From the NCBI GenBank assembly GCA_031459915.1, contig JAVKHO010000010.1, positions 32,001-96,000 of the forward strand: a DNA stretch of 64,000 bases. Reading direction: 5' to 3'. Within the stretch, counting starts at the first letter, position 1. Each line of letters opens with the position of its first letter. This document shows positions 1-64,000 of the stretch, piece after piece. This stretch comes from Candidatus Tepidifontimicrobium thermophilum (lineage in GTDB: Bacteria > Sysuimicrobiota > Sysuimicrobiia > Sysuimicrobiales > Sysuimicrobiaceae). Both the position numbers and the translations under genes were made by a program. The notes beneath the pieces were generated by a model. That model worked only from the letters and a program-made list of their open reading frames with translations. It was not told the origin of the DNA and did no database searches.

Positions 1-2
1 AT

Positions 3-194
3 CCCTCGCGGCGGCGGGCGCTGGTGCACCGGCTGCAGCGGATCCTCGCGGAGGAGCTGCCCACCGTGGTGCTGTTCTGGCGGCCCTTTTTCTGGATCTA
101 CGACAGCCGGAAGCTGGCTCCCCTGAACACCCGAGGCGGGATGCTGAACGGGATCCCCCTCGCGGAGAACAAGCTGGCCTTCCTCGCCCGATGA
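3..194 (+). CDS. C-terminal fragment of peptide/nickel ABC substrate-binding protein (truncated by window edge)
   Basis: Frame 3 reads ...RRRALVHRLQRILAEELPTVVLFW...AR*, the typical DppA/OppA C-terminus; TGA 192-194 overlaps the next ATG (ATGA). Confidence 0.75.
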   Translation, partial: PSRRRALVHRLQRILAEELPTVVLFWRPFFWIYDSRKLAPLNTRGGMLNGIPLAENKLAFLAR

Positions 195-1144
195 AAGGTA
201 CGTTGGGCGTCCTGGCTCGCACGGTGCTACTGGCGGCGGCGGTGGCCATGGTGGACTTCTTTCTGCCGCGCCTTCTGCCCGGAAGCCCGCTTGCGAGTTC
301 AGAACTCGCTCCGCTTCCGATGAGCGCACAGCAGGAGCTGCGGCAGCGCTACGGTCTGGACCGGCCGCTGGCGCAGCAGTTCGCGGACTACGTGACGGGG
401 CTGCTGCGGGGGGACCTGGGGCGTTCCCTCGCGACCCACCGCCCGGTGGCGGATCTGCTGCGCGAGCGGCTGCCGTGGACGGTGCTGTTGGTGGGCGTGT
501 CCTGGTCCTGCGGAATGCTGCTGGGCGCCAGCCTCGGGACCGTCTCGGCGATCCGTCCTGGAAGCTGGACCGCACGGATCTGGGCGCGGACGAGTGTGGC
601 CCTGGCCGCCATCCCGGAGTTCGTGATGGCCATGCTGCTGGTGGTGGTGTTCTCCGTGCGCTGGCCCCTGTTCCCTGCAGGGGGGGTGCCGTGGGCCTCG
701 GAGGTAGGTCCAGGACCGCTCCACGGCGTCACGGAAGTCCTACGCCGCTTGGTGCTGCCGACGGTCGCCCTCACGGTGTCGGCCACCAGCTTGTTCACCC
801 TCGCCAGTCGGAACCTGCTGGTGGGGGTGCTGGCGGAGCCGTTCCTCCTGGTGGCGCGGGCCAAGGGCCTCGCCCCCAGAAGGGTCCTTACGCACGCGTG
901 GCGGTGTGTGCTTCCGGCGTTTCTCGTCCTCGCCGGTCTTCGCCTGGCGACCCTGGTGACCGGCGCGGTCGCTGTGGAGCGCGTCTTCAACTACCCGGGC
1001 CTGGGCTCCCTTCTCTTCGACGCCGTGGTGCGGCGCGACTACCCCGTGATCCAGGGTGTGTTCCTCGTGGGAAGCTGGCTAGCGCTCGCCGCTTCCGCAG
1101 GGGCGGAGGTCTTGGGACGGTGGGCGGACCCGCGCCTGCGCTGA
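191..1144 (+). CDS. Peptide/nickel ABC permease (DppB/OppB family)
   Basis: GLDRPLAQQFADYV, GDLGRSL, ARAKGL EAA loop, VERVFNYPGLG, RDYPVIQG motifs. Confidence 0.9.
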   Translation: MKGTLGVLARTVLLAAAVAMVDFFLPRLLPGSPLASSELAPLPMSAQQELRQRYGLDRPLAQQFADYVTGLLRGDLGRSLATHRPVADLLRERLPWTVLLVGVSWSCGMLLGASLGTVSAIRPGSWTARIWARTSVALAAIPEFVMAMLLVVVFSVRWPLFPAGGVPWASEVGPGPLHGVTEVLRRLVLPTVALTVSATSLFTLASRNLLVGVLAEPFLLVARAKGLAPRRVLTHAWRCVLPAFLVLAGLRLATLVTGAVAVERVFNYPGLGSLLFDAVVRRDYPVIQGVFLVGSWLALAASAGAEVLGRWADPRLR

Positions 1145-1971
1145 CCACGGGGAAGCTGGCTCCCGGGCCTGTGCTGGCCCTGCTGGTAGCGGGCGGCATG
1201 CTTTCCGTGGCCGTCCTGGGCGACCTTCTGGCGCCCCACGGTCCACGGGCGCTTGTGGGCCCTCCCCTGAGTCCTCCCGGCCCGGGTTTCCCGTTGGGCA
1301 CCGACGAGCTCGGACAGGATCTGTGGAGCCTTTGGTGCCACGGCACCCGCAACTCCCTGTACCTGGGCCTGTCCGTAGGCCTGGCGTCCACCGCCTCGGC
1401 CACGGCGGTGGCCTTGCTGAGCGCAGGTCCGGAGCCCGCTGGGCGGGCACTGGCAGCCTTCACGGAGGTGGCGGCCGCGCTCCCTCCGTTTTTCTCCGCG
1501 ATGCTGCTCGTCGCGTTCCTCGGCCCAGGTCTTCCTTCCCTAACCGTGGGACTGACCTGCGCCAGCTGGGCCGCCTTCGCTCGCGTGCTCCGGACCCAAG
1601 TTCGCCTGGAACTGCAGCGGGAGTACGTGCTGGCCGCGCGAGCTCTGGGCGCTGAGGAGTTCCGCGTCGTCTGCCGCCACGTCCTGCCGGGGCTCGCTCC
1701 CTTGCTGTGGACGAAGTTCCTGCTCACTGTCCGCTGGTCGATCCTGATGGAGGCCACCTTGGGTCTGGTAGGGGTCAGCGACCCGCTGCGGGCGAGCTGG
1801 GGGGCGGTGCTCGGAAGCGCCTTCGCCTACCCGCTGCTGTTCACCGGACCGACCTGGCTGTGGTGGGCGGGCCCGCCGGTCGTGTCCGTCGCGGTGCTCA
1901 CCTGGTCCCTAGCCGTCCTGGGGGAACACCTGGAACGGGCCCTCGATCCAAGGACCCGAGCTTTCCCGTGA
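1141..1971 (+). CDS. Peptide/nickel ABC permease (DppC/OppC family); start uncertain (1141 CTG, 1171 GTG or 1198 ATG)
   Basis: 3' part of ORF 475..1971: PLGTDELGQD, EYVLAARALGA, RHVLPG, SWG motifs. Confidence 0.85.
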   Translation: MTTGKLAPGPVLALLVAGGMLSVAVLGDLLAPHGPRALVGPPLSPPGPGFPLGTDELGQDLWSLWCHGTRNSLYLGLSVGLASTASATAVALLSAGPEPAGRALAAFTEVAAALPPFFSAMLLVAFLGPGLPSLTVGLTCASWAAFARVLRTQVRLELQREYVLAARALGAEEFRVVCRHVLPGLAPLLWTKFLLTVRWSILMEATLGLVGVSDPLRASWGAVLGSAFAYPLLFTGPTWLWWAGPPVVSVAVLTWSLAVLGEHLERALDPRTRAFP

Positions 1972-2005
1972 CCGAGCCAGGAACCTGGAATTTAAGGAAA
2001 GCCAG

Positions 2006-3439
2006 CTACAGCGGCTCCACGTCGTGGGGCAGGCTCTCCCGCAGGCCGGCGGGGGTGATGCGGACGAACCGGGCGTTCTCCCACAGCTCCGGGATGGTCC
2101 GGGCCCCGCAGTAGCTCATCCCCGACCGCAGGCCGCCCACCAGCTGGCGCAGCACGTCCGCCACCTTGCCCCGGTAGGGCACCAGCGCCTCGATCCCCTC
2201 GGCCACGATCTGCCCGATGTCCTCCTCGTCCACAGGGCTGTCCAGGGACCGGCGGCGGGCGGTGGCCCACAGGCTGGCCATGCCCCGGTACGTCTTGTAC
2301 TGGCGGCCGTTGCGGATCACCGTGGCACCCGGGCTCTCCTCCGTGCCCGCCAGCAGGTTGCCCAGCATCACCGCGCTGGCGCCCGCGGCCAGGGCCTTGG
2401 TGATGTCGCCGGAGCTACGGATCCCCCCGTCCGCGATGATGGGCACGCCCCGGGGCCGGGCCGCCCGGGCGCAGTCCAGAATGGCGGAAAGCTGCGGGAC
2501 GCCCGCTCCCGTGACCACCCGAGTGGTGCAGGTGGACCCGGGCCCCACCCCGACCTTCACCGCGTCCGCACCGGCCTCGATGAGGTCCACCGTGCCCTCC
2601 GCGGTGGCCACGTTCCCGGCCACGATGGGGACTTCGGGGAACCGCCTGCGCAGGGTGCGCACCGCCCGCAGCACCGCCTCCGAGTGCCCGTGCGCCACGT
2701 CCACCACCAGCACGTCCACCCCTTCTTCCACCAGCGCCGCCGCGCGCTCCAGGTAGTCGCCGCGCACGCCCACCGCGGCACCGACCCGGAGCCGGCCACG
2801 CTCGTCCTTGGTCGCGTGCGGGTACTGAGAGCGGGCGCGGATGTCCCGGCTGGTCACCAGGCCCACCAGCCGGCCGTCCCCGTCCACCAGGGGCAGCTTC
2901 TCCACCCGGTGCGCGTGGAGGATCCGCTTGGCCTCCTCCATGCTGATCCCCGGGGGTGCCGTGACGAGCCGGTCGCGGGGCGTCATCACCTCCCGCACGG
3001 GACGGTCCAGGTCCTCCTCGAACAGCAGGTCCCGGGCGGTGACGATCCCCACCAACCGGCCGTCCTGCACCACCAGGAGTCCCGCGGACCCGTGCTCCTC
3101 CAGGAACGCCACCGCCTCCCGCAGGGTCTGGTCCGGCCGGATGGTGTACGGCTGCTCGATGACGATGCTCTCCGCCCGCTTGACCCGCCGGACCTCCGCC
3201 ACCTGCTGGTCTGTGGGGAGGAACCGGTGGATGATGCCCAGCCCGCCCTCCCGCGCCATAGCGATGGCCATCTCGCTTTCCGTGACCGCGTCCATGTTGG
3301 CGCTCACGATGGGCACGGACAACTCGATCCCGCGGGCCAACTGGGTGCGGGTGTCCACCTCCGCGCGGCTCTCTACCGGTGACCGGCGCGGAATTAGCAG
3401 CACGTCGTCGAAGGTCAAACCCAGCGGTACCCCTTCCAC
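2006..3439 (-). CDS. guaB: IMP dehydrogenase/GMP reductase family protein with CBS pair (possibly GMP reductase)
   Basis: [27 protein letters not shown] catalytic Cys loop, ADGGI, two CBS domains; GGAGGAGG RBS; lacks the IMPDH flap RY dyad. Confidence 0.8.
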
Positions 3440-3457
3440 GTCTACCTCCTCCGTCCA

Positions 3458-4246
3458 TCATGGTAAGCGGCCCGGCAGGCTCCACCAGAGGCCCAGGGCA
3501 CCGCTCGCGGCGGTGGCGAGGAGGTTGGTGGCGTCGTTGTCCACCCACCGCAGCCCCCGCACCCGCCGGGTGCGGGCGCCGCACCCACACCTGGTCAGCT
3601 CGGTCTCGCGGCCGCAGGCGGTGCACCGGTAGTGCGCCTGGACAGCCCCTCCCACCGCCGAGTCCAGCAGCATCCCCGCCACGCCCGCTGCCGCGGTCCA
3701 GCCCGCCGGTGCTATGCCCAGCGCGCCCGCCAGCCCGCCGCAGCACACCGCCGCCACCACCCCTGCGGCCGTGCCCGCGGCCGTGATCCCGCCGCTGGCT
3801 CCCGGCTCCAGGGGCTTGCGGTCCCACAGGCGCCGGGGCCTGCCCCCGTAGCGCACCCCGAACTCCGTGGCCCAGGTGTCCGCCCACGCGGCGCTCAGCG
3901 CGGCCGCGAACGCCGGTCCGGCGGAGACCGCCTCCAGACCGTGCAGCCACGCGGCTGCCGCCGCCACCAGCCCGTTCGCCAGGACCTGGCGGGCGTTGCG
4001 CCTGGGCGCCTGCGGGCGCGGCGGCAGGGCGCTGGCGGCGGAGGCGGCGGCCACGAACCCCAGCAGGAGGGCGGCCCAGCCCCAGCCTCCCGCGCCGGCC
4101 ACCACGGTGCCCACCGCCACCGCGGCCGCCGCCCCGTCTGCGGACAGGGCGCCCAGCCGCCAGGCCAGTACCGAAGCCAGGAGGCTTCCCACCAGCGCCG
4201 CGGGCCAGCACGCGGCGGATCTCAGGACGTCCCCGAGCGCCGTCAT
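3458..4246 (-). CDS. DUF92/TMEM19 family membrane protein
   Basis: RNARQVLANG, ADTWATEFG, GASGGITAAG, DNDATNLL motifs; ATG at 4246. Confidence 0.85.
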   Translation of the reverse strand: MTALGDVLRSAACWPAALVGSLLASVLAWRLGALSADGAAAAVAVGTVVAGAGGWGWAALLLGFVAAASAASALPPRPQAPRRNARQVLANGLVAAAAAWLHGLEAVSAGPAFAAALSAAWADTWATEFGVRYGGRPRRLWDRKPLEPGASGGITAAGTAAGVVAAVCCGGLAGALGIAPAGWTAAAGVAGMLLDSAVGGAVQAHYRCTACGRETELTRCGCGARTRRVRGLRWVDNDATNLLATAASGALGLWWSLPGRLP

Positions 4247-4281
4247 GACCCGAGCTAGAGCCCGAAAAGCCGGTGCGGGGC

Positions 4282-4875
4282 TTACTCGGAAGCCCGCGGC
4301 ATCCGGCCGTCCCACCGCCGGGCGCGGCTCCAGCTCCACCCGAACTGGTCCAGGACCCGCGCCACCACGTGGTCCACCACCTCGTCCAGGCTCCGCGGGT
4401 GGGTGTAGAAGGCCGGGACCGGCGGGAGGATCACCGCACCCAGGTTGGACAGCTTCAGCATGTTCTCCAGGTGGATGCTGCTCAGGGGGGCTTCCCGGGG
4501 CACCAGGACCAGCTTGCGCCGTTCCTTCAGGGTGACGTCCGCAGCCCGGTGGATGAGGTCGTCCGCGAAGCCGCAGGCGATGGCGGCCAGGGTCTTCATG
4601 CTGCACGGCACCACCGCCATCCCCCGGGTGGGGAACGAGCCGCTGGAGATCGTCGCGGCCTGGTCGTCGCGGCGGTGCACCACGCTCGCTAGGCCCAGGA
4701 CGTCCTCCACGCGGTAGTCGGTCTCGTGCTGGATGGTCCGCTCCGCCCACTCGCTGACCACCAGGTGCGTCTCCAGCCCCAGCTCCCGCGCGGCCTCCAG
4801 CAGCCGGATCCCCAAGATGGCCCCGCTGGCCCCGGTGATGGCCACCACCAGCCGCCGGCTCCCCTCGCCCTCCAT
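4282..4875 (-). CDS. ubiX: Flavin prenyltransferase
   Basis: VAITGASG, ISSGSF, PCSMKTL, RAADVTLKERR, RE(A)PL, PAFYTHP. Confidence 0.95.
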   Translation of the reverse strand: MEGEGSRRLVVAITGASGAILGIRLLEAARELGLETHLVVSEWAERTIQHETDYRVEDVLGLASVVHRRDDQAATISSGSFPTRGMAVVPCSMKTLAAIACGFADDLIHRAADVTLKERRKLVLVPREAPLSSIHLENMLKLSNLGAVILPPVPAFYTHPRSLDEVVDHVVARVLDQFGWSWSRARRWDGRMPRASE

Positions 4876-4902
4876 ACCAACCCTCCCTCGGCAGTCGGCC
4901 CC

Positions 4903-4931
4903 ATGATGGGCGCCGCACCTCCGGGTGTCAA
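4903..4931 (-). promoter_or_regulatory. Putative sigma70 promoter of ubiX (TTGACA-17-CATCAT)
   Basis: Minus strand TTGACA at 4931-4926, 17-nt spacer, CATCAT at 4908-4903, GGAGGG RBS upstream of ATG 4875. Confidence 0.5.
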
Positions 4932-4987
4932 CGACATCGGGTCCGCACCCGAGGCCGTCGGCTGGAGGACCGATGGTCTTCGGCCGG

Positions 4988-5008
4988 AGGTCTGATCGAT
5001 CTTACCTT
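4988..5008. promoter_or_regulatory. Putative FadR/GntR operator (tandem GGTCTGATC/GATCTTACC)
   Basis: AGGTCTGATCGATCTTACCT resembles the FadR-subfamily GGT-N3-ACC box; directly upstream of the gntR start in the divergent ubiX/gntR spacer. Confidence 0.45.
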
Positions 5009-5012
5009 TGCC

Positions 5013-5768
5013 GTGGCGGAGGCAGAACCCCTCGTCCGCACGCCCGTCGAACCGCCCCGGCCGGCCCGCGCCTCGGACTCGGTGGTCCGGCACATCAAGG
5101 AGATGGTCCTGCGGGGCGAGCTCCGCAGCGGGCAGCGGCTGCCGTCGGAAAAGGAGCTGGCCCGGCAGTTCGGGCTGAGCCGGGTGACCATCCGCGACGC
5201 CCTGCGGGTCCTGGAGTCCGAGGGCTTCGTGCGCATCCGGGTCGGTGCCGGGGGCGGGGTATTCGTCTCGGTTCCGGGCCCTCGGCACGTCACCGAGTCC
5301 CTGGCGAACCTCCTGCGGGTGAACCGGGCGTCGCTGCGGGCCCTGGCCGAAGCCCGGCTGCTCCTGGAGCCGGAGGTGGCCGCGCTGGCCGCCCAGCGGG
5401 CCCGGCCCAAAGACCTGGAGGCCATGCACGCGGCGGTGGAAGCGGCCCGCGCGGGACGGCAGCGTGGCGATCCCTACTTCATTCCCCACAGCGTGGGGTT
5501 CCACACGGCGCTGGCGGAGGCCTCCGGGAACCCCGTCCTGGTCGCCGCCCTGGCCTCCTTCCGTGCCCTGTTCCACGAGGTCCTGGCGCGGCTGCTGCCC
5601 GACGACGCCATGGCCACCCGGGCGGTGGAAGACCACCAGGCGATCCTGGACGCGGTGCGGGCCCGCGACCCGGAACGCGCCCGGTCCCTCATGCGGGAGC
5701 ACCTGCTGTACTTCGCGGAACGCGTGCAGAAGCTGTCCCGGCGCAGGAGGGTGGGGTCTCCGTGGTGA
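5013..5768 (+). CDS. FadR/GntR family transcriptional regulator
   Basis: GQRLPSEKELARQFGLSRVTIRDAL wHTH; FCD domain FHTALAEASGN, EDHQAIL. Confidence 0.92.
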   Translation: MAEAEPLVRTPVEPPRPARASDSVVRHIKEMVLRGELRSGQRLPSEKELARQFGLSRVTIRDALRVLESEGFVRIRVGAGGGVFVSVPGPRHVTESLANLLRVNRASLRALAEARLLLEPEVAALAAQRARPKDLEAMHAAVEAARAGRQRGDPYFIPHSVGFHTALAEASGNPVLVAALASFRALFHEVLARLLPDDAMATRAVEDHQAILDAVRARDPERARSLMREHLLYFAERVQKLSRRRRVGSPW

Positions 5769-7018
5769 GGGAAGCCTCAGGGCTGCTGGCCAGCTACCGG
5801 GTGCTGGATCTCACGGACGAGGCCGGCTGGTTCTGCGGCCGGCTATTGGGGGACCTGGGCGCGGACGTGGTGAAGGTGGAACCCCCGGGGGGCGACCCGG
5901 GCCGGTGGCGGGGCCCGTTTTACCGGGACGAACCCCACCCGGAGCGCAGCCTCCCGTGGCTTGCGTACAACGCCAACAAGCGCGGCATCACCCTGGCGCT
6001 CGAGAGTCCCCGGGGGCGGGAGCTGTTCGCGCGCCTGGTGGCGCGGGCGGACTTCGTGGTGGAGTCCTACCCGCCGGGCTTCCTGGAGGACTTGGGTGTC
6101 GGCTACCCGCAGCTGCGGGAGCACAACCCGCGGCTGGTGTGGGTGTCCGTCACGCCCTTCGGACGCACCGGTCCCCGTAGCCGGTGGCGGGGTCCGGACC
6201 TGGTGGTGATGGCCGCGAGCGGCCTCCTGCACCTCGTGGGCAGTCCCGACGGCCCTCCGTTGCGGGTGTCGTTGCCGCAGGCGCCCCTGTGGGGCAGCCT
6301 GTACGCGGCCGCGGGTGCCCTGGTGGCGCACGTGTACCGCCAGCGGACCGGACGCGGCCAGCTGGTGGACGTGTCCGCTCAGGCCAGCCTGCTGAGCGCC
6401 CTGGCCAACGCGCCCGCGTACTGCAGCCTGTTCGGCAAGGACCTGCGCCGGGCCGGCAACCACATGGTGGGCCGTAACGTGCACGGCGCGCGGGTGCGGG
6501 CCGTGTACCGGTGCCGGGACGGGTACATCAACTTCATCCTGTACTCCGGCGAGGCGGGCCGCCACTCCAACGCGGCCCTGGTGCGCTGGATGGAGGAGTG
6601 CGGAGCGTTGCCGGAGACGTTGCGGGGCCGCGACTGGGAGGCCTTCGACGTGGTCACCGCGACCCAGGAGGAGATCGACGAGCTGGAGCAGGCCATCGCG
6701 GCGTTTCTCGCGGAGCGGACCAAAGCGGAGTTCACCGAGGAGGCCCTGCGCCGGGGGATCCTGGGCTACCCCGTGGCCGACCCGCGGGACATCCGGGAGG
6801 ACCCGCAGCTGGAGGCGCGGGGGTTCTGGGAACCCGTGTACCACCCGGGGCTGGAAGCCACGCTGCACTACCCTCGCGGCTTCGCGCGCTTCTCCAACGG
6901 TGCCGCGGGGATCCGGCGGCCCGCGCCGCGGGTGGGCGAGCACAACGTGGAGGTGTACGGGGAGCTGGGCCTCAGCCCGGAGGACGTGGAACGGCTCCGG
7001 GCGGAGGGGGTGGTGTGA
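5762..7018 (+). CDS. Class III (CaiB/BaiF) CoA-transferase, probably non-catalytic subunit (BbsE-like)
   Basis: RVLDLT, LGADVVKVEPPGGDP, NANKRGITL, APRVGEHN; no Asp at the usual catalytic position (PQAPLWGS). Confidence 0.85.
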   Translation: MVREASGLLASYRVLDLTDEAGWFCGRLLGDLGADVVKVEPPGGDPGRWRGPFYRDEPHPERSLPWLAYNANKRGITLALESPRGRELFARLVARADFVVESYPPGFLEDLGVGYPQLREHNPRLVWVSVTPFGRTGPRSRWRGPDLVVMAASGLLHLVGSPDGPPLRVSLPQAPLWGSLYAAAGALVAHVYRQRTGRGQLVDVSAQASLLSALANAPAYCSLFGKDLRRAGNHMVGRNVHGARVRAVYRCRDGYINFILYSGEAGRHSNAALVRWMEECGALPETLRGRDWEAFDVVTATQEEIDELEQAIAAFLAERTKAEFTEEALRRGILGYPVADPRDIREDPQLEARGFWEPVYHPGLEATLHYPRGFARFSNGAAGIRRPAPRVGEHNVEVYGELGLSPEDVERLRAEGVV

Positions 7019-7019
7019 G

Positions 7020-8231
7020 GTGACGCTGCCCCTGGAAGGAGTGCGGGTCGTGGAGTTCGCCGCGTACGCGGCCGGGCCCATGGTGGGCAAGTACCTGGCT
7101 AACTTCGGCGCCACGGTGGTCCACGTGGAGTCCAGAACGCGGCCGGACGGGCTGCGAACGAACTACCCGCCCTTCAAGGACAACCGTCCCGACCCCGACG
7201 CCGCGGGCTGGTTCGCCTTCTGCAACGACACCAAGTACAGCGTCACCCTGAACCTCAAACACCCCCGCGCCCGGCCCGTGGCGGAGCGGTTGGTGCGGTG
7301 GGCCGACGTGCTCATCGAGAACTACGCCCCGGGCGTGATGGCACGCCTGGGGCTCGGCTACGAGGCGGTGCGGGCCCACAACCCCCGGATCGTGTACCTG
7401 AGTTCCTGCAACATGGGCCAGACGGGGCCGCGGGCCGCCCAGAAGGGGTTCGGCTCCCAGCTCACCTCCCAGGCGGGCTTCACCCACCTGACGGGCGACC
7501 CAAAGGACGAGCCCATGCTCCTGTTCGGCCCGTACATCGACTTCGTGGCGGTGGGGTTCGGGCTGGTGGCGGTCCTGGCCGGCCTGGACTACAGCCGGCG
7601 CACCGGGCGGGGGGTGTACATCGACCTGTCCCAGTACGAGGCGGGCGTGCACTTCGTGCTGCCGGCGGTGCTGGACTACGAGGCCAACGGCCGCATCCTG
7701 CAGCGGGCGGGCAACCGGTCCCCGCACGCGGCGCCCCACGGGGTCTACCCCTGCCGCGGGGAAGACCGCTGGTGTGCCATCGCGGTGGAAGAGGACGCGC
7801 AGTGGCAGGCCCTGTGCCGGGTGGCGGGCCACCCGGAGTGGGCCGCGGACCCGCGCTTTGACACGGCCACGGCCCGCAAACAGCACGAGGAGGAGCTGGA
7901 CGCCCTTGTGGAGGGCTGGACGCGGCAGCAGGAGGCCGGACAGCTCGCGGAGGCCCTGCAGGCGGCGGGAGTCCCCGCCGCCCCGGTGCAGCGCACCTCG
8001 GAGCTGTTCGCCGACCCGCAGCTCCGGCACCGGGACACGTGGAGGCAGCTGGCGCACCCCGTGCTGGGCAGCTTCCACTACCTGGCACCGCCGTTTTCGC
8101 TTTCGGAGAGCCCCGCCCGGGTGTCCCGCAGCCCGCTAGTGGGCGAGCACAACAACTGGTTCTACCGGGAGGTCCTCGAGCTTTCGGAGGAGGAGGTAGA
8201 GGAGCTGGAAGCGGAGGGCGTGCTCCGCTGA
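7020..8231 (+). CDS. Class III CoA-transferase, catalytic subunit (BbsF-like; candidate succinyl-CoA:phthalate CoA-transferase subunit)
   Basis: LEGVRVVEF, ADVLIENYAPGVMARLG, GPYID with catalytic Asp, APHGVYPCRGEDRW. Confidence 0.85.
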   Translation: MTLPLEGVRVVEFAAYAAGPMVGKYLANFGATVVHVESRTRPDGLRTNYPPFKDNRPDPDAAGWFAFCNDTKYSVTLNLKHPRARPVAERLVRWADVLIENYAPGVMARLGLGYEAVRAHNPRIVYLSSCNMGQTGPRAAQKGFGSQLTSQAGFTHLTGDPKDEPMLLFGPYIDFVAVGFGLVAVLAGLDYSRRTGRGVYIDLSQYEAGVHFVLPAVLDYEANGRILQRAGNRSPHAAPHGVYPCRGEDRWCAIAVEEDAQWQALCRVAGHPEWAADPRFDTATARKQHEEELDALVEGWTRQQEAGQLAEALQAAGVPAAPVQRTSELFADPQLRHRDTWRQLAHPVLGSFHYLAPPFSLSESPARVSRSPLVGEHNNWFYREVLELSEEEVEELEAEGVLR

Positions 8232-8254
8232 CGCCACGGAAGGAGGGGAGGGAC

Positions 8255-9814
8255 GTGTCCGTGACCGTGAAGACCCCGCCGAGGCTGCAGTCGCTCCGCG
8301 ACACCGTGGAGTGGCTGCGGGAGGAAGGCCTGCTGCTGGAGACCGAGGTGGAGGTGGATCCCGACCTGGAGATCACGGGGATCCAGAAACACCTGGACGG
8401 TAGCTACCCGATCCTGTTCCGGAAAGTGAAGGGCTACCCGGACTACGAGGTGGTCACCAACCTGTTCGCCAACATGGACGTGGTGGACCGGCTGTTCGGA
8501 TGGGACGGCCCCCGCGACCGGACCCGCAAGCTAGCGTACGCCATCACCCACCCCATCCCGCCCGTGGAGGTGCCGCAGGAGGAGGCGCCCTGCCAGGAGG
8601 AGGTGATCACCACGGACCTGGAGGTGAACCGGTACGTGGTGGCCATCCGGCACACGGAGCTGGAGAGCGAACGCACCATCGGCAGCGGCAACAGCGTGGT
8701 GGTGGGGCCGTACTTCCGGGGCGGCAGCCACATCGGCTACAACCGGATGAACGCCCGGTGGGGCAACGTGTGCACCTTCCAGGCCGCGCCGGGGTCCCAC
8801 ATGTGGCAGGTGATCACCGAGCACTACCACGACGACCGCCCCATCCCCCTCACCATGTGCTTCGGGGTCCCGCCCGCGGCCACCCTCATTGCGGGCAGTG
8901 GCTTCGACTACGTGATCCTGCCCATGGGTGCGGACGAACTGGGGGCCGCGGGCGCGGTCCAGGGCTTCCCCCTGCGCATCGTGAAGGCCCGCACGGTGGA
9001 CGCGTGGGCCCTGGCGGACTGCGACCTGGTCCTGGAGGGCTACCTGCACCCCCGGGACAAGCGGTTCGAGACCGCGGAGGCGGAAGCCGCGGGGGTCCAG
9101 GGCAAGTACCCCTTCCACCCCGAGTGGGCGGGGTACATGGGCAAGGCCTACCGGGCGCCCACCTTCCACGTGACCGCCATTACCCGCCGGCGCCGCACCA
9201 AGCCCATCTTCTACGTCCTGGGGGTGCACACCCTGGACGACAACAACATCGACACCACCGTGCGGGAGGCCGCCATCTTCGAGCTGTGCGAGCGGCTGCA
9301 GCCCGGGCTCATCCACGACGTGCACATCCCGTACTGCATGACCGACTGGGGGGGCTGCATCCTGCAGGTCAAGAAGCGCAACCGGCTGGACGACGGGTTC
9401 GTACGCAACTTCCTGGTCGCCACCATGGCCACCAGCTTCGGGATGCGTCTGGCCATCGCGGTGGACGCGGACGTGGACATCTACAGCATGGACGAGATCC
9501 TGTGGGCCCTTACGACCCGGGTGAACCCCCGCAGCGACATCCTGAACCCCGTGCCGGGCGGGGCCGGGCAGACCTTCGTGCCTGCGGAGCGCCTCACCGC
9601 GGGCGAGCAGGCGTGGACCGCTATGAACATCCGGTTCGAGGGCGGCCTGGCCATCGACGCCACAGTACCCTACGGGTACGAGAAGGACTTCCAGCGGCCC
9701 GTCTACCCCGTGCACCGCGTGGACCTGAAGCGCTTCTTCACCGACGAACAGATCGCGCGGGGCAGATCCGTGATGCGGGGGTGGGTGGAGTTGTTGAGCC
9801 GCACGGGCCGGTAG
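8255..9814 (+). CDS. UbiD-family decarboxylase, phthaloyl-CoA decarboxylase-like
   Basis: VDPDLEITGIQKHLDG, FHPEWAGYMGKAY, IPYCMTDWGG, GQTFVPAERLT and C-terminal LSRTGR match, from memory, the anaerobic phthaloyl-CoA decarboxylases; context with ubiX and a CoA-transferase pair. Confidence 0.8.
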   Translation: MSVTVKTPPRLQSLRDTVEWLREEGLLLETEVEVDPDLEITGIQKHLDGSYPILFRKVKGYPDYEVVTNLFANMDVVDRLFGWDGPRDRTRKLAYAITHPIPPVEVPQEEAPCQEEVITTDLEVNRYVVAIRHTELESERTIGSGNSVVVGPYFRGGSHIGYNRMNARWGNVCTFQAAPGSHMWQVITEHYHDDRPIPLTMCFGVPPAATLIAGSGFDYVILPMGADELGAAGAVQGFPLRIVKARTVDAWALADCDLVLEGYLHPRDKRFETAEAEAAGVQGKYPFHPEWAGYMGKAYRAPTFHVTAITRRRRTKPIFYVLGVHTLDDNNIDTTVREAAIFELCERLQPGLIHDVHIPYCMTDWGGCILQVKKRNRLDDGFVRNFLVATMATSFGMRLAIAVDADVDIYSMDEILWALTTRVNPRSDILNPVPGGAGQTFVPAERLTAGEQAWTAMNIRFEGGLAIDATVPYGYEKDFQRPVYPVHRVDLKRFFTDEQIARGRSVMRGWVELLSRTGR

Positions 9815-9836
9815 ACCCTAGGCCGGGAGGGCAGAG

Positions 9837-11324
9837 GTGGAGGGAACTGTACCGCAGGACCTGCGGGAGTGGCTCCACCGGGTGGCAGAAGCGGGCGAGC
9901 TGGCGGTGGTGGACGCGGAGGTGGACTGGGACCAGGAGATGGCCGCCATCACCTACCTGTGGGCCCGGCGGCCCGGTGCACCGGCCCTGTTGTTCCGCCG
10001 GGTCCGCGGCTACCGGGACCGCGCCAGCTGCCTGTGGAACCTCCTGGGCTCCAGCCTGCGGCGCATGGCCATCACCCTGGGCGCACCGTTGGACAGCACC
10101 GCCCTGGACCTGGTGCGCCACGCCCGCCAGCTGTTCCGCCGCAAGATCCCTCCGGTGTGGGTGGACCCGCAGCAGGCCCCGGTGTACGAGAACCAGCGGG
10201 TGGGCGAGGAGGTGGATGTCCTGAGCCTGCCGGTGCCCAAGCACTGGCCCCGGGACGGCGGCCGCTACGGCGGCACCTTCGACGTGGTCCTCACCCGGGA
10301 CCCGGAAGCCGGGTGGGTCAACGTGGGCACCTACCGCATGATGGTGCACGACCGCAACCACGTGGGCCTGTACGTGTCCCCGGGTAAGGACGCGCGGCTG
10401 CACATCGAGCGGGCGTGGCAACGTGGGGAGGCCGTGGAGGTGGTGGCCTGCTGGGGCGTGCCTCCCGCGTGGCTGGCGGTCTCCTCCCAGGGGTTTCCGA
10501 AGACGGAGTCGGAGCTGGACTACATCGGCGGGGTGCTGGGCCGTCCCTTGGAGCTGGTGCCCGGCCGCACCACCTCGCTGCCGGTCCCCGCGCGGGCGGA
10601 GGTGGCGCTGGAGGGGGTGATCCGCCCCGGCGCCACCCGGCTGGAGGGACCGTTCGGGGAGTTCACGGGGTACTACGGCCGGCCGGAGGACCAGGCCTTC
10701 CTGGTGGAGGTCACCGCGCTGCACCACCGCCACCGGCCCATCCTCACCAACGCCCTGATGGCCGACTACCCGTCCAACGAGCAGGCGGTGCTGTTCGCGG
10801 TAGCCCGGTCTGCCCGCATCTGGGAGGACCTGGAGCGTCTGGGTGTACCCGGGATCCGCGGGGTCTGGGCGCACCCCGCGGCCGCGGGCGGCTTCGGGGT
10901 CACCGTGGTGTCCCTGGAGCAGCGGTACGCGGGCCACGCGCCGCAGGTGCTGGCGCTGGCGGCCCAGTGCCCGGGCGGGGCCTACTACACCAAGTGGGTC
11001 ATCGCGGTGGACGAGGACGTGGACCCCTCGGACACCGACCAGGTCCTGTGGGCGCTGTCCACCCGCTGCAACCCCGCGGAGGACATCGACATCCTGCGGC
11101 AGACCTGGTCCACGTGGCTGGACCCCACGCAGAACCCGCCGGAGGAGCGTCCGTACGGGTCCAAGGCCCTGATCAACGCCTGCAAGGAGCACCGCTACCT
11201 GCACCAGTTCGCGCCGCGCACCCGGCTGGCCCGCAGCGTGTACGAGCGGGTACGGAGCCGGTGGGCGGAGCTCGGGCTCGGAGGCCAGCCGCCCTCGGTG
11301 GTGTCCTTAGAGGAGGACCGCTAG
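9837..11324 (+). CDS. UbiD-family (de)carboxylase, paralog 2
   Basis: DLREWL, NVGTYRM, EGPFGEFTGYY, VDEDVDP, VLWALSTR. Confidence 0.9.
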   Translation: MEGTVPQDLREWLHRVAEAGELAVVDAEVDWDQEMAAITYLWARRPGAPALLFRRVRGYRDRASCLWNLLGSSLRRMAITLGAPLDSTALDLVRHARQLFRRKIPPVWVDPQQAPVYENQRVGEEVDVLSLPVPKHWPRDGGRYGGTFDVVLTRDPEAGWVNVGTYRMMVHDRNHVGLYVSPGKDARLHIERAWQRGEAVEVVACWGVPPAWLAVSSQGFPKTESELDYIGGVLGRPLELVPGRTTSLPVPARAEVALEGVIRPGATRLEGPFGEFTGYYGRPEDQAFLVEVTALHHRHRPILTNALMADYPSNEQAVLFAVARSARIWEDLERLGVPGIRGVWAHPAAAGGFGVTVVSLEQRYAGHAPQVLALAAQCPGGAYYTKWVIAVDEDVDPSDTDQVLWALSTRCNPAEDIDILRQTWSTWLDPTQNPPEERPYGSKALINACKEHRYLHQFAPRTRLARSVYERVRSRWAELGLGGQPPSVVSLEEDR

Positions 11325-11836
11325 TGGACCCCGGCGGGCTGCGCGAGAAGGTGCGCGCCTACTTGGGCGCCCATCGGGTCCTGGTCCTGTGTACCCACGG
11401 CCCCGAGGGTCCCTGGGCGAGCCCCGTGTACTACGCCTCGGACTCCAGCCTGTCCCTGTACTTCTTCTCCGACCCCGAAACCCGACACGGCCGCAACCTG
11501 GCCCGGAGGGGATGGGCCAGCGGCGCGGTCACGGAGGAGTACGAGCGCTGGGAGGAGATCCAGGGCGTCCAGCTGGAGGGGCCCGTGGACGTGCTCACGG
11601 GGCCGGAGCGGGAGGAAGCCCTGCGCGTGTACCTGTGCAAGTACCCGTGGGCCCGGGCCTTCCTCTCGCCCGACGGCGCGTTCTTCGCCGCGGTGGGGAA
11701 CAAGGTGGCGCTGTACCGCCTGCGGCCGGTCCGCGTGGGGTTCACCGATAACCGACAGGGTTTCGGACACCGCGACTGGTTGGAGTTCTCGGAGTCGACC
11801 ACACCAGAGGGGAGGAGTGAGGGACCATGGCTGTGA
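11324..11836 (+). CDS. Pyridoxamine 5'-phosphate oxidase-like (split-barrel, YhbP-like) flavin-binding protein
   Basis: GPWASPVYY, LYFFSDPETRHGRN, IQGVQLEG, FTDNRQGFGHR; overlaps the neighbouring ubiD genes at both ends. Confidence 0.8.
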   Translation: MDPGGLREKVRAYLGAHRVLVLCTHGPEGPWASPVYYASDSSLSLYFFSDPETRHGRNLARRGWASGAVTEEYERWEEIQGVQLEGPVDVLTGPEREEALRVYLCKYPWARAFLSPDGAFFAAVGNKVALYRLRPVRVGFTDNRQGFGHRDWLEFSESTTPEGRSEGPWL

Positions 11837-13278
11837 CGGTGCCGAAGACCGCGGGCTCCCTGGACGCGCGCGACTGGCTCCGCCAGGTGGAGGCGCTGGG
11901 CGAGCTGCAGGTGGTACGGGGGGCGTCCTGGGATCTGGAGATCGGGGTAATCACCGAGGAGGTGCAGAAGCGCCGGAACCCGCCGGGGCCGGCGGTACTG
12001 TTCGACGAAGTCCCTGGGTATCCCGCCGGGTACCGGGTGTTGGTGAACACCCTGGGTTCCCCGCGGCGCCTGGCCCTGACCCTCGGCCTGCCGACGGACG
12101 CCACCGACCGGGAGCTGGTGTCCCTGTGGCGCAAGCGGAGCCGGGAGATCCAGCCGATCCCGCCCGTGGAGGTGCCGGATGGCCCGGTCCTGGAGAACGT
12201 GCTGGAGGGGGACGCGGTGGACCTGCTGCGGTTCCCCGTGCCCCGGTGGCACGAGCGCGACGGCGGGCGGTACATCGGCACCGGCAGCGTGAACATCACC
12301 CGGGACCCCGACGACGGCACCCTGAACGCCGGCACCTACCGCGTCATGGTCCGCGACGCGAGGAGCGCGTTTTTCTACGTCTCACCGGGCAAGCACGGCC
12401 GGATCCACCGGGACAAGTACTTCAGCCGGGGCGAGCCCTGCCCCGTGGTGGTGTGCGCGGGCCACCACCCCCTGGTGTTCCTGGCGGGGAGCCTGGAGCT
12501 CCCCTACGGGCTCAACGAACTGGCTTGGGTGGGCGGGGTGGTGGGCGAGCCGGTGAAGGTGGTGCGGGGGCGGTACACGGGGCTGCCGTTCCCGGCGGAG
12601 GCGGAGATCGCCTTCGAGGGCTTCGCCTACCCGGACCGGTTCGAGCCGGAGGGGCCCTTCGGCGAGTGGACGGGCTACTATGCGTCCTCCGCCCGGCCCG
12701 AGCCGTGGATCGAGGTGAAGGCCGTCTACCACCGCAACGACCCCATCCTCCTGGGATCCCCGCCCGGGAAGCCGCCCACGGAGCTCACGTACTACCGCGC
12801 GGTGTTGCGGTCCGCCCTCATCGAGGAAGCCCTGGAGAAGGCCGGGGTGCCGGACGTGACGGGCGTGTGGTGCCACGAGGCGGGCGGGTCCCGGCTGCTG
12901 GTGGTGGTGGGCGTCCGGCAGCGCTACGCAGGCCACGCCAAGCAGGCAGCCCTGGCGGCGCTGAGCTCGCACCCCGGCAACTACCTGGGCCGCTACGTGG
13001 TGGTGGTGGACGAGGACGTGGACGTCACCGACCTGCAGGAGGTCATGTGGGCGGTGTGCACCCGCTCGGACCCCGAGGAGTCCATCGACATCGTGCGGCG
13101 CTGCTGGAGCGGTCCTTTGGACCCCCGCATCCCTCCGGACCGCAAGGGGTTCAACTCCCGCGCGGTGATCGACGCCACCCGTCCCTTCGAGTGGAAGGAC
13201 CGGTTCCCGCCCGTGGCCTGCTCCAGCCCCGAAGTCCGGGAGCGGGTGCTGGCCAAGTGGGCGGAGGTCCTGCGGTAG
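11827..13278 (+). CDS. UbiD-family (de)carboxylase, paralog 3
   Basis: DGGRYIGT, NAGTYRV, EGPFGEWTGYY, VVDEDVD, VMWAVCTR, IDATRP. Confidence 0.9.
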   Translation: MAVTVPKTAGSLDARDWLRQVEALGELQVVRGASWDLEIGVITEEVQKRRNPPGPAVLFDEVPGYPAGYRVLVNTLGSPRRLALTLGLPTDATDRELVSLWRKRSREIQPIPPVEVPDGPVLENVLEGDAVDLLRFPVPRWHERDGGRYIGTGSVNITRDPDDGTLNAGTYRVMVRDARSAFFYVSPGKHGRIHRDKYFSRGEPCPVVVCAGHHPLVFLAGSLELPYGLNELAWVGGVVGEPVKVVRGRYTGLPFPAEAEIAFEGFAYPDRFEPEGPFGEWTGYYASSARPEPWIEVKAVYHRNDPILLGSPPGKPPTELTYYRAVLRSALIEEALEKAGVPDVTGVWCHEAGGSRLLVVVGVRQRYAGHAKQAALAALSSHPGNYLGRYVVVVDEDVDVTDLQEVMWAVCTRSDPEESIDIVRRCWSGPLDPRIPPDRKGFNSRAVIDATRPFEWKDRFPPVACSSPEVRERVLAKWAEVLR

Positions 13279-13285
13279 GGCAGCC

Positions 13286-14689
13286 ATGCCGGCGGACATG
13301 CGCACGTGGATCGCCCAGCTGGAGGAGGCTGGGGAACTGGTGCGGGTGCGCAGGCCCGTGGACCCCCGCACGGAGATGGGAGCTGTGCTGTACCAGTCCC
13401 GGGAGAAAGCCCTGCTGTTCGAGAACCTGGTAGGCTACCCGGGGTGGCGCAGCCTGGGCATGGCGCCCGCGAACCTGCGTCACGCGGCGCTGGCGTACGG
13501 CACCTCCCTGCAGCGCCTCACCCCCACCGCGGCCGAGCGGTCTCAGCGCCGGATCCCCACGCAGCGGGTAGCCTCCGGCCCCGTGAAGGAGGTGGTGTGG
13601 AAGGGCACGGAGGCGGACGTGACCCGGCTGCCCGTGCACGTCAACGGCAGCGAGGAGCCGCCCTACATCGCCTCGGGCCTGGTCGTCTGCCGGGATCCGG
13701 CCACGGGCAAGCGCAACGTGGCCTTCCACCGCCTGCAGGTGAAGGGCCCGCGCAAGCTGGGGATCCTCATGGTGCCGCGGCACACCCGCCGGATCTACGA
13801 CGCGTACGAGGCCGCGGGCGAGGCGATGCCCGTGGCCATCTACATCGGCCACCACCCGCTGCACTATATGGCGGCCGCCACCAGCGGGCCCTTCGAGATG
13901 GACGAGCTGGAACTGGCGGGCGGCCTGCTGGGCGAGCCGGTCCAGGTGGTCCGGTGCGAGACCAACGACCTGGAGGTCCCCGCGGACGCGGAGATCGTGC
14001 TGGAGGGGAAGGTCCTGCCCCACGTGCGGGAGCCGGAAGGGCCGTTTTCGGAGTTCCACGACTACTACGTGGCGGGGATGGGCCACAACCCCGTGGTGGA
14101 GGTGGACTGCATCACCCTGCGGCAGGACGCCATCTACAAGGCGGTGCAGAACGGGTCGGAGGTCGAGGGCTGCGTGTTCCACAAGGTGCCCCTGGCGGCG
14201 AGCATCTACAACCACATCCGGAGCATCGCCGGACACGTGGACCTGCACAACGTGGTGGTGCTGCCCGGGATCTTCGGGGTGGTGGTGCAGATGACGCCCC
14301 GCTTCTGGGGCGAGGCCAAGCAGGTCCTCATGGGCGTGCTCAGTGGCCCCGTGCTGCACCCCAAGGTCGCCATCGCGGTGGACGAGGACGTGGACCCTTA
14401 CCAGCCCTGGGAGGTCCTGTGGGCTGTCAACACCCGCTGCAACCCCGAGACGGACGTGGTGGTGGTCCCCGGCGTACGGGCACACCCCATGGACCCCTCC
14501 GCGCGGGAGCTGGTGCCTCCCGGCGGCCCGTACTGGAACCGGGTGGGCGGCAAGCTCCTCATCGACGCCACGAAGCCACCCTTGTGCGCGGGGGACGAGG
14601 CGCGCAGGCCCTTCCAGCGGCTGAGGCCCATGGGCTGGGACCGGGTGCGCCTGGAGGACTTTCTCCCCGCGGTCGGGTGTAGGACCTAG
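13286..14689 (+). CDS. UbiD-family (de)carboxylase, paralog 4
   Basis: NVAFHRLQV, VPADAEIVLEG, EGPFSEFHDYY, VDEDVDP, IDATKP. Confidence 0.9.
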   Translation: MPADMRTWIAQLEEAGELVRVRRPVDPRTEMGAVLYQSREKALLFENLVGYPGWRSLGMAPANLRHAALAYGTSLQRLTPTAAERSQRRIPTQRVASGPVKEVVWKGTEADVTRLPVHVNGSEEPPYIASGLVVCRDPATGKRNVAFHRLQVKGPRKLGILMVPRHTRRIYDAYEAAGEAMPVAIYIGHHPLHYMAAATSGPFEMDELELAGGLLGEPVQVVRCETNDLEVPADAEIVLEGKVLPHVREPEGPFSEFHDYYVAGMGHNPVVEVDCITLRQDAIYKAVQNGSEVEGCVFHKVPLAASIYNHIRSIAGHVDLHNVVVLPGIFGVVVQMTPRFWGEAKQVLMGVLSGPVLHPKVAIAVDEDVDPYQPWEVLWAVNTRCNPETDVVVVPGVRAHPMDPSARELVPPGGPYWNRVGGKLLIDATKPPLCAGDEARRPFQRLRPMGWDRVRLEDFLPAVGCRT

Positions 14690-14743
14690 GTCATCCGGCC
14701 CGCGCCGGATTGCCGGAGGACTAGGCCAGAGGTACGAAGGGAC

Positions 14744-14760
14744 TAGACTGACCGGTCAGT
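14744..14760. promoter_or_regulatory. Palindromic operator upstream of the hcr-like operon
   Basis: TAGACTGACCGGTCAG(T); contains the perfect 14-bp palindrome ACTGACCGGTCAGT; same motif family as sites at 24120, 41138, 41210, 41241, 49195. Confidence 0.65.
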
Positions 14761-14776
14761 TCAACGGGAGGGTGGG

Positions 14777-15256
14777 ATGGAGCGTGCGGTCCGGCTGAAG
14801 GTGAACGGACAGGAACACCGGGTCCTGGTACCTCCCCACCGCACGCTCCTGGAGGTGCTGCGGGAGGACCTGGGGCTGGTGGGGACCAAGCACGGCTGCG
14901 AGCTGGGGGAGTGCGGGGTCTGCACCGTGCTGGTGGACGGGGAGCCCGCGCTCTCGTGCCTGGTGCTGGCTCACGAGGTCGAAGGCCACGAGGTCACCAC
15001 CGTCGAGGGGCTCGCCACAGACGGCCAGCTGCACCCGGTGCAACGGGCCTTCGTGGAAAGCGGGGCCCTGCAGTGCGGCTACTGCACGCCCGCCATGGTG
15101 CTGGTCACCAAAGCGCTGCTGGACCGTGTCCCCGAGCCGTCCGGCGAGCAGGTGCGGGAGGCGGTGGCGGGCGTGTTCTGCCGCTGCACCGGCTACGTGA
15201 AGATCCTGGAAGCGGTGCAGGCCGCGGCGCGGCGGCTCCGTGAGGCGAGGGCGTAG
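14777..15256 (+). CDS. hcrC: 4-hydroxybenzoyl-CoA reductase-like gamma subunit (2x[2Fe-2S])
   Basis: GTKHGCELGECGVC, QCGYCTP, CRCTGY. Confidence 0.8.
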   Translation: MERAVRLKVNGQEHRVLVPPHRTLLEVLREDLGLVGTKHGCELGECGVCTVLVDGEPALSCLVLAHEVEGHEVTTVEGLATDGQLHPVQRAFVESGALQCGYCTPAMVLVTKALLDRVPEPSGEQVREAVAGVFCRCTGYVKILEAVQAAARRLREARA

Positions 15257-15258
15257 GG

Positions 15259-17667
15259 ATGCGGGTGCTGGAGGAGCGGGAACGCGTGTTCAGCGTGGTG
15301 GGCCAGCGCCTGCCGCGGGTGGACGGCTGGGCGAAGGTCTCTGGCCGCGCCCAGTACACCGACGACCTCACCCTTCCGGGCATGCTGTTCGGCAAGCTGG
15401 TGCGCAGCACCCACGCCCACGCGAGGCTCGTGTCGGTCAGGCTGGAGCGCGCCCTCAAGGTTCCCGGGGTGGTGGCGGCCATCACGGGCCGGGACGTGCC
15501 GGTTCGCTACAGCGTGTTCCCCGTGGGGCAGGACGAGACCGCGCTGGCGGTGGACCGGGTGCGGTACGTGGGGGAGCCGGTGGCCGCCCTGGCGGCGGTG
15601 GACCCGTACACCGCTGAGGAAGCAGCGCGCCTGGTGGAGGTGGAGTACGAACCGCTGCCGGCCCGCATGGACCTTGAGGAGGCCCTGCGGAACCCGGAGC
15701 CCCGCATCCACGACTCCGGACCGTTCGGCAACGTCCACCGGCTCGCGTCGTTGGAGTTCGGCGACGTGGAGGCGGGCTTCGCGGAAGCCGACCACGTGCG
15801 GGAGGACCTGTTCTTCTACGGAGGCAACACCCACGCGCCCCTGGAGCCGCACAGCGCTCTGGCCTGGTGGGACCCGGGGGCGCGGAAGCTCACCGTGTGG
15901 ACGTCCCACCAGGGGCCCCACTACCTGCACCGGGGACTGGCCAGAGCCCTGGGCCTGGAGGAGCACCAGGTACGGGTCGTGGTGCCTGCGGTGGGCGGAG
16001 GGTTTGGCGGCAAGCTGGACATCTTCCACCACGAGGTGTGTGCCGCCAAGCTCAGCATGCTCACGGGCCGGCCCGTGAAGATCACCCTCACGAGGGAGGA
16101 GGTGTTCTACGCGCACCGGGGAAGGCACCCGGAGCTGCTGCGGATCCGGACCGGGGTGAAGCGGGACGGCCGTATCGTCGCCATGCACGTGGAAGCCTAC
16201 CTGGACGGTGGCGCCTACTGCTCCTTCGGTCCCGCCACCCTGTTGTACGCGGGGACCCAGCAGCCGGTTACCTACCGGATCCCCCACTACCGGTTCCAGG
16301 GGGTCCGGGTGTTCACCAACAAGCCGCCGTGTGGCCCCAAGCGCGGCCACGGCACCCCGCAGGCGCGCTGCGCCCTGGAGGTGCACCTGGACAAGCTGAG
16401 CGAGGATCTGGGCCTGGACCCCGTGGAGCTGCGGCTGCGCAACCTCACAGGGCCCAACGAGCTCACGGTGAACTGGCTGGAGATCACCAGCAACGGGCTG
16501 CGGGCGTGCATCGAGAAGGTGGTGGAGGCCAGCGGGTGGCGCCAGCGGCGGGGCCGGCTGCCCTACGGGCGGGGGCTGGGGTTCGCGTGCAGCGCGTACC
16601 TCACGGGCGCGGGCGGGTCCATCTACTACAGCGACATGCCCCACTCCGAGGTCCACCTGCGGGTGGACCGCTCGGGCGGGGTGACGGTGTACACCATGGC
16701 CACGGAGATCGGGCAGGGGTCGGCCACCGCGGTGGCCACCATCGTGGCGGAGGTCCTGGGATTGCAGCCTCAGGACATCAGCCTGGTGACCTCCGACACG
16801 GATCTCACCCCCATCGACCTCGGCAGCTACAGCAGCCGGGTGACCCTCATGGTGGGGAACGCGGCGTACGAGGCCGCCTGTCGGGCGCGCGACCTCCTGC
16901 TCGACGCGGTGGCCGAACGCCTGCAGGTGCCCCGCAGCCGCCTCGTGGCACAGTCCCGGCGGATCTTCGACCGGGCGACCCCGGAAGTGGGTGCCTCCTT
17001 CGCCCAGGCGGCGCAGTGGGCCGAGGCCAGGTTCGGGTGCCTGGCGACCTCCGGCAGCTACCGGCCCCCGCAGAAGCTGGGGACGTACAAGGGCTCCGGG
17101 GTGGGACCCTCGCCCGCCTACACCTTCTCGGCGTGCGTGGCAGAAGTGCAGGCGGACCCGGAGACCGGAGAGGTGAAGGTGGAACGGGTGTGGGTGGCCC
17201 ACGACATCGGCCGCGCCCTCAACCCGGTTCTGGTGGAGGGGCAGGTGGAGGGCAGCGTGCACATGGCCTTGGGCGAGGCCCTGATGGAGGAGCAGGCGTT
17301 CCGCAAGGAGTTACACCGTGGCCCGTCCTGGCTGGACTACAAGGTGCCCACCGTGTACGAGATGCCGGAGGTGATCACCTTCCTGGTCGAGACCGACGAG
17401 CCCCGGGCCCCCTTTAGCGCCAAGGAGGTGGGCCAGGGTCCTTTGCTGTGCGTGGTACCCGCCATCCTCAACGCCATCGCGGACGCGTTGGAGGTGCGGG
17501 TGGACGAAGTTCCCGCTACGCCCGAGAAGGTGCTCAAGGCTTTGGAGGAACAGCGCAAGGGGCGGACGGGCCGCGTGGGCCCGACCAAGGTGCCGCCGTT
17601 CTCCTTCCCGCCTCCGGAGCGGGTGCCGCGTCCGCAGAGCTGGGAGGAGGCAGCGCAGCCCGCGTAG
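15259..17667 (+). CDS. hcrA: 4-hydroxybenzoyl-CoA reductase-like alpha (molybdopterin) subunit
   Basis: XOR-family GGGFGGK, RGHG, EIGQGS, DLGSYSSRVTLMVGNA, VEGQVEG; adjacent beta subunit carries the HCR-specific Cys insert. Confidence 0.75.
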   Translation: MRVLEERERVFSVVGQRLPRVDGWAKVSGRAQYTDDLTLPGMLFGKLVRSTHAHARLVSVRLERALKVPGVVAAITGRDVPVRYSVFPVGQDETALAVDRVRYVGEPVAALAAVDPYTAEEAARLVEVEYEPLPARMDLEEALRNPEPRIHDSGPFGNVHRLASLEFGDVEAGFAEADHVREDLFFYGGNTHAPLEPHSALAWWDPGARKLTVWTSHQGPHYLHRGLARALGLEEHQVRVVVPAVGGGFGGKLDIFHHEVCAAKLSMLTGRPVKITLTREEVFYAHRGRHPELLRIRTGVKRDGRIVAMHVEAYLDGGAYCSFGPATLLYAGTQQPVTYRIPHYRFQGVRVFTNKPPCGPKRGHGTPQARCALEVHLDKLSEDLGLDPVELRLRNLTGPNELTVNWLEITSNGLRACIEKVVEASGWRQRRGRLPYGRGLGFACSAYLTGAGGSIYYSDMPHSEVHLRVDRSGGVTVYTMATEIGQGSATAVATIVAEVLGLQPQDISLVTSDTDLTPIDLGSYSSRVTLMVGNAAYEAACRARDLLLDAVAERLQVPRSRLVAQSRRIFDRATPEVGASFAQAAQWAEARFGCLATSGSYRPPQKLGTYKGSGVGPSPAYTFSACVAEVQADPETGEVKVERVWVAHDIGRALNPVLVEGQVEGSVHMALGEALMEEQAFRKELHRGPSWLDYKVPTVYEMPEVITFLVETDEPRAPFSAKEVGQGPLLCVVPAILNAIADALEVRVDEVPATPEKVLKALEEQRKGRTGRVGPTKVPPFSFPPPERVPRPQSWEEAAQPA

Positions 17668-17678
17668 GGGGGAGCCGG

Positions 17679-18680
17679 ATGCTGCGCCTGCCCGCTTTCC
17701 AGTTGCTCCGGCCCGCCACGGTGGCGGAAGCCACACGCATGCTGGCGGAGCTGGGGCCGCAGGCGGCACCGCTGGCGGGCGGGACCGACCTGCTGCCGAA
17801 GATGAAACGCCGCCAGCTGCAGCCCAGGTACCTGGTGAGCCTCCGTGGGCTGCGGGAGCTGCGGGGCTGGTCCGGCAGTCCGGAACAGGGTCTGGTGCTG
17901 CGCGCGGGCTGCACCCTGGCCGAGGTAGCGGCGCAGCCCGCGGTGCGGTCCGCGTACCGTGCCCTGGCGGAGGCGGTGGCGGTGTGCTCGAACCCCATCC
18001 TGCACCGCATGGGCACCCTGGGCGGGAACCTGTGCCTGGACACCCGGTGCACCTACTACGACCAGACGGAGCACTGGCGCCAAGCCCTGGGCTGGTGCAT
18101 GAAGGCACCCGGCCCCCGCACCCCGGAGGAAGTGCCCTGTCGCGTGGCGCCGGGCGGAAGCAGGTGCTGGGCGGTCAGCGCGGGCGACGGGGCTCCGGCG
18201 CTGATCGCGCTGGGCGCGAAGGTGCGGCTGGTGGGCGCCCGGGGGGAGCGGGTCCTGCCCCTGGAGGACCTGTACCGGGACGACGGCATCCGCTACCTGG
18301 ACAAGTCGCCTGATGAGCTGGTGGTGGAGGTCCTGCTCCCGCCCGCGGACGGCCTGCGCAGCACCTACCGCAAGGTGCGGCGACGGGGTTCGTTGGACTT
18401 CGCCGCCCTGGGCGTCGCGGCGGCCGTGCGACAGGACCCGGACGGGACCGTGACATCCTGCCGGCTGGTACTGGGAGGGGTGGCCTCCCGGCCCCTCGTG
18501 CTGGAGGAAGTCGCGTCCCTGCTGGTGGGGCAGCGGCTGGAGCAGGAGGTCCTGGAACGGGTGAGCGAGGCCGTGTACCGGGCCGTGCACCCTATGGACA
18601 ACACCGACTTCACGGTCCTGTATCGCAGGCGCACCGCACCCGTGCACGTACGCCGCGCCCTGGAGGCGTTGGCCTCCTAG
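17679..18680 (+). CDS. hcrB: 4-hydroxybenzoyl-CoA reductase-like beta subunit (FAD + [4Fe-4S])
   Basis: AGGTDL, TLGGNLCLDTRC..YYDQTEHWR..GWC..C..RC four-Cys insert typical of HcrB/HbaD; RGSLDF. Confidence 0.8.
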   Translation: MLRLPAFQLLRPATVAEATRMLAELGPQAAPLAGGTDLLPKMKRRQLQPRYLVSLRGLRELRGWSGSPEQGLVLRAGCTLAEVAAQPAVRSAYRALAEAVAVCSNPILHRMGTLGGNLCLDTRCTYYDQTEHWRQALGWCMKAPGPRTPEEVPCRVAPGGSRCWAVSAGDGAPALIALGAKVRLVGARGERVLPLEDLYRDDGIRYLDKSPDELVVEVLLPPADGLRSTYRKVRRRGSLDFAALGVAAAVRQDPDGTVTSCRLVLGGVASRPLVLEEVASLLVGQRLEQEVLERVSEAVYRAVHPMDNTDFTVLYRRRTAPVHVRRALEALAS

Positions 18681-18739
18681 GGGGTGTCCGTGAGGGCCGC
18701 AGTGGGTGCGGAGGCGGTGGGGCAGGAGGTCTAGGTAAA

Positions 18740-20287
18740 TTGGTGTTCCGTCACCCCACGGCGCGGGCTTTGGCGGTCCCCAGGCTGACCTCCTGTCAGC
18801 TCCTGGAGCGGTGGGCGCGGTCGGAGCCGAACCGCCCCGCCCTGGTGTGGGGACCTACCGAGCAGGTGACCACCTACGGCCAGCTGTGGGACACCAGCGG
18901 AAAGGTGGCCCGGGCGCTGCAGGAGCTGGGGCTGGAGAAGGGCGACCGCGTGGTGTTCCTGTCGCCCACCTGCCCGCAGGTCCCCGTGGCGTTTTACGGG
19001 GTACTCCGCGCGGGCGGGGTCGCAGTGCCCCTGAGCCCCCTCAGCAGGCTCCCGGAGGTCCAGCGCTGCCTGCTGGACACCGGAGCCCAGATGGTTTTGG
19101 CTTCAAAGGAGTGGGTCAGCCAGCTGCGGGAGGCCGGCGTGGCCTCTTCCCCGCGCTACGTGCTGAGCCTGGACGAGCTGGAGGAAGCCTCCGAGCCGTG
19201 GCAACAGCCGGAACCCGTGGCCCTGGACCCAGAACACGACCTGGCCTGCATCCTGTACTCCAGCGGCACCACGGGCCTTCCCAAGGGCGCGGCCCTCACC
19301 CACCGCAACGTGGTGGCAGACCTGATGGCCGGGCGGGCGGTGGGGTTCATCACGGAACGCTCCCGGTACGTGCACTTCCTGCCCCTCTGCCACTGCGCGG
19401 GCCTGCTGGCCCTGCTGAATGCGGGGGTGTGCCTGGGCGCCTGCCAGGTGCTGGTCCCGCGGTTTGACGCCCCGGAGGTGTTGCGGCTGATGGAGGCGCA
19501 CCGGGTGCGGGAGCTGTTCGCCGTACCTCCGGCCCTGCGGGAGCTGGTGGAGGCCGCGGAGCGGACGGGGTTCGCCTACCGGGGGCTGCGGTTTCTGAAC
19601 ACCGCGGCCCTGCCCCTGGACGCGGAGCTGGCGCGTCGGGCGGAGGAGGTTTTCGGCTGCCCGGCCACCGAGCACATCGGCATGACGGAGACTGCGGGAC
19701 CGATGAACATCGCGGTCCCGCCCATGAAGGTCAAACGGGGTTCGGTGGGACCTCCGGTGCCGGGGCTGGACCAGCGGGTGGTGGATCCGGAGACCGGTCG
19801 GGACCTGGAGGCGGGAGGGGTGGGCGAGCTGCTGGTGCGGGGGCCGATGGTCACCGTGGGCTACTGGAACAACCCGCAGGCCAACCAGGAGGCGTTCACG
19901 GACGGCTGGTTCCGCACGGGCGACCTGGTGCGGTTCGACGAGGACGGGTACCTGTGGTGGGTGGACCGCCGGAAGGAGATGATCAAGTACAAGGGGTACT
20001 CCATCGCGCCCGCGGAGCTGGAGGAGGTCCTGCGCCAACACCCCGCGGTGCGGGAAGCCTGCGTGGTCCCCCGGCCGGATCCTGAGCTGGGGGAGGTACC
20101 CAAGGCGTTCGTGGTCCGCAGGGCGCCGGTGAGCCCGGAGGAGCTGCTGCGGTTCGTGGAGGAGCGGGTGGCTCCCTACAAGCGGGTGCGCGAGGTGGAG
20201 TTCGTGGACGAGCTGCCCAAGTCCGCGGTGGGCAAGATCCTCCGGCGGGTGCTGGCGGAGCGTGAGCGGGCGCGCGTGGGAGGGTGA
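18740..20287 (+). CDS. AMP-forming acyl/aryl-CoA ligase
   Basis: YSSGTTGLPKG, GMTET, WFRTGD, DRRKEMIKYKG, PKSAVGKILRR. Confidence 0.9.
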   Translation: MVFRHPTARALAVPRLTSCQLLERWARSEPNRPALVWGPTEQVTTYGQLWDTSGKVARALQELGLEKGDRVVFLSPTCPQVPVAFYGVLRAGGVAVPLSPLSRLPEVQRCLLDTGAQMVLASKEWVSQLREAGVASSPRYVLSLDELEEASEPWQQPEPVALDPEHDLACILYSSGTTGLPKGAALTHRNVVADLMAGRAVGFITERSRYVHFLPLCHCAGLLALLNAGVCLGACQVLVPRFDAPEVLRLMEAHRVRELFAVPPALRELVEAAERTGFAYRGLRFLNTAALPLDAELARRAEEVFGCPATEHIGMTETAGPMNIAVPPMKVKRGSVGPPVPGLDQRVVDPETGRDLEAGGVGELLVRGPMVTVGYWNNPQANQEAFTDGWFRTGDLVRFDEDGYLWWVDRRKEMIKYKGYSIAPAELEEVLRQHPAVREACVVPRPDPELGEVPKAFVVRRAPVSPEELLRFVEERVAPYKRVREVEFVDELPKSAVGKILRRVLAERERARVGG

Positions 20288-20291
20288 GACG

Positions 20292-20570
20292 ATGATCCAG
20301 CCCCGCCCGTGGCACGGGCGTCACGCGGTGGTGACGGGCGCGAGCCGGGGGATCGGGGACACGGACTTGTTCCGGGAGGCGGCGGAGCGGGTGGTGCGGA
20401 CCACGGGCCGCAGCGACGAGTCCGCGCGGGAGGAGCTGGTGCGGTACAACCCGCAGGGCCGGCGGGTCCGGCCCGGGGAGGTGGCGGACGCGGTGGCGGG
20501 GCTGTGCCTGCGGGGTTGCGCTTCCGTCACGGGCCAGTGCCTGGTGGTGGCGGGCGGGGAAGTCATGTGA
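20292..20570 (+). pseudogene. SDR oxidoreductase remnant with a large in-frame internal deletion
   Basis: N-terminal [12 protein letters not shown] joined directly to the C-terminal DTDL...[13 protein letters not shown]...[17 protein letters not shown] and YxxxK core absent. Confidence 0.8.
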
Positions 20571-20580
20571 AGGAGGGACC

Positions 20581-21390
20581 ATGCGCGGGTCGGACGTCCG
20601 GCTTCGGCACTTCCTGTGGGACTTCCAGGACGGGGTGGCCACCGTCACCTTCAACCGTCCGGAGCGCAAGAACCCCTTCACCTTCGAGAGCTACGCGGAG
20701 CTGCGGGACACCTTCGAGTTGCTGCGGCGGGTGGAGGACGTGAAGGTGGTGGTGATCACCGGTGCCGGCGGCAACTTCTGCTCCGGCGGGGACGTGCACG
20801 AGATCATCCGCCCGCTGCTGGACATGGACGTCCGGGGCAAGCTGGCATTCACGCGGATGACCGGGGAGCTGGTGGTGGCCATGCGGCGCTGCCCGCAGCC
20901 CCTGGTGGCCGCGGTGGACGGGGTGTGCGTGGGCGCGGGTGCGGTGGTGGCCGCGGCCTGCGACCTGCGGCTGGGCACCGCCCGCAGCCGCGTGGCCTTC
21001 CTGTTCAACCGGGTGGGGCTTGCGGGATCCGACATGGGCGCCTGTGCCCTGCTGCCCCGGATCGTGGGGCTGGGCCGGGCCGCGGAGCTGCTGTACACGG
21101 GCCGGGAGATGTCGGGCGAGGAGGCGGAGCGGTGGGGGTTCTTCAACCGCCTGTGCCCTCCGGAGAGGCTGCTGCAGGAGGCCCAGGAGCTGGCCCGCCA
21201 GCTGGCCAGGGGGCCGGTCTTCGCCCACGCCATGACGAAGCGGATGCTGCACAAGGAGTGGGACATGTCCCTGGACGAGGCGGTAGAGTCGGAGGCCCAG
21301 GCGCAGGCGCTGTGCATGCTCACGCAGGACTTCGCCCGCGGCTACGAGGCCTTCGTCCAGCGCCGCCCGCCCGAGTTCCGGGGGGACTAG
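20581..21390 (+). CDS. Enoyl-CoA hydratase/isomerase family protein (type seen in aminobenzoyl-/salicylyl-CoA clusters)
   Basis: [43 protein letters not shown]. Confidence 0.85.
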
Positions 21391-21392
21391 GG

Positions 21393-22574
21393 TTGGAGCT
21401 GCACCACCTGCGGTGGCCTTTCTTCGACGCCCACCACCGGGCGCTGGCCGAGGACCTGCGGGCGTGGGCAGCCCGGGAGCTCGGGGACCTGGTGGAGCGG
21501 GAGGAGCTGGACCCCGACGGGGCGGCGCGGGAGCTGGTGTGCAGGCTCGGTCAGGCGGGGTGGCTCCGGTACTGCGTGCCCGCGGCGTACGGAGGTGTGC
21601 ACGCCCGAGTGGACGTGCGGAGCCTGTGCCTGGCCCGGGAGATCCTGGCGTACCACAGCGGCCTTGCGGACTTCGCGTTCGCCATGCAGGGGCTCGGCAG
21701 CGTGCCCATCGCCCTGTTCGGGAGCGAGGAGCTCCGAGCCCGCTACCTGCCCGGGGTGGCCCGGGGTGAGCGCATCGCCGCCTTCGCCCTTTCGGAGCCA
21801 CAGGCGGGCTCAGACGTGGCGGCCATCCAGACCACGGCCCGACGGGTGGGGGATCACTACGAGCTCGTGGGCACGAAGACGTGGATCTCCAACGCGGGGC
21901 TGGCGCACCAGTACGTGGTGTTCGCACGCACCGGCCCCGGCAAGGAAGGGCTCACGGCCTTTGTGGTGGACGGCCACGCGGAGGGACTGCAGGTGTCCAG
22001 CCGCATCCGTACCCTGAGCCCCCACCCCCTCGGCACCCTGACCCTGGACGGCTGCCGGGTCCCGGCAACGCACCGCCTGGGCGAAGAAGGCCAGGGGTAC
22101 GCGGTGGCCCTGCGGACCCTGGATACCTTCCGGGCCACGGTAGGGGCCGCGGCGGTGGGCTTTGCCCGCAGGGCCCTGGACGAGGCGGCCGGCTACAGCC
22201 GGCAGCGCGTGGCCTTCGGCCAGAGGCTGTCGGACTTCCAGCTGGTGCGGTGGAAGCTGGCGTGGATGGCCACGGAGCTGGACGCCAGCGCGCTGCTGGT
22301 GTACCGGGCCGCGTGGGCCCACGACTGCGACGCGGGCCGGGGGCCCCAGGACAGCTCGATGGCCAAGCTGTACGCCACGGAAGCCGCCCAGCGGGTGGTG
22401 GACGAGGCGGTCCAGCTGCACGGGGCGTGGGGCGTGGTGGCGGGAAGCAGGGTGGAGCGCCTGTACCGGGACGTGCGGGCCCTGCGCATCTACGAGGGGA
22501 CCTCGGAGATCCAGGCCCTGGTGGTGGGCCGGCAGGTGGTGCGGGAGAGCCCCCGGCAGGAGGTGGCGCGGTGA
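21393..22574 (+). CDS. Acyl-CoA dehydrogenase
   Basis: [49 protein letters not shown] start. Confidence 0.9.
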
Positions 22575-23338
22575 ACAACCAGGACGAGGCGATCCGGGTC
22601 CGTAGGGAGGACGGCGCGTGGTGGGTCACCCTAAACCGCCCGCCCCACAACGTGCTGACCACCGCGGTGATGCGGAAGCTAGAGGGTGCGCTGCGGGAGG
22701 CGTTCGCAGACCCCGCCGCGCGGGTCGTGGTCCTGACCGCGGAGGGACGGTCGTTCTGCGCGGGCGTGGACGTGGCGGAGCACACCGCGGAGAAGGTCCA
22801 CGAGATGCTGGAGGCTTTCCACACCCTGTGCCGCACCCTCGTGGACGCGGACGTACCCACCGTGGCCGCGGTGGGAGGCGCGGCCCTGGGTGGAGGGTGT
22901 GAGCTGGTGGCGCTGTGCGACGTGGTGGTGGCTTCCGAGAGCGCCACCTTCGGCCAGCCTGAAGTACGGGTTGGGGTCTTCCCGCCCGTGGCGGCGGCGG
23001 CCTTCCTGACCCTCCTGGGCAAGCAGGCGGTGGTCCCCGTGCTCACGGGAGAGGTCCTGACCGCGCGGCAGGCCCGCGAACTGGGCCTGGTCACCGACGT
23101 GGTGGCCGCGGAGGAGATGGAGCAGGCGGTGCGCAGGCGGGTAGAACAGCTCAGTGCCCACAGCGCCGCGGTCCTGCGCCTGGCCAAGCGGGCAGCCTTG
23201 GGTTCTTTCCGGCACGCCTTCCACCAGGCGCTGGAAGAGGCCGAGCGCGTGTACGAGGAGCTCATGCGAACCGAGGACGCCCACGAGGGGCTGCGGGCGT
23301 TTCTCGAAAAACGCAAGCCCACTTGGCAACACCGGTAG
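22571..23338 (+). CDS. Crotonase, cyclohexa-1,5-dienecarbonyl-CoA hydratase (Dch/BzdW)-like
   Basis: [39 protein letters not shown]; adjacent to bcr genes. Confidence 0.7.
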
Positions 23339-23354
23339 GAGGAGGCGACTGGCA

Positions 23355-24077
23355 ATGGGAGTGGGGCGGGCGCAGATGGTACCGGGACCCCGGCTGACCG
23401 CGGACGCGGTGCGGGTCCTGCGAGAGGCGCTAGAGCGGGCCGGGGAAGCCGTCATGGTGGTGGACGGCCGGCAGCGGGTGGTGCTGTGGAACACGGCTGC
23501 GGAACGGCTTTTGGGCTGGCGGAAGGAGGACGTGCTGGGCCGGCCGTGTTACCGGGTGGTCACCGGACACGACCGAACCGGCCACCTGGTGTGCTGCCCA
23601 GGGTGCCCGGAGTTCGTGATGGCCCGCACGGGCGAGCCCATCCCGCCCCGGGACGTGTGCTACCGGAGCCGGGAGGGCCGGTACGTCTGGGTGAACCAGA
23701 GCACCCTGGTGGTGCGGTTCGGGCCGGACGAGGACGAACACTGGGTCGTACACCTGTTCAGGGACATCACCCACCAGCGCCGGGTGGAGGAGCTGGTGGA
23801 CCTGCTCACCCAGCGGGAGGGGTTCGACGCCGGGGCCGCGGCTAGCCAGCCCCTCACCCGGAGGGAGCGGGAGGTGCTGAGCCTGCTGGCTCAGGGGATG
23901 GACACCCAGGCCATCGCCCGGGCCCTGTTCCTGTCTACCGCCACCGTGCGCAACCACGTGCAGAACCTCATGCGCAAGCTGGGCGCCCACACCCGGGCCG
24001 AGGCGGTGGCGCGCGCGTTGAAGGAGGGCCTGTTCCCCCGCAACGCCCTGGTGGATCAGACGCACCACGAAAGATGA
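23355..24077 (+). CDS. One-component PAS + LuxR HTH regulator with Cys-rich PAS
   Basis: WNTAAERLLGW PAS, PC-x14-CCPGC, LTRREREVL..TVRNHVQN LuxR HTH; no receiver domain. Confidence 0.88.
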   Translation: MGVGRAQMVPGPRLTADAVRVLREALERAGEAVMVVDGRQRVVLWNTAAERLLGWRKEDVLGRPCYRVVTGHDRTGHLVCCPGCPEFVMARTGEPIPPRDVCYRSREGRYVWVNQSTLVVRFGPDEDEHWVVHLFRDITHQRRVEELVDLLTQREGFDAGAAASQPLTRREREVLSLLAQGMDTQAIARALFLSTATVRNHVQNLMRKLGAHTRAEAVARALKEGLFPRNALVDQTHHER

Positions 24078-24090
24078 AGCATCCGGACCA

Positions 24091-24135
24091 TTGGACTTGC
24101 GCGTCTTAGAGGGTACGGTTTGACTGACCGGTCGG
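24091..24135 (+). promoter_or_regulatory. Putative bcr promoter (TTGGAC-17-TACGGT) immediately followed by operator TTGACTGACCGGTCGG
   Basis: -35 at 24091-24096, -10 at 24114-24119, operator 24120-24135 over the expected +1. Confidence 0.6.
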
Positions 24136-24151
24136 ATAAGAGGGTTACGCC

Positions 24152-25309
24152 ATGGAGCTGGAGCGGATCTTCGACGACCTGAGGGCCCTGGTGGAGGACC
24201 CCTCGTTCCCCGCGGTGCGGCGGTGGCTGGAGGCGAATCCCCAGGGCAAGGTGGTGGGCCACTTCCAGGTGTTCTTCCCCGAGGAGGTAGCCCACGCGGC
24301 AGGCCTGCTGCCCGTGAAGATCGCGGGCGCGGGCGGGACCGTCCAGGTGCGGCAGGCGGACGCCCGCATCGCCGCCTTCGTGTGCTCCATCGTCCGCAGC
24401 TCCCTGGAGCTGGCGCTGTCGGGGCGGCTGGACTTCCTGAGCCTCATGGTGGTGCCCAACATCTGCGACGCCGCCCGCAACGGCTGCGGGGTGTGGGTGC
24501 GCAGCTTCCCCCAGATGCGGGTGGAGACCCTCTACCACCCGCACAACGCCAGCAGCGCTTACGCGGTGGACTACCTGGTGGGGGAGTACCGCCGCATCGG
24601 CCGCGTGATCGAGGAGCTGAGCGGCCGCCCCATCACCGACGACGCCCTGCGGGCCAGCATCGCCCTGTTCAACGAGAACCGCAGGCTGCTGCGGGAGGTG
24701 TACCGGATCAAGCGGGAGACCCCGTGGCTGCTGAGCGCGGTCGAAAGCTACCTGCTGGTGCGCTCCGCGGGCCTGATGCCCCGGGAGGAGCACAACGCCC
24801 TGCTGCGGCGCGTGCTGGAGCTAGTGCCCCAGCGGCCCGCCAAGAAGCAGGACCGCATCCGGGTGGTGTTGGAGGGCGGGTTCTGCGAGCAGCCGCCGCT
24901 GGACATGCTGGCGGTGATCCAGAACGCCTGCTACATCGTGGACGACGACCTCATGATCGGGCTGCGGTGGATCACCGAGGACGTCCCCCTGGACGGTGAC
25001 CCCTGGCGGAACCTGGCCGACAGCTACCTCAACCGCAGCAGCTACAGCCCCGTGCAGCGGGACCCCCGCAAGCCCAAGGCGGAGATGCTCCTGCGGCGGA
25101 TCCGGGAGGCGGGGGCGGAGGCCGCCATCGTGGCCGCGGCCAAGATGTGCGAGCCCGGGCTGGAGGAGCAGGTGAACTACAGCCGGGCCCTGGACGCCGC
25201 GGGGATCCCGCACCTGGTGATGGAGTTCGAGGAGACCATGACGGTGTTCGAGCAGGTGGGCATGGAAGTGGAGACCTTCGCGGAGTCGTTGCTGTTCCAG
25301 TTTGCGTGA
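24152..25309 (+). CDS. bcrC: Class I benzoyl-CoA reductase subunit (BcrC/BzdN-like; HGD-D family)
   Basis: [50 protein letters not shown]. Confidence 0.8.
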
Positions 25310-25320
25310 GGGGGTGCGGT

Positions 25321-26619
25321 GTGAGTACGTCGGCGCAGGAGATCCTGGGCACAAGCCGCCGGGAGGGCCGGCGGCTGATGGACCTTTGGTGGCAGCGGAT
25401 GACGGAGGCGGCCCAGACGGGACACCCCGCTGCGTACGTGTTCGTGATGGCGCCTCTTTCGGAGCTGCTCCTGACCTTCGACTTCGTCATCAACGCCCCG
25501 GAGATCACCTCCCTGCAGACCGCCATCCGGGGCCAGTCGCAGGCATACATCCAGCTGGCGGAGGACTACGGGTTCTCGCCCGACATCTGCGGGTACGTGA
25601 AGGCGGACGTGGGGGTGCAGCTCAAGCAGGGCGAGCACCCCTACGGGCGGGTCCCGAAGCCAGCCCTGGTGGTCACCAACAACGTGTGCAACACGTACAT
25701 CAAGTGGGCGGAGTTCTGGGAACACTACTACGGCTGTCCGGTGTTCACCTTCGACCTGCCCGGCTGGCGGGGCCGGGAGTCGCTGCGGGAGGGCACGGAG
25801 GCCTTCCGCGAGACCTTCGAGAACGACTGTCGCTACGTCCTGGGCCAACTGCGGGAGCTCGTCGAGCTGTGCGAGCGGGTCACCGGAAAGCCCTTCGACA
25901 TCGACCGGTTCCGGGAGCACCTGCGGGAGGCCAACCGCATGGCAGAGCTGTACCACGCGGTGTGCGACACGAACCGCCACGTCCCCGCCCCCTTCAACGC
26001 GCCCCTGGAGGGCGTCACCTACCAGGGGATCGCCAACCTGTACCGGGGGACCCCCGAGGGCACCCGGTACTTCGAGCTGGCCCTGGAGGAGATGCGGGAG
26101 CGGGTGCGGCTGGGGATGGCGGCAGTGCCGGACGAGCGGTTCCGGCTGGTGCTGGTGGGGACCGCCTGCTACAGCCACTTCCGCCGGTTCGTGGAGCTGT
26201 TCAGCTCCTGGGGCGGGGTGTTCGTGCACAGCACCTACATGGTGTTCGCGGGCGGAGGCTTCCTGCCGGGCTTCCGCTACGACCTCAGCCGGCCCCTGGA
26301 GAGCTTCGCGGAGCAGATGGTGCGGGCCACGTACTGGGGCTGGACCGGCGCCATGTTCTACCAGCAGGAGTGGCTGGACCAGGTGGTGCGGGACTGGAAG
26401 GTGGACGGCATCTGCTTCCACGGGGTGAAGAGCTGCCGGACGACCAGCACGGGGCTGCCGGACGTGCGGGAGTGGATGCGGGTGCAGCGGAACGTGCCAG
26501 GTCTGTTCATCCAGTCGGACCTGGTGGACCCGCGGCTGTGGTCGGACGCGCAGATCAAGAACCGTGTGGACGCGTTCTTCGAGGCGCTGGCGGCGCACAA
26601 GGCTACGGCGGGGAGGTGA
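25321..26619 (+). CDS. bcrB: Class I benzoyl-CoA reductase subunit (BcrB/BzdO-like)
   Basis: [46 protein letters not shown]. Confidence 0.8.
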
Positions 26620-26621
26620 GC

Positions 26622-27461
26622 GTGAAGATGTGGGGTGCCAGGAAGGTGGTGGCGGGGGTGGACGTGGGGTCCACCCAGACCAAGGCGGTGATCCTGAGCC
26701 CGGAGCGCGAGATCGTGGGCCGGGCCCTGGTGGACACGGGGGCGCGGCTGAACGAGGCGGCCCGGGCCGCCTTCGAGGCTGCCCTGGAGGAAGCGGGGCT
26801 GTCCCCGGAGGACGTGGAGTACACCGTGGGCACCGGCTACGGCCGCTTCAAGGTGGAGTTCGGGGACACCCAGGTGACGGAGATCAGCTGCCACGCCCGG
26901 GGAGCGTGCTTTTTGTTCCCCAACACCCGCACGGTGCTGGACATCGGCGGCCAGGACACCAAGGCCATCCGGGTGGGGCCCGGGGGGGAGGTGCTGGACT
27001 TCTGCATGAACGACAAGTGCTCTGCGGGCACGGGCCGGTTCCTGGGGGCGGCGTCTGCGGCCCTGGAGATCCCCCTGGGGGAGCTGGGCCCCCTGGCTCT
27101 GACGGCCCGCAACCCCGTGACCATCACCACCACGTGCACGGTGTTCGCGGAGTCGGAGATCCTGGGTTGGCTGGCGAGGGGGCGCAAGGTGGAGGACATC
27201 CTCATGGGGGTGCACGCCTCCATCGCGTCGCGCAGCCTGTCCCTGCTTCGCCGGGTCGGGATCGAGCCCGAGCTCACCTTCACGGGCGGCGTGGCCCGCA
27301 ACGTGGCCATGGTGCACCTGATCCGGGAGATGAGCGGGGTTCCGGTGAACGTCAGCGAGGAGTCCCACTTCTGTGGCGCCATCGGCGCCGCCCTGTTCGC
27401 CCTGGACCACGTCCTGCTGGGCGAGCGGGCGGGGGCGGCCGTGGCCGCGGGAGGGCAGTAG
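26622..27461 (+). CDS. BCR ATP-dependent activase subunit (short BcrA/BzdQ-like)
   Basis: [52 protein letters not shown]. Confidence 0.85.
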
Positions 27462-27463
27462 CC

Positions 27464-28267
27464 ATGCTGGTGGCCGGGATCGACGTGGGCGCCACCTACA
27501 CGAAGGTGGTGCTGTGCCACGACGGGAAGGTGTTGGGCCGCAGCCTGTCGCCCACGGGGTTCAACTTCGCCCGGGCCGCGGAGCGGGGGCTTTCGGCAGC
27601 CCTGGAGAGTGCGGGGCTCCGGCGCGAGGACGTGGACTACGTGGCCGCCACCGGCTACGGCCGCCACATGGTCCCCTTCCGGGACCTCGCGCTCACCGAC
27701 CTCACGGCGCAGGCGTGGGCCATCCACCGCCTGTACCCCGACGCCCGGACCATCCTGGACATCGGCGGGCAGAACGTGAAGGCCATCCGGGTGGACGAGC
27801 GGGGTCGGGTGCGGGCCTTCCGGCTGAACGACAAGTGCGCGGCGGGCAGCGGGGCGTTCCTCGAGAAGACCATGCGCTACATGGGCTACACCGCCGCGGA
27901 CATCGCCCGCCTGGCGGAGGCGGCCCAGGACCCCGCGGTGGTGAGCAGCGTGTGCGCGGTGTTCGCGGAGAGTGAGGTGATCAACCACCTGGTGGCCGGT
28001 CGCAGCGCGGAGGACGTGTGCGCGGGCGCCATCGTGGCCCTGGCCGGCCGGGCCGGCCAGTTGGTGAAGCGCCTGCGGGGCGAACCCCAGTACGTGCTGA
28101 CCGGAGGCCTCACCCGGGTCCCGCTGATGCGCCGGTGCCTGGAGCAGGACCTGCGGGTGAGCTTCGTGGTCCCGCCGGAAGAGGAGGGGGTGTACGCGGC
28201 GGCCCTCGGGGCGGCCCAGCTGGCCCAGGAACGGCTTCGCCGGACCGCGCAGCGGGCCACCGCCTGA
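27464..28267 (+). CDS. BCR ATP-dependent activase subunit (BcrD/BzdP-like)
   Basis: GIDVGATYTK, ATGYGR, DIGGQN, NDKCAAGSGAFLE, CAVFAESE. Confidence 0.85.
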   Translation: MLVAGIDVGATYTKVVLCHDGKVLGRSLSPTGFNFARAAERGLSAALESAGLRREDVDYVAATGYGRHMVPFRDLALTDLTAQAWAIHRLYPDARTILDIGGQNVKAIRVDERGRVRAFRLNDKCAAGSGAFLEKTMRYMGYTAADIARLAEAAQDPAVVSSVCAVFAESEVINHLVAGRSAEDVCAGAIVALAGRAGQLVKRLRGEPQYVLTGGLTRVPLMRRCLEQDLRVSFVVPPEEEGVYAAALGAAQLAQERLRRTAQRATA

Positions 28268-28292
28268 GCGGAGCCAGGAGGGAGGTGGGCGG

Positions 28293-29165
28293 ATGGAGGA
28301 CGTGCGGGCCATCGACTTCATGTACTACGTAGCGACCCCGGAGTTCATCGCGCGGTGGAACAAGGCCAAGGAGGGGGAGCTGGTCTGCCGCATGGAGCGG
28401 GCCCTGGGCGGCAGCCTGCCCAGCTTCCCCAGCTTCGAGGCCATGCTGGCGGCCATGGACGAGGCCGGGGTGGAGAAGGTGTTCATCACCCAGTGCAAGA
28501 TGTGGTCCCACCGCAACCACTGGATGTACATGGACACCCGGCTGGAGGAGGTCCTGCAGTACACCACCCGCTACCCCGACCGGTTCGTGGGGCTGGCGGG
28601 CTACAACCCGTACCGGATCACGGAGAGCCTGCAGGAGATCGAGCGGGCGGTCAAGCAGCACGGGTTCAAGGGGGTGTACGTCCACATCTACGGCTTCGAC
28701 ATCCCCCTCCACGACCGACGCATGTACCCCCTGTACGCCAAGTGCGTGGAGCTGGACGTCCCGGTGTCCATGCAGGTGGGACACGTGCTGGAGGGCATGC
28801 CCTCGGAGCACGGCCGTCCGATTTACCTGGACCGGATCCTCTGCGACTTCCCGACCCTGAAGGTGGTGGGGGCCCACACGGGCTGGCCCTGGGTGGAGGA
28901 GCTCATCTCCGTGTGCTACAAGTGGGAGACCGTGTGGATCGGCATCGACGCATGGATGCCCAAGTACCTGAAGCCGGAGCTGGTGCAGTTCATGAACAGC
29001 CGCCTGGGCCAGGACCGGTGCCTGTGGGGGACCAACGGGCTGCCGTGGAAGCAGAGCCTGGAGCAGCTCCGGGCCCTGGGGCTGAAGCCTGAGGTGTACC
29101 GGAAGGTGGTGCGGGACAACGCCGTCGAACTGTTCCGGCTGGAGGTCCCCGTGCGGGCCGGCTAG
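28293..29165 (+). CDS. Amidohydrolase-2 family metallohydrolase (candidate ring-cleaving hydrolase)
   Basis: PDRFVG, MYPLYAKCVELDVPV, DFPTLKVVGAHTGWPW, LWGTN. Confidence 0.8.
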   Translation: MEDVRAIDFMYYVATPEFIARWNKAKEGELVCRMERALGGSLPSFPSFEAMLAAMDEAGVEKVFITQCKMWSHRNHWMYMDTRLEEVLQYTTRYPDRFVGLAGYNPYRITESLQEIERAVKQHGFKGVYVHIYGFDIPLHDRRMYPLYAKCVELDVPVSMQVGHVLEGMPSEHGRPIYLDRILCDFPTLKVVGAHTGWPWVEELISVCYKWETVWIGIDAWMPKYLKPELVQFMNSRLGQDRCLWGTNGLPWKQSLEQLRALGLKPEVYRKVVRDNAVELFRLEVPVRAG

Positions 29166-29212
29166 GCGTCGTCTGCGGCCGGGACCCCGACCATCCTGAG
29201 GCGGAGGGGAGC

Positions 29213-29968
29213 ATGGAGTTCCAGGATCGCGTGGCGCTGGTCACGGGCGGGGCGAGCGGCATCGGTCGGGCAACCTGCCTGGCCCTGGCCGCTCGAGGGG
29301 CGCGGGTGGCGGTGGCGGACATCAACGCGCAGGGTGCCGAACAGGTGGCCGAGGAGATCCGACGCCAGGACCGGGAAGCCCTGGCCGTGGGCATGGACGT
29401 CACGAACCGGGCCCACGTGGCCCAGGCGGTGCAGCAGGTCCTGGATCGCTGGGGCCGGGTGGACGTGCTCATTAACGCCGCGGGTTGGGATCGCATCGTT
29501 CCCTTCCTGGAGAGCACCGAGGACCTGTGGGACCGGGTGATCAACATCAACTTCCGCGGGGTGCTGAACACCTGTCACGTGGTCCTGCCCCACATGGTGC
29601 AGCGGGGCGGCGGGGTGGTGGTGAACATCAGCTCCGACGCGGGGCGCGTGGGCTCTTCAGGCGAGACCGTGTACTCGGGCGCCAAGGGGGCCGTGATCGC
29701 CTTCAGCAAGGCCCTGGCGCGGGAGGTGGCGCGCCACAACATCCGGGTGAACGTGGTGGCGCCGGGCATCACGGACACTCCCCTGCTGCAGCAGATCATC
29801 CAGGCGGGCAACGAGAAGCTCATCGACGCCATCGTCCGCAGCACCCCCCTGCGCCGCATGGCCCGGCCCGAGGAGGTGGCGGAGGCGGTGGTGTTCCTGG
29901 CCTCCGACCGGGCTTCGTTCATCACCGGCCAGACCCTGAGCGTCTCGGGCGGCCTCACCATGGTGTAG
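29213..29968 (+). CDS. SDR dehydrogenase, 2-hydroxycyclohexanecarboxyl-CoA dehydrogenase (BadH)-like
   Basis: TGGASGIG, NAAGWD, SSDAGRVGSSGE..YSGAKG, FITGQTLSVSGGLTM. Confidence 0.8.
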   Translation: MEFQDRVALVTGGASGIGRATCLALAARGARVAVADINAQGAEQVAEEIRRQDREALAVGMDVTNRAHVAQAVQQVLDRWGRVDVLINAAGWDRIVPFLESTEDLWDRVININFRGVLNTCHVVLPHMVQRGGGVVVNISSDAGRVGSSGETVYSGAKGAVIAFSKALAREVARHNIRVNVVAPGITDTPLLQQIIQAGNEKLIDAIVRSTPLRRMARPEEVAEAVVFLASDRASFITGQTLSVSGGLTMV

Positions 29969-29970
29969 CC

Positions 29971-30513
29971 GTGCGGTCCACAGAGGAGCTGGTCCGAGAC
30001 CACGAGGTGATCCTGGGCGTTCTGGACGGGCTGGAAGCGCGCCTGCGGGCCGTGCAGGCCGGCGGCAGCCTGGACCCCGGCTACGTCCGCGAGGCGGTGG
30101 CCTTCAGCCAGGGCTTCGTGGATCGCTGCCACCACGGCAAGGAGGAGCACTGCCTGTTCCCGTGCCTGGAGCGGCGGGGAGTGCCCCGGGAGGGCGGCCC
30201 CATCGGCGTGATGCTGGCCGAACACGAGACGGGGCGCCAGCTGGTCCGGAGGATCGCGGAAGCGGTGGACCGGTACGAGGCAGGCCGCGGAGACCTGGGG
30301 GAGGTGGTGGACCTGGCCTGGCAGTACGTGGAGCTGCTGCGGGCCCACATCGCGAAGGAGAACGAGGTCCTGTTCCCCATGGGGGAGGCGGTGCTGCACC
30401 CGTCCGATGACGCGGACGTGGGCCGCTGCTATGATGGGGTGGAACATCAGCAGGGAGCGGAGGAGCACCGACGGCTGACGCAGCTGGCCGCGCGCCTGAG
30501 CAGACCGTCGTAG
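29971..30513 (+). CDS. Hemerythrin/HHE-domain protein
   Basis: DH...CHHGKEE...EH...HIAKEN (H-HxxxE-H-HxxxE). Confidence 0.85.
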   Translation: MRSTEELVRDHEVILGVLDGLEARLRAVQAGGSLDPGYVREAVAFSQGFVDRCHHGKEEHCLFPCLERRGVPREGGPIGVMLAEHETGRQLVRRIAEAVDRYEAGRGDLGEVVDLAWQYVELLRAHIAKENEVLFPMGEAVLHPSDDADVGRCYDGVEHQQGAEEHRRLTQLAARLSRPS

Positions 30514-30539
30514 ACCCCAGCGCTGGCCTCCGGCCGCCG

Positions 30540-31142
30540 GTGGCGGCGCTGGAGGCGCAGCTGTCGCCGAAGCAGGAGCACCTGCTCCGCTGCACGTACC
30601 AGGTGCTGGCGGAGGGGGGCCTGCGGGGTCTTTCCCTGCAGCGGGTCGCGGATCGGGCGCAGGTCAGCAAGGGGATCCTGCTCTATTACTTCGGGACCAA
30701 GGAGAACCTGGTCCTGGCCACGCTGCGGTGGGTGCTGGCGCGGGTGGCCCGGCGCATCTACGCCGCGGTGCGGCGGGCCCGCACCCCCGAGGAGAAGATC
30801 CAGGCTACCATCGACGCCATCTTCGTGGATCCCAAAGCCAACCGGGACTTCTACCTCGTCTACACGGACCTGCTGAGCAGCGCCGCCCGGCAGCACCGGT
30901 TCCAGGAGCTGAGCGCTACCTTCCGGGGCATTGTGGACGCCGTGTACGGCCAGATCATCGAGGAGGGCGTGCGGGCAGGGGCCTTCCGGGTTCGGGACGT
31001 ACAGGAAGCCGCGGCGGTGATGCGGGCCCTGGTGGACGGTCTGTTCCTCCAGTGGCTGCAGGAGCCCGACCCTGAGGCCACCCACGCCCAGACCCGGGAG
31101 CGCTGTAAGCACGCCCTGTTCACCTACCTGCGGGGCTCCTGA
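30540..31142 (+). CDS. TetR family regulator
   Basis: SLQRVADRAQVSKGILLYYFGTKENL HTH. Confidence 0.92.
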   Translation: MAALEAQLSPKQEHLLRCTYQVLAEGGLRGLSLQRVADRAQVSKGILLYYFGTKENLVLATLRWVLARVARRIYAAVRRARTPEEKIQATIDAIFVDPKANRDFYLVYTDLLSSAARQHRFQELSATFRGIVDAVYGQIIEEGVRAGAFRVRDVQEAAAVMRALVDGLFLQWLQEPDPEATHAQTRERCKHALFTYLRGS

Positions 31143-31237
31143 CCGCGTGGGCGCTCGCCCTTGGGAATAGGGCCAGGCCCCGGACTGGTCCGTTTGCACC
31201 GGGTCGGCTGCGCTACCAAATCCGCGCAGGCTGGGCA

Positions 31238-31266
31238 TTGCGCGCGCCCCGTAGGGTCCTTAGCAT
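31238..31266 (+). promoter_or_regulatory. Putative promoter of iclR-like gene (TTGCGC-17-TAGCAT), probably leaderless
   Basis: -10 ends 8 nt before ATG 31275; no SD visible. Confidence 0.4.
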
Positions 31267-31274
31267 CGCGGCAA

Positions 31275-31940
31275 ATGCTGCTGACGGTGTTACGGGCGGG
31301 TGCGGTGCTGAGCCTGTTTGACGCCGCACACCCAGAGCGTACCCTGAGCGAGGTGGCAGAAGCGCTGGGGCTGCCGCGGTCCACGGTGCACGCCCTGCTT
31401 AAGACCCTGTGCGCGGCGGGACTGCTGCGCCGTACGCCCTCGCGACGGTACGCGTTGGGCACCCGGCTGCACGCGCTGTCCGCGGAGCTCCTGGCCACAG
31501 AGCCAGGGCTGGCGAACGCCGGCAAGCTGGTGGAGGATCTGGCGGCTACCTGGGGCGGGGTGGCGCGCCTCCTGGCGGTGGATCCCGCCTGGGGCCTAGT
31601 GGAGGTGCTGCGGGCCGAAGCTGCCGACGCCGACAGGCGGGTGCGGGTTACCCCGCACCGCTGCCAGGCGGTGGCGGACGCTGTGGCCGCGGGGGAAGGG
31701 GCACAGGGGTGCTGGACCGACGTGGAGGTCACACAGCCGGGGTGGTGCTGCGTGGCCGCAGTCCTGAGGGGAACGTTGGGGGCGCTGGTGCTGGAGCTGA
31801 CCCTCCCCGCGACACGCTTCTACGGGCACGCGGCGGCGGTGCGGGCGTCCGTGTTGTCCGCGTGTGGGTACCGCCTCGCCCAGGTGATCCCCCTGGTGCC
31901 CTGCCAGGCCTCCGCCCGGCGAACTCAGCTGGCTCGGTAG
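31275..31940 (+). CDS. IclR family regulator (divergent, short effector domain)
   Basis: TLSEVAEALGLPRSTVHALLKTL, RYALG, GWCCVAA. Confidence 0.75.
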   Translation: MLLTVLRAGAVLSLFDAAHPERTLSEVAEALGLPRSTVHALLKTLCAAGLLRRTPSRRYALGTRLHALSAELLATEPGLANAGKLVEDLAATWGGVARLLAVDPAWGLVEVLRAEAADADRRVRVTPHRCQAVADAVAAGEGAQGCWTDVEVTQPGWCCVAAVLRGTLGALVLELTLPATRFYGHAAAVRASVLSACGYRLAQVIPLVPCQASARRTQLAR

Positions 31941-32019
31941 ACCTCCCCCTTCGTCGCAGCGCACCGGGTCGCTCCGCTCTGGGGACCAGGGCCCAGACGC
32001 CCTCAGCCATCAGGAGACC

Positions 32020-32961
32020 TCAGACCGAGGGATCTGCGCCAGCTTCCAGTTGGCCTGTCTGAGGGAGGGACACGCGGACCAGCAGCACGGGACGCTGCCC
32101 GGCGGCTACCACCCGGGACGTCACGCTGCCCGCCCACAGGGCGCTCACCCCGGACCTCCCGTGGGTGGCCATCACGATGAGATCCACCCCCTGACGGGCC
32201 GCCGTCTCCAGGAGGGTCTGCACAGGCTCGCCCCGCTCCACCGCGGTGCGGGCGGCCACCCCGGCAGCGCGCACCCGGCCCGCCACCTGCTCCAGGTATC
32301 GACAGGCTTCCGTGGCCTCCACGTCCAGCAGCGCCGCGGCCGCGGTGGGCATCAGCTTCGCTGCGGCCCCGCGCTCACCGGGGATCGTCTGCACCGTGGG
32401 CACCACCCAGACGAAGAGCAGCTCGGCCCGGCAGGCCAGTCCGATGTGGGTCGCCGGGTTCACGGCCGTCTCCGACGCCTGACTGCCGTCGAGGGGCACC
32501 ATCAGGCGTCGGCACATGAACGCCGCCTGCCGGCCGTGGTCCGAGGGCGGCAGCAACAGGACCGGCACCTTGCCCCGCTGCAGCACTTGCTGCGCGACCC
32601 GTCCGTACAGAAGCCCGCGCAGCCCTCCCTGGCCGTGGCTGGTCATCACCACGAGGTCCGCGCCGGACGCCTCCGCGTGGCGGGCGATGGTGGCGGCCAC
32701 GCCCTCGACCTCCGAACACACCGCCACCTCCACCCGGACACCTCGAGCTGCCATCCACCCCGCGGCGTCCTGGAGGTAGACCCGCGCCTGTTCCTCCGTC
32801 CGGAGGTGTGGGTGTCCGTGTACGGTTGCAGGAGCACTGACCTCGAGGACGTGGAGCAGGGTCACCGGTGCGTCCAGCCGGCGGGCCAGCTCCGCGGCGG
32901 CCGGCAGCGCGGACTCTGCCAGACGCGACCCGTCGAGCGGGACCAGCAGCCGCCTGAACAC
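32020..32961 (-). CDS. Universal stress protein (tandem Usp domains)
   Basis: Two LVPLDGS...DLVVMTSHG/DLIVMATHGRSG repeats; GTG at 32961. Confidence 0.9.
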   Translation of the reverse strand: MFRRLLVPLDGSRLAESALPAAAELARRLDAPVTLLHVLEVSAPATVHGHPHLRTEEQARVYLQDAAGWMAARGVRVEVAVCSEVEGVAATIARHAEASGADLVVMTSHGQGGLRGLLYGRVAQQVLQRGKVPVLLLPPSDHGRQAAFMCRRLMVPLDGSQASETAVNPATHIGLACRAELLFVWVVPTVQTIPGERGAAAKLMPTAAAALLDVEATEACRYLEQVAGRVRAAGVAARTAVERGEPVQTLLETAARQGVDLIVMATHGRSGVSALWAGSVTSRVVAAGQRPVLLVRVSLPQTGQLEAGADPSV

Positions 32962-32963
32962 CG

Positions 32964-34292
32964 CTATCCTCCCACCGCCAGCCGGAACAACAGGAACGCG
33001 TTCAGGGCGATGATGAGAGCCGTCGCCACCCCGGCGAGGGCCGTCGTGAGAGGGTGGTTCGCCAGGGCCCCCATGATCTCCCGCCGGCTGGTGAAAGCCA
33101 CCAGGGGAACGAGGGCGAAGGGCAAACCGAAGCTGAGGACCACCTGGCTGATGACCAGGGTGCGGGTGGGATCCAGGCCCGCAGCGATGACGCCCAGCGC
33201 CGGGGCCATGGTCACCAGCCGGCGTACCCACACGGGGATCTGCCGGTGCAGGAAGCCCTGCATGATCACCTGCCCCGCCAGCGTCCCGACGGTGGACGAG
33301 GACAGCCCCGAGGCCAACAGGGAGATGGCGAACACCGCGCTGCTGGCCGGTCCCAGCAGGGGGGCGAGGGTCCGGTGCGCCTCCTCGATGCTGGCGATGT
33401 GGCTGAGTCCCGCGCGGTAGAAGGTGGAGGCGGCCATGATCAGGATGGCCGCATTGATCAGGCTCGCCAGCGTCATGGCGAGGATGACGTCGATGACCTC
33501 GTAGCGGTAAAGGCGCTGCGCCTGCTCCACGGTCCGAGGCACGATGCGGTGCTGGGTGAGGGCCGAGTGCAGGAAGACCACGTGGGGCATCACCGTCGCG
33601 CCGAGAATCCCCGTGGCCAGCAGCACGCTCTCCGTGCCCGCGAACCGGGGGATCACCGCTCCCCGCAGGACGGCGCCCCAGTCAGGTCGGTCCAGGATCG
33701 TCTCGACCACGTAGCAGGCGGCGATCACGCCCACGAACCCCGTGATCACCAGCTCCAGGGGGCGGTAACCCCGCTGCTCGAGGGCCAGGATCAGGAGGGT
33801 GATGACGCCGGTGACCAGGGCCGCGGGCATCAGCGGGATACCCAGCAGCAGGTACAGCCCTAAAGCCGCGCCGAGGAACTCCGCCAGGTCAGTGGCCATC
33901 GCCACCAACTCGCTGATGACCCACATGCCCCACACCACCGGACGCGGCAGGCGGTCCCGGCACATCTCTGCCAGGTTCCGCCCCGTGGCGATGCCAAGTT
34001 TCGCGGAAAGGCTCTGCACGAGCATTGCGGTGAGGTTGCTGCTGAACAGCACCCAAAGCAGGGTGTATCCGAAGGCAGCCCCGCCCTGGATGTTGGTGGC
34101 GAAGTTGCCGGGGTCCATGTAGGCCACGCTGGCCACGAACGCGGGGCCCAAAAACGGCAGGATCCGGGCCGGCCCCCGCCGGGCGGTCCGCCCCTCGAGG
34201 ACCTCCGCGGCGGTGCGCAGGATTCCGGTGTCCGCCGGGCGGGTACTGGCCTCGGCCGCTTCGGGGTCCGGTTGCCGAAAGTGAGGAGTCAT
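32964..34292 (-). CDS. mntH: Nramp divalent metal (Mn2+/Fe2+) transporter
   Basis: YMDPGN, GATVMPH, QVIMQGF, SQVVLS. Confidence 0.95.
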   Translation of the reverse strand: MTPHFRQPDPEAAEASTRPADTGILRTAAEVLEGRTARRGPARILPFLGPAFVASVAYMDPGNFATNIQGGAAFGYTLLWVLFSSNLTAMLVQSLSAKLGIATGRNLAEMCRDRLPRPVVWGMWVISELVAMATDLAEFLGAALGLYLLLGIPLMPAALVTGVITLLILALEQRGYRPLELVITGFVGVIAACYVVETILDRPDWGAVLRGAVIPRFAGTESVLLATGILGATVMPHVVFLHSALTQHRIVPRTVEQAQRLYRYEVIDVILAMTLASLINAAILIMAASTFYRAGLSHIASIEEAHRTLAPLLGPASSAVFAISLLASGLSSSTVGTLAGQVIMQGFLHRQIPVWVRRLVTMAPALGVIAAGLDPTRTLVISQVVLSFGLPFALVPLVAFTSRREIMGALANHPLTTALAGVATALIIALNAFLLFRLAVGG

Positions 34293-34690
34293 CCCCTGGG
34301 GATGGGCTCGCCGTGGGGGTCGGTGTCGGGATGGCCGAGCAGCTCGTCGAGCCGCCGCTCCAGGGAGTCGGAAAGGGCGTGCTCCAGGCGGTCCGCCTCC
34401 TCGTGGACCTCGCTGGGGTCCAGTCCCAGGACCCGGTTCAGGTACAGCTCCAGGAGGCGGTGCCGACGGACCACCGCACGGGCGGCCGCCCAGCCGGCTT
34501 CCGTGAGCTGTACGGCCCGGTGGGGGTCGCGGCGCACCAGGCCCTGGCGGGCTAGGCGCTTCATCATGTTGGTCACCGAGGGAGCCGAAACCTTCAGGCG
34601 TCCGGCGATCTGCCCCACGGTAGCGGCCCCGCCGGACTCCGAGAGGGCGTACAGCGCCTTCAGGTAGTCTTCCACTGCCCTGCGCTTCAC
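34289..34690 (-). CDS. mntR: DtxR/MntR metal-dependent repressor
   Basis: EDYLKALY, RRHRLLE, EEADRLEH, DPHGEPIP. Confidence 0.9.
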   Translation of the reverse strand: MKRRAVEDYLKALYALSESGGAATVGQIAGRLKVSAPSVTNMMKRLARQGLVRRDPHRAVQLTEAGWAAARAVVRRHRLLELYLNRVLGLDPSEVHEEADRLEHALSDSLERRLDELLGHPDTDPHGEPIPRG

Positions 34691-34694
34691 GTCC

Positions 34695-34708
34695 TTAACA
34701 TAGGCTAA
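34695..34708. promoter_or_regulatory. Putative MntR box overlapping the -10 of a leaderless mntR-mntH-usp transcript
   Basis: Imperfect palindrome TTAAC-ATAG-GCTAA in GC-rich DNA; on the minus strand TATGTT lies 6 nt before the GTG start. Confidence 0.6.
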
Positions 34709-34767
34709 AGGCCGCGGTCGGGTGCAACCGGGTGGGCACCCGATGCGTCGGCGCGTCCCGATGCCAG

Positions 34768-34817
34768 GGGGACAGGGCCCTGGGCACAGAGCCGAGGGGA
34801 CAGGGCCCAGGGGACAG
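34768..34817. repeat. Short tandem heptamer/14-mer repeat (GGGGACA GGGCCCW)n
   Basis: GGGGACA GGGCCCT GGGCACA GAGCCGA GGGGACA GGGCCCA GGGGACA. Confidence 0.7.
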
Positions 34818-34832
34818 CAGAGCTCGCGAGGT

Positions 34833-35798
34833 TCAGCCGGCCAGGTACGTCCCCTCGTCCGTACGGCGGACCCGGCCCCGCCGCTTCAGGTACTCGAGGT
34901 GGCTCAGGGTTTCCACCACCGCGAACCGCACGTTGTGGCTGTCCAGGTCCTCGCCGAACAGGGCCATGCATACCTGGTAGGCTGTCCGGGGGCCGTCCCT
35001 CAGGGTTTGCAGTACCGCCTGCAGCCGCTCCCGGTGGTGGTCCATCAGCTCTTGGACCCGCTCCGCGAACGTGTCGTAGGGGTCGCCGTGCCCGGGCAGG
35101 ACCCGGCGCACTGGAAGCGGCCGCAACGTAGCCAGGCTCCGGAGGAAGTCGTCCAGGGGGTCTTCGCTACCCCTGGGCCAGAGCCCGATGTTGGGGGTGA
35201 TCCTGGGCAACAGGTGGTCGCCCGCCAGCAGGATTCCGGACTCGGGGTCCAGCAGGCACACGTGGGCCGGCGCGTGCCCTGGGGTGACCAGGACCTGCCA
35301 CCTCCTGCCGCCCAGCTCCAGTGGGTCGTCGGCGCGCAGAGCTCGGGTGACCTCGGGCGGACGGGTGGGGGCCCACACGCGCTTTCCGGACCGAACCACC
35401 TCCTCCACGAGGGGGGCGGGCACGCCCGCCTGAGAGAACTGGCTCGCCAGTTCGTCCCAGGTGGCCGCTTCCGGCTGGTACGCACGGGCCGCCTCCAGTT
35501 CCCGGGGCTCCATCCAGACCTCGCAGGCCAGCTCTTCTGCCAGCTCCGCGGCCATGCCGAAGTGGTCCGGGTGCGCGTGGGTGACCAGCAGGACTTCGGG
35601 CCGCACGCCCGCGCGCCGCAGGGCCTCCCGCAGCAGTGCCCTCGCCTCCGGTACGGGGTAGCCCGCGTCCACCAGAACCGGCGTGCCCCCGTCCCCCAGC
35701 AGGTAGACGTTCACCCACCGCATGGGGAACGGGATGGGCAGACGCAGCCGGTGGACTCCCGGGGCGACCGCTTCCAGCTCCGGGCGGAACTCCGTCAT
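34833..35798 (-). CDS. MBL-fold metallo-hydrolase with C-terminal wHTH (possible acyl-CoA thioesterase/hydrolase)
   Basis: THAHPDHFG, TPGHAPAH, GDHLLPRITPN, PGHG. Confidence 0.85.
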   Translation of the reverse strand: MTEFRPELEAVAPGVHRLRLPIPFPMRWVNVYLLGDGGTPVLVDAGYPVPEARALLREALRRAGVRPEVLLVTHAHPDHFGMAAELAEELACEVWMEPRELEAARAYQPEAATWDELASQFSQAGVPAPLVEEVVRSGKRVWAPTRPPEVTRALRADDPLELGGRRWQVLVTPGHAPAHVCLLDPESGILLAGDHLLPRITPNIGLWPRGSEDPLDDFLRSLATLRPLPVRRVLPGHGDPYDTFAERVQELMDHHRERLQAVLQTLRDGPRTAYQVCMALFGEDLDSHNVRFAVVETLSHLEYLKRRGRVRRTDEGTYLAG

Positions 35799-36985
35799 GC
35801 CCGGCCGAAGGCCTCGTGCCCCGTGATCTCCCGGCCCACGATCAGGGTGTGGATGTCGTAGGTCCCTTCGTACGTGTCCACCGACTCCAGGTTCGCCGCG
35901 TGCCGGATGGCGTGGTACTCGGTGGTGATCCCGTACGCACCCAGCACCTGCCGGGCCTCCCGCGCCACCTCCAACGCCGCCCGCACGTTGTGGCGCTTGG
36001 CCAGGGACACCTGCGCGTAGTGCATGCGGCCCGCGTCCTTCAGCTGCCCCAGCCGGTAGGCGAGCAGCTGGCTCGTGGTGATCTTGGTGAGCATGTCCAC
36101 GAGCCGCTCCTGGGTGATCTGGGTGGCCGCGATGGGGCGGCCGAAGGCCACGCGGTCGCGGGCGTAGCTGAGCGCCTCCTCGAAGCACGCCACCGCAGCC
36201 CCCACCGCACCCCAGGCGATCCCGTACCGGGCCTGGGTGAGGCAGCCCAGGGCCTTGCCCAGACCCACGCCACCCGGAAGGGCCAGGTCGTCGGGGATCT
36301 CCACCTCGTCCAGCACGAGCTCGCTGGTGACGGAAGCCCGCATCGAGACCTTCGTGTGGATGTCGTGGGCGGAAAACCCGGGGGTGTCCGTGGGCACGAT
36401 GAAGCCCCGTACGGTGTCGTTCTCGTCCCTGGCCCACACGATGGCCAGGTGTGCGATGGAGCCGTTGGTGATCCACATCTTGGTGCCGGACAGCACCCAA
36501 CCGCGGGAGGTCCGCCGGGCGCGGGTGTTCATGGACGCGGGGTCGCTGCCCGCGGTGGGTTCCGTGAGCCCGAAGCAACCCACCAGCTCGCCCCGTGCCA
36601 GGCGCGGCAGGTACTGGCGGCGCTGCTCCTCCGAGCCGTACGCGTAGATGGGGTACATGACGAGAGCGCCCTGCACGCTGGCGAAGGACCGGATGCCGGA
36701 ATCCCCCCGCTCCAGCTCCTGCATCAACAGGCCGTAGGCGATGTTGTCCAGCCCTGCGCACCCGTACTCCTCCGGCAGGTTGGCGCCCAGCACCCCCAGC
36801 TCACCCAGTTTGGGCACCAGCTCCGTGGGGAAGCGGCCCTCCAGCCACCACCGGCCGATGTGGGGGAGGATTTCGCGGTCCACAAACCGGCGGACGGTGT
36901 CGCGGGCAGACCGCTGCACCTCCGTGAGCAGGTCCTCCACCGCGTAGAAGTCCGAGGGCGCTCGGTACGCCACCTGTTGGGCCAT
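35795..36985 (-). CDS. gcdH: Glutaryl-CoA dehydrogenase
   Basis: ELERGDSGIRSFASVQ..LVMYPI, FGLTEP, NLESVDTYEGTYDIH. Confidence 0.85.
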   Translation of the reverse strand: MAQQVAYRAPSDFYAVEDLLTEVQRSARDTVRRFVDREILPHIGRWWLEGRFPTELVPKLGELGVLGANLPEEYGCAGLDNIAYGLLMQELERGDSGIRSFASVQGALVMYPIYAYGSEEQRRQYLPRLARGELVGCFGLTEPTAGSDPASMNTRARRTSRGWVLSGTKMWITNGSIAHLAIVWARDENDTVRGFIVPTDTPGFSAHDIHTKVSMRASVTSELVLDEVEIPDDLALPGGVGLGKALGCLTQARYGIAWGAVGAAVACFEEALSYARDRVAFGRPIAATQITQERLVDMLTKITTSQLLAYRLGQLKDAGRMHYAQVSLAKRHNVRAALEVAREARQVLGAYGITTEYHAIRHAANLESVDTYEGTYDIHTLIVGREITGHEAFGRA

Positions 36986-36999
36986 GACGCCTCCCTCCC

Positions 37000-38586
37000 T
37001 TACGGGTGCGGCCACCGTCCCAGCCACCGCGCCCGGCGCAACAGCGGGGCCAGCCGGTACCGCTCCTCTCCATAGTAGTCCCGCAGGCCGTCCAGGACAC
37101 CCGCCACCGCCCGCACGCCGGCGCGCTCCGCCCAGGCAAACGGCCCGTAGGGGTGGTTCAGGCCCAACCGCATGCCCAGATCCACGTCCTGGGGGCTGGC
37201 CACGCCTTCACCTACTGCGAAGGCTGCCTCGTTGACCAGGGCGGCCAGAATTCTGGGGAACACCCCTCCCGGGGCGTCGCCCACGCGCAGCAGGGGAAGC
37301 CCCAGGGCCGCGAGGTAGGGGGTGGGATCGTTGCGGGCCCGCTCGTGGGCCGTCCACTCCAGCAGCTTCCGGTCCGCGAGCGGCGGCAGGGTGGCGTAGC
37401 CCGCCACCCGGTCCGGGTGCTGCACCCAGCCGGCGCACTCGCCCGCGGCGGCGTTGGTGCACGCCACCAGCAGCGCCGCGTCGTCGGGCAGGTGCCGGTC
37501 CAGGGCCGTCACCAGGGACCGCTTGCGGTCGCGGTCCTCCACCTCCGCCTCGAAGGCCGCGGCCACGTGAAGAGCTCGGTCGGGTGGGCCCGAGAGCTCT
37601 ACGACCTCGAACCCGCGCTCCCGAAGGCGTCCAGATAGCTCGCGGGCCAGGGCGGTGCTGCCGGCCACCGCGTACGGACCCGGGTGGGGCTGCGGGAGCG
37701 GCAGGGGCTGGGGCTCCGGGGCGGGCTTGGTGTAGTCGTAGAAGCCCCTTCCGGTTTTGCGGCCCAGCCTTCCCGACAGCACCATCTCCCGCTGCAGGGG
37801 GTGGGGACGGAAGCGGGACTCGCCCGCAAAGGCCTGGTGGAAGGACTGGGCCACCGCGTAGCCCACGTCGATCCCCACGAGATCCATGAGCTCGAAGGGC
37901 CCCATGCGGAACCCGCCGGCTTCCCGCGCGGCGCGGTCCACGGTGGCGCAGTCCGCCAGCCCCTCGCCCACCAGGCGCAGCCCCTCGCCGTAGAAGGGGC
38001 GGTTCACGCGGTTCACCACGAAGCCAGGGCTGTCCTTCGCCACGATGGCCGTCTTGCCCAGGGCGCGGGCGAAGGCCACCAGCCTCTCTACCACCTCCGG
38101 GGCGGTCTGCGGTGCCCGCACCACCTCCACCAGGGCCATCACGGGCGCAGGGTTGAAGAAGTGCAGCCCCGCCACCCGCTGGGGAAGTGCGGTCACCGCG
38201 GCCAGCTCGGCCACCGACAGAGAGGAGGTGTTGGTGGCGAGGATCGCGTGGGGCGCCACCGCCGCGAGCCGGGTGAACAGGTCCTTCTTCAAATTCAGGT
38301 CTTCCGGGGCGGCTTCCACCACCAGGTCGCAGCCCGTGAGGACCTCCAGGCTTTCCGCGGTCTGCAGCCGCTGGAGGGCCTGCGACCGCGCCTCGGGGTC
38401 CAGGCGGCCCCGCTGCACGAGGCGCTCGGTGTCCTGTTCGATCCGCTCCCGGGCTTTGGGCAGTACTTCTGGGAAGGCGTCGTACAGGACCACCGAAAAA
38501 CCGGAGGTGGCGCACACCTGGGCGATGCCGGCGCCCATGGTGCCCGCCCCACACACGCCCACCGTGCGGATGCCGTGTTCCCTCAA
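37000..38586 (-). CDS. paaH: 3-hydroxyacyl-CoA dehydrogenase (PaaH-like, long form)
   Basis: GAGTMGAGIA, ATNTSSL, HFFNPAP, GFVVNR, RMGPFELMDL; duplicated C-domain. Confidence 0.8.
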   Translation of the reverse strand: MREHGIRTVGVCGAGTMGAGIAQVCATSGFSVVLYDAFPEVLPKARERIEQDTERLVQRGRLDPEARSQALQRLQTAESLEVLTGCDLVVEAAPEDLNLKKDLFTRLAAVAPHAILATNTSSLSVAELAAVTALPQRVAGLHFFNPAPVMALVEVVRAPQTAPEVVERLVAFARALGKTAIVAKDSPGFVVNRVNRPFYGEGLRLVGEGLADCATVDRAAREAGGFRMGPFELMDLVGIDVGYAVAQSFHQAFAGESRFRPHPLQREMVLSGRLGRKTGRGFYDYTKPAPEPQPLPLPQPHPGPYAVAGSTALARELSGRLRERGFEVVELSGPPDRALHVAAAFEAEVEDRDRKRSLVTALDRHLPDDAALLVACTNAAAGECAGWVQHPDRVAGYATLPPLADRKLLEWTAHERARNDPTPYLAALGLPLLRVGDAPGGVFPRILAALVNEAAFAVGEGVASPQDVDLGMRLGLNHPYGPFAWAERAGVRAVAGVLDGLRDYYGEERYRLAPLLRRARWLGRWPHP

Positions 38587-38632
38587 CCGGCGCCTCCTCC
38601 ACTCCGTCCGCGCGGCCGTGCGAGCAAGCTGT

Positions 38633-39409
38633 CTACCGTCCGCGGAACGTGGGCTTCCGCTTCTCCAGAAAGGCCCGGACTCCCTCCTGCCGGTCCTCGG
38701 TGCCGAAGGCGAGCGCGGACAGCTTGCGCTCGTAGTCCAGCCCCACGTCCAGGGGGGTGTCCATGGACCGCAGCACCGCCTCCTTGGCCAGCCGCGCCGC
38801 CACGGGGGCTTTCTGCGCGATCTCCCGGGCCAGGGTCAGGGCGTCCTGCAGGTAGGTCTCCGCCGGGGCCACGCGGTTCACCACGCCCCAAGTGTACGCC
38901 TCCTGCGCGGTGAGCTGACGTCCCGTCAGGATCAGCTCCATGGCGCGGTGCTTGCCTATCAGGCGCGGCAGTCGTTGAGTCCCCCCGGCACCCGGGATGA
39001 TGCCCAGGTGGATCTCCGGCTGTCCGAAGCGCGCCGTCTCTGACGCCACCACCAGGTCGCACAGCATCGCTAGCTCCCACCCGCCGCCCAGGCAGTACCC
39101 GCTCACCGCGGCTACCAGGGGTTTGGGGAACCGGCGGATGCGGTCCCACGCGCCGGGCCGGTGGCCGGCGATCATGCTGACCGCGGACTGGCCCACGAAC
39201 TCCTGGATGTCCGCGCCCGCGGCGAAGGCCCGGTCGTCGCCGGTGAGCACTACCACCCGGCAGTCGGGGTCGGCCTCGAAAGCGTCCAGGGCCCTGGTGA
39301 GCTCGTCCAGCAAACGGGCGCTGAGGGCGTTCCGCACGTGCGGCCGGTTCAGGCGGACTAGGCCCACGTGCGGTTCAGGGGTTTCCACCAAGATGTCCTG
39401 GTAGGTCAT
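38633..39409 (-). CDS. paaF: Enoyl-CoA hydratase (2,3-dehydroadipyl-CoA hydratase PaaF-like)
   Basis: AFAAGADI, CLGGGWEL, QPEIHLGIIPGAGGTQRL. Confidence 0.75.
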   Translation of the reverse strand: MTYQDILVETPEPHVGLVRLNRPHVRNALSARLLDELTRALDAFEADPDCRVVVLTGDDRAFAAGADIQEFVGQSAVSMIAGHRPGAWDRIRRFPKPLVAAVSGYCLGGGWELAMLCDLVVASETARFGQPEIHLGIIPGAGGTQRLPRLIGKHRAMELILTGRQLTAQEAYTWGVVNRVAPAETYLQDALTLAREIAQKAPVAARLAKEAVLRSMDTPLDVGLDYERKLSALAFGTEDRQEGVRAFLEKRKPTFRGR

Positions 39410-39512
39410 AGCGCCCCTCCTGCGCTGGGATAGTCGGCGTGCCGTTGTTGCCGGGCGCTCCCTCGCGGGGCCCGTCACCTCGCGCGGGGCCGCGGGTGGA
39501 GGCCTGCCGGCG

Positions 39513-41117
39513 TCACGGGGCGCCCACCGGCTGGGCGCGCAGGGCTTCCCGCAGCCGGTACCGCTGCAGCTTGCCCGTGGTGGTCCTCGGCAGCTCCGTG
39601 GCGAAGTGCACCCACCGGGGGCACTTGTAGGAGGGCAGCTGCTGGCGCACGAAGTTCTTCAGTTCCTCCTCCAGGCCCGGGCCGGGCTGGTAGCCCTCCC
39701 GCAGGACCACGAAGGCCGCGGGCTTTTCCAGGCCCGCTTCGTCGAAAGCTCCCACCACCGCGGCCTCGCGCACCGCGGGGTGCTGCAGCAGGACCCCTTC
39801 CACCTCGAGGGGGGAGACCCACAGGCCCGAGGGCTTCAGCAGGTCGTCCGCACGCCCCACGTACCAGTAGAAGCCGTCCTCGTCCTGGTAGAAGAGGTCG
39901 CCGGTGTTGAACCACTCGCCCGCCAGGCACGCCTGCGTGCGGTGGTGGTCGTTCCAGTAGCCCGCGAAGATCCCGTCGTTCTTCACCCACAGGACGCCGA
40001 CCTCACCCGCCCTTACGGGCCGGCCCTCCTCGCCCACCAGCCGGGCTTCGAACCCCTCCAGGATCTTCCCGCTGGAGCCTGGGCGCAGGCAGTCGGGCCG
40101 GTTCGAGAGGTAGATGGCTCCGACCTCCGTGGATCCCACGCCGTCGAAGATCGCCAGCCCGAACCGCTCCCGCCACCGTTCGAACACCGCCCGGGGCAGC
40201 GCCTCGCCGGCGGAGATGCAGCAGCGCAGGAACGAGAGCCGTACCGACCGGCCCGTGCGGTGCAGGTAGTCCAGCAGAGCGGCGTAGAAGGTCGGCACGC
40301 TGTAGAAGACCGTGGGCCGGTGCTCCTCCAGGAGGTCCAGAACGGCGCCCGGCTCGGGGCGGTCCGGGGACAGGATCACCTGTGCGCCGTACAGGAACGG
40401 GCCGTCCAGGGAGTTGTTGCGGCCGTAGGAGAAGAACAGCTTGGAGGTGGAGAACACCTTGTCCTGCGGTCCCAGGCCCACCACCTGCTGGCAGTGAGGC
40501 GGGATGAAGTGCAGCAGGTCGTGGTGCAGGTGCACCACCGCCTTCGGCCGGCCCGTGGTCCCCGAGCTGTACATCCAGAAGGCCATGTCGTCGGGGCTGG
40601 TGGGTGCCGGCTCAGGCACCCGGGCCGGCGGTGCCAGAAGGTCCTCGTACGCGGCCGCCCCCTCCAGGCGGGGCGCGGGGAAGTGCCGGTCCAGGGGCTC
40701 GTCGGAATCGGGCTGCACCACCACCAGGTGGCGCAGCCACATCAGCCGGTCCGCGACCTCCCGGATGCGGGGCAGGACGGTGCCGTGGACCACCAGGACC
40801 TTGGCCCGGCTGTGGTTGAGGTAGTAGACGTAGTCGTCCGGCCGGGCGTACGTGTTCACCAGCACGGGTACTGCGCCCACCCGCAGGGTGCCGAAGTAGG
40901 TGGCGAGGAACGCGGGGCAGTCAGCTAGACACACCACGACCCGGTTCTCCGGCTCCACCCCAAGCCGGGTCAGGGCGGCGGCCACCGAGTGCGCCTGTCT
41001 TTGGAGATCCGCGTACGTGACCGCAGAATCACCGTAGTGTACCGCCACCCGGTCCCCGCGTCCCTCGTCCACGTGGCGGTCCAGCAGGTGGGTCGCCAGG
41101 TTGAAGCTTCCGTCCAC
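39513..41117 (-). CDS. Benzoate-CoA ligase family protein
   Basis: DDMAFWMYSSGTTGRPK, SKLFFSYG, SAGEALP, DGVGSTE, GLWVSP, TGKLQR; likely start GTG 41117 (upstream TTG lies in the operator). Confidence 0.88.
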   Translation of the reverse strand: MDGSFNLATHLLDRHVDEGRGDRVAVHYGDSAVTYADLQRQAHSVAAALTRLGVEPENRVVVCLADCPAFLATYFGTLRVGAVPVLVNTYARPDDYVYYLNHSRAKVLVVHGTVLPRIREVADRLMWLRHLVVVQPDSDEPLDRHFPAPRLEGAAAYEDLLAPPARVPEPAPTSPDDMAFWMYSSGTTGRPKAVVHLHHDLLHFIPPHCQQVVGLGPQDKVFSTSKLFFSYGRNNSLDGPFLYGAQVILSPDRPEPGAVLDLLEEHRPTVFYSVPTFYAALLDYLHRTGRSVRLSFLRCCISAGEALPRAVFERWRERFGLAIFDGVGSTEVGAIYLSNRPDCLRPGSSGKILEGFEARLVGEEGRPVRAGEVGVLWVKNDGIFAGYWNDHHRTQACLAGEWFNTGDLFYQDEDGFYWYVGRADDLLKPSGLWVSPLEVEGVLLQHPAVREAAVVGAFDEAGLEKPAAFVVLREGYQPGPGLEEELKNFVRQQLPSYKCPRWVHFATELPRTTTGKLQRYRLREALRAQPVGAP

Positions 41118-41137
41118 CGCCCCTATGGCACAGTCCG

Positions 41138-41256
41138 TTGACCGGCCAGTCAATGCGCCGGCTGCACCGCAAGATCTCCTGCAGGTGGCTCAGACGGCTT
41201 GCGCCTGTCTTGACCGGTCGGTTAATATGCTCTTGCGGGTTTGACCGACCGGTTAA
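41138..41256. promoter_or_regulatory. Three copies of 16-bp operator in the divergent ligase/epoxidase promoter region
   Basis: TTGACCGGCCAGTCAA (41138), TTGACCGGTCGGTTAA (41210), TTGACCGACCGGTTAA (41241); each is one mismatch from TTGACCG-NN-CGGTCAA. Confidence 0.8.
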
Positions 41257-41270
41257 ATCGGAGGTGGGGG

Positions 41271-42203
41271 ATGGCGGCAGCCACTGATTCGGCCCTGCTG
41301 CAGCGCATCCAGGAAGGCCGGCTGGTGGAGGGTCCCGAGCACGCCACGGAGCGCTACCTGGAGGGCCTCAAGCGTACCCTGGTGGTCTCCGCGGACACCG
41401 AGCTCATCAGCGCTCCCGCGTACCTGCGGGCCGCCCGGCATGCGCCCTCCCTGAACGCGTACGTGTCAGCCCTGGGGATCATCCAGGACGAGCTGGGCCA
41501 CGCCCACATCGCCTACCGCCTCCTGGAGGACCTGGGGGTGGATACCGAGGCCCTCGTGTACGAACGCGACCCCAAGGACTTCAAGTACCCCTACGCCTTC
41601 GACGTGCCCTTAGACACCTGGACGGAGCTGGTGGTGGCGAACGCTTTTTACGACCGCGCGGGCTTCGTGCTGCTGGGGGACATCTTCCGCCACACCAGCT
41701 ACGGGCCGTGGAAGCGGGCCCTGGTGAAGGTGGACCGGGAGGAGAACTTCCACCTGCGCCACGGGGAGCGGTGGATGGAGATCCTGGCCTCCGACCCGTC
41801 CACGAAGGCGGAGCTGCAGCGGGCGGTGGACTGGATGTTCGTCATGACGTTGGAGTGGTTCGGGTTGCCGGACCACCTGAAGCGGCACACGGAGCAGATC
41901 GAGTACGGCCTGAAGGGCTCCACCAACGACCAGCTCCGTCAGCAGTGGATGTCGACCGCGGTCCCCCTGTGTGAGCGGCTGGGTCTGAGAGTCCCCGCCC
42001 ACTACGACCCCGACCGCGGGGAGTACGTGATCGACTGCCCGTTCCCAGCGGAGTTCGACGAACAGTCCAAGCGGTGGCGCTTCGAGGACGGCCCGGTGTC
42101 CTGGGACGCGGTGCTGGCGCGCTGGCGGCGCCGCGGCCCGGCCAACGGGGAGTTCGTGGAGCAGCTACAGCGGGGCTGGCGCCAGCTGCGGGCTGTGGCG
42201 TAG
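41271..42203 (+). CDS. PaaA-like catalytic di-iron subunit of an aryl-CoA epoxidase
   Basis: Full ligand set ADTE...QDELGH...YD...EENFH; SYGPW; GGAGG RBS. Confidence 0.85.
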   Translation: MAAATDSALLQRIQEGRLVEGPEHATERYLEGLKRTLVVSADTELISAPAYLRAARHAPSLNAYVSALGIIQDELGHAHIAYRLLEDLGVDTEALVYERDPKDFKYPYAFDVPLDTWTELVVANAFYDRAGFVLLGDIFRHTSYGPWKRALVKVDREENFHLRHGERWMEILASDPSTKAELQRAVDWMFVMTLEWFGLPDHLKRHTEQIEYGLKGSTNDQLRQQWMSTAVPLCERLGLRVPAHYDPDRGEYVIDCPFPAEFDEQSKRWRFEDGPVSWDAVLARWRRRGPANGEFVEQLQRGWRQLRAVA

Positions 42204-42222
42204 AGCCCAGCGGGGGTGTGGG

Positions 42223-42528
42223 GTGCCCACGGCAGAGCAGGTCCGCCAGGTCCTCCGCAGCGTCCTGGACCCGGAGTACCCGGTGAGCGTGGTGGACCTG
42301 GGCCTCGTCCGCGGGGTGGAGGTGCAGGGCGGCGTGGTGCGGGTCCGCCTGACCTTCACGTCCCTGGGCTGCCCCTGCGTGGAGCTGATCCAGGAGGACG
42401 TTCGCCGCGCGGTGCTGCAGCTGGACGGGGTGGAGGACGTGGTGGTGGAGCAGGTGTTCGAGCCATGGTCCCGACAGCACATCTCCCCGGAGGGGCTGCG
42501 GCGGCTTCGGGAAGTGGGGGTGGTGTAG
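42223..42528 (+). CDS. DUF59/PaaD N-terminal metal-sulfur assembly domain protein
   Basis: VLDPEYPVSVVDLGLV, LTFTSLGCP. Confidence 0.85.
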   Translation: MPTAEQVRQVLRSVLDPEYPVSVVDLGLVRGVEVQGGVVRVRLTFTSLGCPCVELIQEDVRRAVLQLDGVEDVVVEQVFEPWSRQHISPEGLRRLREVGVV

Positions 42529-42725
42529 TGGCGGACGCACCCGTCGCGGTGTACGAGGTGTTCGCGCGCCACGGGAACGAGCCGGTCCGGCACGTGGGCA
42601 GCGTGCGGGCCACCAGCCCGCAGGAGGCCGGCGTGTTCGCGTACACCCTGTACGACGAGCGGGGCTGGTCGGAGCTGTTCGTGGTCAGGCGGGACCGCTT
42701 GGTGCGGGTGGTGGAGCCGCGGTGA
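42528..42725 (+). CDS. PaaB-like small subunit
   Basis: YEVFAR...RHVGSVRA...AYTLY; GTG overlaps the previous TAG. Confidence 0.75.
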   Translation: MADAPVAVYEVFARHGNEPVRHVGSVRATSPQEAGVFAYTLYDERGWSELFVVRRDRLVRVVEPR

Positions 42726-42937
42726 GCCGCTACTGGGTATTCGGCCGCAGGCGCTACGCGGATCCCCTGGAGCAGCAAGGGGTGTTGGAAGCGCCGGACG
42801 AGGACTCGGCCCGGCAGGAAGCCCACAGCCGGTTCCCCGGGGAGTGGGTGGAGCTGGTGCTGGTCCCCGAGAGCGAAGTGCACTGGGTGCTGGGCCCCAC
42901 AAGGGAGGCGCAGGGTGTCGCAGGACAGGTGGACTGA
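42722..42937 (+). CDS. Second, divergent PaaB-like small protein
   Basis: YWVFGRR...PLEQQGVLEAPDEDSA...WVELVLVP; same pattern as PaaB; GTGA coupling. Confidence 0.6.
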   Translation: MSRYWVFGRRRYADPLEQQGVLEAPDEDSARQEAHSRFPGEWVELVLVPESEVHWVLGPTREAQGVAGQVD

Positions 42938-43604
42938 GAGCGGGCCGGTGGCCGAAGCCCTGGGGACCTTTGTCGCCGCGGTGGCGGACGCCAAGTTCTT
43001 CCTCGGGCGGCGCGTGGCGGAGTGGTCCGTGGGCGCGCCGGAGCTCGAAAGCGCGGTGGCGTGCGCCGCGGTGGCGCAGGAGGAGTTAGGACACGCGCGC
43101 GTGCTGTACCCCCTGCTGGCAGACCTGCCGCTGCGGACTCCCCTGGCACCCCTGGAGCGGGAGGACGGTCGGGCGGTGGTGTTCTGTCCGGAGTTCCTCC
43201 GGCAGCCCTGGCGGAGCTGGCTGGAGGCGGTGGTGGGCCTGGCGCTGGTGGACACCGCCCTCACCGTGGCGCTGCAGGCCGCAACTTCCTCCGCGCACGA
43301 GGAGCTGGCCCGCAGGGCCTGCCGCATCGTGGAGGAGGAGCGCTTCCACACGGTGTTCGCGTGGGGTCGGGTCCGGGCGCTGGTCTCGCGGCTTCCCGCG
43401 GACGCCGGGGAGTCGTTGATCGCCACGCGGCTCGCTCAGGTGCTGCGGTGGCTTTCGGACGCCACCGCGGGGCTGGGAGTGCTGCGGGCGGCAGGCGTGG
43501 TGGACGCGACAGGTGACGCGGTGCGGGAACGGTACCTCACGCAGGTCCGCGCGCAGCTGGAGGGGTTGGAGGTCCAAATTCCCGAGCCGGTGGCGGCGGG
43601 TTAG
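42915..43604 (+). CDS. PaaC-like structural ferritin-like subunit
   Basis: LGRRVAEW..GAPELE, AQEELGHAR, EEERFH; first Fe ligand replaced (ADAK). Confidence 0.8.
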   Translation: MSQDRWTESGPVAEALGTFVAAVADAKFFLGRRVAEWSVGAPELESAVACAAVAQEELGHARVLYPLLADLPLRTPLAPLEREDGRAVVFCPEFLRQPWRSWLEAVVGLALVDTALTVALQAATSSAHEELARRACRIVEEERFHTVFAWGRVRALVSRLPADAGESLIATRLAQVLRWLSDATAGLGVLRAAGVVDATGDAVRERYLTQVRAQLEGLEVQIPEPVAAG

Positions 43605-43620
43605 GCGCACGGGGCGCGGC

Positions 43621-43815
43621 GTGGCGCAGCGGACGGACCAGCCGGCTTCGCCTGGGTCAGACGAAAGGCCCGGGGATCTGGGCGGGCAGGTCCGCTGCCC
43701 GTGGTGCGGCTCGGAGGAGGTGGAGCGGTTGGCGGAGTTCGGGCCCCAGCTGCTGACCCACGCGTACCGGTGCCGCCGGTGCCGCAGCCCGTTCGAGGTG
43801 ATCCGTCGGTCCTAG
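43621..43815 (+). CDS. Stand-alone PaaD C-terminal zinc-ribbon protein
   Basis: VRCPWCGS...FGP...YRCRRCRSPFE. Confidence 0.75.
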   Translation: MAQRTDQPASPGSDERPGDLGGQVRCPWCGSEEVERLAEFGPQLLTHAYRCRRCRSPFEVIRRS

Positions 43816-43842
43816 ACGCGAAGGTCCGCAGGAGGTGCTGCC

Positions 43843-45294
43843 ATGGGCAGGATGCTGGTGGCCGGGGAGTGGGTAGACAGCCAGTCCAGGGCCGAGATGC
43901 CAGTCACCAACCCCGCCACGGAAGAGGTGGTGGACACCGTCCCGCAGGCGACGCGGGAGGACGTGGATCGCGCGGTGGCCGCGGCCAAGGCGGCGTTTGC
44001 GGACTGGTCACGCACCGACCCCGAACAGCGCGCACATCTCCTCCGCAAAGGCGCAGAGCGCGTGCGGGCCTGTCAGGAAGAGGTGGCCGACCTGCTGACC
44101 CGCGAGCAGGGCAAGCCCACCCACGAGGCCCTGGCGGAGCTCAACCACCTGCTGCACGGTCTGGAGTACTACGCGGATCTCGCCAGCAAGCTGCGGGGTA
44201 GCTACGTACCGCTCCCGTCGCACCTGGGCAGCTCCTTCGGGCTGGTGGTCCGCCGCCCCCTGGGGGTGGTGGCGGCCATCGTGCCGTGGAACTACCCCCT
44301 CACCCTCATGGGCACCAAGATCGGGCCTGCCCTCATCGCGGGCAACACCGTGGTGGTCAAGCCTGCCAGCACCACGCCTCTCGCGGCCACCCGGGTGGTG
44401 GGCCTGCTTCAGGAGGCGGGCCTGCCTCCGGGCGTGCTGAATGTGGTCACGGGTCCCGGTCGGGTGGTCGGCGAGTACCTGGTGGCGCACCCCGACGTGG
44501 TCCGGGTGGCGTTTACCGGGGAGACGGCCACCGGCCGGCGCGTTATGGAGATCGCGGGCCCGGCCTTCAAGAGGGTCACCCTCGAGCTGGGCGGCTCGGA
44601 CCCGGTCATCGTGTGCTCGGACGCGGACCTGGACGCCGCGGTCCGGGGGGTGCTGGTGGGTCGGTACTGGAACTGCGGTCAGAGCTGTCTTGCGGCCAAG
44701 CGGGTGTACGTGTTCGAGGACGTGTACGACGCGTTCCTGGACAAGCTGCTGGAAGGGGTGAGCCGGTACGAGCCCGGGGAGGGCTGGGTGAAAGCGCAGC
44801 GGCCCAAGATCCGCCTCGGTCCGCTGCACACGGCCCGGCAGCGGGCGGAGGTCCTGGAGCAGATGCAGGACGCGCTGGCCCGAGGCGCGCGGGCGGTGGC
44901 GGGAGGCCGGATCCCGCAGGGCCGGGAGCGCGGCCACTTCCTGGAGCCCACGGTGCTGGTGGACGTGCCCCACGACTCCCGCGTGGTGCAGGAGGAGGTG
45001 TTCGGACCGGTGCTGCCGGTTTTCCGCGTCCGGGACATCGACGAGGCCATCCGGCTGGCCAACGACTCCCCGTACGGCCTGGGTTCCTCCATCTGGACCT
45101 TCAACGTGCGGTGGATCCACAAGGCCATCCACGAGCTGCAGGCGGGGATGACGTGGGTGAACCAGGTGCACTACGGCTACGACGAGCTTCCCTTCGGCGG
45201 GACCAAGCAGAGCGGGTTCGGAAAGGAACACGGGGTGGAGGCGGTGGACTACTACGTGGAGCTCAAGTCCGTGGTGGTGGGCGGCCTGCAGTAG
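43843..45294 (+). CDS. Aldehyde dehydrogenase (paralog 1)
   Basis: PWNYP, LELGG, NCGQSC, EEVFGP, PFGGTKQSG. Confidence 0.92.
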   Translation: MGRMLVAGEWVDSQSRAEMPVTNPATEEVVDTVPQATREDVDRAVAAAKAAFADWSRTDPEQRAHLLRKGAERVRACQEEVADLLTREQGKPTHEALAELNHLLHGLEYYADLASKLRGSYVPLPSHLGSSFGLVVRRPLGVVAAIVPWNYPLTLMGTKIGPALIAGNTVVVKPASTTPLAATRVVGLLQEAGLPPGVLNVVTGPGRVVGEYLVAHPDVVRVAFTGETATGRRVMEIAGPAFKRVTLELGGSDPVIVCSDADLDAAVRGVLVGRYWNCGQSCLAAKRVYVFEDVYDAFLDKLLEGVSRYEPGEGWVKAQRPKIRLGPLHTARQRAEVLEQMQDALARGARAVAGGRIPQGRERGHFLEPTVLVDVPHDSRVVQEEVFGPVLPVFRVRDIDEAIRLANDSPYGLGSSIWTFNVRWIHKAIHELQAGMTWVNQVHYGYDELPFGGTKQSGFGKEHGVEAVDYYVELKSVVVGGLQ

Positions 45295-45323
45295 CCGCGA
45301 CCCCGACCCTGAGGAGGGAGGCC

Positions 45324-46097
45324 ATGGCGGTGGAGTTCTCGCGGGAGGGCGGCCTGGGCTACGTCACCCTGAACCGGCCGCCCGCCAACAGCTACGACTT
45401 CGCGTTCATCGAGGAGCTGGACCGGGCAATCCAGCAGGCGGAGGCGGACCCGGAGGTCCGGGTGGTGGTGGTCCGCAGCGCCCTGGAGCGGTTCTTCTCC
45501 GCGGGCGCGGACGTGCGGGCCTTCTCGGAAAACCCGCCCGACCGCAACATGGAGCTGGTGCGCTACGCCCACCGGGTCCTGGGGCGCATCGCGCAGGTCC
45601 CCAAGGTGTTCATCGCGCAGATCGGCGGCCACGCCCTGGGCGGGGGGCTGGAGATCGCCCTGGCGTGCGACCTGCGGTTCGGCGCCCGGGGCGACTACCG
45701 GGTCGGGCTGCCGGAGGTGACTTTGGGCCTGCTGCCGGGCAACGGCGGCACGCAGCGGCTCCCGCGGCTTGTGGGCTGGAGCCGGGCTCTGGACCTGATG
45801 GTGACCGGCCGGACCCTGACCGCCGAGGAGGCTCACGCGTACGGGATCCTGGACCGGCTGGTCCCCGCAGAACGCCTGGCGGAGGAGACGGCTGAGTACG
45901 CCCGGAAGCTGGCCTCCGGGGCCGTGCGGGCCGTGGGCGCCATCAAGCTGGCGGTGCGGCTGGGAGTGGACCGGCCGCTGGAGGACGGACTGCGGCTGGA
46001 GCGGGAGCTGGTGGACGGGCTGTTCCGCAGCGAGGATGCCCAGGAGGGGATCCGGGCGTTTCTGGAAAAGCGCGCCCCGCTTTTCCGGGGTTTGTGA
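45324..46097 (+). CDS. Enoyl-CoA hydratase/crotonase (candidate epoxide/oxepin-processing hydrolase)
   Basis: FFSAGADV, ALGGGLEIALACD, LPEVTLGLLPGNGGTQRL. Confidence 0.88.
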   Translation: MAVEFSREGGLGYVTLNRPPANSYDFAFIEELDRAIQQAEADPEVRVVVVRSALERFFSAGADVRAFSENPPDRNMELVRYAHRVLGRIAQVPKVFIAQIGGHALGGGLEIALACDLRFGARGDYRVGLPEVTLGLLPGNGGTQRLPRLVGWSRALDLMVTGRTLTAEEAHAYGILDRLVPAERLAEETAEYARKLASGAVRAVGAIKLAVRLGVDRPLEDGLRLERELVDGLFRSEDAQEGIRAFLEKRAPLFRGL

Positions 46098-46110
46098 GGG
46101 GAGGACGGCC

Positions 46111-47550
46111 GTGGCGGAGATGTTCGTCGGCGGTGAGTTCATCCGCACCGGACGGGAGCGGTTTCCCGTGGTCAACCCCGCCACGGAAGAGGTGCTGGAC
46201 ACCGTCCCGCTGGCAGGCCCCGAGGAGGTGGACCTGGCGGTCCGCAGCGCCCACCAGGCCTTCCAGAGCTGGTCCGCTGTGCCCGCGGCACGCCGGGGTG
46301 ACCTGCTGCTCCGGGCTGCCCACCACGTGCACGACCACCTGGAGGAGCTGGCCCGTACCCTCACCCTGGAGCAGGGCAAGCCGCTGCGGGAGGCCCGGCT
46401 GGAGATCCGCCGGTTCGTGGAGACCCTGGTGCACTACGCGGGGCTGGGCCGCAACCTGAGGGGCGGGTACGTCCCGAATTTGGACGAGGGAGCGTACGGG
46501 TTGGTGCTCAAGCGCCCCCTGGGGGTGGTGGCGGCCATCGTCCCGTGGAACTTCCCCACCACCCTGCTGGGCAACAAGCTCGGGCCGGCGCTGGTGGCGG
46601 GCAACACGGTGGTCGCCAAGCCCGCGGAGACCACGCCGCTTGCCACCCTGCGGATCGCGCAGCTGCTGCACGAGGCGGGCCTGCCTGCGGGCGTGTTCAA
46701 CGTGGTGACCGGCACCGGCCCGGAGGCGGGTGAGGCCCTGGTCCGCCACCCCCTGGTACGGAAGGTGGCGTTTACCGGCTCCACCCAGGTGGGCAAGCGC
46801 ATCATGGCCCTGGCGGCGGAGGGGGTCAAGCGGGTGACCCTGGAGCTGGGCGGGTCCGACCCCATGATCGTGTGCGACGACGCGGACCTGGACGAGGCGG
46901 CCAGCGCGGCCAGCGTGGGCCGGTTCTTCAACTGCGGGCAGGCGTGCGTGGCCGTGAAGCGCCTGTTTGTCTTCGAGTCCGTGGCCGAACCGTTCGTGGA
47001 GAAACTGCTGGGGAAGGTGCGGCGGCTGCGGGTGGGCCCTGGCCTGGAAGACGGCGTGCACATGGGGCCCCTGCACACCCAGCGTCAGAGGGAGCGCATC
47101 GAGGAACAGGTGCAGGACGCCCTGGACCGGGGCGCCCGGTTGCTCGTAGGCGGCCGGAGGCCGGAGGACCCGCGGCTGCAGAAGGGCTTCTTCTACGAGC
47201 CCACCGTCCTCCTGGACCCCGACCCCCAGTCCCGGGTGGCCCAGGAGGAGGTGTTCGGACCCGTGCTGCCCGTCTGGCGCGTGGCCGACCTGGAGGAAGC
47301 CATCCAGCGCGCCAACAGCTCCCCCTACGGCCTGGGTTCGTCCATCTGGACCCGCAGCCTGGAGCGGGCGTCCGTGGCCGCGGAGCGGCTGGAGGCCGGC
47401 TACACCTGGGTGAACTCCGTCAACCGGATCTACGACGAGCTGCCCTTCGGCGGGACCAAACAGAGCGGCTTCGGGAAGGAACACGGGCTGGAAGCGCTAG
47501 ACTATTACATGGAAACCAAGTCCGTGGTGGTACGGGCGCTCGGGGGGTAA
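46111..47550 (+). CDS. Aldehyde dehydrogenase (paralog 2)
   Basis: PWNFP, FTGST, LELGG, NCGQAC, EEVFGP. Confidence 0.92.
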   Translation: MAEMFVGGEFIRTGRERFPVVNPATEEVLDTVPLAGPEEVDLAVRSAHQAFQSWSAVPAARRGDLLLRAAHHVHDHLEELARTLTLEQGKPLREARLEIRRFVETLVHYAGLGRNLRGGYVPNLDEGAYGLVLKRPLGVVAAIVPWNFPTTLLGNKLGPALVAGNTVVAKPAETTPLATLRIAQLLHEAGLPAGVFNVVTGTGPEAGEALVRHPLVRKVAFTGSTQVGKRIMALAAEGVKRVTLELGGSDPMIVCDDADLDEAASAASVGRFFNCGQACVAVKRLFVFESVAEPFVEKLLGKVRRLRVGPGLEDGVHMGPLHTQRQRERIEEQVQDALDRGARLLVGGRRPEDPRLQKGFFYEPTVLLDPDPQSRVAQEEVFGPVLPVWRVADLEEAIQRANSSPYGLGSSIWTRSLERASVAAERLEAGYTWVNSVNRIYDELPFGGTKQSGFGKEHGLEALDYYMETKSVVVRALGG

Positions 47551-47555
47551 CCGGG

Positions 47556-49127
47556 TTGACGACGGCCGCGGAAGTCCCGGAACGGTATAACGCCAGCACC
47601 CTGCTGGACCGCAACCTCGAACGGGGGCTCGCTCATAAGGTCTGCATCCGCTGGCAGGACGAAGAGATCACCTACGGGGAGCTTTACCGCCGGGTGTGCG
47701 GCTTCGCCAGGGCCCTGCGCAGCCTGGGCGTGCGGCGGGAGGAGCGGGTGCTGTTGGTGCTGGACGACAGCCCGGCCTTCCCCGTGGCGTTTTTGGGGGC
47801 CATCCGCGCCGGCGCCGTCCCCATCCCCACCAACCCCATGCTGCGGGCGGACGACTACGCGTACTTCCTGCAGGACAGCGCCGCCCGGGTGGTGGTCGCT
47901 GACCCGGCGCTGCTGCCGGTAGCGCACGAGGCCGCCTCCGGCCTAGCCGAGGCCCCTCAGGTAGTCGTGTCCCGTGGGAGCGCGGAGGGGGTGCTTAGCC
48001 TGGAGGAGCTGGTGGCAGCCCACGCGGGGGAGTTCCCGCCTGCCGACACCCACCGGGACGACATGGCCTTCTGGCTCTACAGCTCCGGCTCCACGGGCCG
48101 GCCCAAGGGGGTCGTGCACCTGCAGCACGACATCCTGTACACCTGCGAGACTTACGCCCGCCACGTCCTGCGCATCACCCAGGACGACGTCACCTTCTCC
48201 GCTTCCAAGCTGTTCCACGCGTACGGCCTGGGCAACAACCTGAGCTTCCCGTACTGGGCCGGGGCGTCCACGGTGCTGCGGTCCGGCCGCCCGACTCCGG
48301 AGGGGGTGTTGGAGACGATCCAGCGGTACCGGCCCACCCTGTTCTTCGCGGTGCCCACCCTTTACAACGCCATCCTCAACTACCCCGGAAGCGACCGGTA
48401 CGACCTCTCCAGCGTACGGCTGTGCGTGTCCGCGGCGGAGGCGCTGCCCGCGGAGATCTTCCACCGGTGGAAGGACCGGTTCGGCCTGGTGATCCTGGAC
48501 GGGGTGGGCAGCACCGAGATGCTGCACATCTACTGCTCCAACACCCCGGACTCGATCCGGCCGGGCTCGTCCGGCAGACCCGTGCCCGGGTACGAGCTGA
48601 AGATCCTCTCTCCGGACACCGGCCAGCCGGTGCCGCCCGGAGAGGTGGGGGACCTGTACGTGAAGGGCGACAGCGAGCTGGCTCTGTACTGGCACCAGCA
48701 CGAGAAGACCAAGCGCAGCCTGCACGGGGGCTGGTTCTACACCGGGGACCGCTACCGGGTGGACGAGGACGGGTTCTACTGGTACGAGGGCCGCAGCGAC
48801 GACATGATCAAGGTCGGGGGGCTGTGGGTGTCGCCCGTGGAGATCGAGAACACCCTCATCGAGCACCCCGCGGTGCAGGAGGCCGCGGTGGTGGGCGTTC
48901 CCGTGGAAGGGCTCACCCGCATCCGTGCCTTCGTGGTCCTCAAAGCAGGCCAGGCCCCCTCCGACGCCCTGGCGCAGGCGCTCCAGGAGTGGTGCAAGGA
49001 CCGGCTGGCGCGGTACAAGTACCCGCACTACGTCACGTTCACCGACGACCTCCCCAAGACCGTGACGGGTAAGATCCAGCGGTTCAGGCTGCGGGAAGCA
49101 GGGGCTCCGGCTCCCGCGGGGAGCTAA
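47556..49127 (+). CDS. Benzoate-CoA ligase family protein
   Basis: DDMAFWLYSSGSTGRPKGVVHLQHD, KLFHAYGLGN, DGVGSTEMLHI, TGKIQRF. Confidence 0.9.
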   Translation: MTTAAEVPERYNASTLLDRNLERGLAHKVCIRWQDEEITYGELYRRVCGFARALRSLGVRREERVLLVLDDSPAFPVAFLGAIRAGAVPIPTNPMLRADDYAYFLQDSAARVVVADPALLPVAHEAASGLAEAPQVVVSRGSAEGVLSLEELVAAHAGEFPPADTHRDDMAFWLYSSGSTGRPKGVVHLQHDILYTCETYARHVLRITQDDVTFSASKLFHAYGLGNNLSFPYWAGASTVLRSGRPTPEGVLETIQRYRPTLFFAVPTLYNAILNYPGSDRYDLSSVRLCVSAAEALPAEIFHRWKDRFGLVILDGVGSTEMLHIYCSNTPDSIRPGSSGRPVPGYELKILSPDTGQPVPPGEVGDLYVKGDSELALYWHQHEKTKRSLHGGWFYTGDRYRVDEDGFYWYEGRSDDMIKVGGLWVSPVEIENTLIEHPAVQEAAVVGVPVEGLTRIRAFVVLKAGQAPSDALAQALQEWCKDRLARYKYPHYVTFTDDLPKTVTGKIQRFRLREAGAPAPAGS

Positions 49128-49194
49128 AAGGGGTCTCGGGGAGGAGAGGCATTTGCACTAGGTTTCCTGGCACAGGCCGACCATGACGGTGCGG

Positions 49195-49212
49195 TTGACC
49201 GCGTGGTAAGGT
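49195..49212 (+). promoter_or_regulatory. Degenerate operator copy overlapping a TGG-TAAGGT extended -10 of the ABC operon
   Basis: TTGACCGCGTGGTAAG, 3 mismatches to consensus. Confidence 0.45.
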
Positions 49213-49253
49213 ACGGGCCAGTGTTCGCGAAGAAGCAAAGGAGGTGGTGGGAC

Positions 49254-50450
49254 GTGCGGGGTCGACGGGTGGTAGCGGTCTGCGCGGTGGTGCTGGCGGT
49301 GGGGCTGGTGGCGAGCCTCGGGGGCGCGCAACAGAGGCCCCTGAAAGTGGCGTTCCTCAGTTCCCTGAGCGGGCCGTTTGCCTTCTGGGGAGTGAACGCC
49401 CGGGACGGGATGCGGATGGCGGTGGCGGAGCTGAACGAGGCGGGCGGGGTCCTGGGCCGGCCCGTGGAGTTCGTGGAGCGGGACGACCGCAACAACCCCG
49501 CGGAGGCCATCAGCGCCTTCCGGTTCCTGGTGGAGCGGGAGGGGATCAGCGCCGCGGGCGCGGTGATCAGCAGCGACGTGGCGCTCGCGGCCTCCCGGGA
49601 GGCGGAGACCCTGCGGGTGCCCCTGTTCCTGACCATGGCCGGCTCCCACGCCATCCTGCGCAAGACCAGCCGGTTCACCTTCCGGACGTGTCTGGTGGCC
49701 GCGCCCATGTACGTGCAGGCCATCGCGGCCATGGTCCAGCACGCTAAGTACGCCCGGGTGGGGAACCTCATCGCGGACTACGCGTGGGGCCACTCCATCC
49801 GGGAGGCCGTGGAGCGGTACGTGGCGGGACTGCCGGGCGTGCGGGTGCAGACGGAGGTGGCGCCGGTGACCGCCGCGGACTTCACCCCGTACCTGCGGCG
49901 GCTGCAGGCCTTCGACCCCCAGCTGCTGGTGATCGCGGGCCACCCGCCCGGCAACCCGGTCATCGTCCGGCAGGCCGCAGAGCTGGGCATGCGCCAGCAG
50001 CTCATCGGCTCCGTGCTGCCGCCCGAGCTCATGGTGCAGCGGGGCGGGGAAGCGGTGTTCAGCCGGTTTTTGGACTACTCCTGCGTGGACTTCACCACCC
50101 CGGCCTTCCGGCAGCTGGCCGCCAAGTACTACAGCCTGTACAAGCGGTACTTCGACAACAGCGCGTTTTCCGGTTACGTGATCGTGAAGATGGTGGCGGA
50201 CGCGGCGAAGAAAGCGGGCAGCACGGACCCGCGGGCCGTCGCGGACGTGATCCGCAAGGGCCGGTTCGTGCAGCCGGGCTACGCTTTCCCTCACTCGTAC
50301 ACCGAGTGGGGCGAACTGAAGGAGGCGCGGATCGTGTTCTTCACCATCGAGCGGGGCGAGGTCCCGGGCGGGGTGTGCCCGGGCTGCGGCTGGGCGCAGA
50401 AGTACCAGTTCCGCAGCACCCTCCTGCAGCCGTATGTCCCGGCCGAGTGA
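49254..50450 (+). CDS. Liv-type ABC substrate-binding protein
   Basis: Signal peptide, SLSGPFAFWG, NEAGGVLGRPVE, DYAWG; GGAGG RBS. Confidence 0.88.
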   Translation: MRGRRVVAVCAVVLAVGLVASLGGAQQRPLKVAFLSSLSGPFAFWGVNARDGMRMAVAELNEAGGVLGRPVEFVERDDRNNPAEAISAFRFLVEREGISAAGAVISSDVALAASREAETLRVPLFLTMAGSHAILRKTSRFTFRTCLVAAPMYVQAIAAMVQHAKYARVGNLIADYAWGHSIREAVERYVAGLPGVRVQTEVAPVTAADFTPYLRRLQAFDPQLLVIAGHPPGNPVIVRQAAELGMRQQLIGSVLPPELMVQRGGEAVFSRFLDYSCVDFTTPAFRQLAAKYYSLYKRYFDNSAFSGYVIVKMVADAAKKAGSTDPRAVADVIRKGRFVQPGYAFPHSYTEWGELKEARIVFFTIERGEVPGGVCPGCGWAQKYQFRSTLLQPYVPAE

Positions 50451-51198
50451 GCCTGTCCTCCGGTGCCGCGGCATCACCAAGCGGTTCGGGGGGGTGGTGG
50501 CTCTCCGGGACGTGACGCTGGAGGTGGAGCCGAAAGCCCTGGTGGGGCTGATTGGCCCCAACGGGGCAGGCAAGAGCACCCTGCTGAACGTGGTGTGCGG
50601 CTTGACCCGTCCGGACTCCGGGACCGTGGAGCTGGACGGCCGGCCCGTCACGGGTCTGCCGGCCCACGCGGTGGCCCGGCGCGGGGTGGGCCGCGTGCTG
50701 CAGATCCCTCGTCTATTCCCCAGCCTGACGGTGGAGGAGACCGTGCGGGTGGGTGCGCTGTTCGGCTCCCCTGACTCCCCCGGGCCTGCGCAGACCGCCC
50801 GGCGGGTCGACGAAGCCCTGGAGCTGGTGGAGCTCAGGGACCGCAGGACCGAGCCCGTGGGCCGGCTCAACACGCAGGAAAAGCGCCTGGTGGACCTGGC
50901 GCGGGCGCTGGCGGGCCAGCCCAAGCTCCTCCTGGTGGACGAGCTGATGAGCGGGCTCAACCCCGTGGAGATCCAGCGCTGCACGGCCCTGCTGCGCCGG
51001 GTGCGGGAGGAGCGGGGTGCGGCCATCCTGTGGGTGGAGCACGTTATGGACGCGGTGCTGGGCACGGTGGAACGGGTGGTGGTGCTGGACCACGGGGCGG
51101 TGATCGCCCAGGGCCCGCCCGCGCAGGTGGCGAAGGACCCCGCGGTGGTGGAGGCTTACCTGGGAGTAGACTTCCACGCGGCGGAGGTGGCGGGCTAG
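50434..51198 (+). CDS. ABC ATPase (LivG-like)
   Basis: GPNGAGKST, LLVDE, VEHVMD, EAYLG. Confidence 0.9.
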   Translation: MSRPSEPVLRCRGITKRFGGVVALRDVTLEVEPKALVGLIGPNGAGKSTLLNVVCGLTRPDSGTVELDGRPVTGLPAHAVARRGVGRVLQIPRLFPSLTVEETVRVGALFGSPDSPGPAQTARRVDEALELVELRDRRTEPVGRLNTQEKRLVDLARALAGQPKLLLVDELMSGLNPVEIQRCTALLRRVREERGAAILWVEHVMDAVLGTVERVVVLDHGAVIAQGPPAQVAKDPAVVEAYLGVDFHAAEVAG

Positions 51199-51201
51199 CC
51201 C

Positions 51202-51903
51202 ATGCTGGAAGTCCAGGACCTGTGGGCGGGCTACGACGACGTGGCGGTGGTGCGCGGGGTCAGCCTGCGGGTGGCCGACGGGGAGGCCATCGCGGTGCTG
51301 GGCCCCAACGGCGCGGGCAAGACTACCCTGTTCCGCTCCCTGGTGGGCCTGGTGCGGCCCCAGAAGGGCTCCGTGCGTTTCGAGGGTCGGCCCCTACACG
51401 GCCTCCGGCCCCACGAGGTGGTCCGCCAGGGCGTGGCGTACGTGGCCGCGGAGCGGGAGCTGTTCCCCCAGCTGACCGTGCTGGAGAACCTGGAGCTGGG
51501 CGCGTACGCGCGCCCGGAGGGCGCGCGTCAGCGTCTCGAGATGGTGTTCGACCTGTTCCCCCGGCTTGCGGAGCGCAAGGGACAGCGCGCGGGGACCCTG
51601 TCCGGAGGCGAGCAGCAGATGCTGGCCATCGCGCGGGCGCTGATGGCGCAGCCGAAGCTGCTGCTGCTGGACGAGCCGTCCACCGGGCTGGCACCGAGGC
51701 TGGTGGCGGAGCTGTACCGGAGGCTCGAGACCCTCCGGCGGCAGGGGGTCACCATCCTGCTGGCCGAGCAGCAGGTGGGCGCGGCCCTGGGGCTGTGCTC
51801 CCGCGTGTACGTGCTGAAGGACGGGGGCGTGGCGTTTGAAGGGGAGGCCGCGGACCTGCGGGGCAGCGCGCAGCTGCGTGTGGCGTACCTCGGGGGGACG
51901 TAG
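51202..51903 (+). CDS. ABC ATPase (LivF-like)
   Basis: GPNGAGKTT, LSGGEQQMLAIARALM, DEPS. Confidence 0.92.
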   Translation: MLEVQDLWAGYDDVAVVRGVSLRVADGEAIAVLGPNGAGKTTLFRSLVGLVRPQKGSVRFEGRPLHGLRPHEVVRQGVAYVAAERELFPQLTVLENLELGAYARPEGARQRLEMVFDLFPRLAERKGQRAGTLSGGEQQMLAIARALMAQPKLLLLDEPSTGLAPRLVAELYRRLETLRRQGVTILLAEQQVGAALGLCSRVYVLKDGGVAFEGEAADLRGSAQLRVAYLGGT

Positions 51904-51905
51904 CG

Positions 51906-52760
51906 GTGGGCGTGGTCCTGGACGGGCTGGTGCTGGGGCTGCAGCTGGCGCTGCTGTCGGTGGGGGTCGTGTTCGTGTACGGCCTGGGCGGCGTGCTGAA
52001 CCTGGCCCACGGGCAGGTGGCGGTGGCCGGAGGCCTGGTGGCAGCCCTGCTCCTGCAGGCGAGGGTGAACCCGGTATTGAGCGGGCTCGGAGGCGTGGTG
52101 GCTGCGGGTGTGGTGGCCCTCCTCCTGGACCGCACCCTGCTGCAGCCCGCGTACCGCCGCAGGGGCGAGGAGCGGCTGCTGCTGGCCCTCATCCTGACCC
52201 TGGGCACGTCCTTTGCCCTGGACGGTTTCTTCACCTTCCGCTACCCGAACGTGGCCCTGAGCCTGCGGCTACCTGCGCCGTCGGTGGAGGTGGGCGGGAT
52301 CACCGTGCGTACCGCCAGCCTCGTGGTGGGAGCCCTGTCCCTAGCGACCTTCGGGCTGCTGCTGGTGTTCCTGAAGGGCACCCGGTTAGGCAAGGCCATC
52401 CGCTGCATCATCCAGAACGAGGCCGGGGCGTGGCTGTGCGGCGTGGACGTGGATCGGGCGCGGACCGTTACCCTGTTCCTGAGCGGCGTGCTGGCAGGGG
52501 TCGCGGCGCTGGGACAGGGGTTCTTCTCGTACCTGGGACCCGACATGGGGCCGGAGTTCACCATCCTGGCCCTGATCGTGGCGGTGGTGGGAGGCGTGCG
52601 TAGCCTCACCGGCACGTTCCTGGCGAGCCTGCTTTTGGGGATGGTGAACGCCGCGCTGAGCTACTGGGTCGGCACCTACCTCACCTGGATCGCCCTCCTG
52701 GCGGTGGCGGTGGCCACTCTGCTGGTGCGTCCGGAGGGCCTGCTGGCGTACTGGCCATGA
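51906..52760 (+). CDS. ABC permease (LivH-like)
   Basis: VLNLAHG, TRLGKAIR, VVGGVRS, VRPEGL. Confidence 0.88.
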   Translation: MGVVLDGLVLGLQLALLSVGVVFVYGLGGVLNLAHGQVAVAGGLVAALLLQARVNPVLSGLGGVVAAGVVALLLDRTLLQPAYRRRGEERLLLALILTLGTSFALDGFFTFRYPNVALSLRLPAPSVEVGGITVRTASLVVGALSLATFGLLLVFLKGTRLGKAIRCIIQNEAGAWLCGVDVDRARTVTLFLSGVLAGVAALGQGFFSYLGPDMGPEFTILALIVAVVGGVRSLTGTFLASLLLGMVNAALSYWVGTYLTWIALLAVAVATLLVRPEGLLAYWP

Positions 52761-53776
52761 GCGTACCGTGGACCCGGCAGGCGGCCCCTGTCGTCGCGGT
52801 GGCGGCGGTGCTGGCCGCCGTGCCCCTGGGGGTGGGCGACAGCCCGTACCAGATGCGGATCGCCACCCTGATGCTGGTCCTGGCCTGCTATGCGGTAGCG
52901 TTCAACCTGCTGTTCGGACACACCAACCAGCTGTTCCTGTGCGTGGGCGCCCTGGCGAGCCTGGGCGGCTACCTGTCGGTGATCCTGGTGCGGGACCTGA
53001 AGCTAGCGAGCCTGGCCGCGGTGGGGCTGGCCACGGTAGCCGCGGCCGCCACAGGGGGCTTCTTGAGCTACGTGAGCGTGCGGCGCGGCTTCGGGGTGCT
53101 GTTCGTGGGGATCGTCACCCTGGCGGTCTCCCTGATCGTGCACAACCTCCTGCTGGGCCTGCGGGACCTGACCAACGGCGAGACCGGCATCGTGACCCGC
53201 GGGCTTGGGATGGGGCTCGGCGACCACCCGCTTAAGGCCTACTACGTCCTGCTGGCCGTGATGGTGGCCTCCCTTGCGGCCTACCGGTGGCTGTTCGGCT
53301 CTCGGCACGGTGCGGCCCTGCACGCCCTCAGCGAGGACGAGGTCAGCGCGGAGCTTTCGGGCATCGACGTGACGCGGTACAAGGTGGCCTGCGCGGCGGG
53401 TGCGTCGGCCCTGGTGGGCCTGGTGGGGGCCCTGTACGCGGACCTGAACGGGTTCATCAGCCCGTCGGTGTACGCGGTGGGGCACGTGGACATCCCGGTG
53501 CTGGTCGCCCTCCTCCTCGGCGGGATGCGGACCCTGCTGGGGCCCGTGGTGGGCGCGGCTCTGTTCAGCTTGGTGGACGAACTAGTGCGGCCCTTCGGTC
53601 AGCTGACGGTCCTGGCCTACGGCGTCCTGCTGGTGGCGCTGTTCCTGCTGTTCCGGCAGGGGGTCGTCCCGGTGGTTCAGAGCGCCCTGGGCCGACGCGT
53701 GCCGGCGCTGCGGGCCCCGAGCTCCCGGACAGCCGCCAAGGAGGAGGTGGCGGGTGGGACCGAGGCCGGACGGTAA
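52757..53776 (+). CDS. ABC permease (LivM-like)
   Basis: FNLLFGHT, LTNGETGI, LGGMRTLLGPVVGA. Confidence 0.88.
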   Translation: MSVPWTRQAAPVVAVAAVLAAVPLGVGDSPYQMRIATLMLVLACYAVAFNLLFGHTNQLFLCVGALASLGGYLSVILVRDLKLASLAAVGLATVAAAATGGFLSYVSVRRGFGVLFVGIVTLAVSLIVHNLLLGLRDLTNGETGIVTRGLGMGLGDHPLKAYYVLLAVMVASLAAYRWLFGSRHGAALHALSEDEVSAELSGIDVTRYKVACAAGASALVGLVGALYADLNGFISPSVYAVGHVDIPVLVALLLGGMRTLLGPVVGAALFSLVDELVRPFGQLTVLAYGVLLVALFLLFRQGVVPVVQSALGRRVPALRAPSSRTAAKEEVAGGTEAGR

Positions 53777-54680
53777 GCTGGTCCCGCTCCGGGAGGCCAT
53801 CTCCCGCTTCGTCCCCGAGGGCGCCACCGTGGTCATGGGCACGTGCCTGGAGAGCCTCATCCCCTTCGCTGCGGGGCACGAGATCATCCGGCAGCGCAGG
53901 CGTGACCTGACCCTGGTGGGCCCCATCTCCGACGTGCTCTTTGACCAGCTCATCGGTGCCGGGTGCGTGGCCCGCGTGGTGGCCGCGTGGGTGGGCAACG
54001 TGTCCGCGGGGCTGGGCCACGCGTACCGGCGCGCCACGGAGCACGGGATCCCGCGGCCCGTGGAGGTGGTGGACACCTCCAACTTCGCCGTGGCCCTGGC
54101 GCTGATGGCGGGCGCCCTGGGAGTGCCGTACCTGCCCACCCGGTCGCTTTTGGGCAGCGACGTCCCCCGCCACGCGGAGGCCTTCCGCTTCTCGGAAGAC
54201 CCCTGGAGCGGCGAACCCCTCCTGCTGGTGCGCGCCATCCAGCCGGACGTGGCCATCCTGGCGGTGCAGCGGTCCGACCCGGACGGCAACGCCCACCTGT
54301 GGGGCAACCTGGGCGTGACGGAGGAGGCGGCTTTGGCCTCCCGGCACGTGGTGCTCCTCGCAGAGGAGGTGGTGGACCCCGAGGTGATCCGCAGCGACCC
54401 CAACCGTGTCCTGCTGCCCGGGTTCAAGGTGTCCGCGGTGGTGCACTGCCCGGGCGGCTGCCACCCCTCACCCGTTCCGGGCTACTACCGCAGGGACCAC
54501 GCCTTCTACGAGGAGTACCACCGGGCCACCCGGACGGAGGAGGGCTTCCGGGAGTGGCTGCGCACCTGGGTCCTGGAGGTGCCCGACCGGCAGGCCTACC
54601 TGGAGCGGCTGGGGCCGCGGTGGGAGGCCCTGCGACGGCTCCAGCCGGCGCCCGCAGCTCCGGTGGACTACGCGTGGTGA
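53754..54680 (+). CDS. Class I CoA-transferase subunit A (glutaconate CoA-transferase GctA-like)
   Basis: IPFAAGHEIIRQ, AGALGVPYLP, DVAILAVQRSD, GGCHPS. Confidence 0.85.
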   Translation: MGPRPDGKLVPLREAISRFVPEGATVVMGTCLESLIPFAAGHEIIRQRRRDLTLVGPISDVLFDQLIGAGCVARVVAAWVGNVSAGLGHAYRRATEHGIPRPVEVVDTSNFAVALALMAGALGVPYLPTRSLLGSDVPRHAEAFRFSEDPWSGEPLLLVRAIQPDVAILAVQRSDPDGNAHLWGNLGVTEEAALASRHVVLLAEEVVDPEVIRSDPNRVLLPGFKVSAVVHCPGGCHPSPVPGYYRRDHAFYEEYHRATRTEEGFREWLRTWVLEVPDRQAYLERLGPRWEALRRLQPAPAAPVDYAW

Positions 54681-55471
54681 CCGACGTGGCGGACTGGACC
54701 GTGGGCGAGCTGATGGTGGTGGCCGCGTCCCGGGAGATCCGGGACGGCGAGGTGGTCTTCGTGGGCATGCGTCTTCCCCTGCTGGCCTACTGCGTGGCCA
54801 AGCGGCTGCACGCGCCCCGGTCCGTGGGGGTCTTCGAGAACGGCATCGTCCGGGACGTGCCGACCCCACAGCTCCTGTACACCATGTCCGACACCCCCAA
54901 CGTCGTGGGTGCGGTGTGGTGCACCCGCATGGCCAACGTCATGGGCCTGCTGCAGCGGGGGGACGTGGACGTAGGCTTTATCGGCGGTGCCCAGGTGGAC
55001 CGCTTCGGGAACGTGAACAGCTCGTACATCGGGGACCCCCACCGCCCCCAGGTGAAACTTCCGGGCAGCGGGGGCGCCGCAGACATCGCGTCCCTGGCGA
55101 AGCGCCTGGTGGTGATCCTGCCCCACGGGCGGCACCGCCTGGTCGAGCGGGTGGACTTCCGGACTTCCCCCGGCTATGGCGACGGGCCCGGGTGGCGGCA
55201 GCGGGTGGGGCTTCCCCGCGGCGGGCCCAGTGCGGTCATCACCGACCGGGCCGTCTTCCGGTTCGACCCGCAGACGTGTGAAGCGGTGCTGCACCACTGG
55301 CACCCAGGGCAGTCCCTGCAGGACGTTCTGGAGAACACCGGGTGGCCCGTGCGGGTGGCGGACGGCGCCAGCCCCACACCGGAGCCGTCCGAGGAGGAGC
55401 TGGGAGTGCTGCGGGAGTACGACCCGGAGGGGGTGTGGACCGGGAACCGGAACCGGTCAGACCGGCCTTAG
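54677..55471 (+). CDS. Class I CoA-transferase subunit B (GctB-like)
   Basis: FENG catalytic Glu, GGAQVDRFGNVN, LPGSGGAADI. Confidence 0.85.
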   Translation: MTDVADWTVGELMVVAASREIRDGEVVFVGMRLPLLAYCVAKRLHAPRSVGVFENGIVRDVPTPQLLYTMSDTPNVVGAVWCTRMANVMGLLQRGDVDVGFIGGAQVDRFGNVNSSYIGDPHRPQVKLPGSGGAADIASLAKRLVVILPHGRHRLVERVDFRTSPGYGDGPGWRQRVGLPRGGPSAVITDRAVFRFDPQTCEAVLHHWHPGQSLQDVLENTGWPVRVADGASPTPEPSEEELGVLREYDPEGVWTGNRNRSDRP

Positions 55472-55496
55472 AACCAACAACGGGGAGGTGAGGAGC

Positions 55497-56777
55497 GTGG
55501 TCGGCTGGCGTGTGGCGTTAGCGATCCCCTTGGTCGTGATGGTGGCGTTGCTGCTCGGGCCGGCGGCGGGAGGTGCGCCCGTAGAGCCCGTCGTCCTGGG
55601 CGTGCCCACCGCCCTGGGCTCCATCGAGGGCGCGGACTCCCTGCGGGCGGTCCAGCTGGCGGTGGACGAGATCAACGCCCGGGGCGGGGTCCGGGTCGGA
55701 GGGGTCCGGCGGCCGCTGCAGGTGGTCTCCATCGACACGCGGGAGCACGAGCCGGGCATCCCCATCCACGACGCCCTCGCAGCCCTGGAGAAGCTCATCA
55801 CGGAGCGGCGGCCCCACGCCATCGTGGTCGGGGCCTTCCGCTCGGAGGTGCTCCTGGCGGCCATGGACGTGGTGGCCCGCTACCGGGTGCCGTACGTGGT
55901 CACCATCGCCATGACGCCTGCCTTTGAGGCGCGGATCGCCAGTGACCCTGCCAAGTACAAGTACCTGTTCCGCATGGGGCTGCAGAGCGAGTACTTCGCC
56001 GGAAACCTGGCCCGGGTCCTGGGGTTCGTCAAGTCCCGTTTCGGGCTGTCGCGGGTGCAGTTCGTGCACCAGGACGTCCTGTGGGCCAAGGGCACCGTGG
56101 GGTTCCTGGAAACGTGGGCACGGCAGGCGGGGTGGAGTTTGGTCTCCGCGGACGCCTACCCCACGGGAGCCACCGACTTCTCCGCCAGCGTGCTCCGGGC
56201 CCGCACGGGCCGCACGCAGGTGCTGGTGCCCGTGTTCGACATGCCGCAGTCCGGCATCCTGCTCAAGCAGGTCAAAGGAGCGCGCCTGCCCGCGTTGGTC
56301 CTGGGGTTCATCAGCCCCGCGGTCCCCGCGGACGCGTGGCAGACCTTCGAGGGCGCGGTGGACGGGATGGTGCAGTTCGTGGCCGAGCCCGGGCCCATCG
56401 CCATCCGGGCGCTGCCCAAGTCCGTCCACTTCAACCGCGCCTACGGGGAGAAGTACGGGGAAGCGGCACGGCTCAAGCTCAGCGGCCACGGCCCCGGTCC
56501 CTCCTACGACGCGGTGTACGTGGTGGCCGCGGCCATGGAGCGGGCGGGTACCCTGGACCCGGACCGGGTGGCGGAGGAGATCCGGAAGACGGATATGGAA
56601 GGCGCCATCGGCCGGATCCGCTTCAACGACCGGCACCAGGTGGTCTACGGCGGCCTGCCCACGCAGACCGCCATCAGCCTGGCGTTCCAGTGGCGCGCGC
56701 CCGGCCGGCGGGTGGTGGTGTTCCCGGAGATGGCCGCGGAGGACGAGATCCGGCTGCCCGCGGAGATCGCACGCTAG
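55497..56777 (+). CDS. Liv-type ABC substrate-binding protein
   Basis: Signal peptide, AVDEINARGGV, GAFRSE, YDAVY, GRIRF. Confidence 0.85.
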   Translation: MVGWRVALAIPLVVMVALLLGPAAGGAPVEPVVLGVPTALGSIEGADSLRAVQLAVDEINARGGVRVGGVRRPLQVVSIDTREHEPGIPIHDALAALEKLITERRPHAIVVGAFRSEVLLAAMDVVARYRVPYVVTIAMTPAFEARIASDPAKYKYLFRMGLQSEYFAGNLARVLGFVKSRFGLSRVQFVHQDVLWAKGTVGFLETWARQAGWSLVSADAYPTGATDFSASVLRARTGRTQVLVPVFDMPQSGILLKQVKGARLPALVLGFISPAVPADAWQTFEGAVDGMVQFVAEPGPIAIRALPKSVHFNRAYGEKYGEAARLKLSGHGPGPSYDAVYVVAAAMERAGTLDPDRVAEEIRKTDMEGAIGRIRFNDRHQVVYGGLPTQTAISLAFQWRAPGRRVVVFPEMAAEDEIRLPAEIAR

Positions 56778-56804
56778 CCCGGCGCGGGAAAGCCTCGCGC
56801 GGGG

Positions 56805-57683
56805 ATGCCCGAGCTCCTGACGGTCCTGGTGTACGGGCTGGTGCAGGCCGCCGTGCTGCTGCTGGTGGCCCTGGGGTTTAGTGTGACCTTCGGGCTGTCG
56901 GGCATCCCCAACTTCTCCCACGGCGGGGTCTACATCCTGTCCGGATTTGTGTGCTGGTTTTCGCTGCGGAAGCTGGGCTGGCCGTACCCGCTGGCGGTGG
57001 CCGCCAGCGTGGCGGTGGCGGCCACAGTAGGCCTGCTGGTCTACGCGGCTGTGATCCGGCCCGTACGCCGGCTGGTCCTGGCGGAGGTCATCGCCACCTT
57101 CGCGGTGGGGGTGGCCATGCTGGAGCTGTTCCGCTGGATGGGGCTGGTGACCTACGAGTTCAACCTGCCCGCGGTGGTGGCGGGCTCCGTGGCTCTGGGA
57201 GACGTGGTGGTGGACGCGCACCGCCTGGTGGTGGTGGCCAGCGCGGCGGGACTCGGGCTCGCCCTGTGGTGGTTCGGCCGCGCCACCCGCACCGGCCTGG
57301 CCCTGCGGGCCATGGCGCAGGAGGAGTACACCGCGCTCAGCCTGGGCATCCGGGAAGACCGCATGGCAGCTTTGAGCGTGGTCCTCGGCAGCGCCCTGGC
57401 CGCGGTGGCGGCGGTCCTGGTGCTCCCCCTGGGTCTGATCTCCATCAACCTGGGCTACGACGCCATGCTGGTGGCCCTCGCGGTCACCGTGACGGGCGGT
57501 ACAGAGCGCACCGCGGGGCTGGTACTGGCCGCGCTGCTGCTGGGCCTGTCCACGGTGGTGGCCGGCGTTCTGATCGGGCCCCACTGGAGCGAGGTGGTGT
57601 ACCTGGCTGCCATCGTGGCGGTGCTGGCGGTGCGTCCGTCAGGGATCCTCGGCCGGCTGAAGGAGCTGGAGGAGCGGGTTTGA
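56805..57683 (+). CDS. ABC permease (LivH-like)
   Basis: ALGFSVTFG..NFSHG, TRTGLALRA, RPSGILG. Confidence 0.88.
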   Translation: MPELLTVLVYGLVQAAVLLLVALGFSVTFGLSGIPNFSHGGVYILSGFVCWFSLRKLGWPYPLAVAASVAVAATVGLLVYAAVIRPVRRLVLAEVIATFAVGVAMLELFRWMGLVTYEFNLPAVVAGSVALGDVVVDAHRLVVVASAAGLGLALWWFGRATRTGLALRAMAQEEYTALSLGIREDRMAALSVVLGSALAAVAAVLVLPLGLISINLGYDAMLVALAVTVTGGTERTAGLVLAALLLGLSTVVAGVLIGPHWSEVVYLAAIVAVLAVRPSGILGRLKELEERV

Positions 57684-58699
57684 AGGCACCTGTGGCCTAC
57701 CGCCGGGAGCGGCTGGACCGTGGCATCAAGGTCCGGTCTGACGACATCTTCGCGCTGGCGGGCTGGCCCGAGATCCTCTACCTGGCCGGGCCGCGGGTGG
57801 CCGCGGCCGGGTTCCTGCTGGTCTTTCCCCTCCTCCGGAACTGGACCGGCGACTACTGGCAGACGGTGTTCCTGGTGGCAGTTTCCATGATGCTGGCCGC
57901 GGTGAGCTGGGCCTTCCTGGAAAACGTGGGGTTGGTCTCCCTGGGCCACAGCCTGTTCTTCGGAGCGGGCGGGTACCTGACGGCCATCGCGGTCCTGGAC
58001 CTGGGCCTGCCCCCGCTGCTGGCGGTGCTCCTGGGCACCGTGGGGGCTGCGGCGGGCTGCGCGGTGCTGCTGGCCCCGGTGCTGCGGCTGCGCGGGGTGT
58101 ACTTCAGCCTCGTGACGTTCGCGCTGCCCCTGCTGTTCGCCCGGGTCATCGAGGCCACGAAGGTCCTGGGAGGGACCGAAGGGCTGGCCGGGATCCCCGG
58201 CTTGGGTTCCCTGGAGGTGCGCCAGTACCTGCTGGTGGTCGGGCTGTTGAGCGCCACCTTCGGGCTGCAGAGGCTGCTGGACAGCGACTACGGGCTCGTC
58301 CTGCACGCCATCCGCGACAACGACCTGAGCGTGCGGGCTTCCGGGATCCCCGTAGGGTGGTGGAAGTTCGGTGCCGTACTGGTGGGGGTGTTGCCTGCGG
58401 CCCTGGCCGGCGCGGTGCTGGCCACCCACTACCACGTGGTGGGCATGTCCGCCTTCGCCCTGGACTACTCGGTGCTGCCCCTGACCGCGGCGGTGCTGGG
58501 CGGTTCCGGAGCCATGGCGGGTGCCGCGGTGGGCGCGGCCCTGCTGGTGCCCTTTTCGGAGCTGCTGCGGGCCTTCGGGACCCTGCGGGTGGTGGCCTAC
58601 TGCGCGGTGCTGGTCCTGGTCCTGGTCAGCGTGCCGGAGGGTCTATTCAGCGTGGTGCGCAGGCGTTACCACCAGTTCGAGCGCTGGGTCCCCCTGTAG
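57680..58699 (+). CDS. ABC permease (LivM-like)
   Basis: GLVSLGHSLFFG, LRGVYFSLVT, AIRDND, PEGL. Confidence 0.85.
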   Translation: MKAPVAYRRERLDRGIKVRSDDIFALAGWPEILYLAGPRVAAAGFLLVFPLLRNWTGDYWQTVFLVAVSMMLAAVSWAFLENVGLVSLGHSLFFGAGGYLTAIAVLDLGLPPLLAVLLGTVGAAAGCAVLLAPVLRLRGVYFSLVTFALPLLFARVIEATKVLGGTEGLAGIPGLGSLEVRQYLLVVGLLSATFGLQRLLDSDYGLVLHAIRDNDLSVRASGIPVGWWKFGAVLVGVLPAALAGAVLATHYHVVGMSAFALDYSVLPLTAAVLGGSGAMAGAAVGAALLVPFSELLRAFGTLRVVAYCAVLVLVLVSVPEGLFSVVRRRYHQFERWVPL

Positions 58700-58706
58700 G
58701 TGTGCC

Positions 58707-59465
58707 GTGGAGTCCCTTCTCGTGGTGGACCGGTTGGGCAAGCAGTTCGGCGGCGTCCGCGCGCTGGACGGGGTGAGCCTCGAGGTGAGGCCGGGGGAGG
58801 CGGTGGGCATCATCGGGCCCAACGGCTCCGGCAAGACCACCCTGGTGAACCTCATCACGGGCTTCGTGCGGCCCGACAGCGGTCGGGTGGTCTTCCGGGG
58901 CGTGGACATCACGCGGACCTCCGTGGAGGCCCGGGTGCGGATGGGGATCGCGCGTAGCTTCCAGACCCCCAGGCCCTTCTACCGGCTGCCGGCCTTCCGC
59001 AACGTGATCATCCCCCTGTGTTCCCGGCGGGCACGGGAGCGCCTGGGGTCGGGGTTCGGACGGCGGGAGGAGGTGGCGCTGGACCTCCTGGAGGAAGTGG
59101 GGTTCGAGCGGGACGCCGCGGCGGTCACCAAGCCCGCCTCCGAGCTCCCCCACGGCTACCTGAAGCGTCTGGAGCTGGCCCGTTGCCTGGCCCTGGACCC
59201 CCAGCTGCTGCTGCTGGACGAGCTGTTCTCGGGCATGAGCCCCGCGGAGACCGCGAGCCTCATCCCCCTGCTGCTGCGCCTGGTGGAGGAGGGCCGGTCT
59301 TTGGTCCTGGTAGAGCACCGGCTCGCGGAGCTTTTCCAGGTGGTCGGGCGGGTGGTGGTGCTGGACTTCGGGCGGAAGATCGCGGAGGGACACCCCGCGG
59401 ACGTGATGGCGCGGGAGGAGGTCCGCAGGGCGTACCTGGGTGGGGAGGTGTCCGCGTCTGCTTGA
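58707..59465 (+). CDS. ABC ATPase (LivG-like)
   Basis: GPNGSGKTT, RLELAR, LLDE, VEH. Confidence 0.88.
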   Translation: MESLLVVDRLGKQFGGVRALDGVSLEVRPGEAVGIIGPNGSGKTTLVNLITGFVRPDSGRVVFRGVDITRTSVEARVRMGIARSFQTPRPFYRLPAFRNVIIPLCSRRARERLGSGFGRREEVALDLLEEVGFERDAAAVTKPASELPHGYLKRLELARCLALDPQLLLLDELFSGMSPAETASLIPLLLRLVEEGRSLVLVEHRLAELFQVVGRVVVLDFGRKIAEGHPADVMAREEVRRAYLGGEVSASA

Positions 59466-60228
59466 GGTGGACCGCCTCGTGGTGTTCTACGAGAACGCCC
59501 TGGCGCTCAACGAGGTCAGCGTGCAGCTGAACCCGGCAGAGGTGGTAGGGGTTTTCGGGTCCAACGGGGCCGGCAAGACCACCCTGCTGAACACCGTGGC
59601 CGGGCTCACGTTGGTCTACGCGCGGCGGGAGGCCCGGCGCGGAGGGGTCCGGGTCACCGTGGCCGGACAGGTCCGCCTGGAAGGGCAGGACATCACAGCT
59701 TGGGACGTGCCCGAGCGGGTACGGAGGGGACTCGTGCTCTGCCGGGAGCGGCACGCGGTGTTCCGGGATCTCACGGTCTCAGAGAACCTGCGCCTGGGCG
59801 GCTATCTCCGCTCGCGCGCGGAGGTGGAGGAGAGTGTGGCGTTCGCCTGCGAGCTCATGCCGCCCCTGCGCCGGCTGTGGCGCAAGCCCGCGGGCATGCT
59901 CAGCGGGGGCGAGCAGCAGATGGTGGCCATCGGGATGGCCCTCGCAGCCCGGCCGCGGTGGCTGCTGCTGGACGAACCCCTGCTGGGGCTGAGCCCCGCC
60001 CTGCAGGCGGAGATCGTGCGGGTGGTGGGCGAGATCCGCCGCCACGGGGTCGCGGTCCTGGTGGCCGAGCAGTACGCGCGGGCGGTGCTGCCGGTGGTGG
60101 ACCGCGGGTACGTGGTCGAGAGCGGGGCCCTGGTCCTGAGCGGCACCCGGTCCGAGCTGGCCTCCCAGGCGGAGGTGCAGGCGGCCTACTTCGGAGGGAG
60201 CTGGGCTTCCCCACGCACGCACCCATGA
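59440..60228 (+). CDS. ABC ATPase (LivF-like); start approximate
   Basis: GSNGAGKTT, LSGGEQQM, DEPLLG. Confidence 0.85.
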   Translation: MGRCPRLLEVDRLVVFYENALALNEVSVQLNPAEVVGVFGSNGAGKTTLLNTVAGLTLVYARREARRGGVRVTVAGQVRLEGQDITAWDVPERVRRGLVLCRERHAVFRDLTVSENLRLGGYLRSRAEVEESVAFACELMPPLRRLWRKPAGMLSGGEQQMVAIGMALAARPRWLLLDEPLLGLSPALQAEIVRVVGEIRRHGVAVLVAEQYARAVLPVVDRGYVVESGALVLSGTRSELASQAEVQAAYFGGSWASPRTHP

Positions 60229-61964
60229 GCTTTTCTGTCCTGGACGACGCTTTCCGCAAGGCCGCAGCCGACGCCCGGGGACGTGTGGCCCTGGTCTACC
60301 TGGGGCAGGCCTACACCTTCGGGGACCTGGAAGAGCTGGTGGAGCGGACGAGTCGGGGTCTGGTCCGGTTGGGCGTGGCCGAGGGCGAGCGCGTGGTGCT
60401 GTACCTTCCCCACTGCCCGCAGTGGCTGGTGGTCTGGCTGGCGCTGCAGCGCCTGGGAGCCGTGGCGGTCCCGGCCTCGCACCAGTACGCGGCCCAGGAC
60501 GTGGCCTACATCGTCGCGGACGCGGGCGCGGGGGTGCTGGTGTGCTCGGACACGCTGTTCGGCTACGCAGCGCGGGTGCACCAGCAGGTGCCCCTGCGGG
60601 CGCTGGTGGTGACCGGCCTGGGCGACCTTTTGCCCTGGTGGAAGCGGGCCTTGGGCAGGAGCCTGGACCGTCTTCCCACGGGCCGGGTCAGACGTCTGCC
60701 AGAGGTGTGCACCTTCCGCGAGGTCCTTTCAGGTGTGCCCCGGCTCCCCGCAGGCCCTCCTGACGGTTCAGGCGCTCCGGAAGCCGGGCTGTGCGAGCTG
60801 CTGTACACCGGCGGCACCCTCGGACACCCGAAAGGGGTGCCCATCTCGCAGCACGCGCTGTTGGACAGCGTGCGGGTGCAGCGGGAAGCCAGCCTGGACG
60901 TGGTCCCGCGCGGGTCCGACGTGGTGGTCCAGGGAGCCCCGCTGTACCACATCCTGGGTCAGGCCATGGCTCTGGGTGCCCTGCTGTCCGGGGAGACGGT
61001 CCTGCTGCTCCCCCGGATGAACTGGGACGCCCTGTTCCACCACGTCCAGCGGTACCGCGCCACCACCCTCTTCGGGACGCCTGCCCTGTTCCGGACCCTG
61101 CTGGAGCACGACCGGGCGGACCTGTACGACCTTTCGTCCCTGCGCTACTGCTTCTCCGCCGGAGACGCCCTGCCCGTGGAGGTCGCCCGGCGGTGGAAGG
61201 CCAGGTTCGGCCAGCAGATCTACCAGGGCTACGGCGCCACGGAGGCGTGCGGGGCCATCTCCCTGACCCCTGCGGGCCACGAGTTCCCGGAGGGGACCGT
61301 GGGGCGGGTGGCGCGGTCGCGGGAGATCCTGCTGGTGGATCCCCAGACCCTCGAGCCCGTAGGCCCCGGGCAGCCAGGAGAGCTGTGGGTGTGGGGTCCC
61401 CACCTGCCCACCCGGTACTGGAACAAGCCGGAGGAGAGCCGCCAGGCGTTTGTGGAGCGCGGGGGACGGGTGTGGTACCGGACCGGAGACATCCTGCGGC
61501 TGGACCCGGACGGCTGGCTGTTTTTCGTGGACCGCTCCGCGGACCTCATCAAGAAGCGCGGCTACCGGGTGGCGGCGGCCCGGGTGGAGTCGGTCCTGCA
61601 GGAGCACCCCGCGGTGGTGGCCGCCTGCGTGGTGGGGGTGCCCGACGACGAGGTGGGCGAGCGGGTGAAAGCCTTCGTGGTCCTGAAAGAAGGAACGCGG
61701 GGGGTTTCCGCCTACGAACTGACCCGCTGGTGCCGGGAGCGGCTGGCTCCCTACGAGGTCCCGGACTACGTGGAGTTCCGCGACATGCTGCCGAAGTCGC
61801 GGGTGGGAAAGCTCCTCCGGCGGGAGCTGCGGGAAGAAGAGCGGCGCAAGCGGGCTCCCTCCGGAGGCGCGGGAGCGACCCTGACCCGGGCTGGCGGCAG
61901 CCCTGCGTCCGCGGCGGCCCTGGGACGGGCCACGGTGGACCGCGCTCCGCTTGACAGCCCGTAG
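60225..61964 (+). CDS. AMP-forming acyl/aryl-CoA ligase with apparent read-through C-terminal tail
   Basis: YTGGTLGHPKG, YGATE, YRTGD, LPKSRVGKLLRR. Confidence 0.88.
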   Translation: MSFSVLDDAFRKAAADARGRVALVYLGQAYTFGDLEELVERTSRGLVRLGVAEGERVVLYLPHCPQWLVVWLALQRLGAVAVPASHQYAAQDVAYIVADAGAGVLVCSDTLFGYAARVHQQVPLRALVVTGLGDLLPWWKRALGRSLDRLPTGRVRRLPEVCTFREVLSGVPRLPAGPPDGSGAPEAGLCELLYTGGTLGHPKGVPISQHALLDSVRVQREASLDVVPRGSDVVVQGAPLYHILGQAMALGALLSGETVLLLPRMNWDALFHHVQRYRATTLFGTPALFRTLLEHDRADLYDLSSLRYCFSAGDALPVEVARRWKARFGQQIYQGYGATEACGAISLTPAGHEFPEGTVGRVARSREILLVDPQTLEPVGPGQPGELWVWGPHLPTRYWNKPEESRQAFVERGGRVWYRTGDILRLDPDGWLFFVDRSADLIKKRGYRVAAARVESVLQEHPAVVAACVVGVPDDEVGERVKAFVVLKEGTRGVSAYELTRWCRERLAPYEVPDYVEFRDMLPKSRVGKLLRRELREEERRKRAPSGGAGATLTRAGGSPASAAALGRATVDRAPLDSP

Positions 61965-61978
61965 GCGGCTGGTAGGAT
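61951..61978 (+). promoter_or_regulatory. rrn promoter P1 (TTGACA-16-TAGGAT)
   Basis: Consensus -35 and 16-nt spacer, as is typical of rRNA promoters. Confidence 0.7.
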
Positions 61979-62090
61979 ACGGATGGCTGCCCGGCGGGGC
62001 GCTGCGGACCGGGCGGCTTTCCCGAGTCCCCCGGCGGGCAGGAACCTGGTCTGGCGCGGGCTCGGGCGCGCGGGGTCGGTCGCCCGTCCG

Positions 62091-62119
62091 TTGACAGACC
62101 GGATACCGCGTGGTAGTCT
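62091..62119 (+). promoter_or_regulatory. rrn promoter P2 (TTGACA-17-TAGTCT, TG extension)
   Basis: Consensus -35; TGG immediately before the -10. Confidence 0.7.
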
Positions 62120-62149
62120 AAGCTTCCGCCGGTAACAGACCGGCGCGGA

Positions 62150-62177
62150 CCTTGAAAACCGGATCGTGGCAGGAACG
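62150..62177 (+). other. 5' arm of 16S processing stem / boxA-like element
   Basis: CGTGGCAGGAACG (62165-62177) is the exact reverse complement of 63858-63870; CCTTGAAAACCG pairs with CGGTTTTAGG in the ITS. Confidence 0.75.
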
Positions 62178-62243
62178 ACGCGGCCGGAACAGAAATCCCC
62201 CGGGTCGGACTTCCGGCCCGAGGTGAGTCAGGGATTGAACTTT

Positions 62244-63805
<1,562 letters not shown>

Positions 63806-63885
63806 CTAAGGAGCTCCGCGGTCCGGACCCCTCCGGGTCTGGACCGCAGGTCGCGGCCGTTCCTGCCACGCTCGGTTTTAGGTCC

Positions 63886-63919
63886 CCGCGGAGGAGGCGA
63901 ACGTTCGCCTCCTCCGCGG
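63886..63919. repeat. Perfect 34-bp palindrome in the ITS
   Basis: CCGCGGAGGAGGCGAAC|GTTCGCCTCCTCCGCGG. Confidence 0.9.
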
Positions 63920-64000
63920 CGTGATACCACCCCGCACGAGACGCGGGGGGCGAACCTTGACAACCGCATAGCGAGAGCCAGACGCAAGGGCCAAGACCAA

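Follow-up and report, generated by a model that had tools for sequence, protein, structure and literature searches.

A PaaA-fold di-iron oxygenase operon that probably epoxidises benzoyl-CoA, with a BoxC-related crotonase as candidate ring-opening enzyme

Does a Paa-like gene string that lies beside benzoate-CoA ligases serve phenylacetate or benzoate? We examined this question for an operon at 41271-49127 (+) of a 64,000-nt stretch of DNA (the window; all coordinates are positions within it), for which the original prediction had proposed a third aryl-CoA epoxidase architecture, acting on benzoyl-CoA rather than phenylacetyl-CoA. Our results support this proposal through the separate clade of the oxygenase and its linkage to ligase and crotonase, while the substrate is what we infer: the operon probably encodes a di-iron oxygenase of PaaA fold that epoxidises benzoyl-CoA, the ring being opened by Box chemistry. 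Since this separate branch stands beside benzoate-type ligases and a crotonase related to BoxC, the comparisons suggest that the operon is likely an undescribed enzyme set for O2-dependent benzoate breakdown. Full-text literature searches, most subscription journals being outside their reach, found no paper describing the system.

All ten genes of the operon were real, intact, open reading frames, in the order A, D1 (DUF59), B1, B2, C, zinc ribbon, ALDH, crotonase, ALDH and ligase (Table 1). Most predicted parts were recovered: a PaaA-like subunit with complete di-iron ligands (E44, E74, H77, D128, E158 and H161), a PaaC-like subunit, a PaaD split into a DUF59 half and a ribbon half that align to separate parts of PaaD, the downstream enzymes in the expected order, and a second, divergent benzoate-CoA ligase. 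The two proposed PaaB-like proteins correspond to real genes, but both PF06243 matches fell under the cut-off, and that of B2 (E 0.039) leaves its PaaB label weak. C keeps five ligand-like residues, and Lys27 occupies its first ligand position (K in 54/61), so this subunit is likely structural. The divergent operon also holds paaF-like and paaH-like genes, unmentioned in the original prediction, and the window further contains UbiD decarboxylases and 4-hydroxybenzoyl-CoA-reductase-like genes. As diagnostic traits we rejected the paired PaaBs, the split PaaD and the lack of PaaE: B2 was confined to one subclade (55 of 68 complete cores, counted by hand) and absent from the Bacilli and haloarchaeal loci examined, split PaaD occurs also in canonical haloarchaeal Paa models, and according to PMC13186573 Bacillota and haloarchaea as a rule have incomplete Paa complexes.

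Table 1. Features of the operon and its surroundings, with positions in the window.
Feature	Position	Strand	Evidence
A, catalytic di-iron subunit, PaaA fold, separate clade	41271..42203	+	PF05138 E 1.5e-60; 118 of 280 bits on TIGR02156
D1, DUF59/FeS-assembly half of split PaaD	42223..42528	+	PF01883 E 5.9e-21; 34% to PaaD residues 10-109
B1, short PaaB-like subunit	42528..42725	+	PF06243 E 1.4e-5, under cut-off; in 73/80 loci
B2, second, weaker PaaB-like protein	42722..42937	+	PF06243 E 0.039, under cut-off
C, PaaC-like partner	42915..43604	+	PF05138 E 3.5e-23; groups with PaaC at 99
Four-cysteine zinc ribbon, C-terminal half of split PaaD	43621..43815	+	PF23451 E 2.3e-15; 38% to PaaD residues 119-163
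ALD1, aldehyde dehydrogenase directly before crotonase	43843..45294	+	PF00171; catalytic motifs intact
ECH, single-domain crotonase, BoxC N-domain clade	45324..46097	+	Trees, alignment; best PDB match 2PPY
ALD2, second ALDH, 57% to ALD1	46111..47550	+	Usually directly before ligase
BCL1, benzoate-CoA ligase family	47556..49127	+	TIGR02262 624 bits (cut-off 375); best PDB matches 2V7B, 4EAT
BCL2, divergent ligase, altered pocket	39513..41153	-	TIGR02262 542 bits (cut-off 375); in only 2/80 loci
PaaF-like hydratase, likely lower pathway	38633..39412	-	48% to E. coli PaaF; NF007239 313 of 371 bits
PaaH-like 3-hydroxyacyl-CoA dehydrogenase, likely lower pathway	37000..38586	-	39% to E. coli PaaH; NF006124 above cut-off
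Branched-chain-type ABC transporter, likely uptake	49203..53776	+	PF13458; ORFs; same strand as operon
Three copies of 16-bp palindrome, divergent promoter	41138..41256 (41138, 41210, 41241)	.	Likely repressor sites (predicted)
Same palindrome, just before benzoyl-CoA-reductase-like operon (starts 24152)	24120..24139	.	
Same palindrome, just before 4-hydroxybenzoyl-CoA-reductase-like operon (starts 14777)	14744..14763	.	

The phylogeny of the catalytic subunit did not nest A in canonical PaaA. In a quick tree with SH-aLRT support only, the 16 PaaA rows formed one side (98), and A grouped with its near relatives (94). A belongs to the PaaA/PaaC di-iron family by its PF05138 match above cut-off, its ligands and its PaaA fold (TM 0.86 to PaaA, 0.60 to BoxB); it shares only 29% identity with E. 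coli PaaA and falls below the canonical PaaA cut-off of TIGR02156. With the phenylacetyl-CoA 1,2-epoxidase PaaABC(D)E (E. coli; PDB 3PVR, 4IIT) it shares this fold and the six ligands, which align with PaaA E42, E72, H75, D126, E155 and H158 and are invariant in 169/169 A sequences, and the operon likewise has PaaC-, PaaB- and PaaD-like partners. The gene order differs (A-D-B-B-C-ribbon), a benzoate-type ligase takes the place of PaaK, and the A loci are without PaaG, PaaZ or PaaE. F110, R35, K105, K215 and N219 of A occupy conserved positions of E. coli PaaA, whereas the lysine bridge of PaaA (K68 with E49) is missing, I70 and Y51 being found there; the Lys68 column is K in 21/21 PaaA and I/V in 169/169 A sequences. 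The residues flanking the pocket of A are nearly invariant over the same 169 sequences.

Compared with the Box system (BoxAB, BoxC, BoxD; Azoarcus evansii, Burkholderia xenovorans), A carries BoxB-type residues beside two iron ligands: T43, S47, R129 and G131 match BoxB and flank E44 and D128. Of the columns conserved in each of the three families, A agrees with BoxB at 7, these four among them, and with PaaA at 8, and PaaA agrees with BoxB at 1. A is only distantly related to BoxB (HHalign E 9e-8), which is a single chain of 470-480 aa without a structural subunit, whereas A has a PaaC-like partner. Both systems share a benzoate-CoA ligase entry and a crotonase with an adjoining ALDH, the crotonase of the operon being related to the catalytic N-domain of BoxC with its two Glu, but no BoxA accompanies the operon.

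The entry enzyme BCL1 scored above the TIGR02262 (benzoate-CoA ligase family) cut-off of 375 bits, and its A222, H324 and I325 correspond to A227/H333/I334 of the solved benzoate ligase 4EAT, which we take to be substrate-pocket residues. BCL2 has the score only: its pocket is altered (S242, R245, G345, A346), and it possibly acts on a substituted benzoate. Among 16 tested ligases neighbouring clade loci, 14 passed TIGR02262, a model that also spans hydroxy- and aminobenzoate ligases and on which an anthranilate ligase scores close.

The original prediction had a single-domain crotonase and the ALDHs replacing BoxC and BoxD. The crotonase part held. ECH has one domain of 257 aa, without the two crotonase domains (~550 aa) of BoxC (TIGR03222). 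For the crotonase trees one wrong-frame row (L222) and 8 long or redundant rows were dropped, after which 17 were thinned and 8 crotonases of the same genome added; 21 cluster crotonases and 4 BoxC N-domains formed one side against 25 other crotonases (support 99/94), the BoxC branch being long (2.35). A BoxC N-domain profile ranked the 21 clade members above any other crotonase (54 scored). Both catalytic glutamates, E110 and E131, are kept in ECH, and PMC4498308 describes the catalytic domain of BoxC as the N-domain only, with two Glu. Clade members from Bacilli, Acidobacteriota and Ktedonobacteria carry the FCxxxNET motif of BoxC; the ECH of the window lacks it, which, like the length of the BoxC branch, counts against the reading. 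By the trees and the profile ranking ECH is related by descent to the catalytic domain of BoxC, more than a stand-in for it, and is likely the ring-opening hydrolase. The ALDH part was narrowed, as probably only one of the two replaces BoxD. ALD1 lay directly before ECH in 42/42 loci holding both and is likely the BoxD equivalent, while ALD2 adjoined the ligase in 14/19 loci holding both and is possibly an aryl-aldehyde dehydrogenase. The two ALDHs score as generic BADH/SSADH-like enzymes, and they show 24-26% identity to the PaaZ ALDH domain (ALD1 only 24%).

The gene string proved to be conserved across many phyla, together with enzymes of the benzoate-CoA ligase family. Among the loci of at least 14 kb (n=48), ECH was present in 37, ALD1 in 37 and a ligase in 20. 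Against the benzoyl-CoA reading, the core stood alone in 6 Acidobacteriota loci, and 2 of 5 such genomes had no TIGR02262 ligase. The clade coexists with canonical PaaA, which was accompanied by a second copy in 9/40 relatives; 8 second copies fetched from these 9 genomes were 61-75% identical to A, all beside ECH and 7 also beside a ligase. BoxB (TIGR03225) gave no match in this genome or in 41 genomes, with 32/151 Acidobacteriota as positive control. Within those 151 we found 32 BoxB-like and 11 A-clade genomes with 0 overlap (~2 expected, P ~0.07 by hand); given this P value, a centre genome selected for its A gene and the non-independence of kin, we do not count mutual exclusion as evidence. 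The same comparison in Thermoleophilia (BoxB 0/201, A 2/201) was uninformative.

In the proposed route, BCL1 would make benzoyl-CoA, with benzoate possibly supplied from benzaldehyde by ALD2. With C and the B subunits holding it in place, A would then consume O2 and two electrons in producing 2,3-epoxybenzoyl-CoA. ECH would hydrolyse the epoxide to 3,4-dehydroadipyl-CoA semialdehyde and formate, formate release being known from Box biochemistry, and ALD1 would oxidise the semialdehyde. From there the divergently encoded PaaF-/PaaH-like enzymes, together with a thiolase from another contig, would lead to succinyl-CoA and acetyl-CoA. The weakest step is the electron supply, probably a general ferredoxin and a ferredoxin-NADP reductase encoded elsewhere. 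No dedicated reductase was found travelling with the cluster, and no single family was conserved (YumC-type in 5 loci, 2Fe-2S ferredoxin in 7 haloarchaeal-type loci, HcaD-type in 8). A search of the genome for BoxA (TIGR03224), the dedicated FAD/4Fe-4S reductase, gave a sole match of 26.6 bits, rejected as it sits in a hydrogenase-like operon.

The palindrome of the divergent promoter joins the operon to two benzoyl-CoA-centred operons, both of which score under their NCBIfam cut-offs. Its genome-wide count (9) was no higher than in a reversed-genome control (8), so only its positions are informative. The copy before the benzoyl-CoA-reductase-like operon was kept in 8/12 loci fetched, all 8 of the same family.

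As predicted, the window holds no orthologues of paaK, paaG, paaZ, paaJ or paaE. The whole genome was found to have no boxB or boxA. Other contigs carry paaK-like (51%), paaG-like (42%), paaJ-like (60%) and also paaI-like genes; with A as the only PaaA-family gene in a genome that is 96% complete, and with its PaaA fold and Paa-type subunits, the operon could be the phenylacetyl-CoA epoxidase of the organism, working with these genes. We consider this very improbable. Such genes do lie elsewhere, which together with co-regulation would have undermined the benzoyl-CoA proposal, but the paaK-, paaG- and paaJ-like genes score under cut-off and lack the palindrome, and in same-family genomes without any PaaA/PaaC-family gene paaG/J persist in 5/5 and a strong paaK-like match in 3/5. 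Further, there is no full paaZ in the genome, paaK, paaG, paaZ and paaE occurred in 0/80 loci, and the clade coexists with canonical PaaA.

Two other readings keep an aryl-CoA oxygenase. Arene oxides can rearrange to phenols, and the enzyme might thus hydroxylate its aryl-CoA and feed a gentisate-type dioxygenase route; we give this little credence, since gentisate dioxygenase is absent from this genome, with weak matches in 2/41 genomes, and the genes conserved beside the oxygenase encode a crotonase related to BoxC and an ALDH. A somewhat better, though still unlikely, alternative retains the epoxide and ring-opening chemistry with a substituted benzoyl-CoA (hydroxy, amino, methyl) as main substrate, or a substrate that depends on the subclade. 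The altered pocket of BCL2, the UbiD and 4-hydroxybenzoyl-CoA-reductase-like genes, the two copies found in some genomes (G045, Geobacillus genomosp. 3) and the variation of the BoxC-like motif among ECH subclades would fit it, but the conserved ligase BCL1 has the same pocket residues as the solved benzoate ligase, and the pocket-flanking residues of A hardly vary. Benzoyl-CoA epoxidation remains our preferred reading.

In its broadest form, to which we give about even chances, this reading adds a third lineage to the aryl-CoA epoxidases, one through which Bacilli, Thermus, Rubrobacteria, Chloroflexota and haloarchaea would mainly degrade benzoate under aerobic conditions. The clade would retain the ancestral state of the two known systems, with the multi-subunit build of Paa, a pocket of BoxB type and a single-domain crotonase lineage that gave rise to two-domain BoxC. 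It would also supply the missing genes for an activity described in Bacillus stearothermophilus in 2001, and here one repressor would control both the operon and an oxygen-free benzoyl-CoA reductase route. Most named clade members go under PaaA or 'phenylacetic acid catabolic protein', names that would be wrong if benzoyl-CoA is the substrate; PMC13186573 puts PaaA and PaaC forward as robust markers of phenylacetate catabolism. Many soil, hot-spring and salt-lake microbes would then possess an unrecognised aerobic benzoate route, and the clade would offer a natural intermediate between Paa and Box enzymes as well as a small thermostable ring-opening hydrolase.

Zaar et al. (2001, JBC 276:24997) reportedly observed that Bacillus (Geobacillus) stearothermophilus converts benzoyl-CoA to dehydroadipyl-CoA products in a reaction dependent on O2 and NADPH, and titles of papers connect B. 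stearothermophilus and B. krulwichiae with benzoate. The A clade is present in Geobacillus and Halalkalibacter krulwichiae and may therefore explain this Box-type activity, a link drawn at genus level; it would provide candidate genes for the Gram-positive activity, with Geobacillus, Thermus, Rubrobacter and Haloterrigena as cultured carriers. The literature search found no paper on the best PDB match of ECH, the enoyl-CoA hydratase 2PPY, a structural genomics entry with a generic name that presumably originates from G. kaustophilus, and 2PPY matched the crotonase of one Bacilli-type cluster at 482 bits.

We found ten closely spaced open reading frames on a single strand in the oxygenase operon. 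According to Pfam and NCBIfam, the catalytic subunit A and its partner C belong to the PaaA/PaaC family, a DUF59 protein (D1) and a four-cysteine ribbon jointly match E. coli PaaD, and the remaining products are two weak PaaB-like proteins (B1, B2), two aldehyde dehydrogenases (ALD1, ALD2), a single-domain crotonase (ECH) and a ligase (BCL1). Both BCL1 and the divergent BCL2 exceeded the NCBIfam cut-off for benzoate-CoA ligases. C is probably structural, because its first iron-ligand position is lysine in 54 out of 61 sequences. The gene set of the original prediction was borne out. In one stranded RNA run, of which about 5% was read (660 reads placed at low depth, 268 of these to at least 99%, many derived from related strains), first mates lay on the minus strand over 41.7–54 kb and on the plus strand over 34.5–41 kb, which fits divergent transcription.

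All six PaaA-type iron ligands, as named in a review (PMC4498308), are present in A and invariant in the 169 sequences of its clade. A shares 29% identity with E. coli PaaA, reached 118 bits against TIGR02156 (280 needed), and its predicted model (pLDDT 96) gave a TM of 0.86 to PaaA and 0.60 to BoxB. An 87-row quick tree placed canonical PaaA on one side (98) and A and its near relatives on another (94); where PaaA has its bridging Lys68, 169/169 A-clade sequences have I or V. We compared A, PaaA (19 rows) and BoxB (6 rows, a small set from a single phylum) at the columns where each of the three is at least 80% conserved: 19 were common to all, 16 differed in all, and A agreed with BoxB at 7, A with PaaA at 8 and PaaA with BoxB at 1. 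Four of the seven columns shared with BoxB adjoin ligands E44 and D128; their residues presumably line BoxB's benzoyl pocket. A is a PaaA/PaaC-family member that is neither canonical PaaA nor BoxB, and its system likely operates like BoxABCD. The earlier interpretation of a non-canonical epoxidase that probably acts on benzoyl-CoA is supported.

Among the independent lines of evidence, Box chemistry is most strongly indicated by the grouping of ECH with the N-domain of BoxC, the catalytic domain of that enzyme according to PMC4498308. In a careful 50-row tree with a long BoxC branch and a limited outgroup, 4 BoxC N-domains fell on the same side as 21 cluster crotonases, apart from 25 others (99/94); one BoxC reference was verified as such by TIGR03222. 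ECH has both catalytic glutamates, which the PaaG-type rows lack. The FCxxxNET motif is common to BoxC and to members from Bacilli, Acidobacteriota and Ktedonobacteria, and is missing from the window's ECH. Formate dehydrogenase genes beside the Haloterrigena turkmenica cluster, a single case, would fit formate release.

We scored 8000 candidates and obtained 4420 relatives of A, a figure that takes in canonical PaaA. Among the 307 genome loci, the best 80 came from Actinomycetota, Chloroflexota, Acidobacteriota, Armatimonadota, Bacillota and others. Of these 80, 68 had D1, B1, C and the ribbon together (the other 12 were mostly short contigs), and none had paaK, paaG, paaZ, paaE, boxB or boxC. 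The 48 of them of at least 14 kb contained ECH (37), ALD1 (37), ALD2 (22) and a ligase (20), with frameshifted loci undercounted here and in the zero counts. Within the same best 80, ALD1 lay immediately 5' of ECH in 42/42 loci and ALD2 before the ligase in 14/19, and this adjacency points to one pair for ring opening and one for entry, respectively. From 60 neighbouring ligases 16 were scanned, and 14 exceeded the TIGR02262 cut-off, two haloarchaeal-type ones among them. Counting against this, Pyrinomonas and five other Acidobacteriota loci have the core without partners; three of the five such genomes searched had a TIGR02262 ligase, and four had an unlinked, tree-placed ECH-clade gene, the row of the fifth being mis-extracted. 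The cluster also occurs on Thermus thermophilus plasmids, where some copies are labelled paaA_2, and on haloarchaeal plasmids at about 54%. In many loci the core is followed by a second crotonase without the catalytic Glu pair and by a PaaY-like gamma-carbonic-anhydrase protein (PaaY-like in 29 of the best 80 of 307); both are absent from the window. One same-genus genome has BCL2 and the PaaF-like gene in fragments but keeps an intact oxygenase operon. Plasmids of Agrobacterium and haloarchaea bear a more distant sister clade (36–38% to A) with other ligases and a thioesterase; it likely acts on another substrate.

Members of A's clade include Geobacillus kaustophilus, G. thermodenitrificans, Parageobacillus, Aeribacillus and Halalkalibacter krulwichiae; the crotonase of a Bacilli-type cluster matched PDB 2PPY, the closest solved structure to ECH, at 482 bits. 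Zaar et al. in 2001 reportedly described a new aerobic route for benzoate in Azoarcus evansii and Bacillus stearothermophilus, and B. krulwichiae is reported to use benzoate. The NG80-2 genome paper reportedly predicted a cluster for benzoate via benzoyl-CoA in Geobacillus, so a prior annotation-level claim may exist; our full-text literature search found no description of this oxygenase system.

We consider benzoyl-CoA epoxidation the probable activity of the A system. A substituted benzoyl-CoA as substrate is a lesser possibility. Phenylacetyl-CoA seems very unlikely. Other contigs of the host genome hold two paaK-like genes, paaI and a paaF-paaG-paaJ-like run, all those tested under cut-off, and no canonical PaaA was found in that genome. 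Five close relatives without a PF05138 gene keep paaG/J-like genes (5/5) and a strong paaK-like match (3/5), so these genes are independent of the oxygenase. Canonical PaaA occurred with a second copy in 9/40 relatives (a tally including genomes flagged as unpublished); the eight second copies fetched all fell in A's clade, and two further genomes carry both types. Since PaaA and BoxB do not cross-react according to the review (PMC4498308), a separate benzoyl-CoA enzyme beside canonical PaaA makes sense. Hydroxylation is as improbable as phenylacetyl-CoA turnover, given the BoxC-like placement of ECH, and we would hardly expect any other explanation.

Three copies of a 16-bp palindrome lie between BCL2 and A, and a relaxed form immediately precedes two reductase-like operons; this relaxed form was found before none of the host paaK or paaF/G/J-like genes and 0/21 canonical paaA. 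It lies upstream of 62/89 A genes of at least 68% identity, a circular figure because the pattern was derived from those sequences, and of 1/76 more distant ones. Genome-wide there were 9 matches vs 8 in the reversed control, thus only its position is informative. A TetR regulator, whose family is present in 24/81 loci, is a candidate binder.

Positions of features (in the window unless a locus is named)
Feature	Position	Remark
Oxygenase operon	41271–49127	
UbiX, at least three UbiD decarboxylases, CaiB-type CoA transferase, 4-hydroxybenzoyl-CoA-reductase-like trio	4282–18680	trio 829 of 995 bits, under cut-off
Relaxed palindrome, 4-hydroxybenzoyl-CoA-reductase-like operon	14744	
Relaxed palindrome, benzoyl-CoA-reductase-like operon	24120	
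Benzoyl-CoA-reductase-like set (C, B, two activases)	24152–28267	four genes, under Bcr cut-offs
BadH-like gene	29213	
TetR regulator	30540–31142	
Two-subunit CoA-transferase	53754–55471	homologues adjoin oxygenase in Bacilli, haloarchaea, some relatives
Second crotonase and PaaY-like genes	L021:12640–13400, L029:13386–13937	3' of core
Sister clade	L084:11944–15163, L086:12001–14548, L215	
Fragmented BCL2 and PaaF-like gene	L005:8306–9760	
Formate dehydrogenase genes	L083:24245–28903	
Solirubrobacterales upstream genes	L030:7723–9710	
Homing-endonuclease-like ORFs	G000:C2 about 98250–100200	beyond window

The benzoyl-CoA-reductase-like set adjoins BadH-like and dienoyl-CoA-hydratase-like genes and suggests an oxygen-free ring reduction beside the aerobic route; close homologues were found in 17/41 genomes (likewise including some flagged as unpublished), three of them without the oxygenase. 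The region from UbiX to the 4-hydroxybenzoyl-CoA-reductase-like trio likely channels phenols or substituted benzoates into benzoyl-CoA. The two-subunit CoA-transferase could provide a second route to aryl-CoA.

Neither PaaE nor BoxA was found in the host genome, and nearby ferredoxins and reductases vary by lineage. A 53% match to the YumC-type reductase of the Bacilli cluster lies on another contig, and we infer that electrons are supplied in trans. Solirubrobacterales loci have an HcaD-type ferredoxin reductase and an R2-like ligand-binding oxidase upstream of the core. Finally, two ORFs beyond the window resemble LAGLIDADG homing endonucleases by eye.
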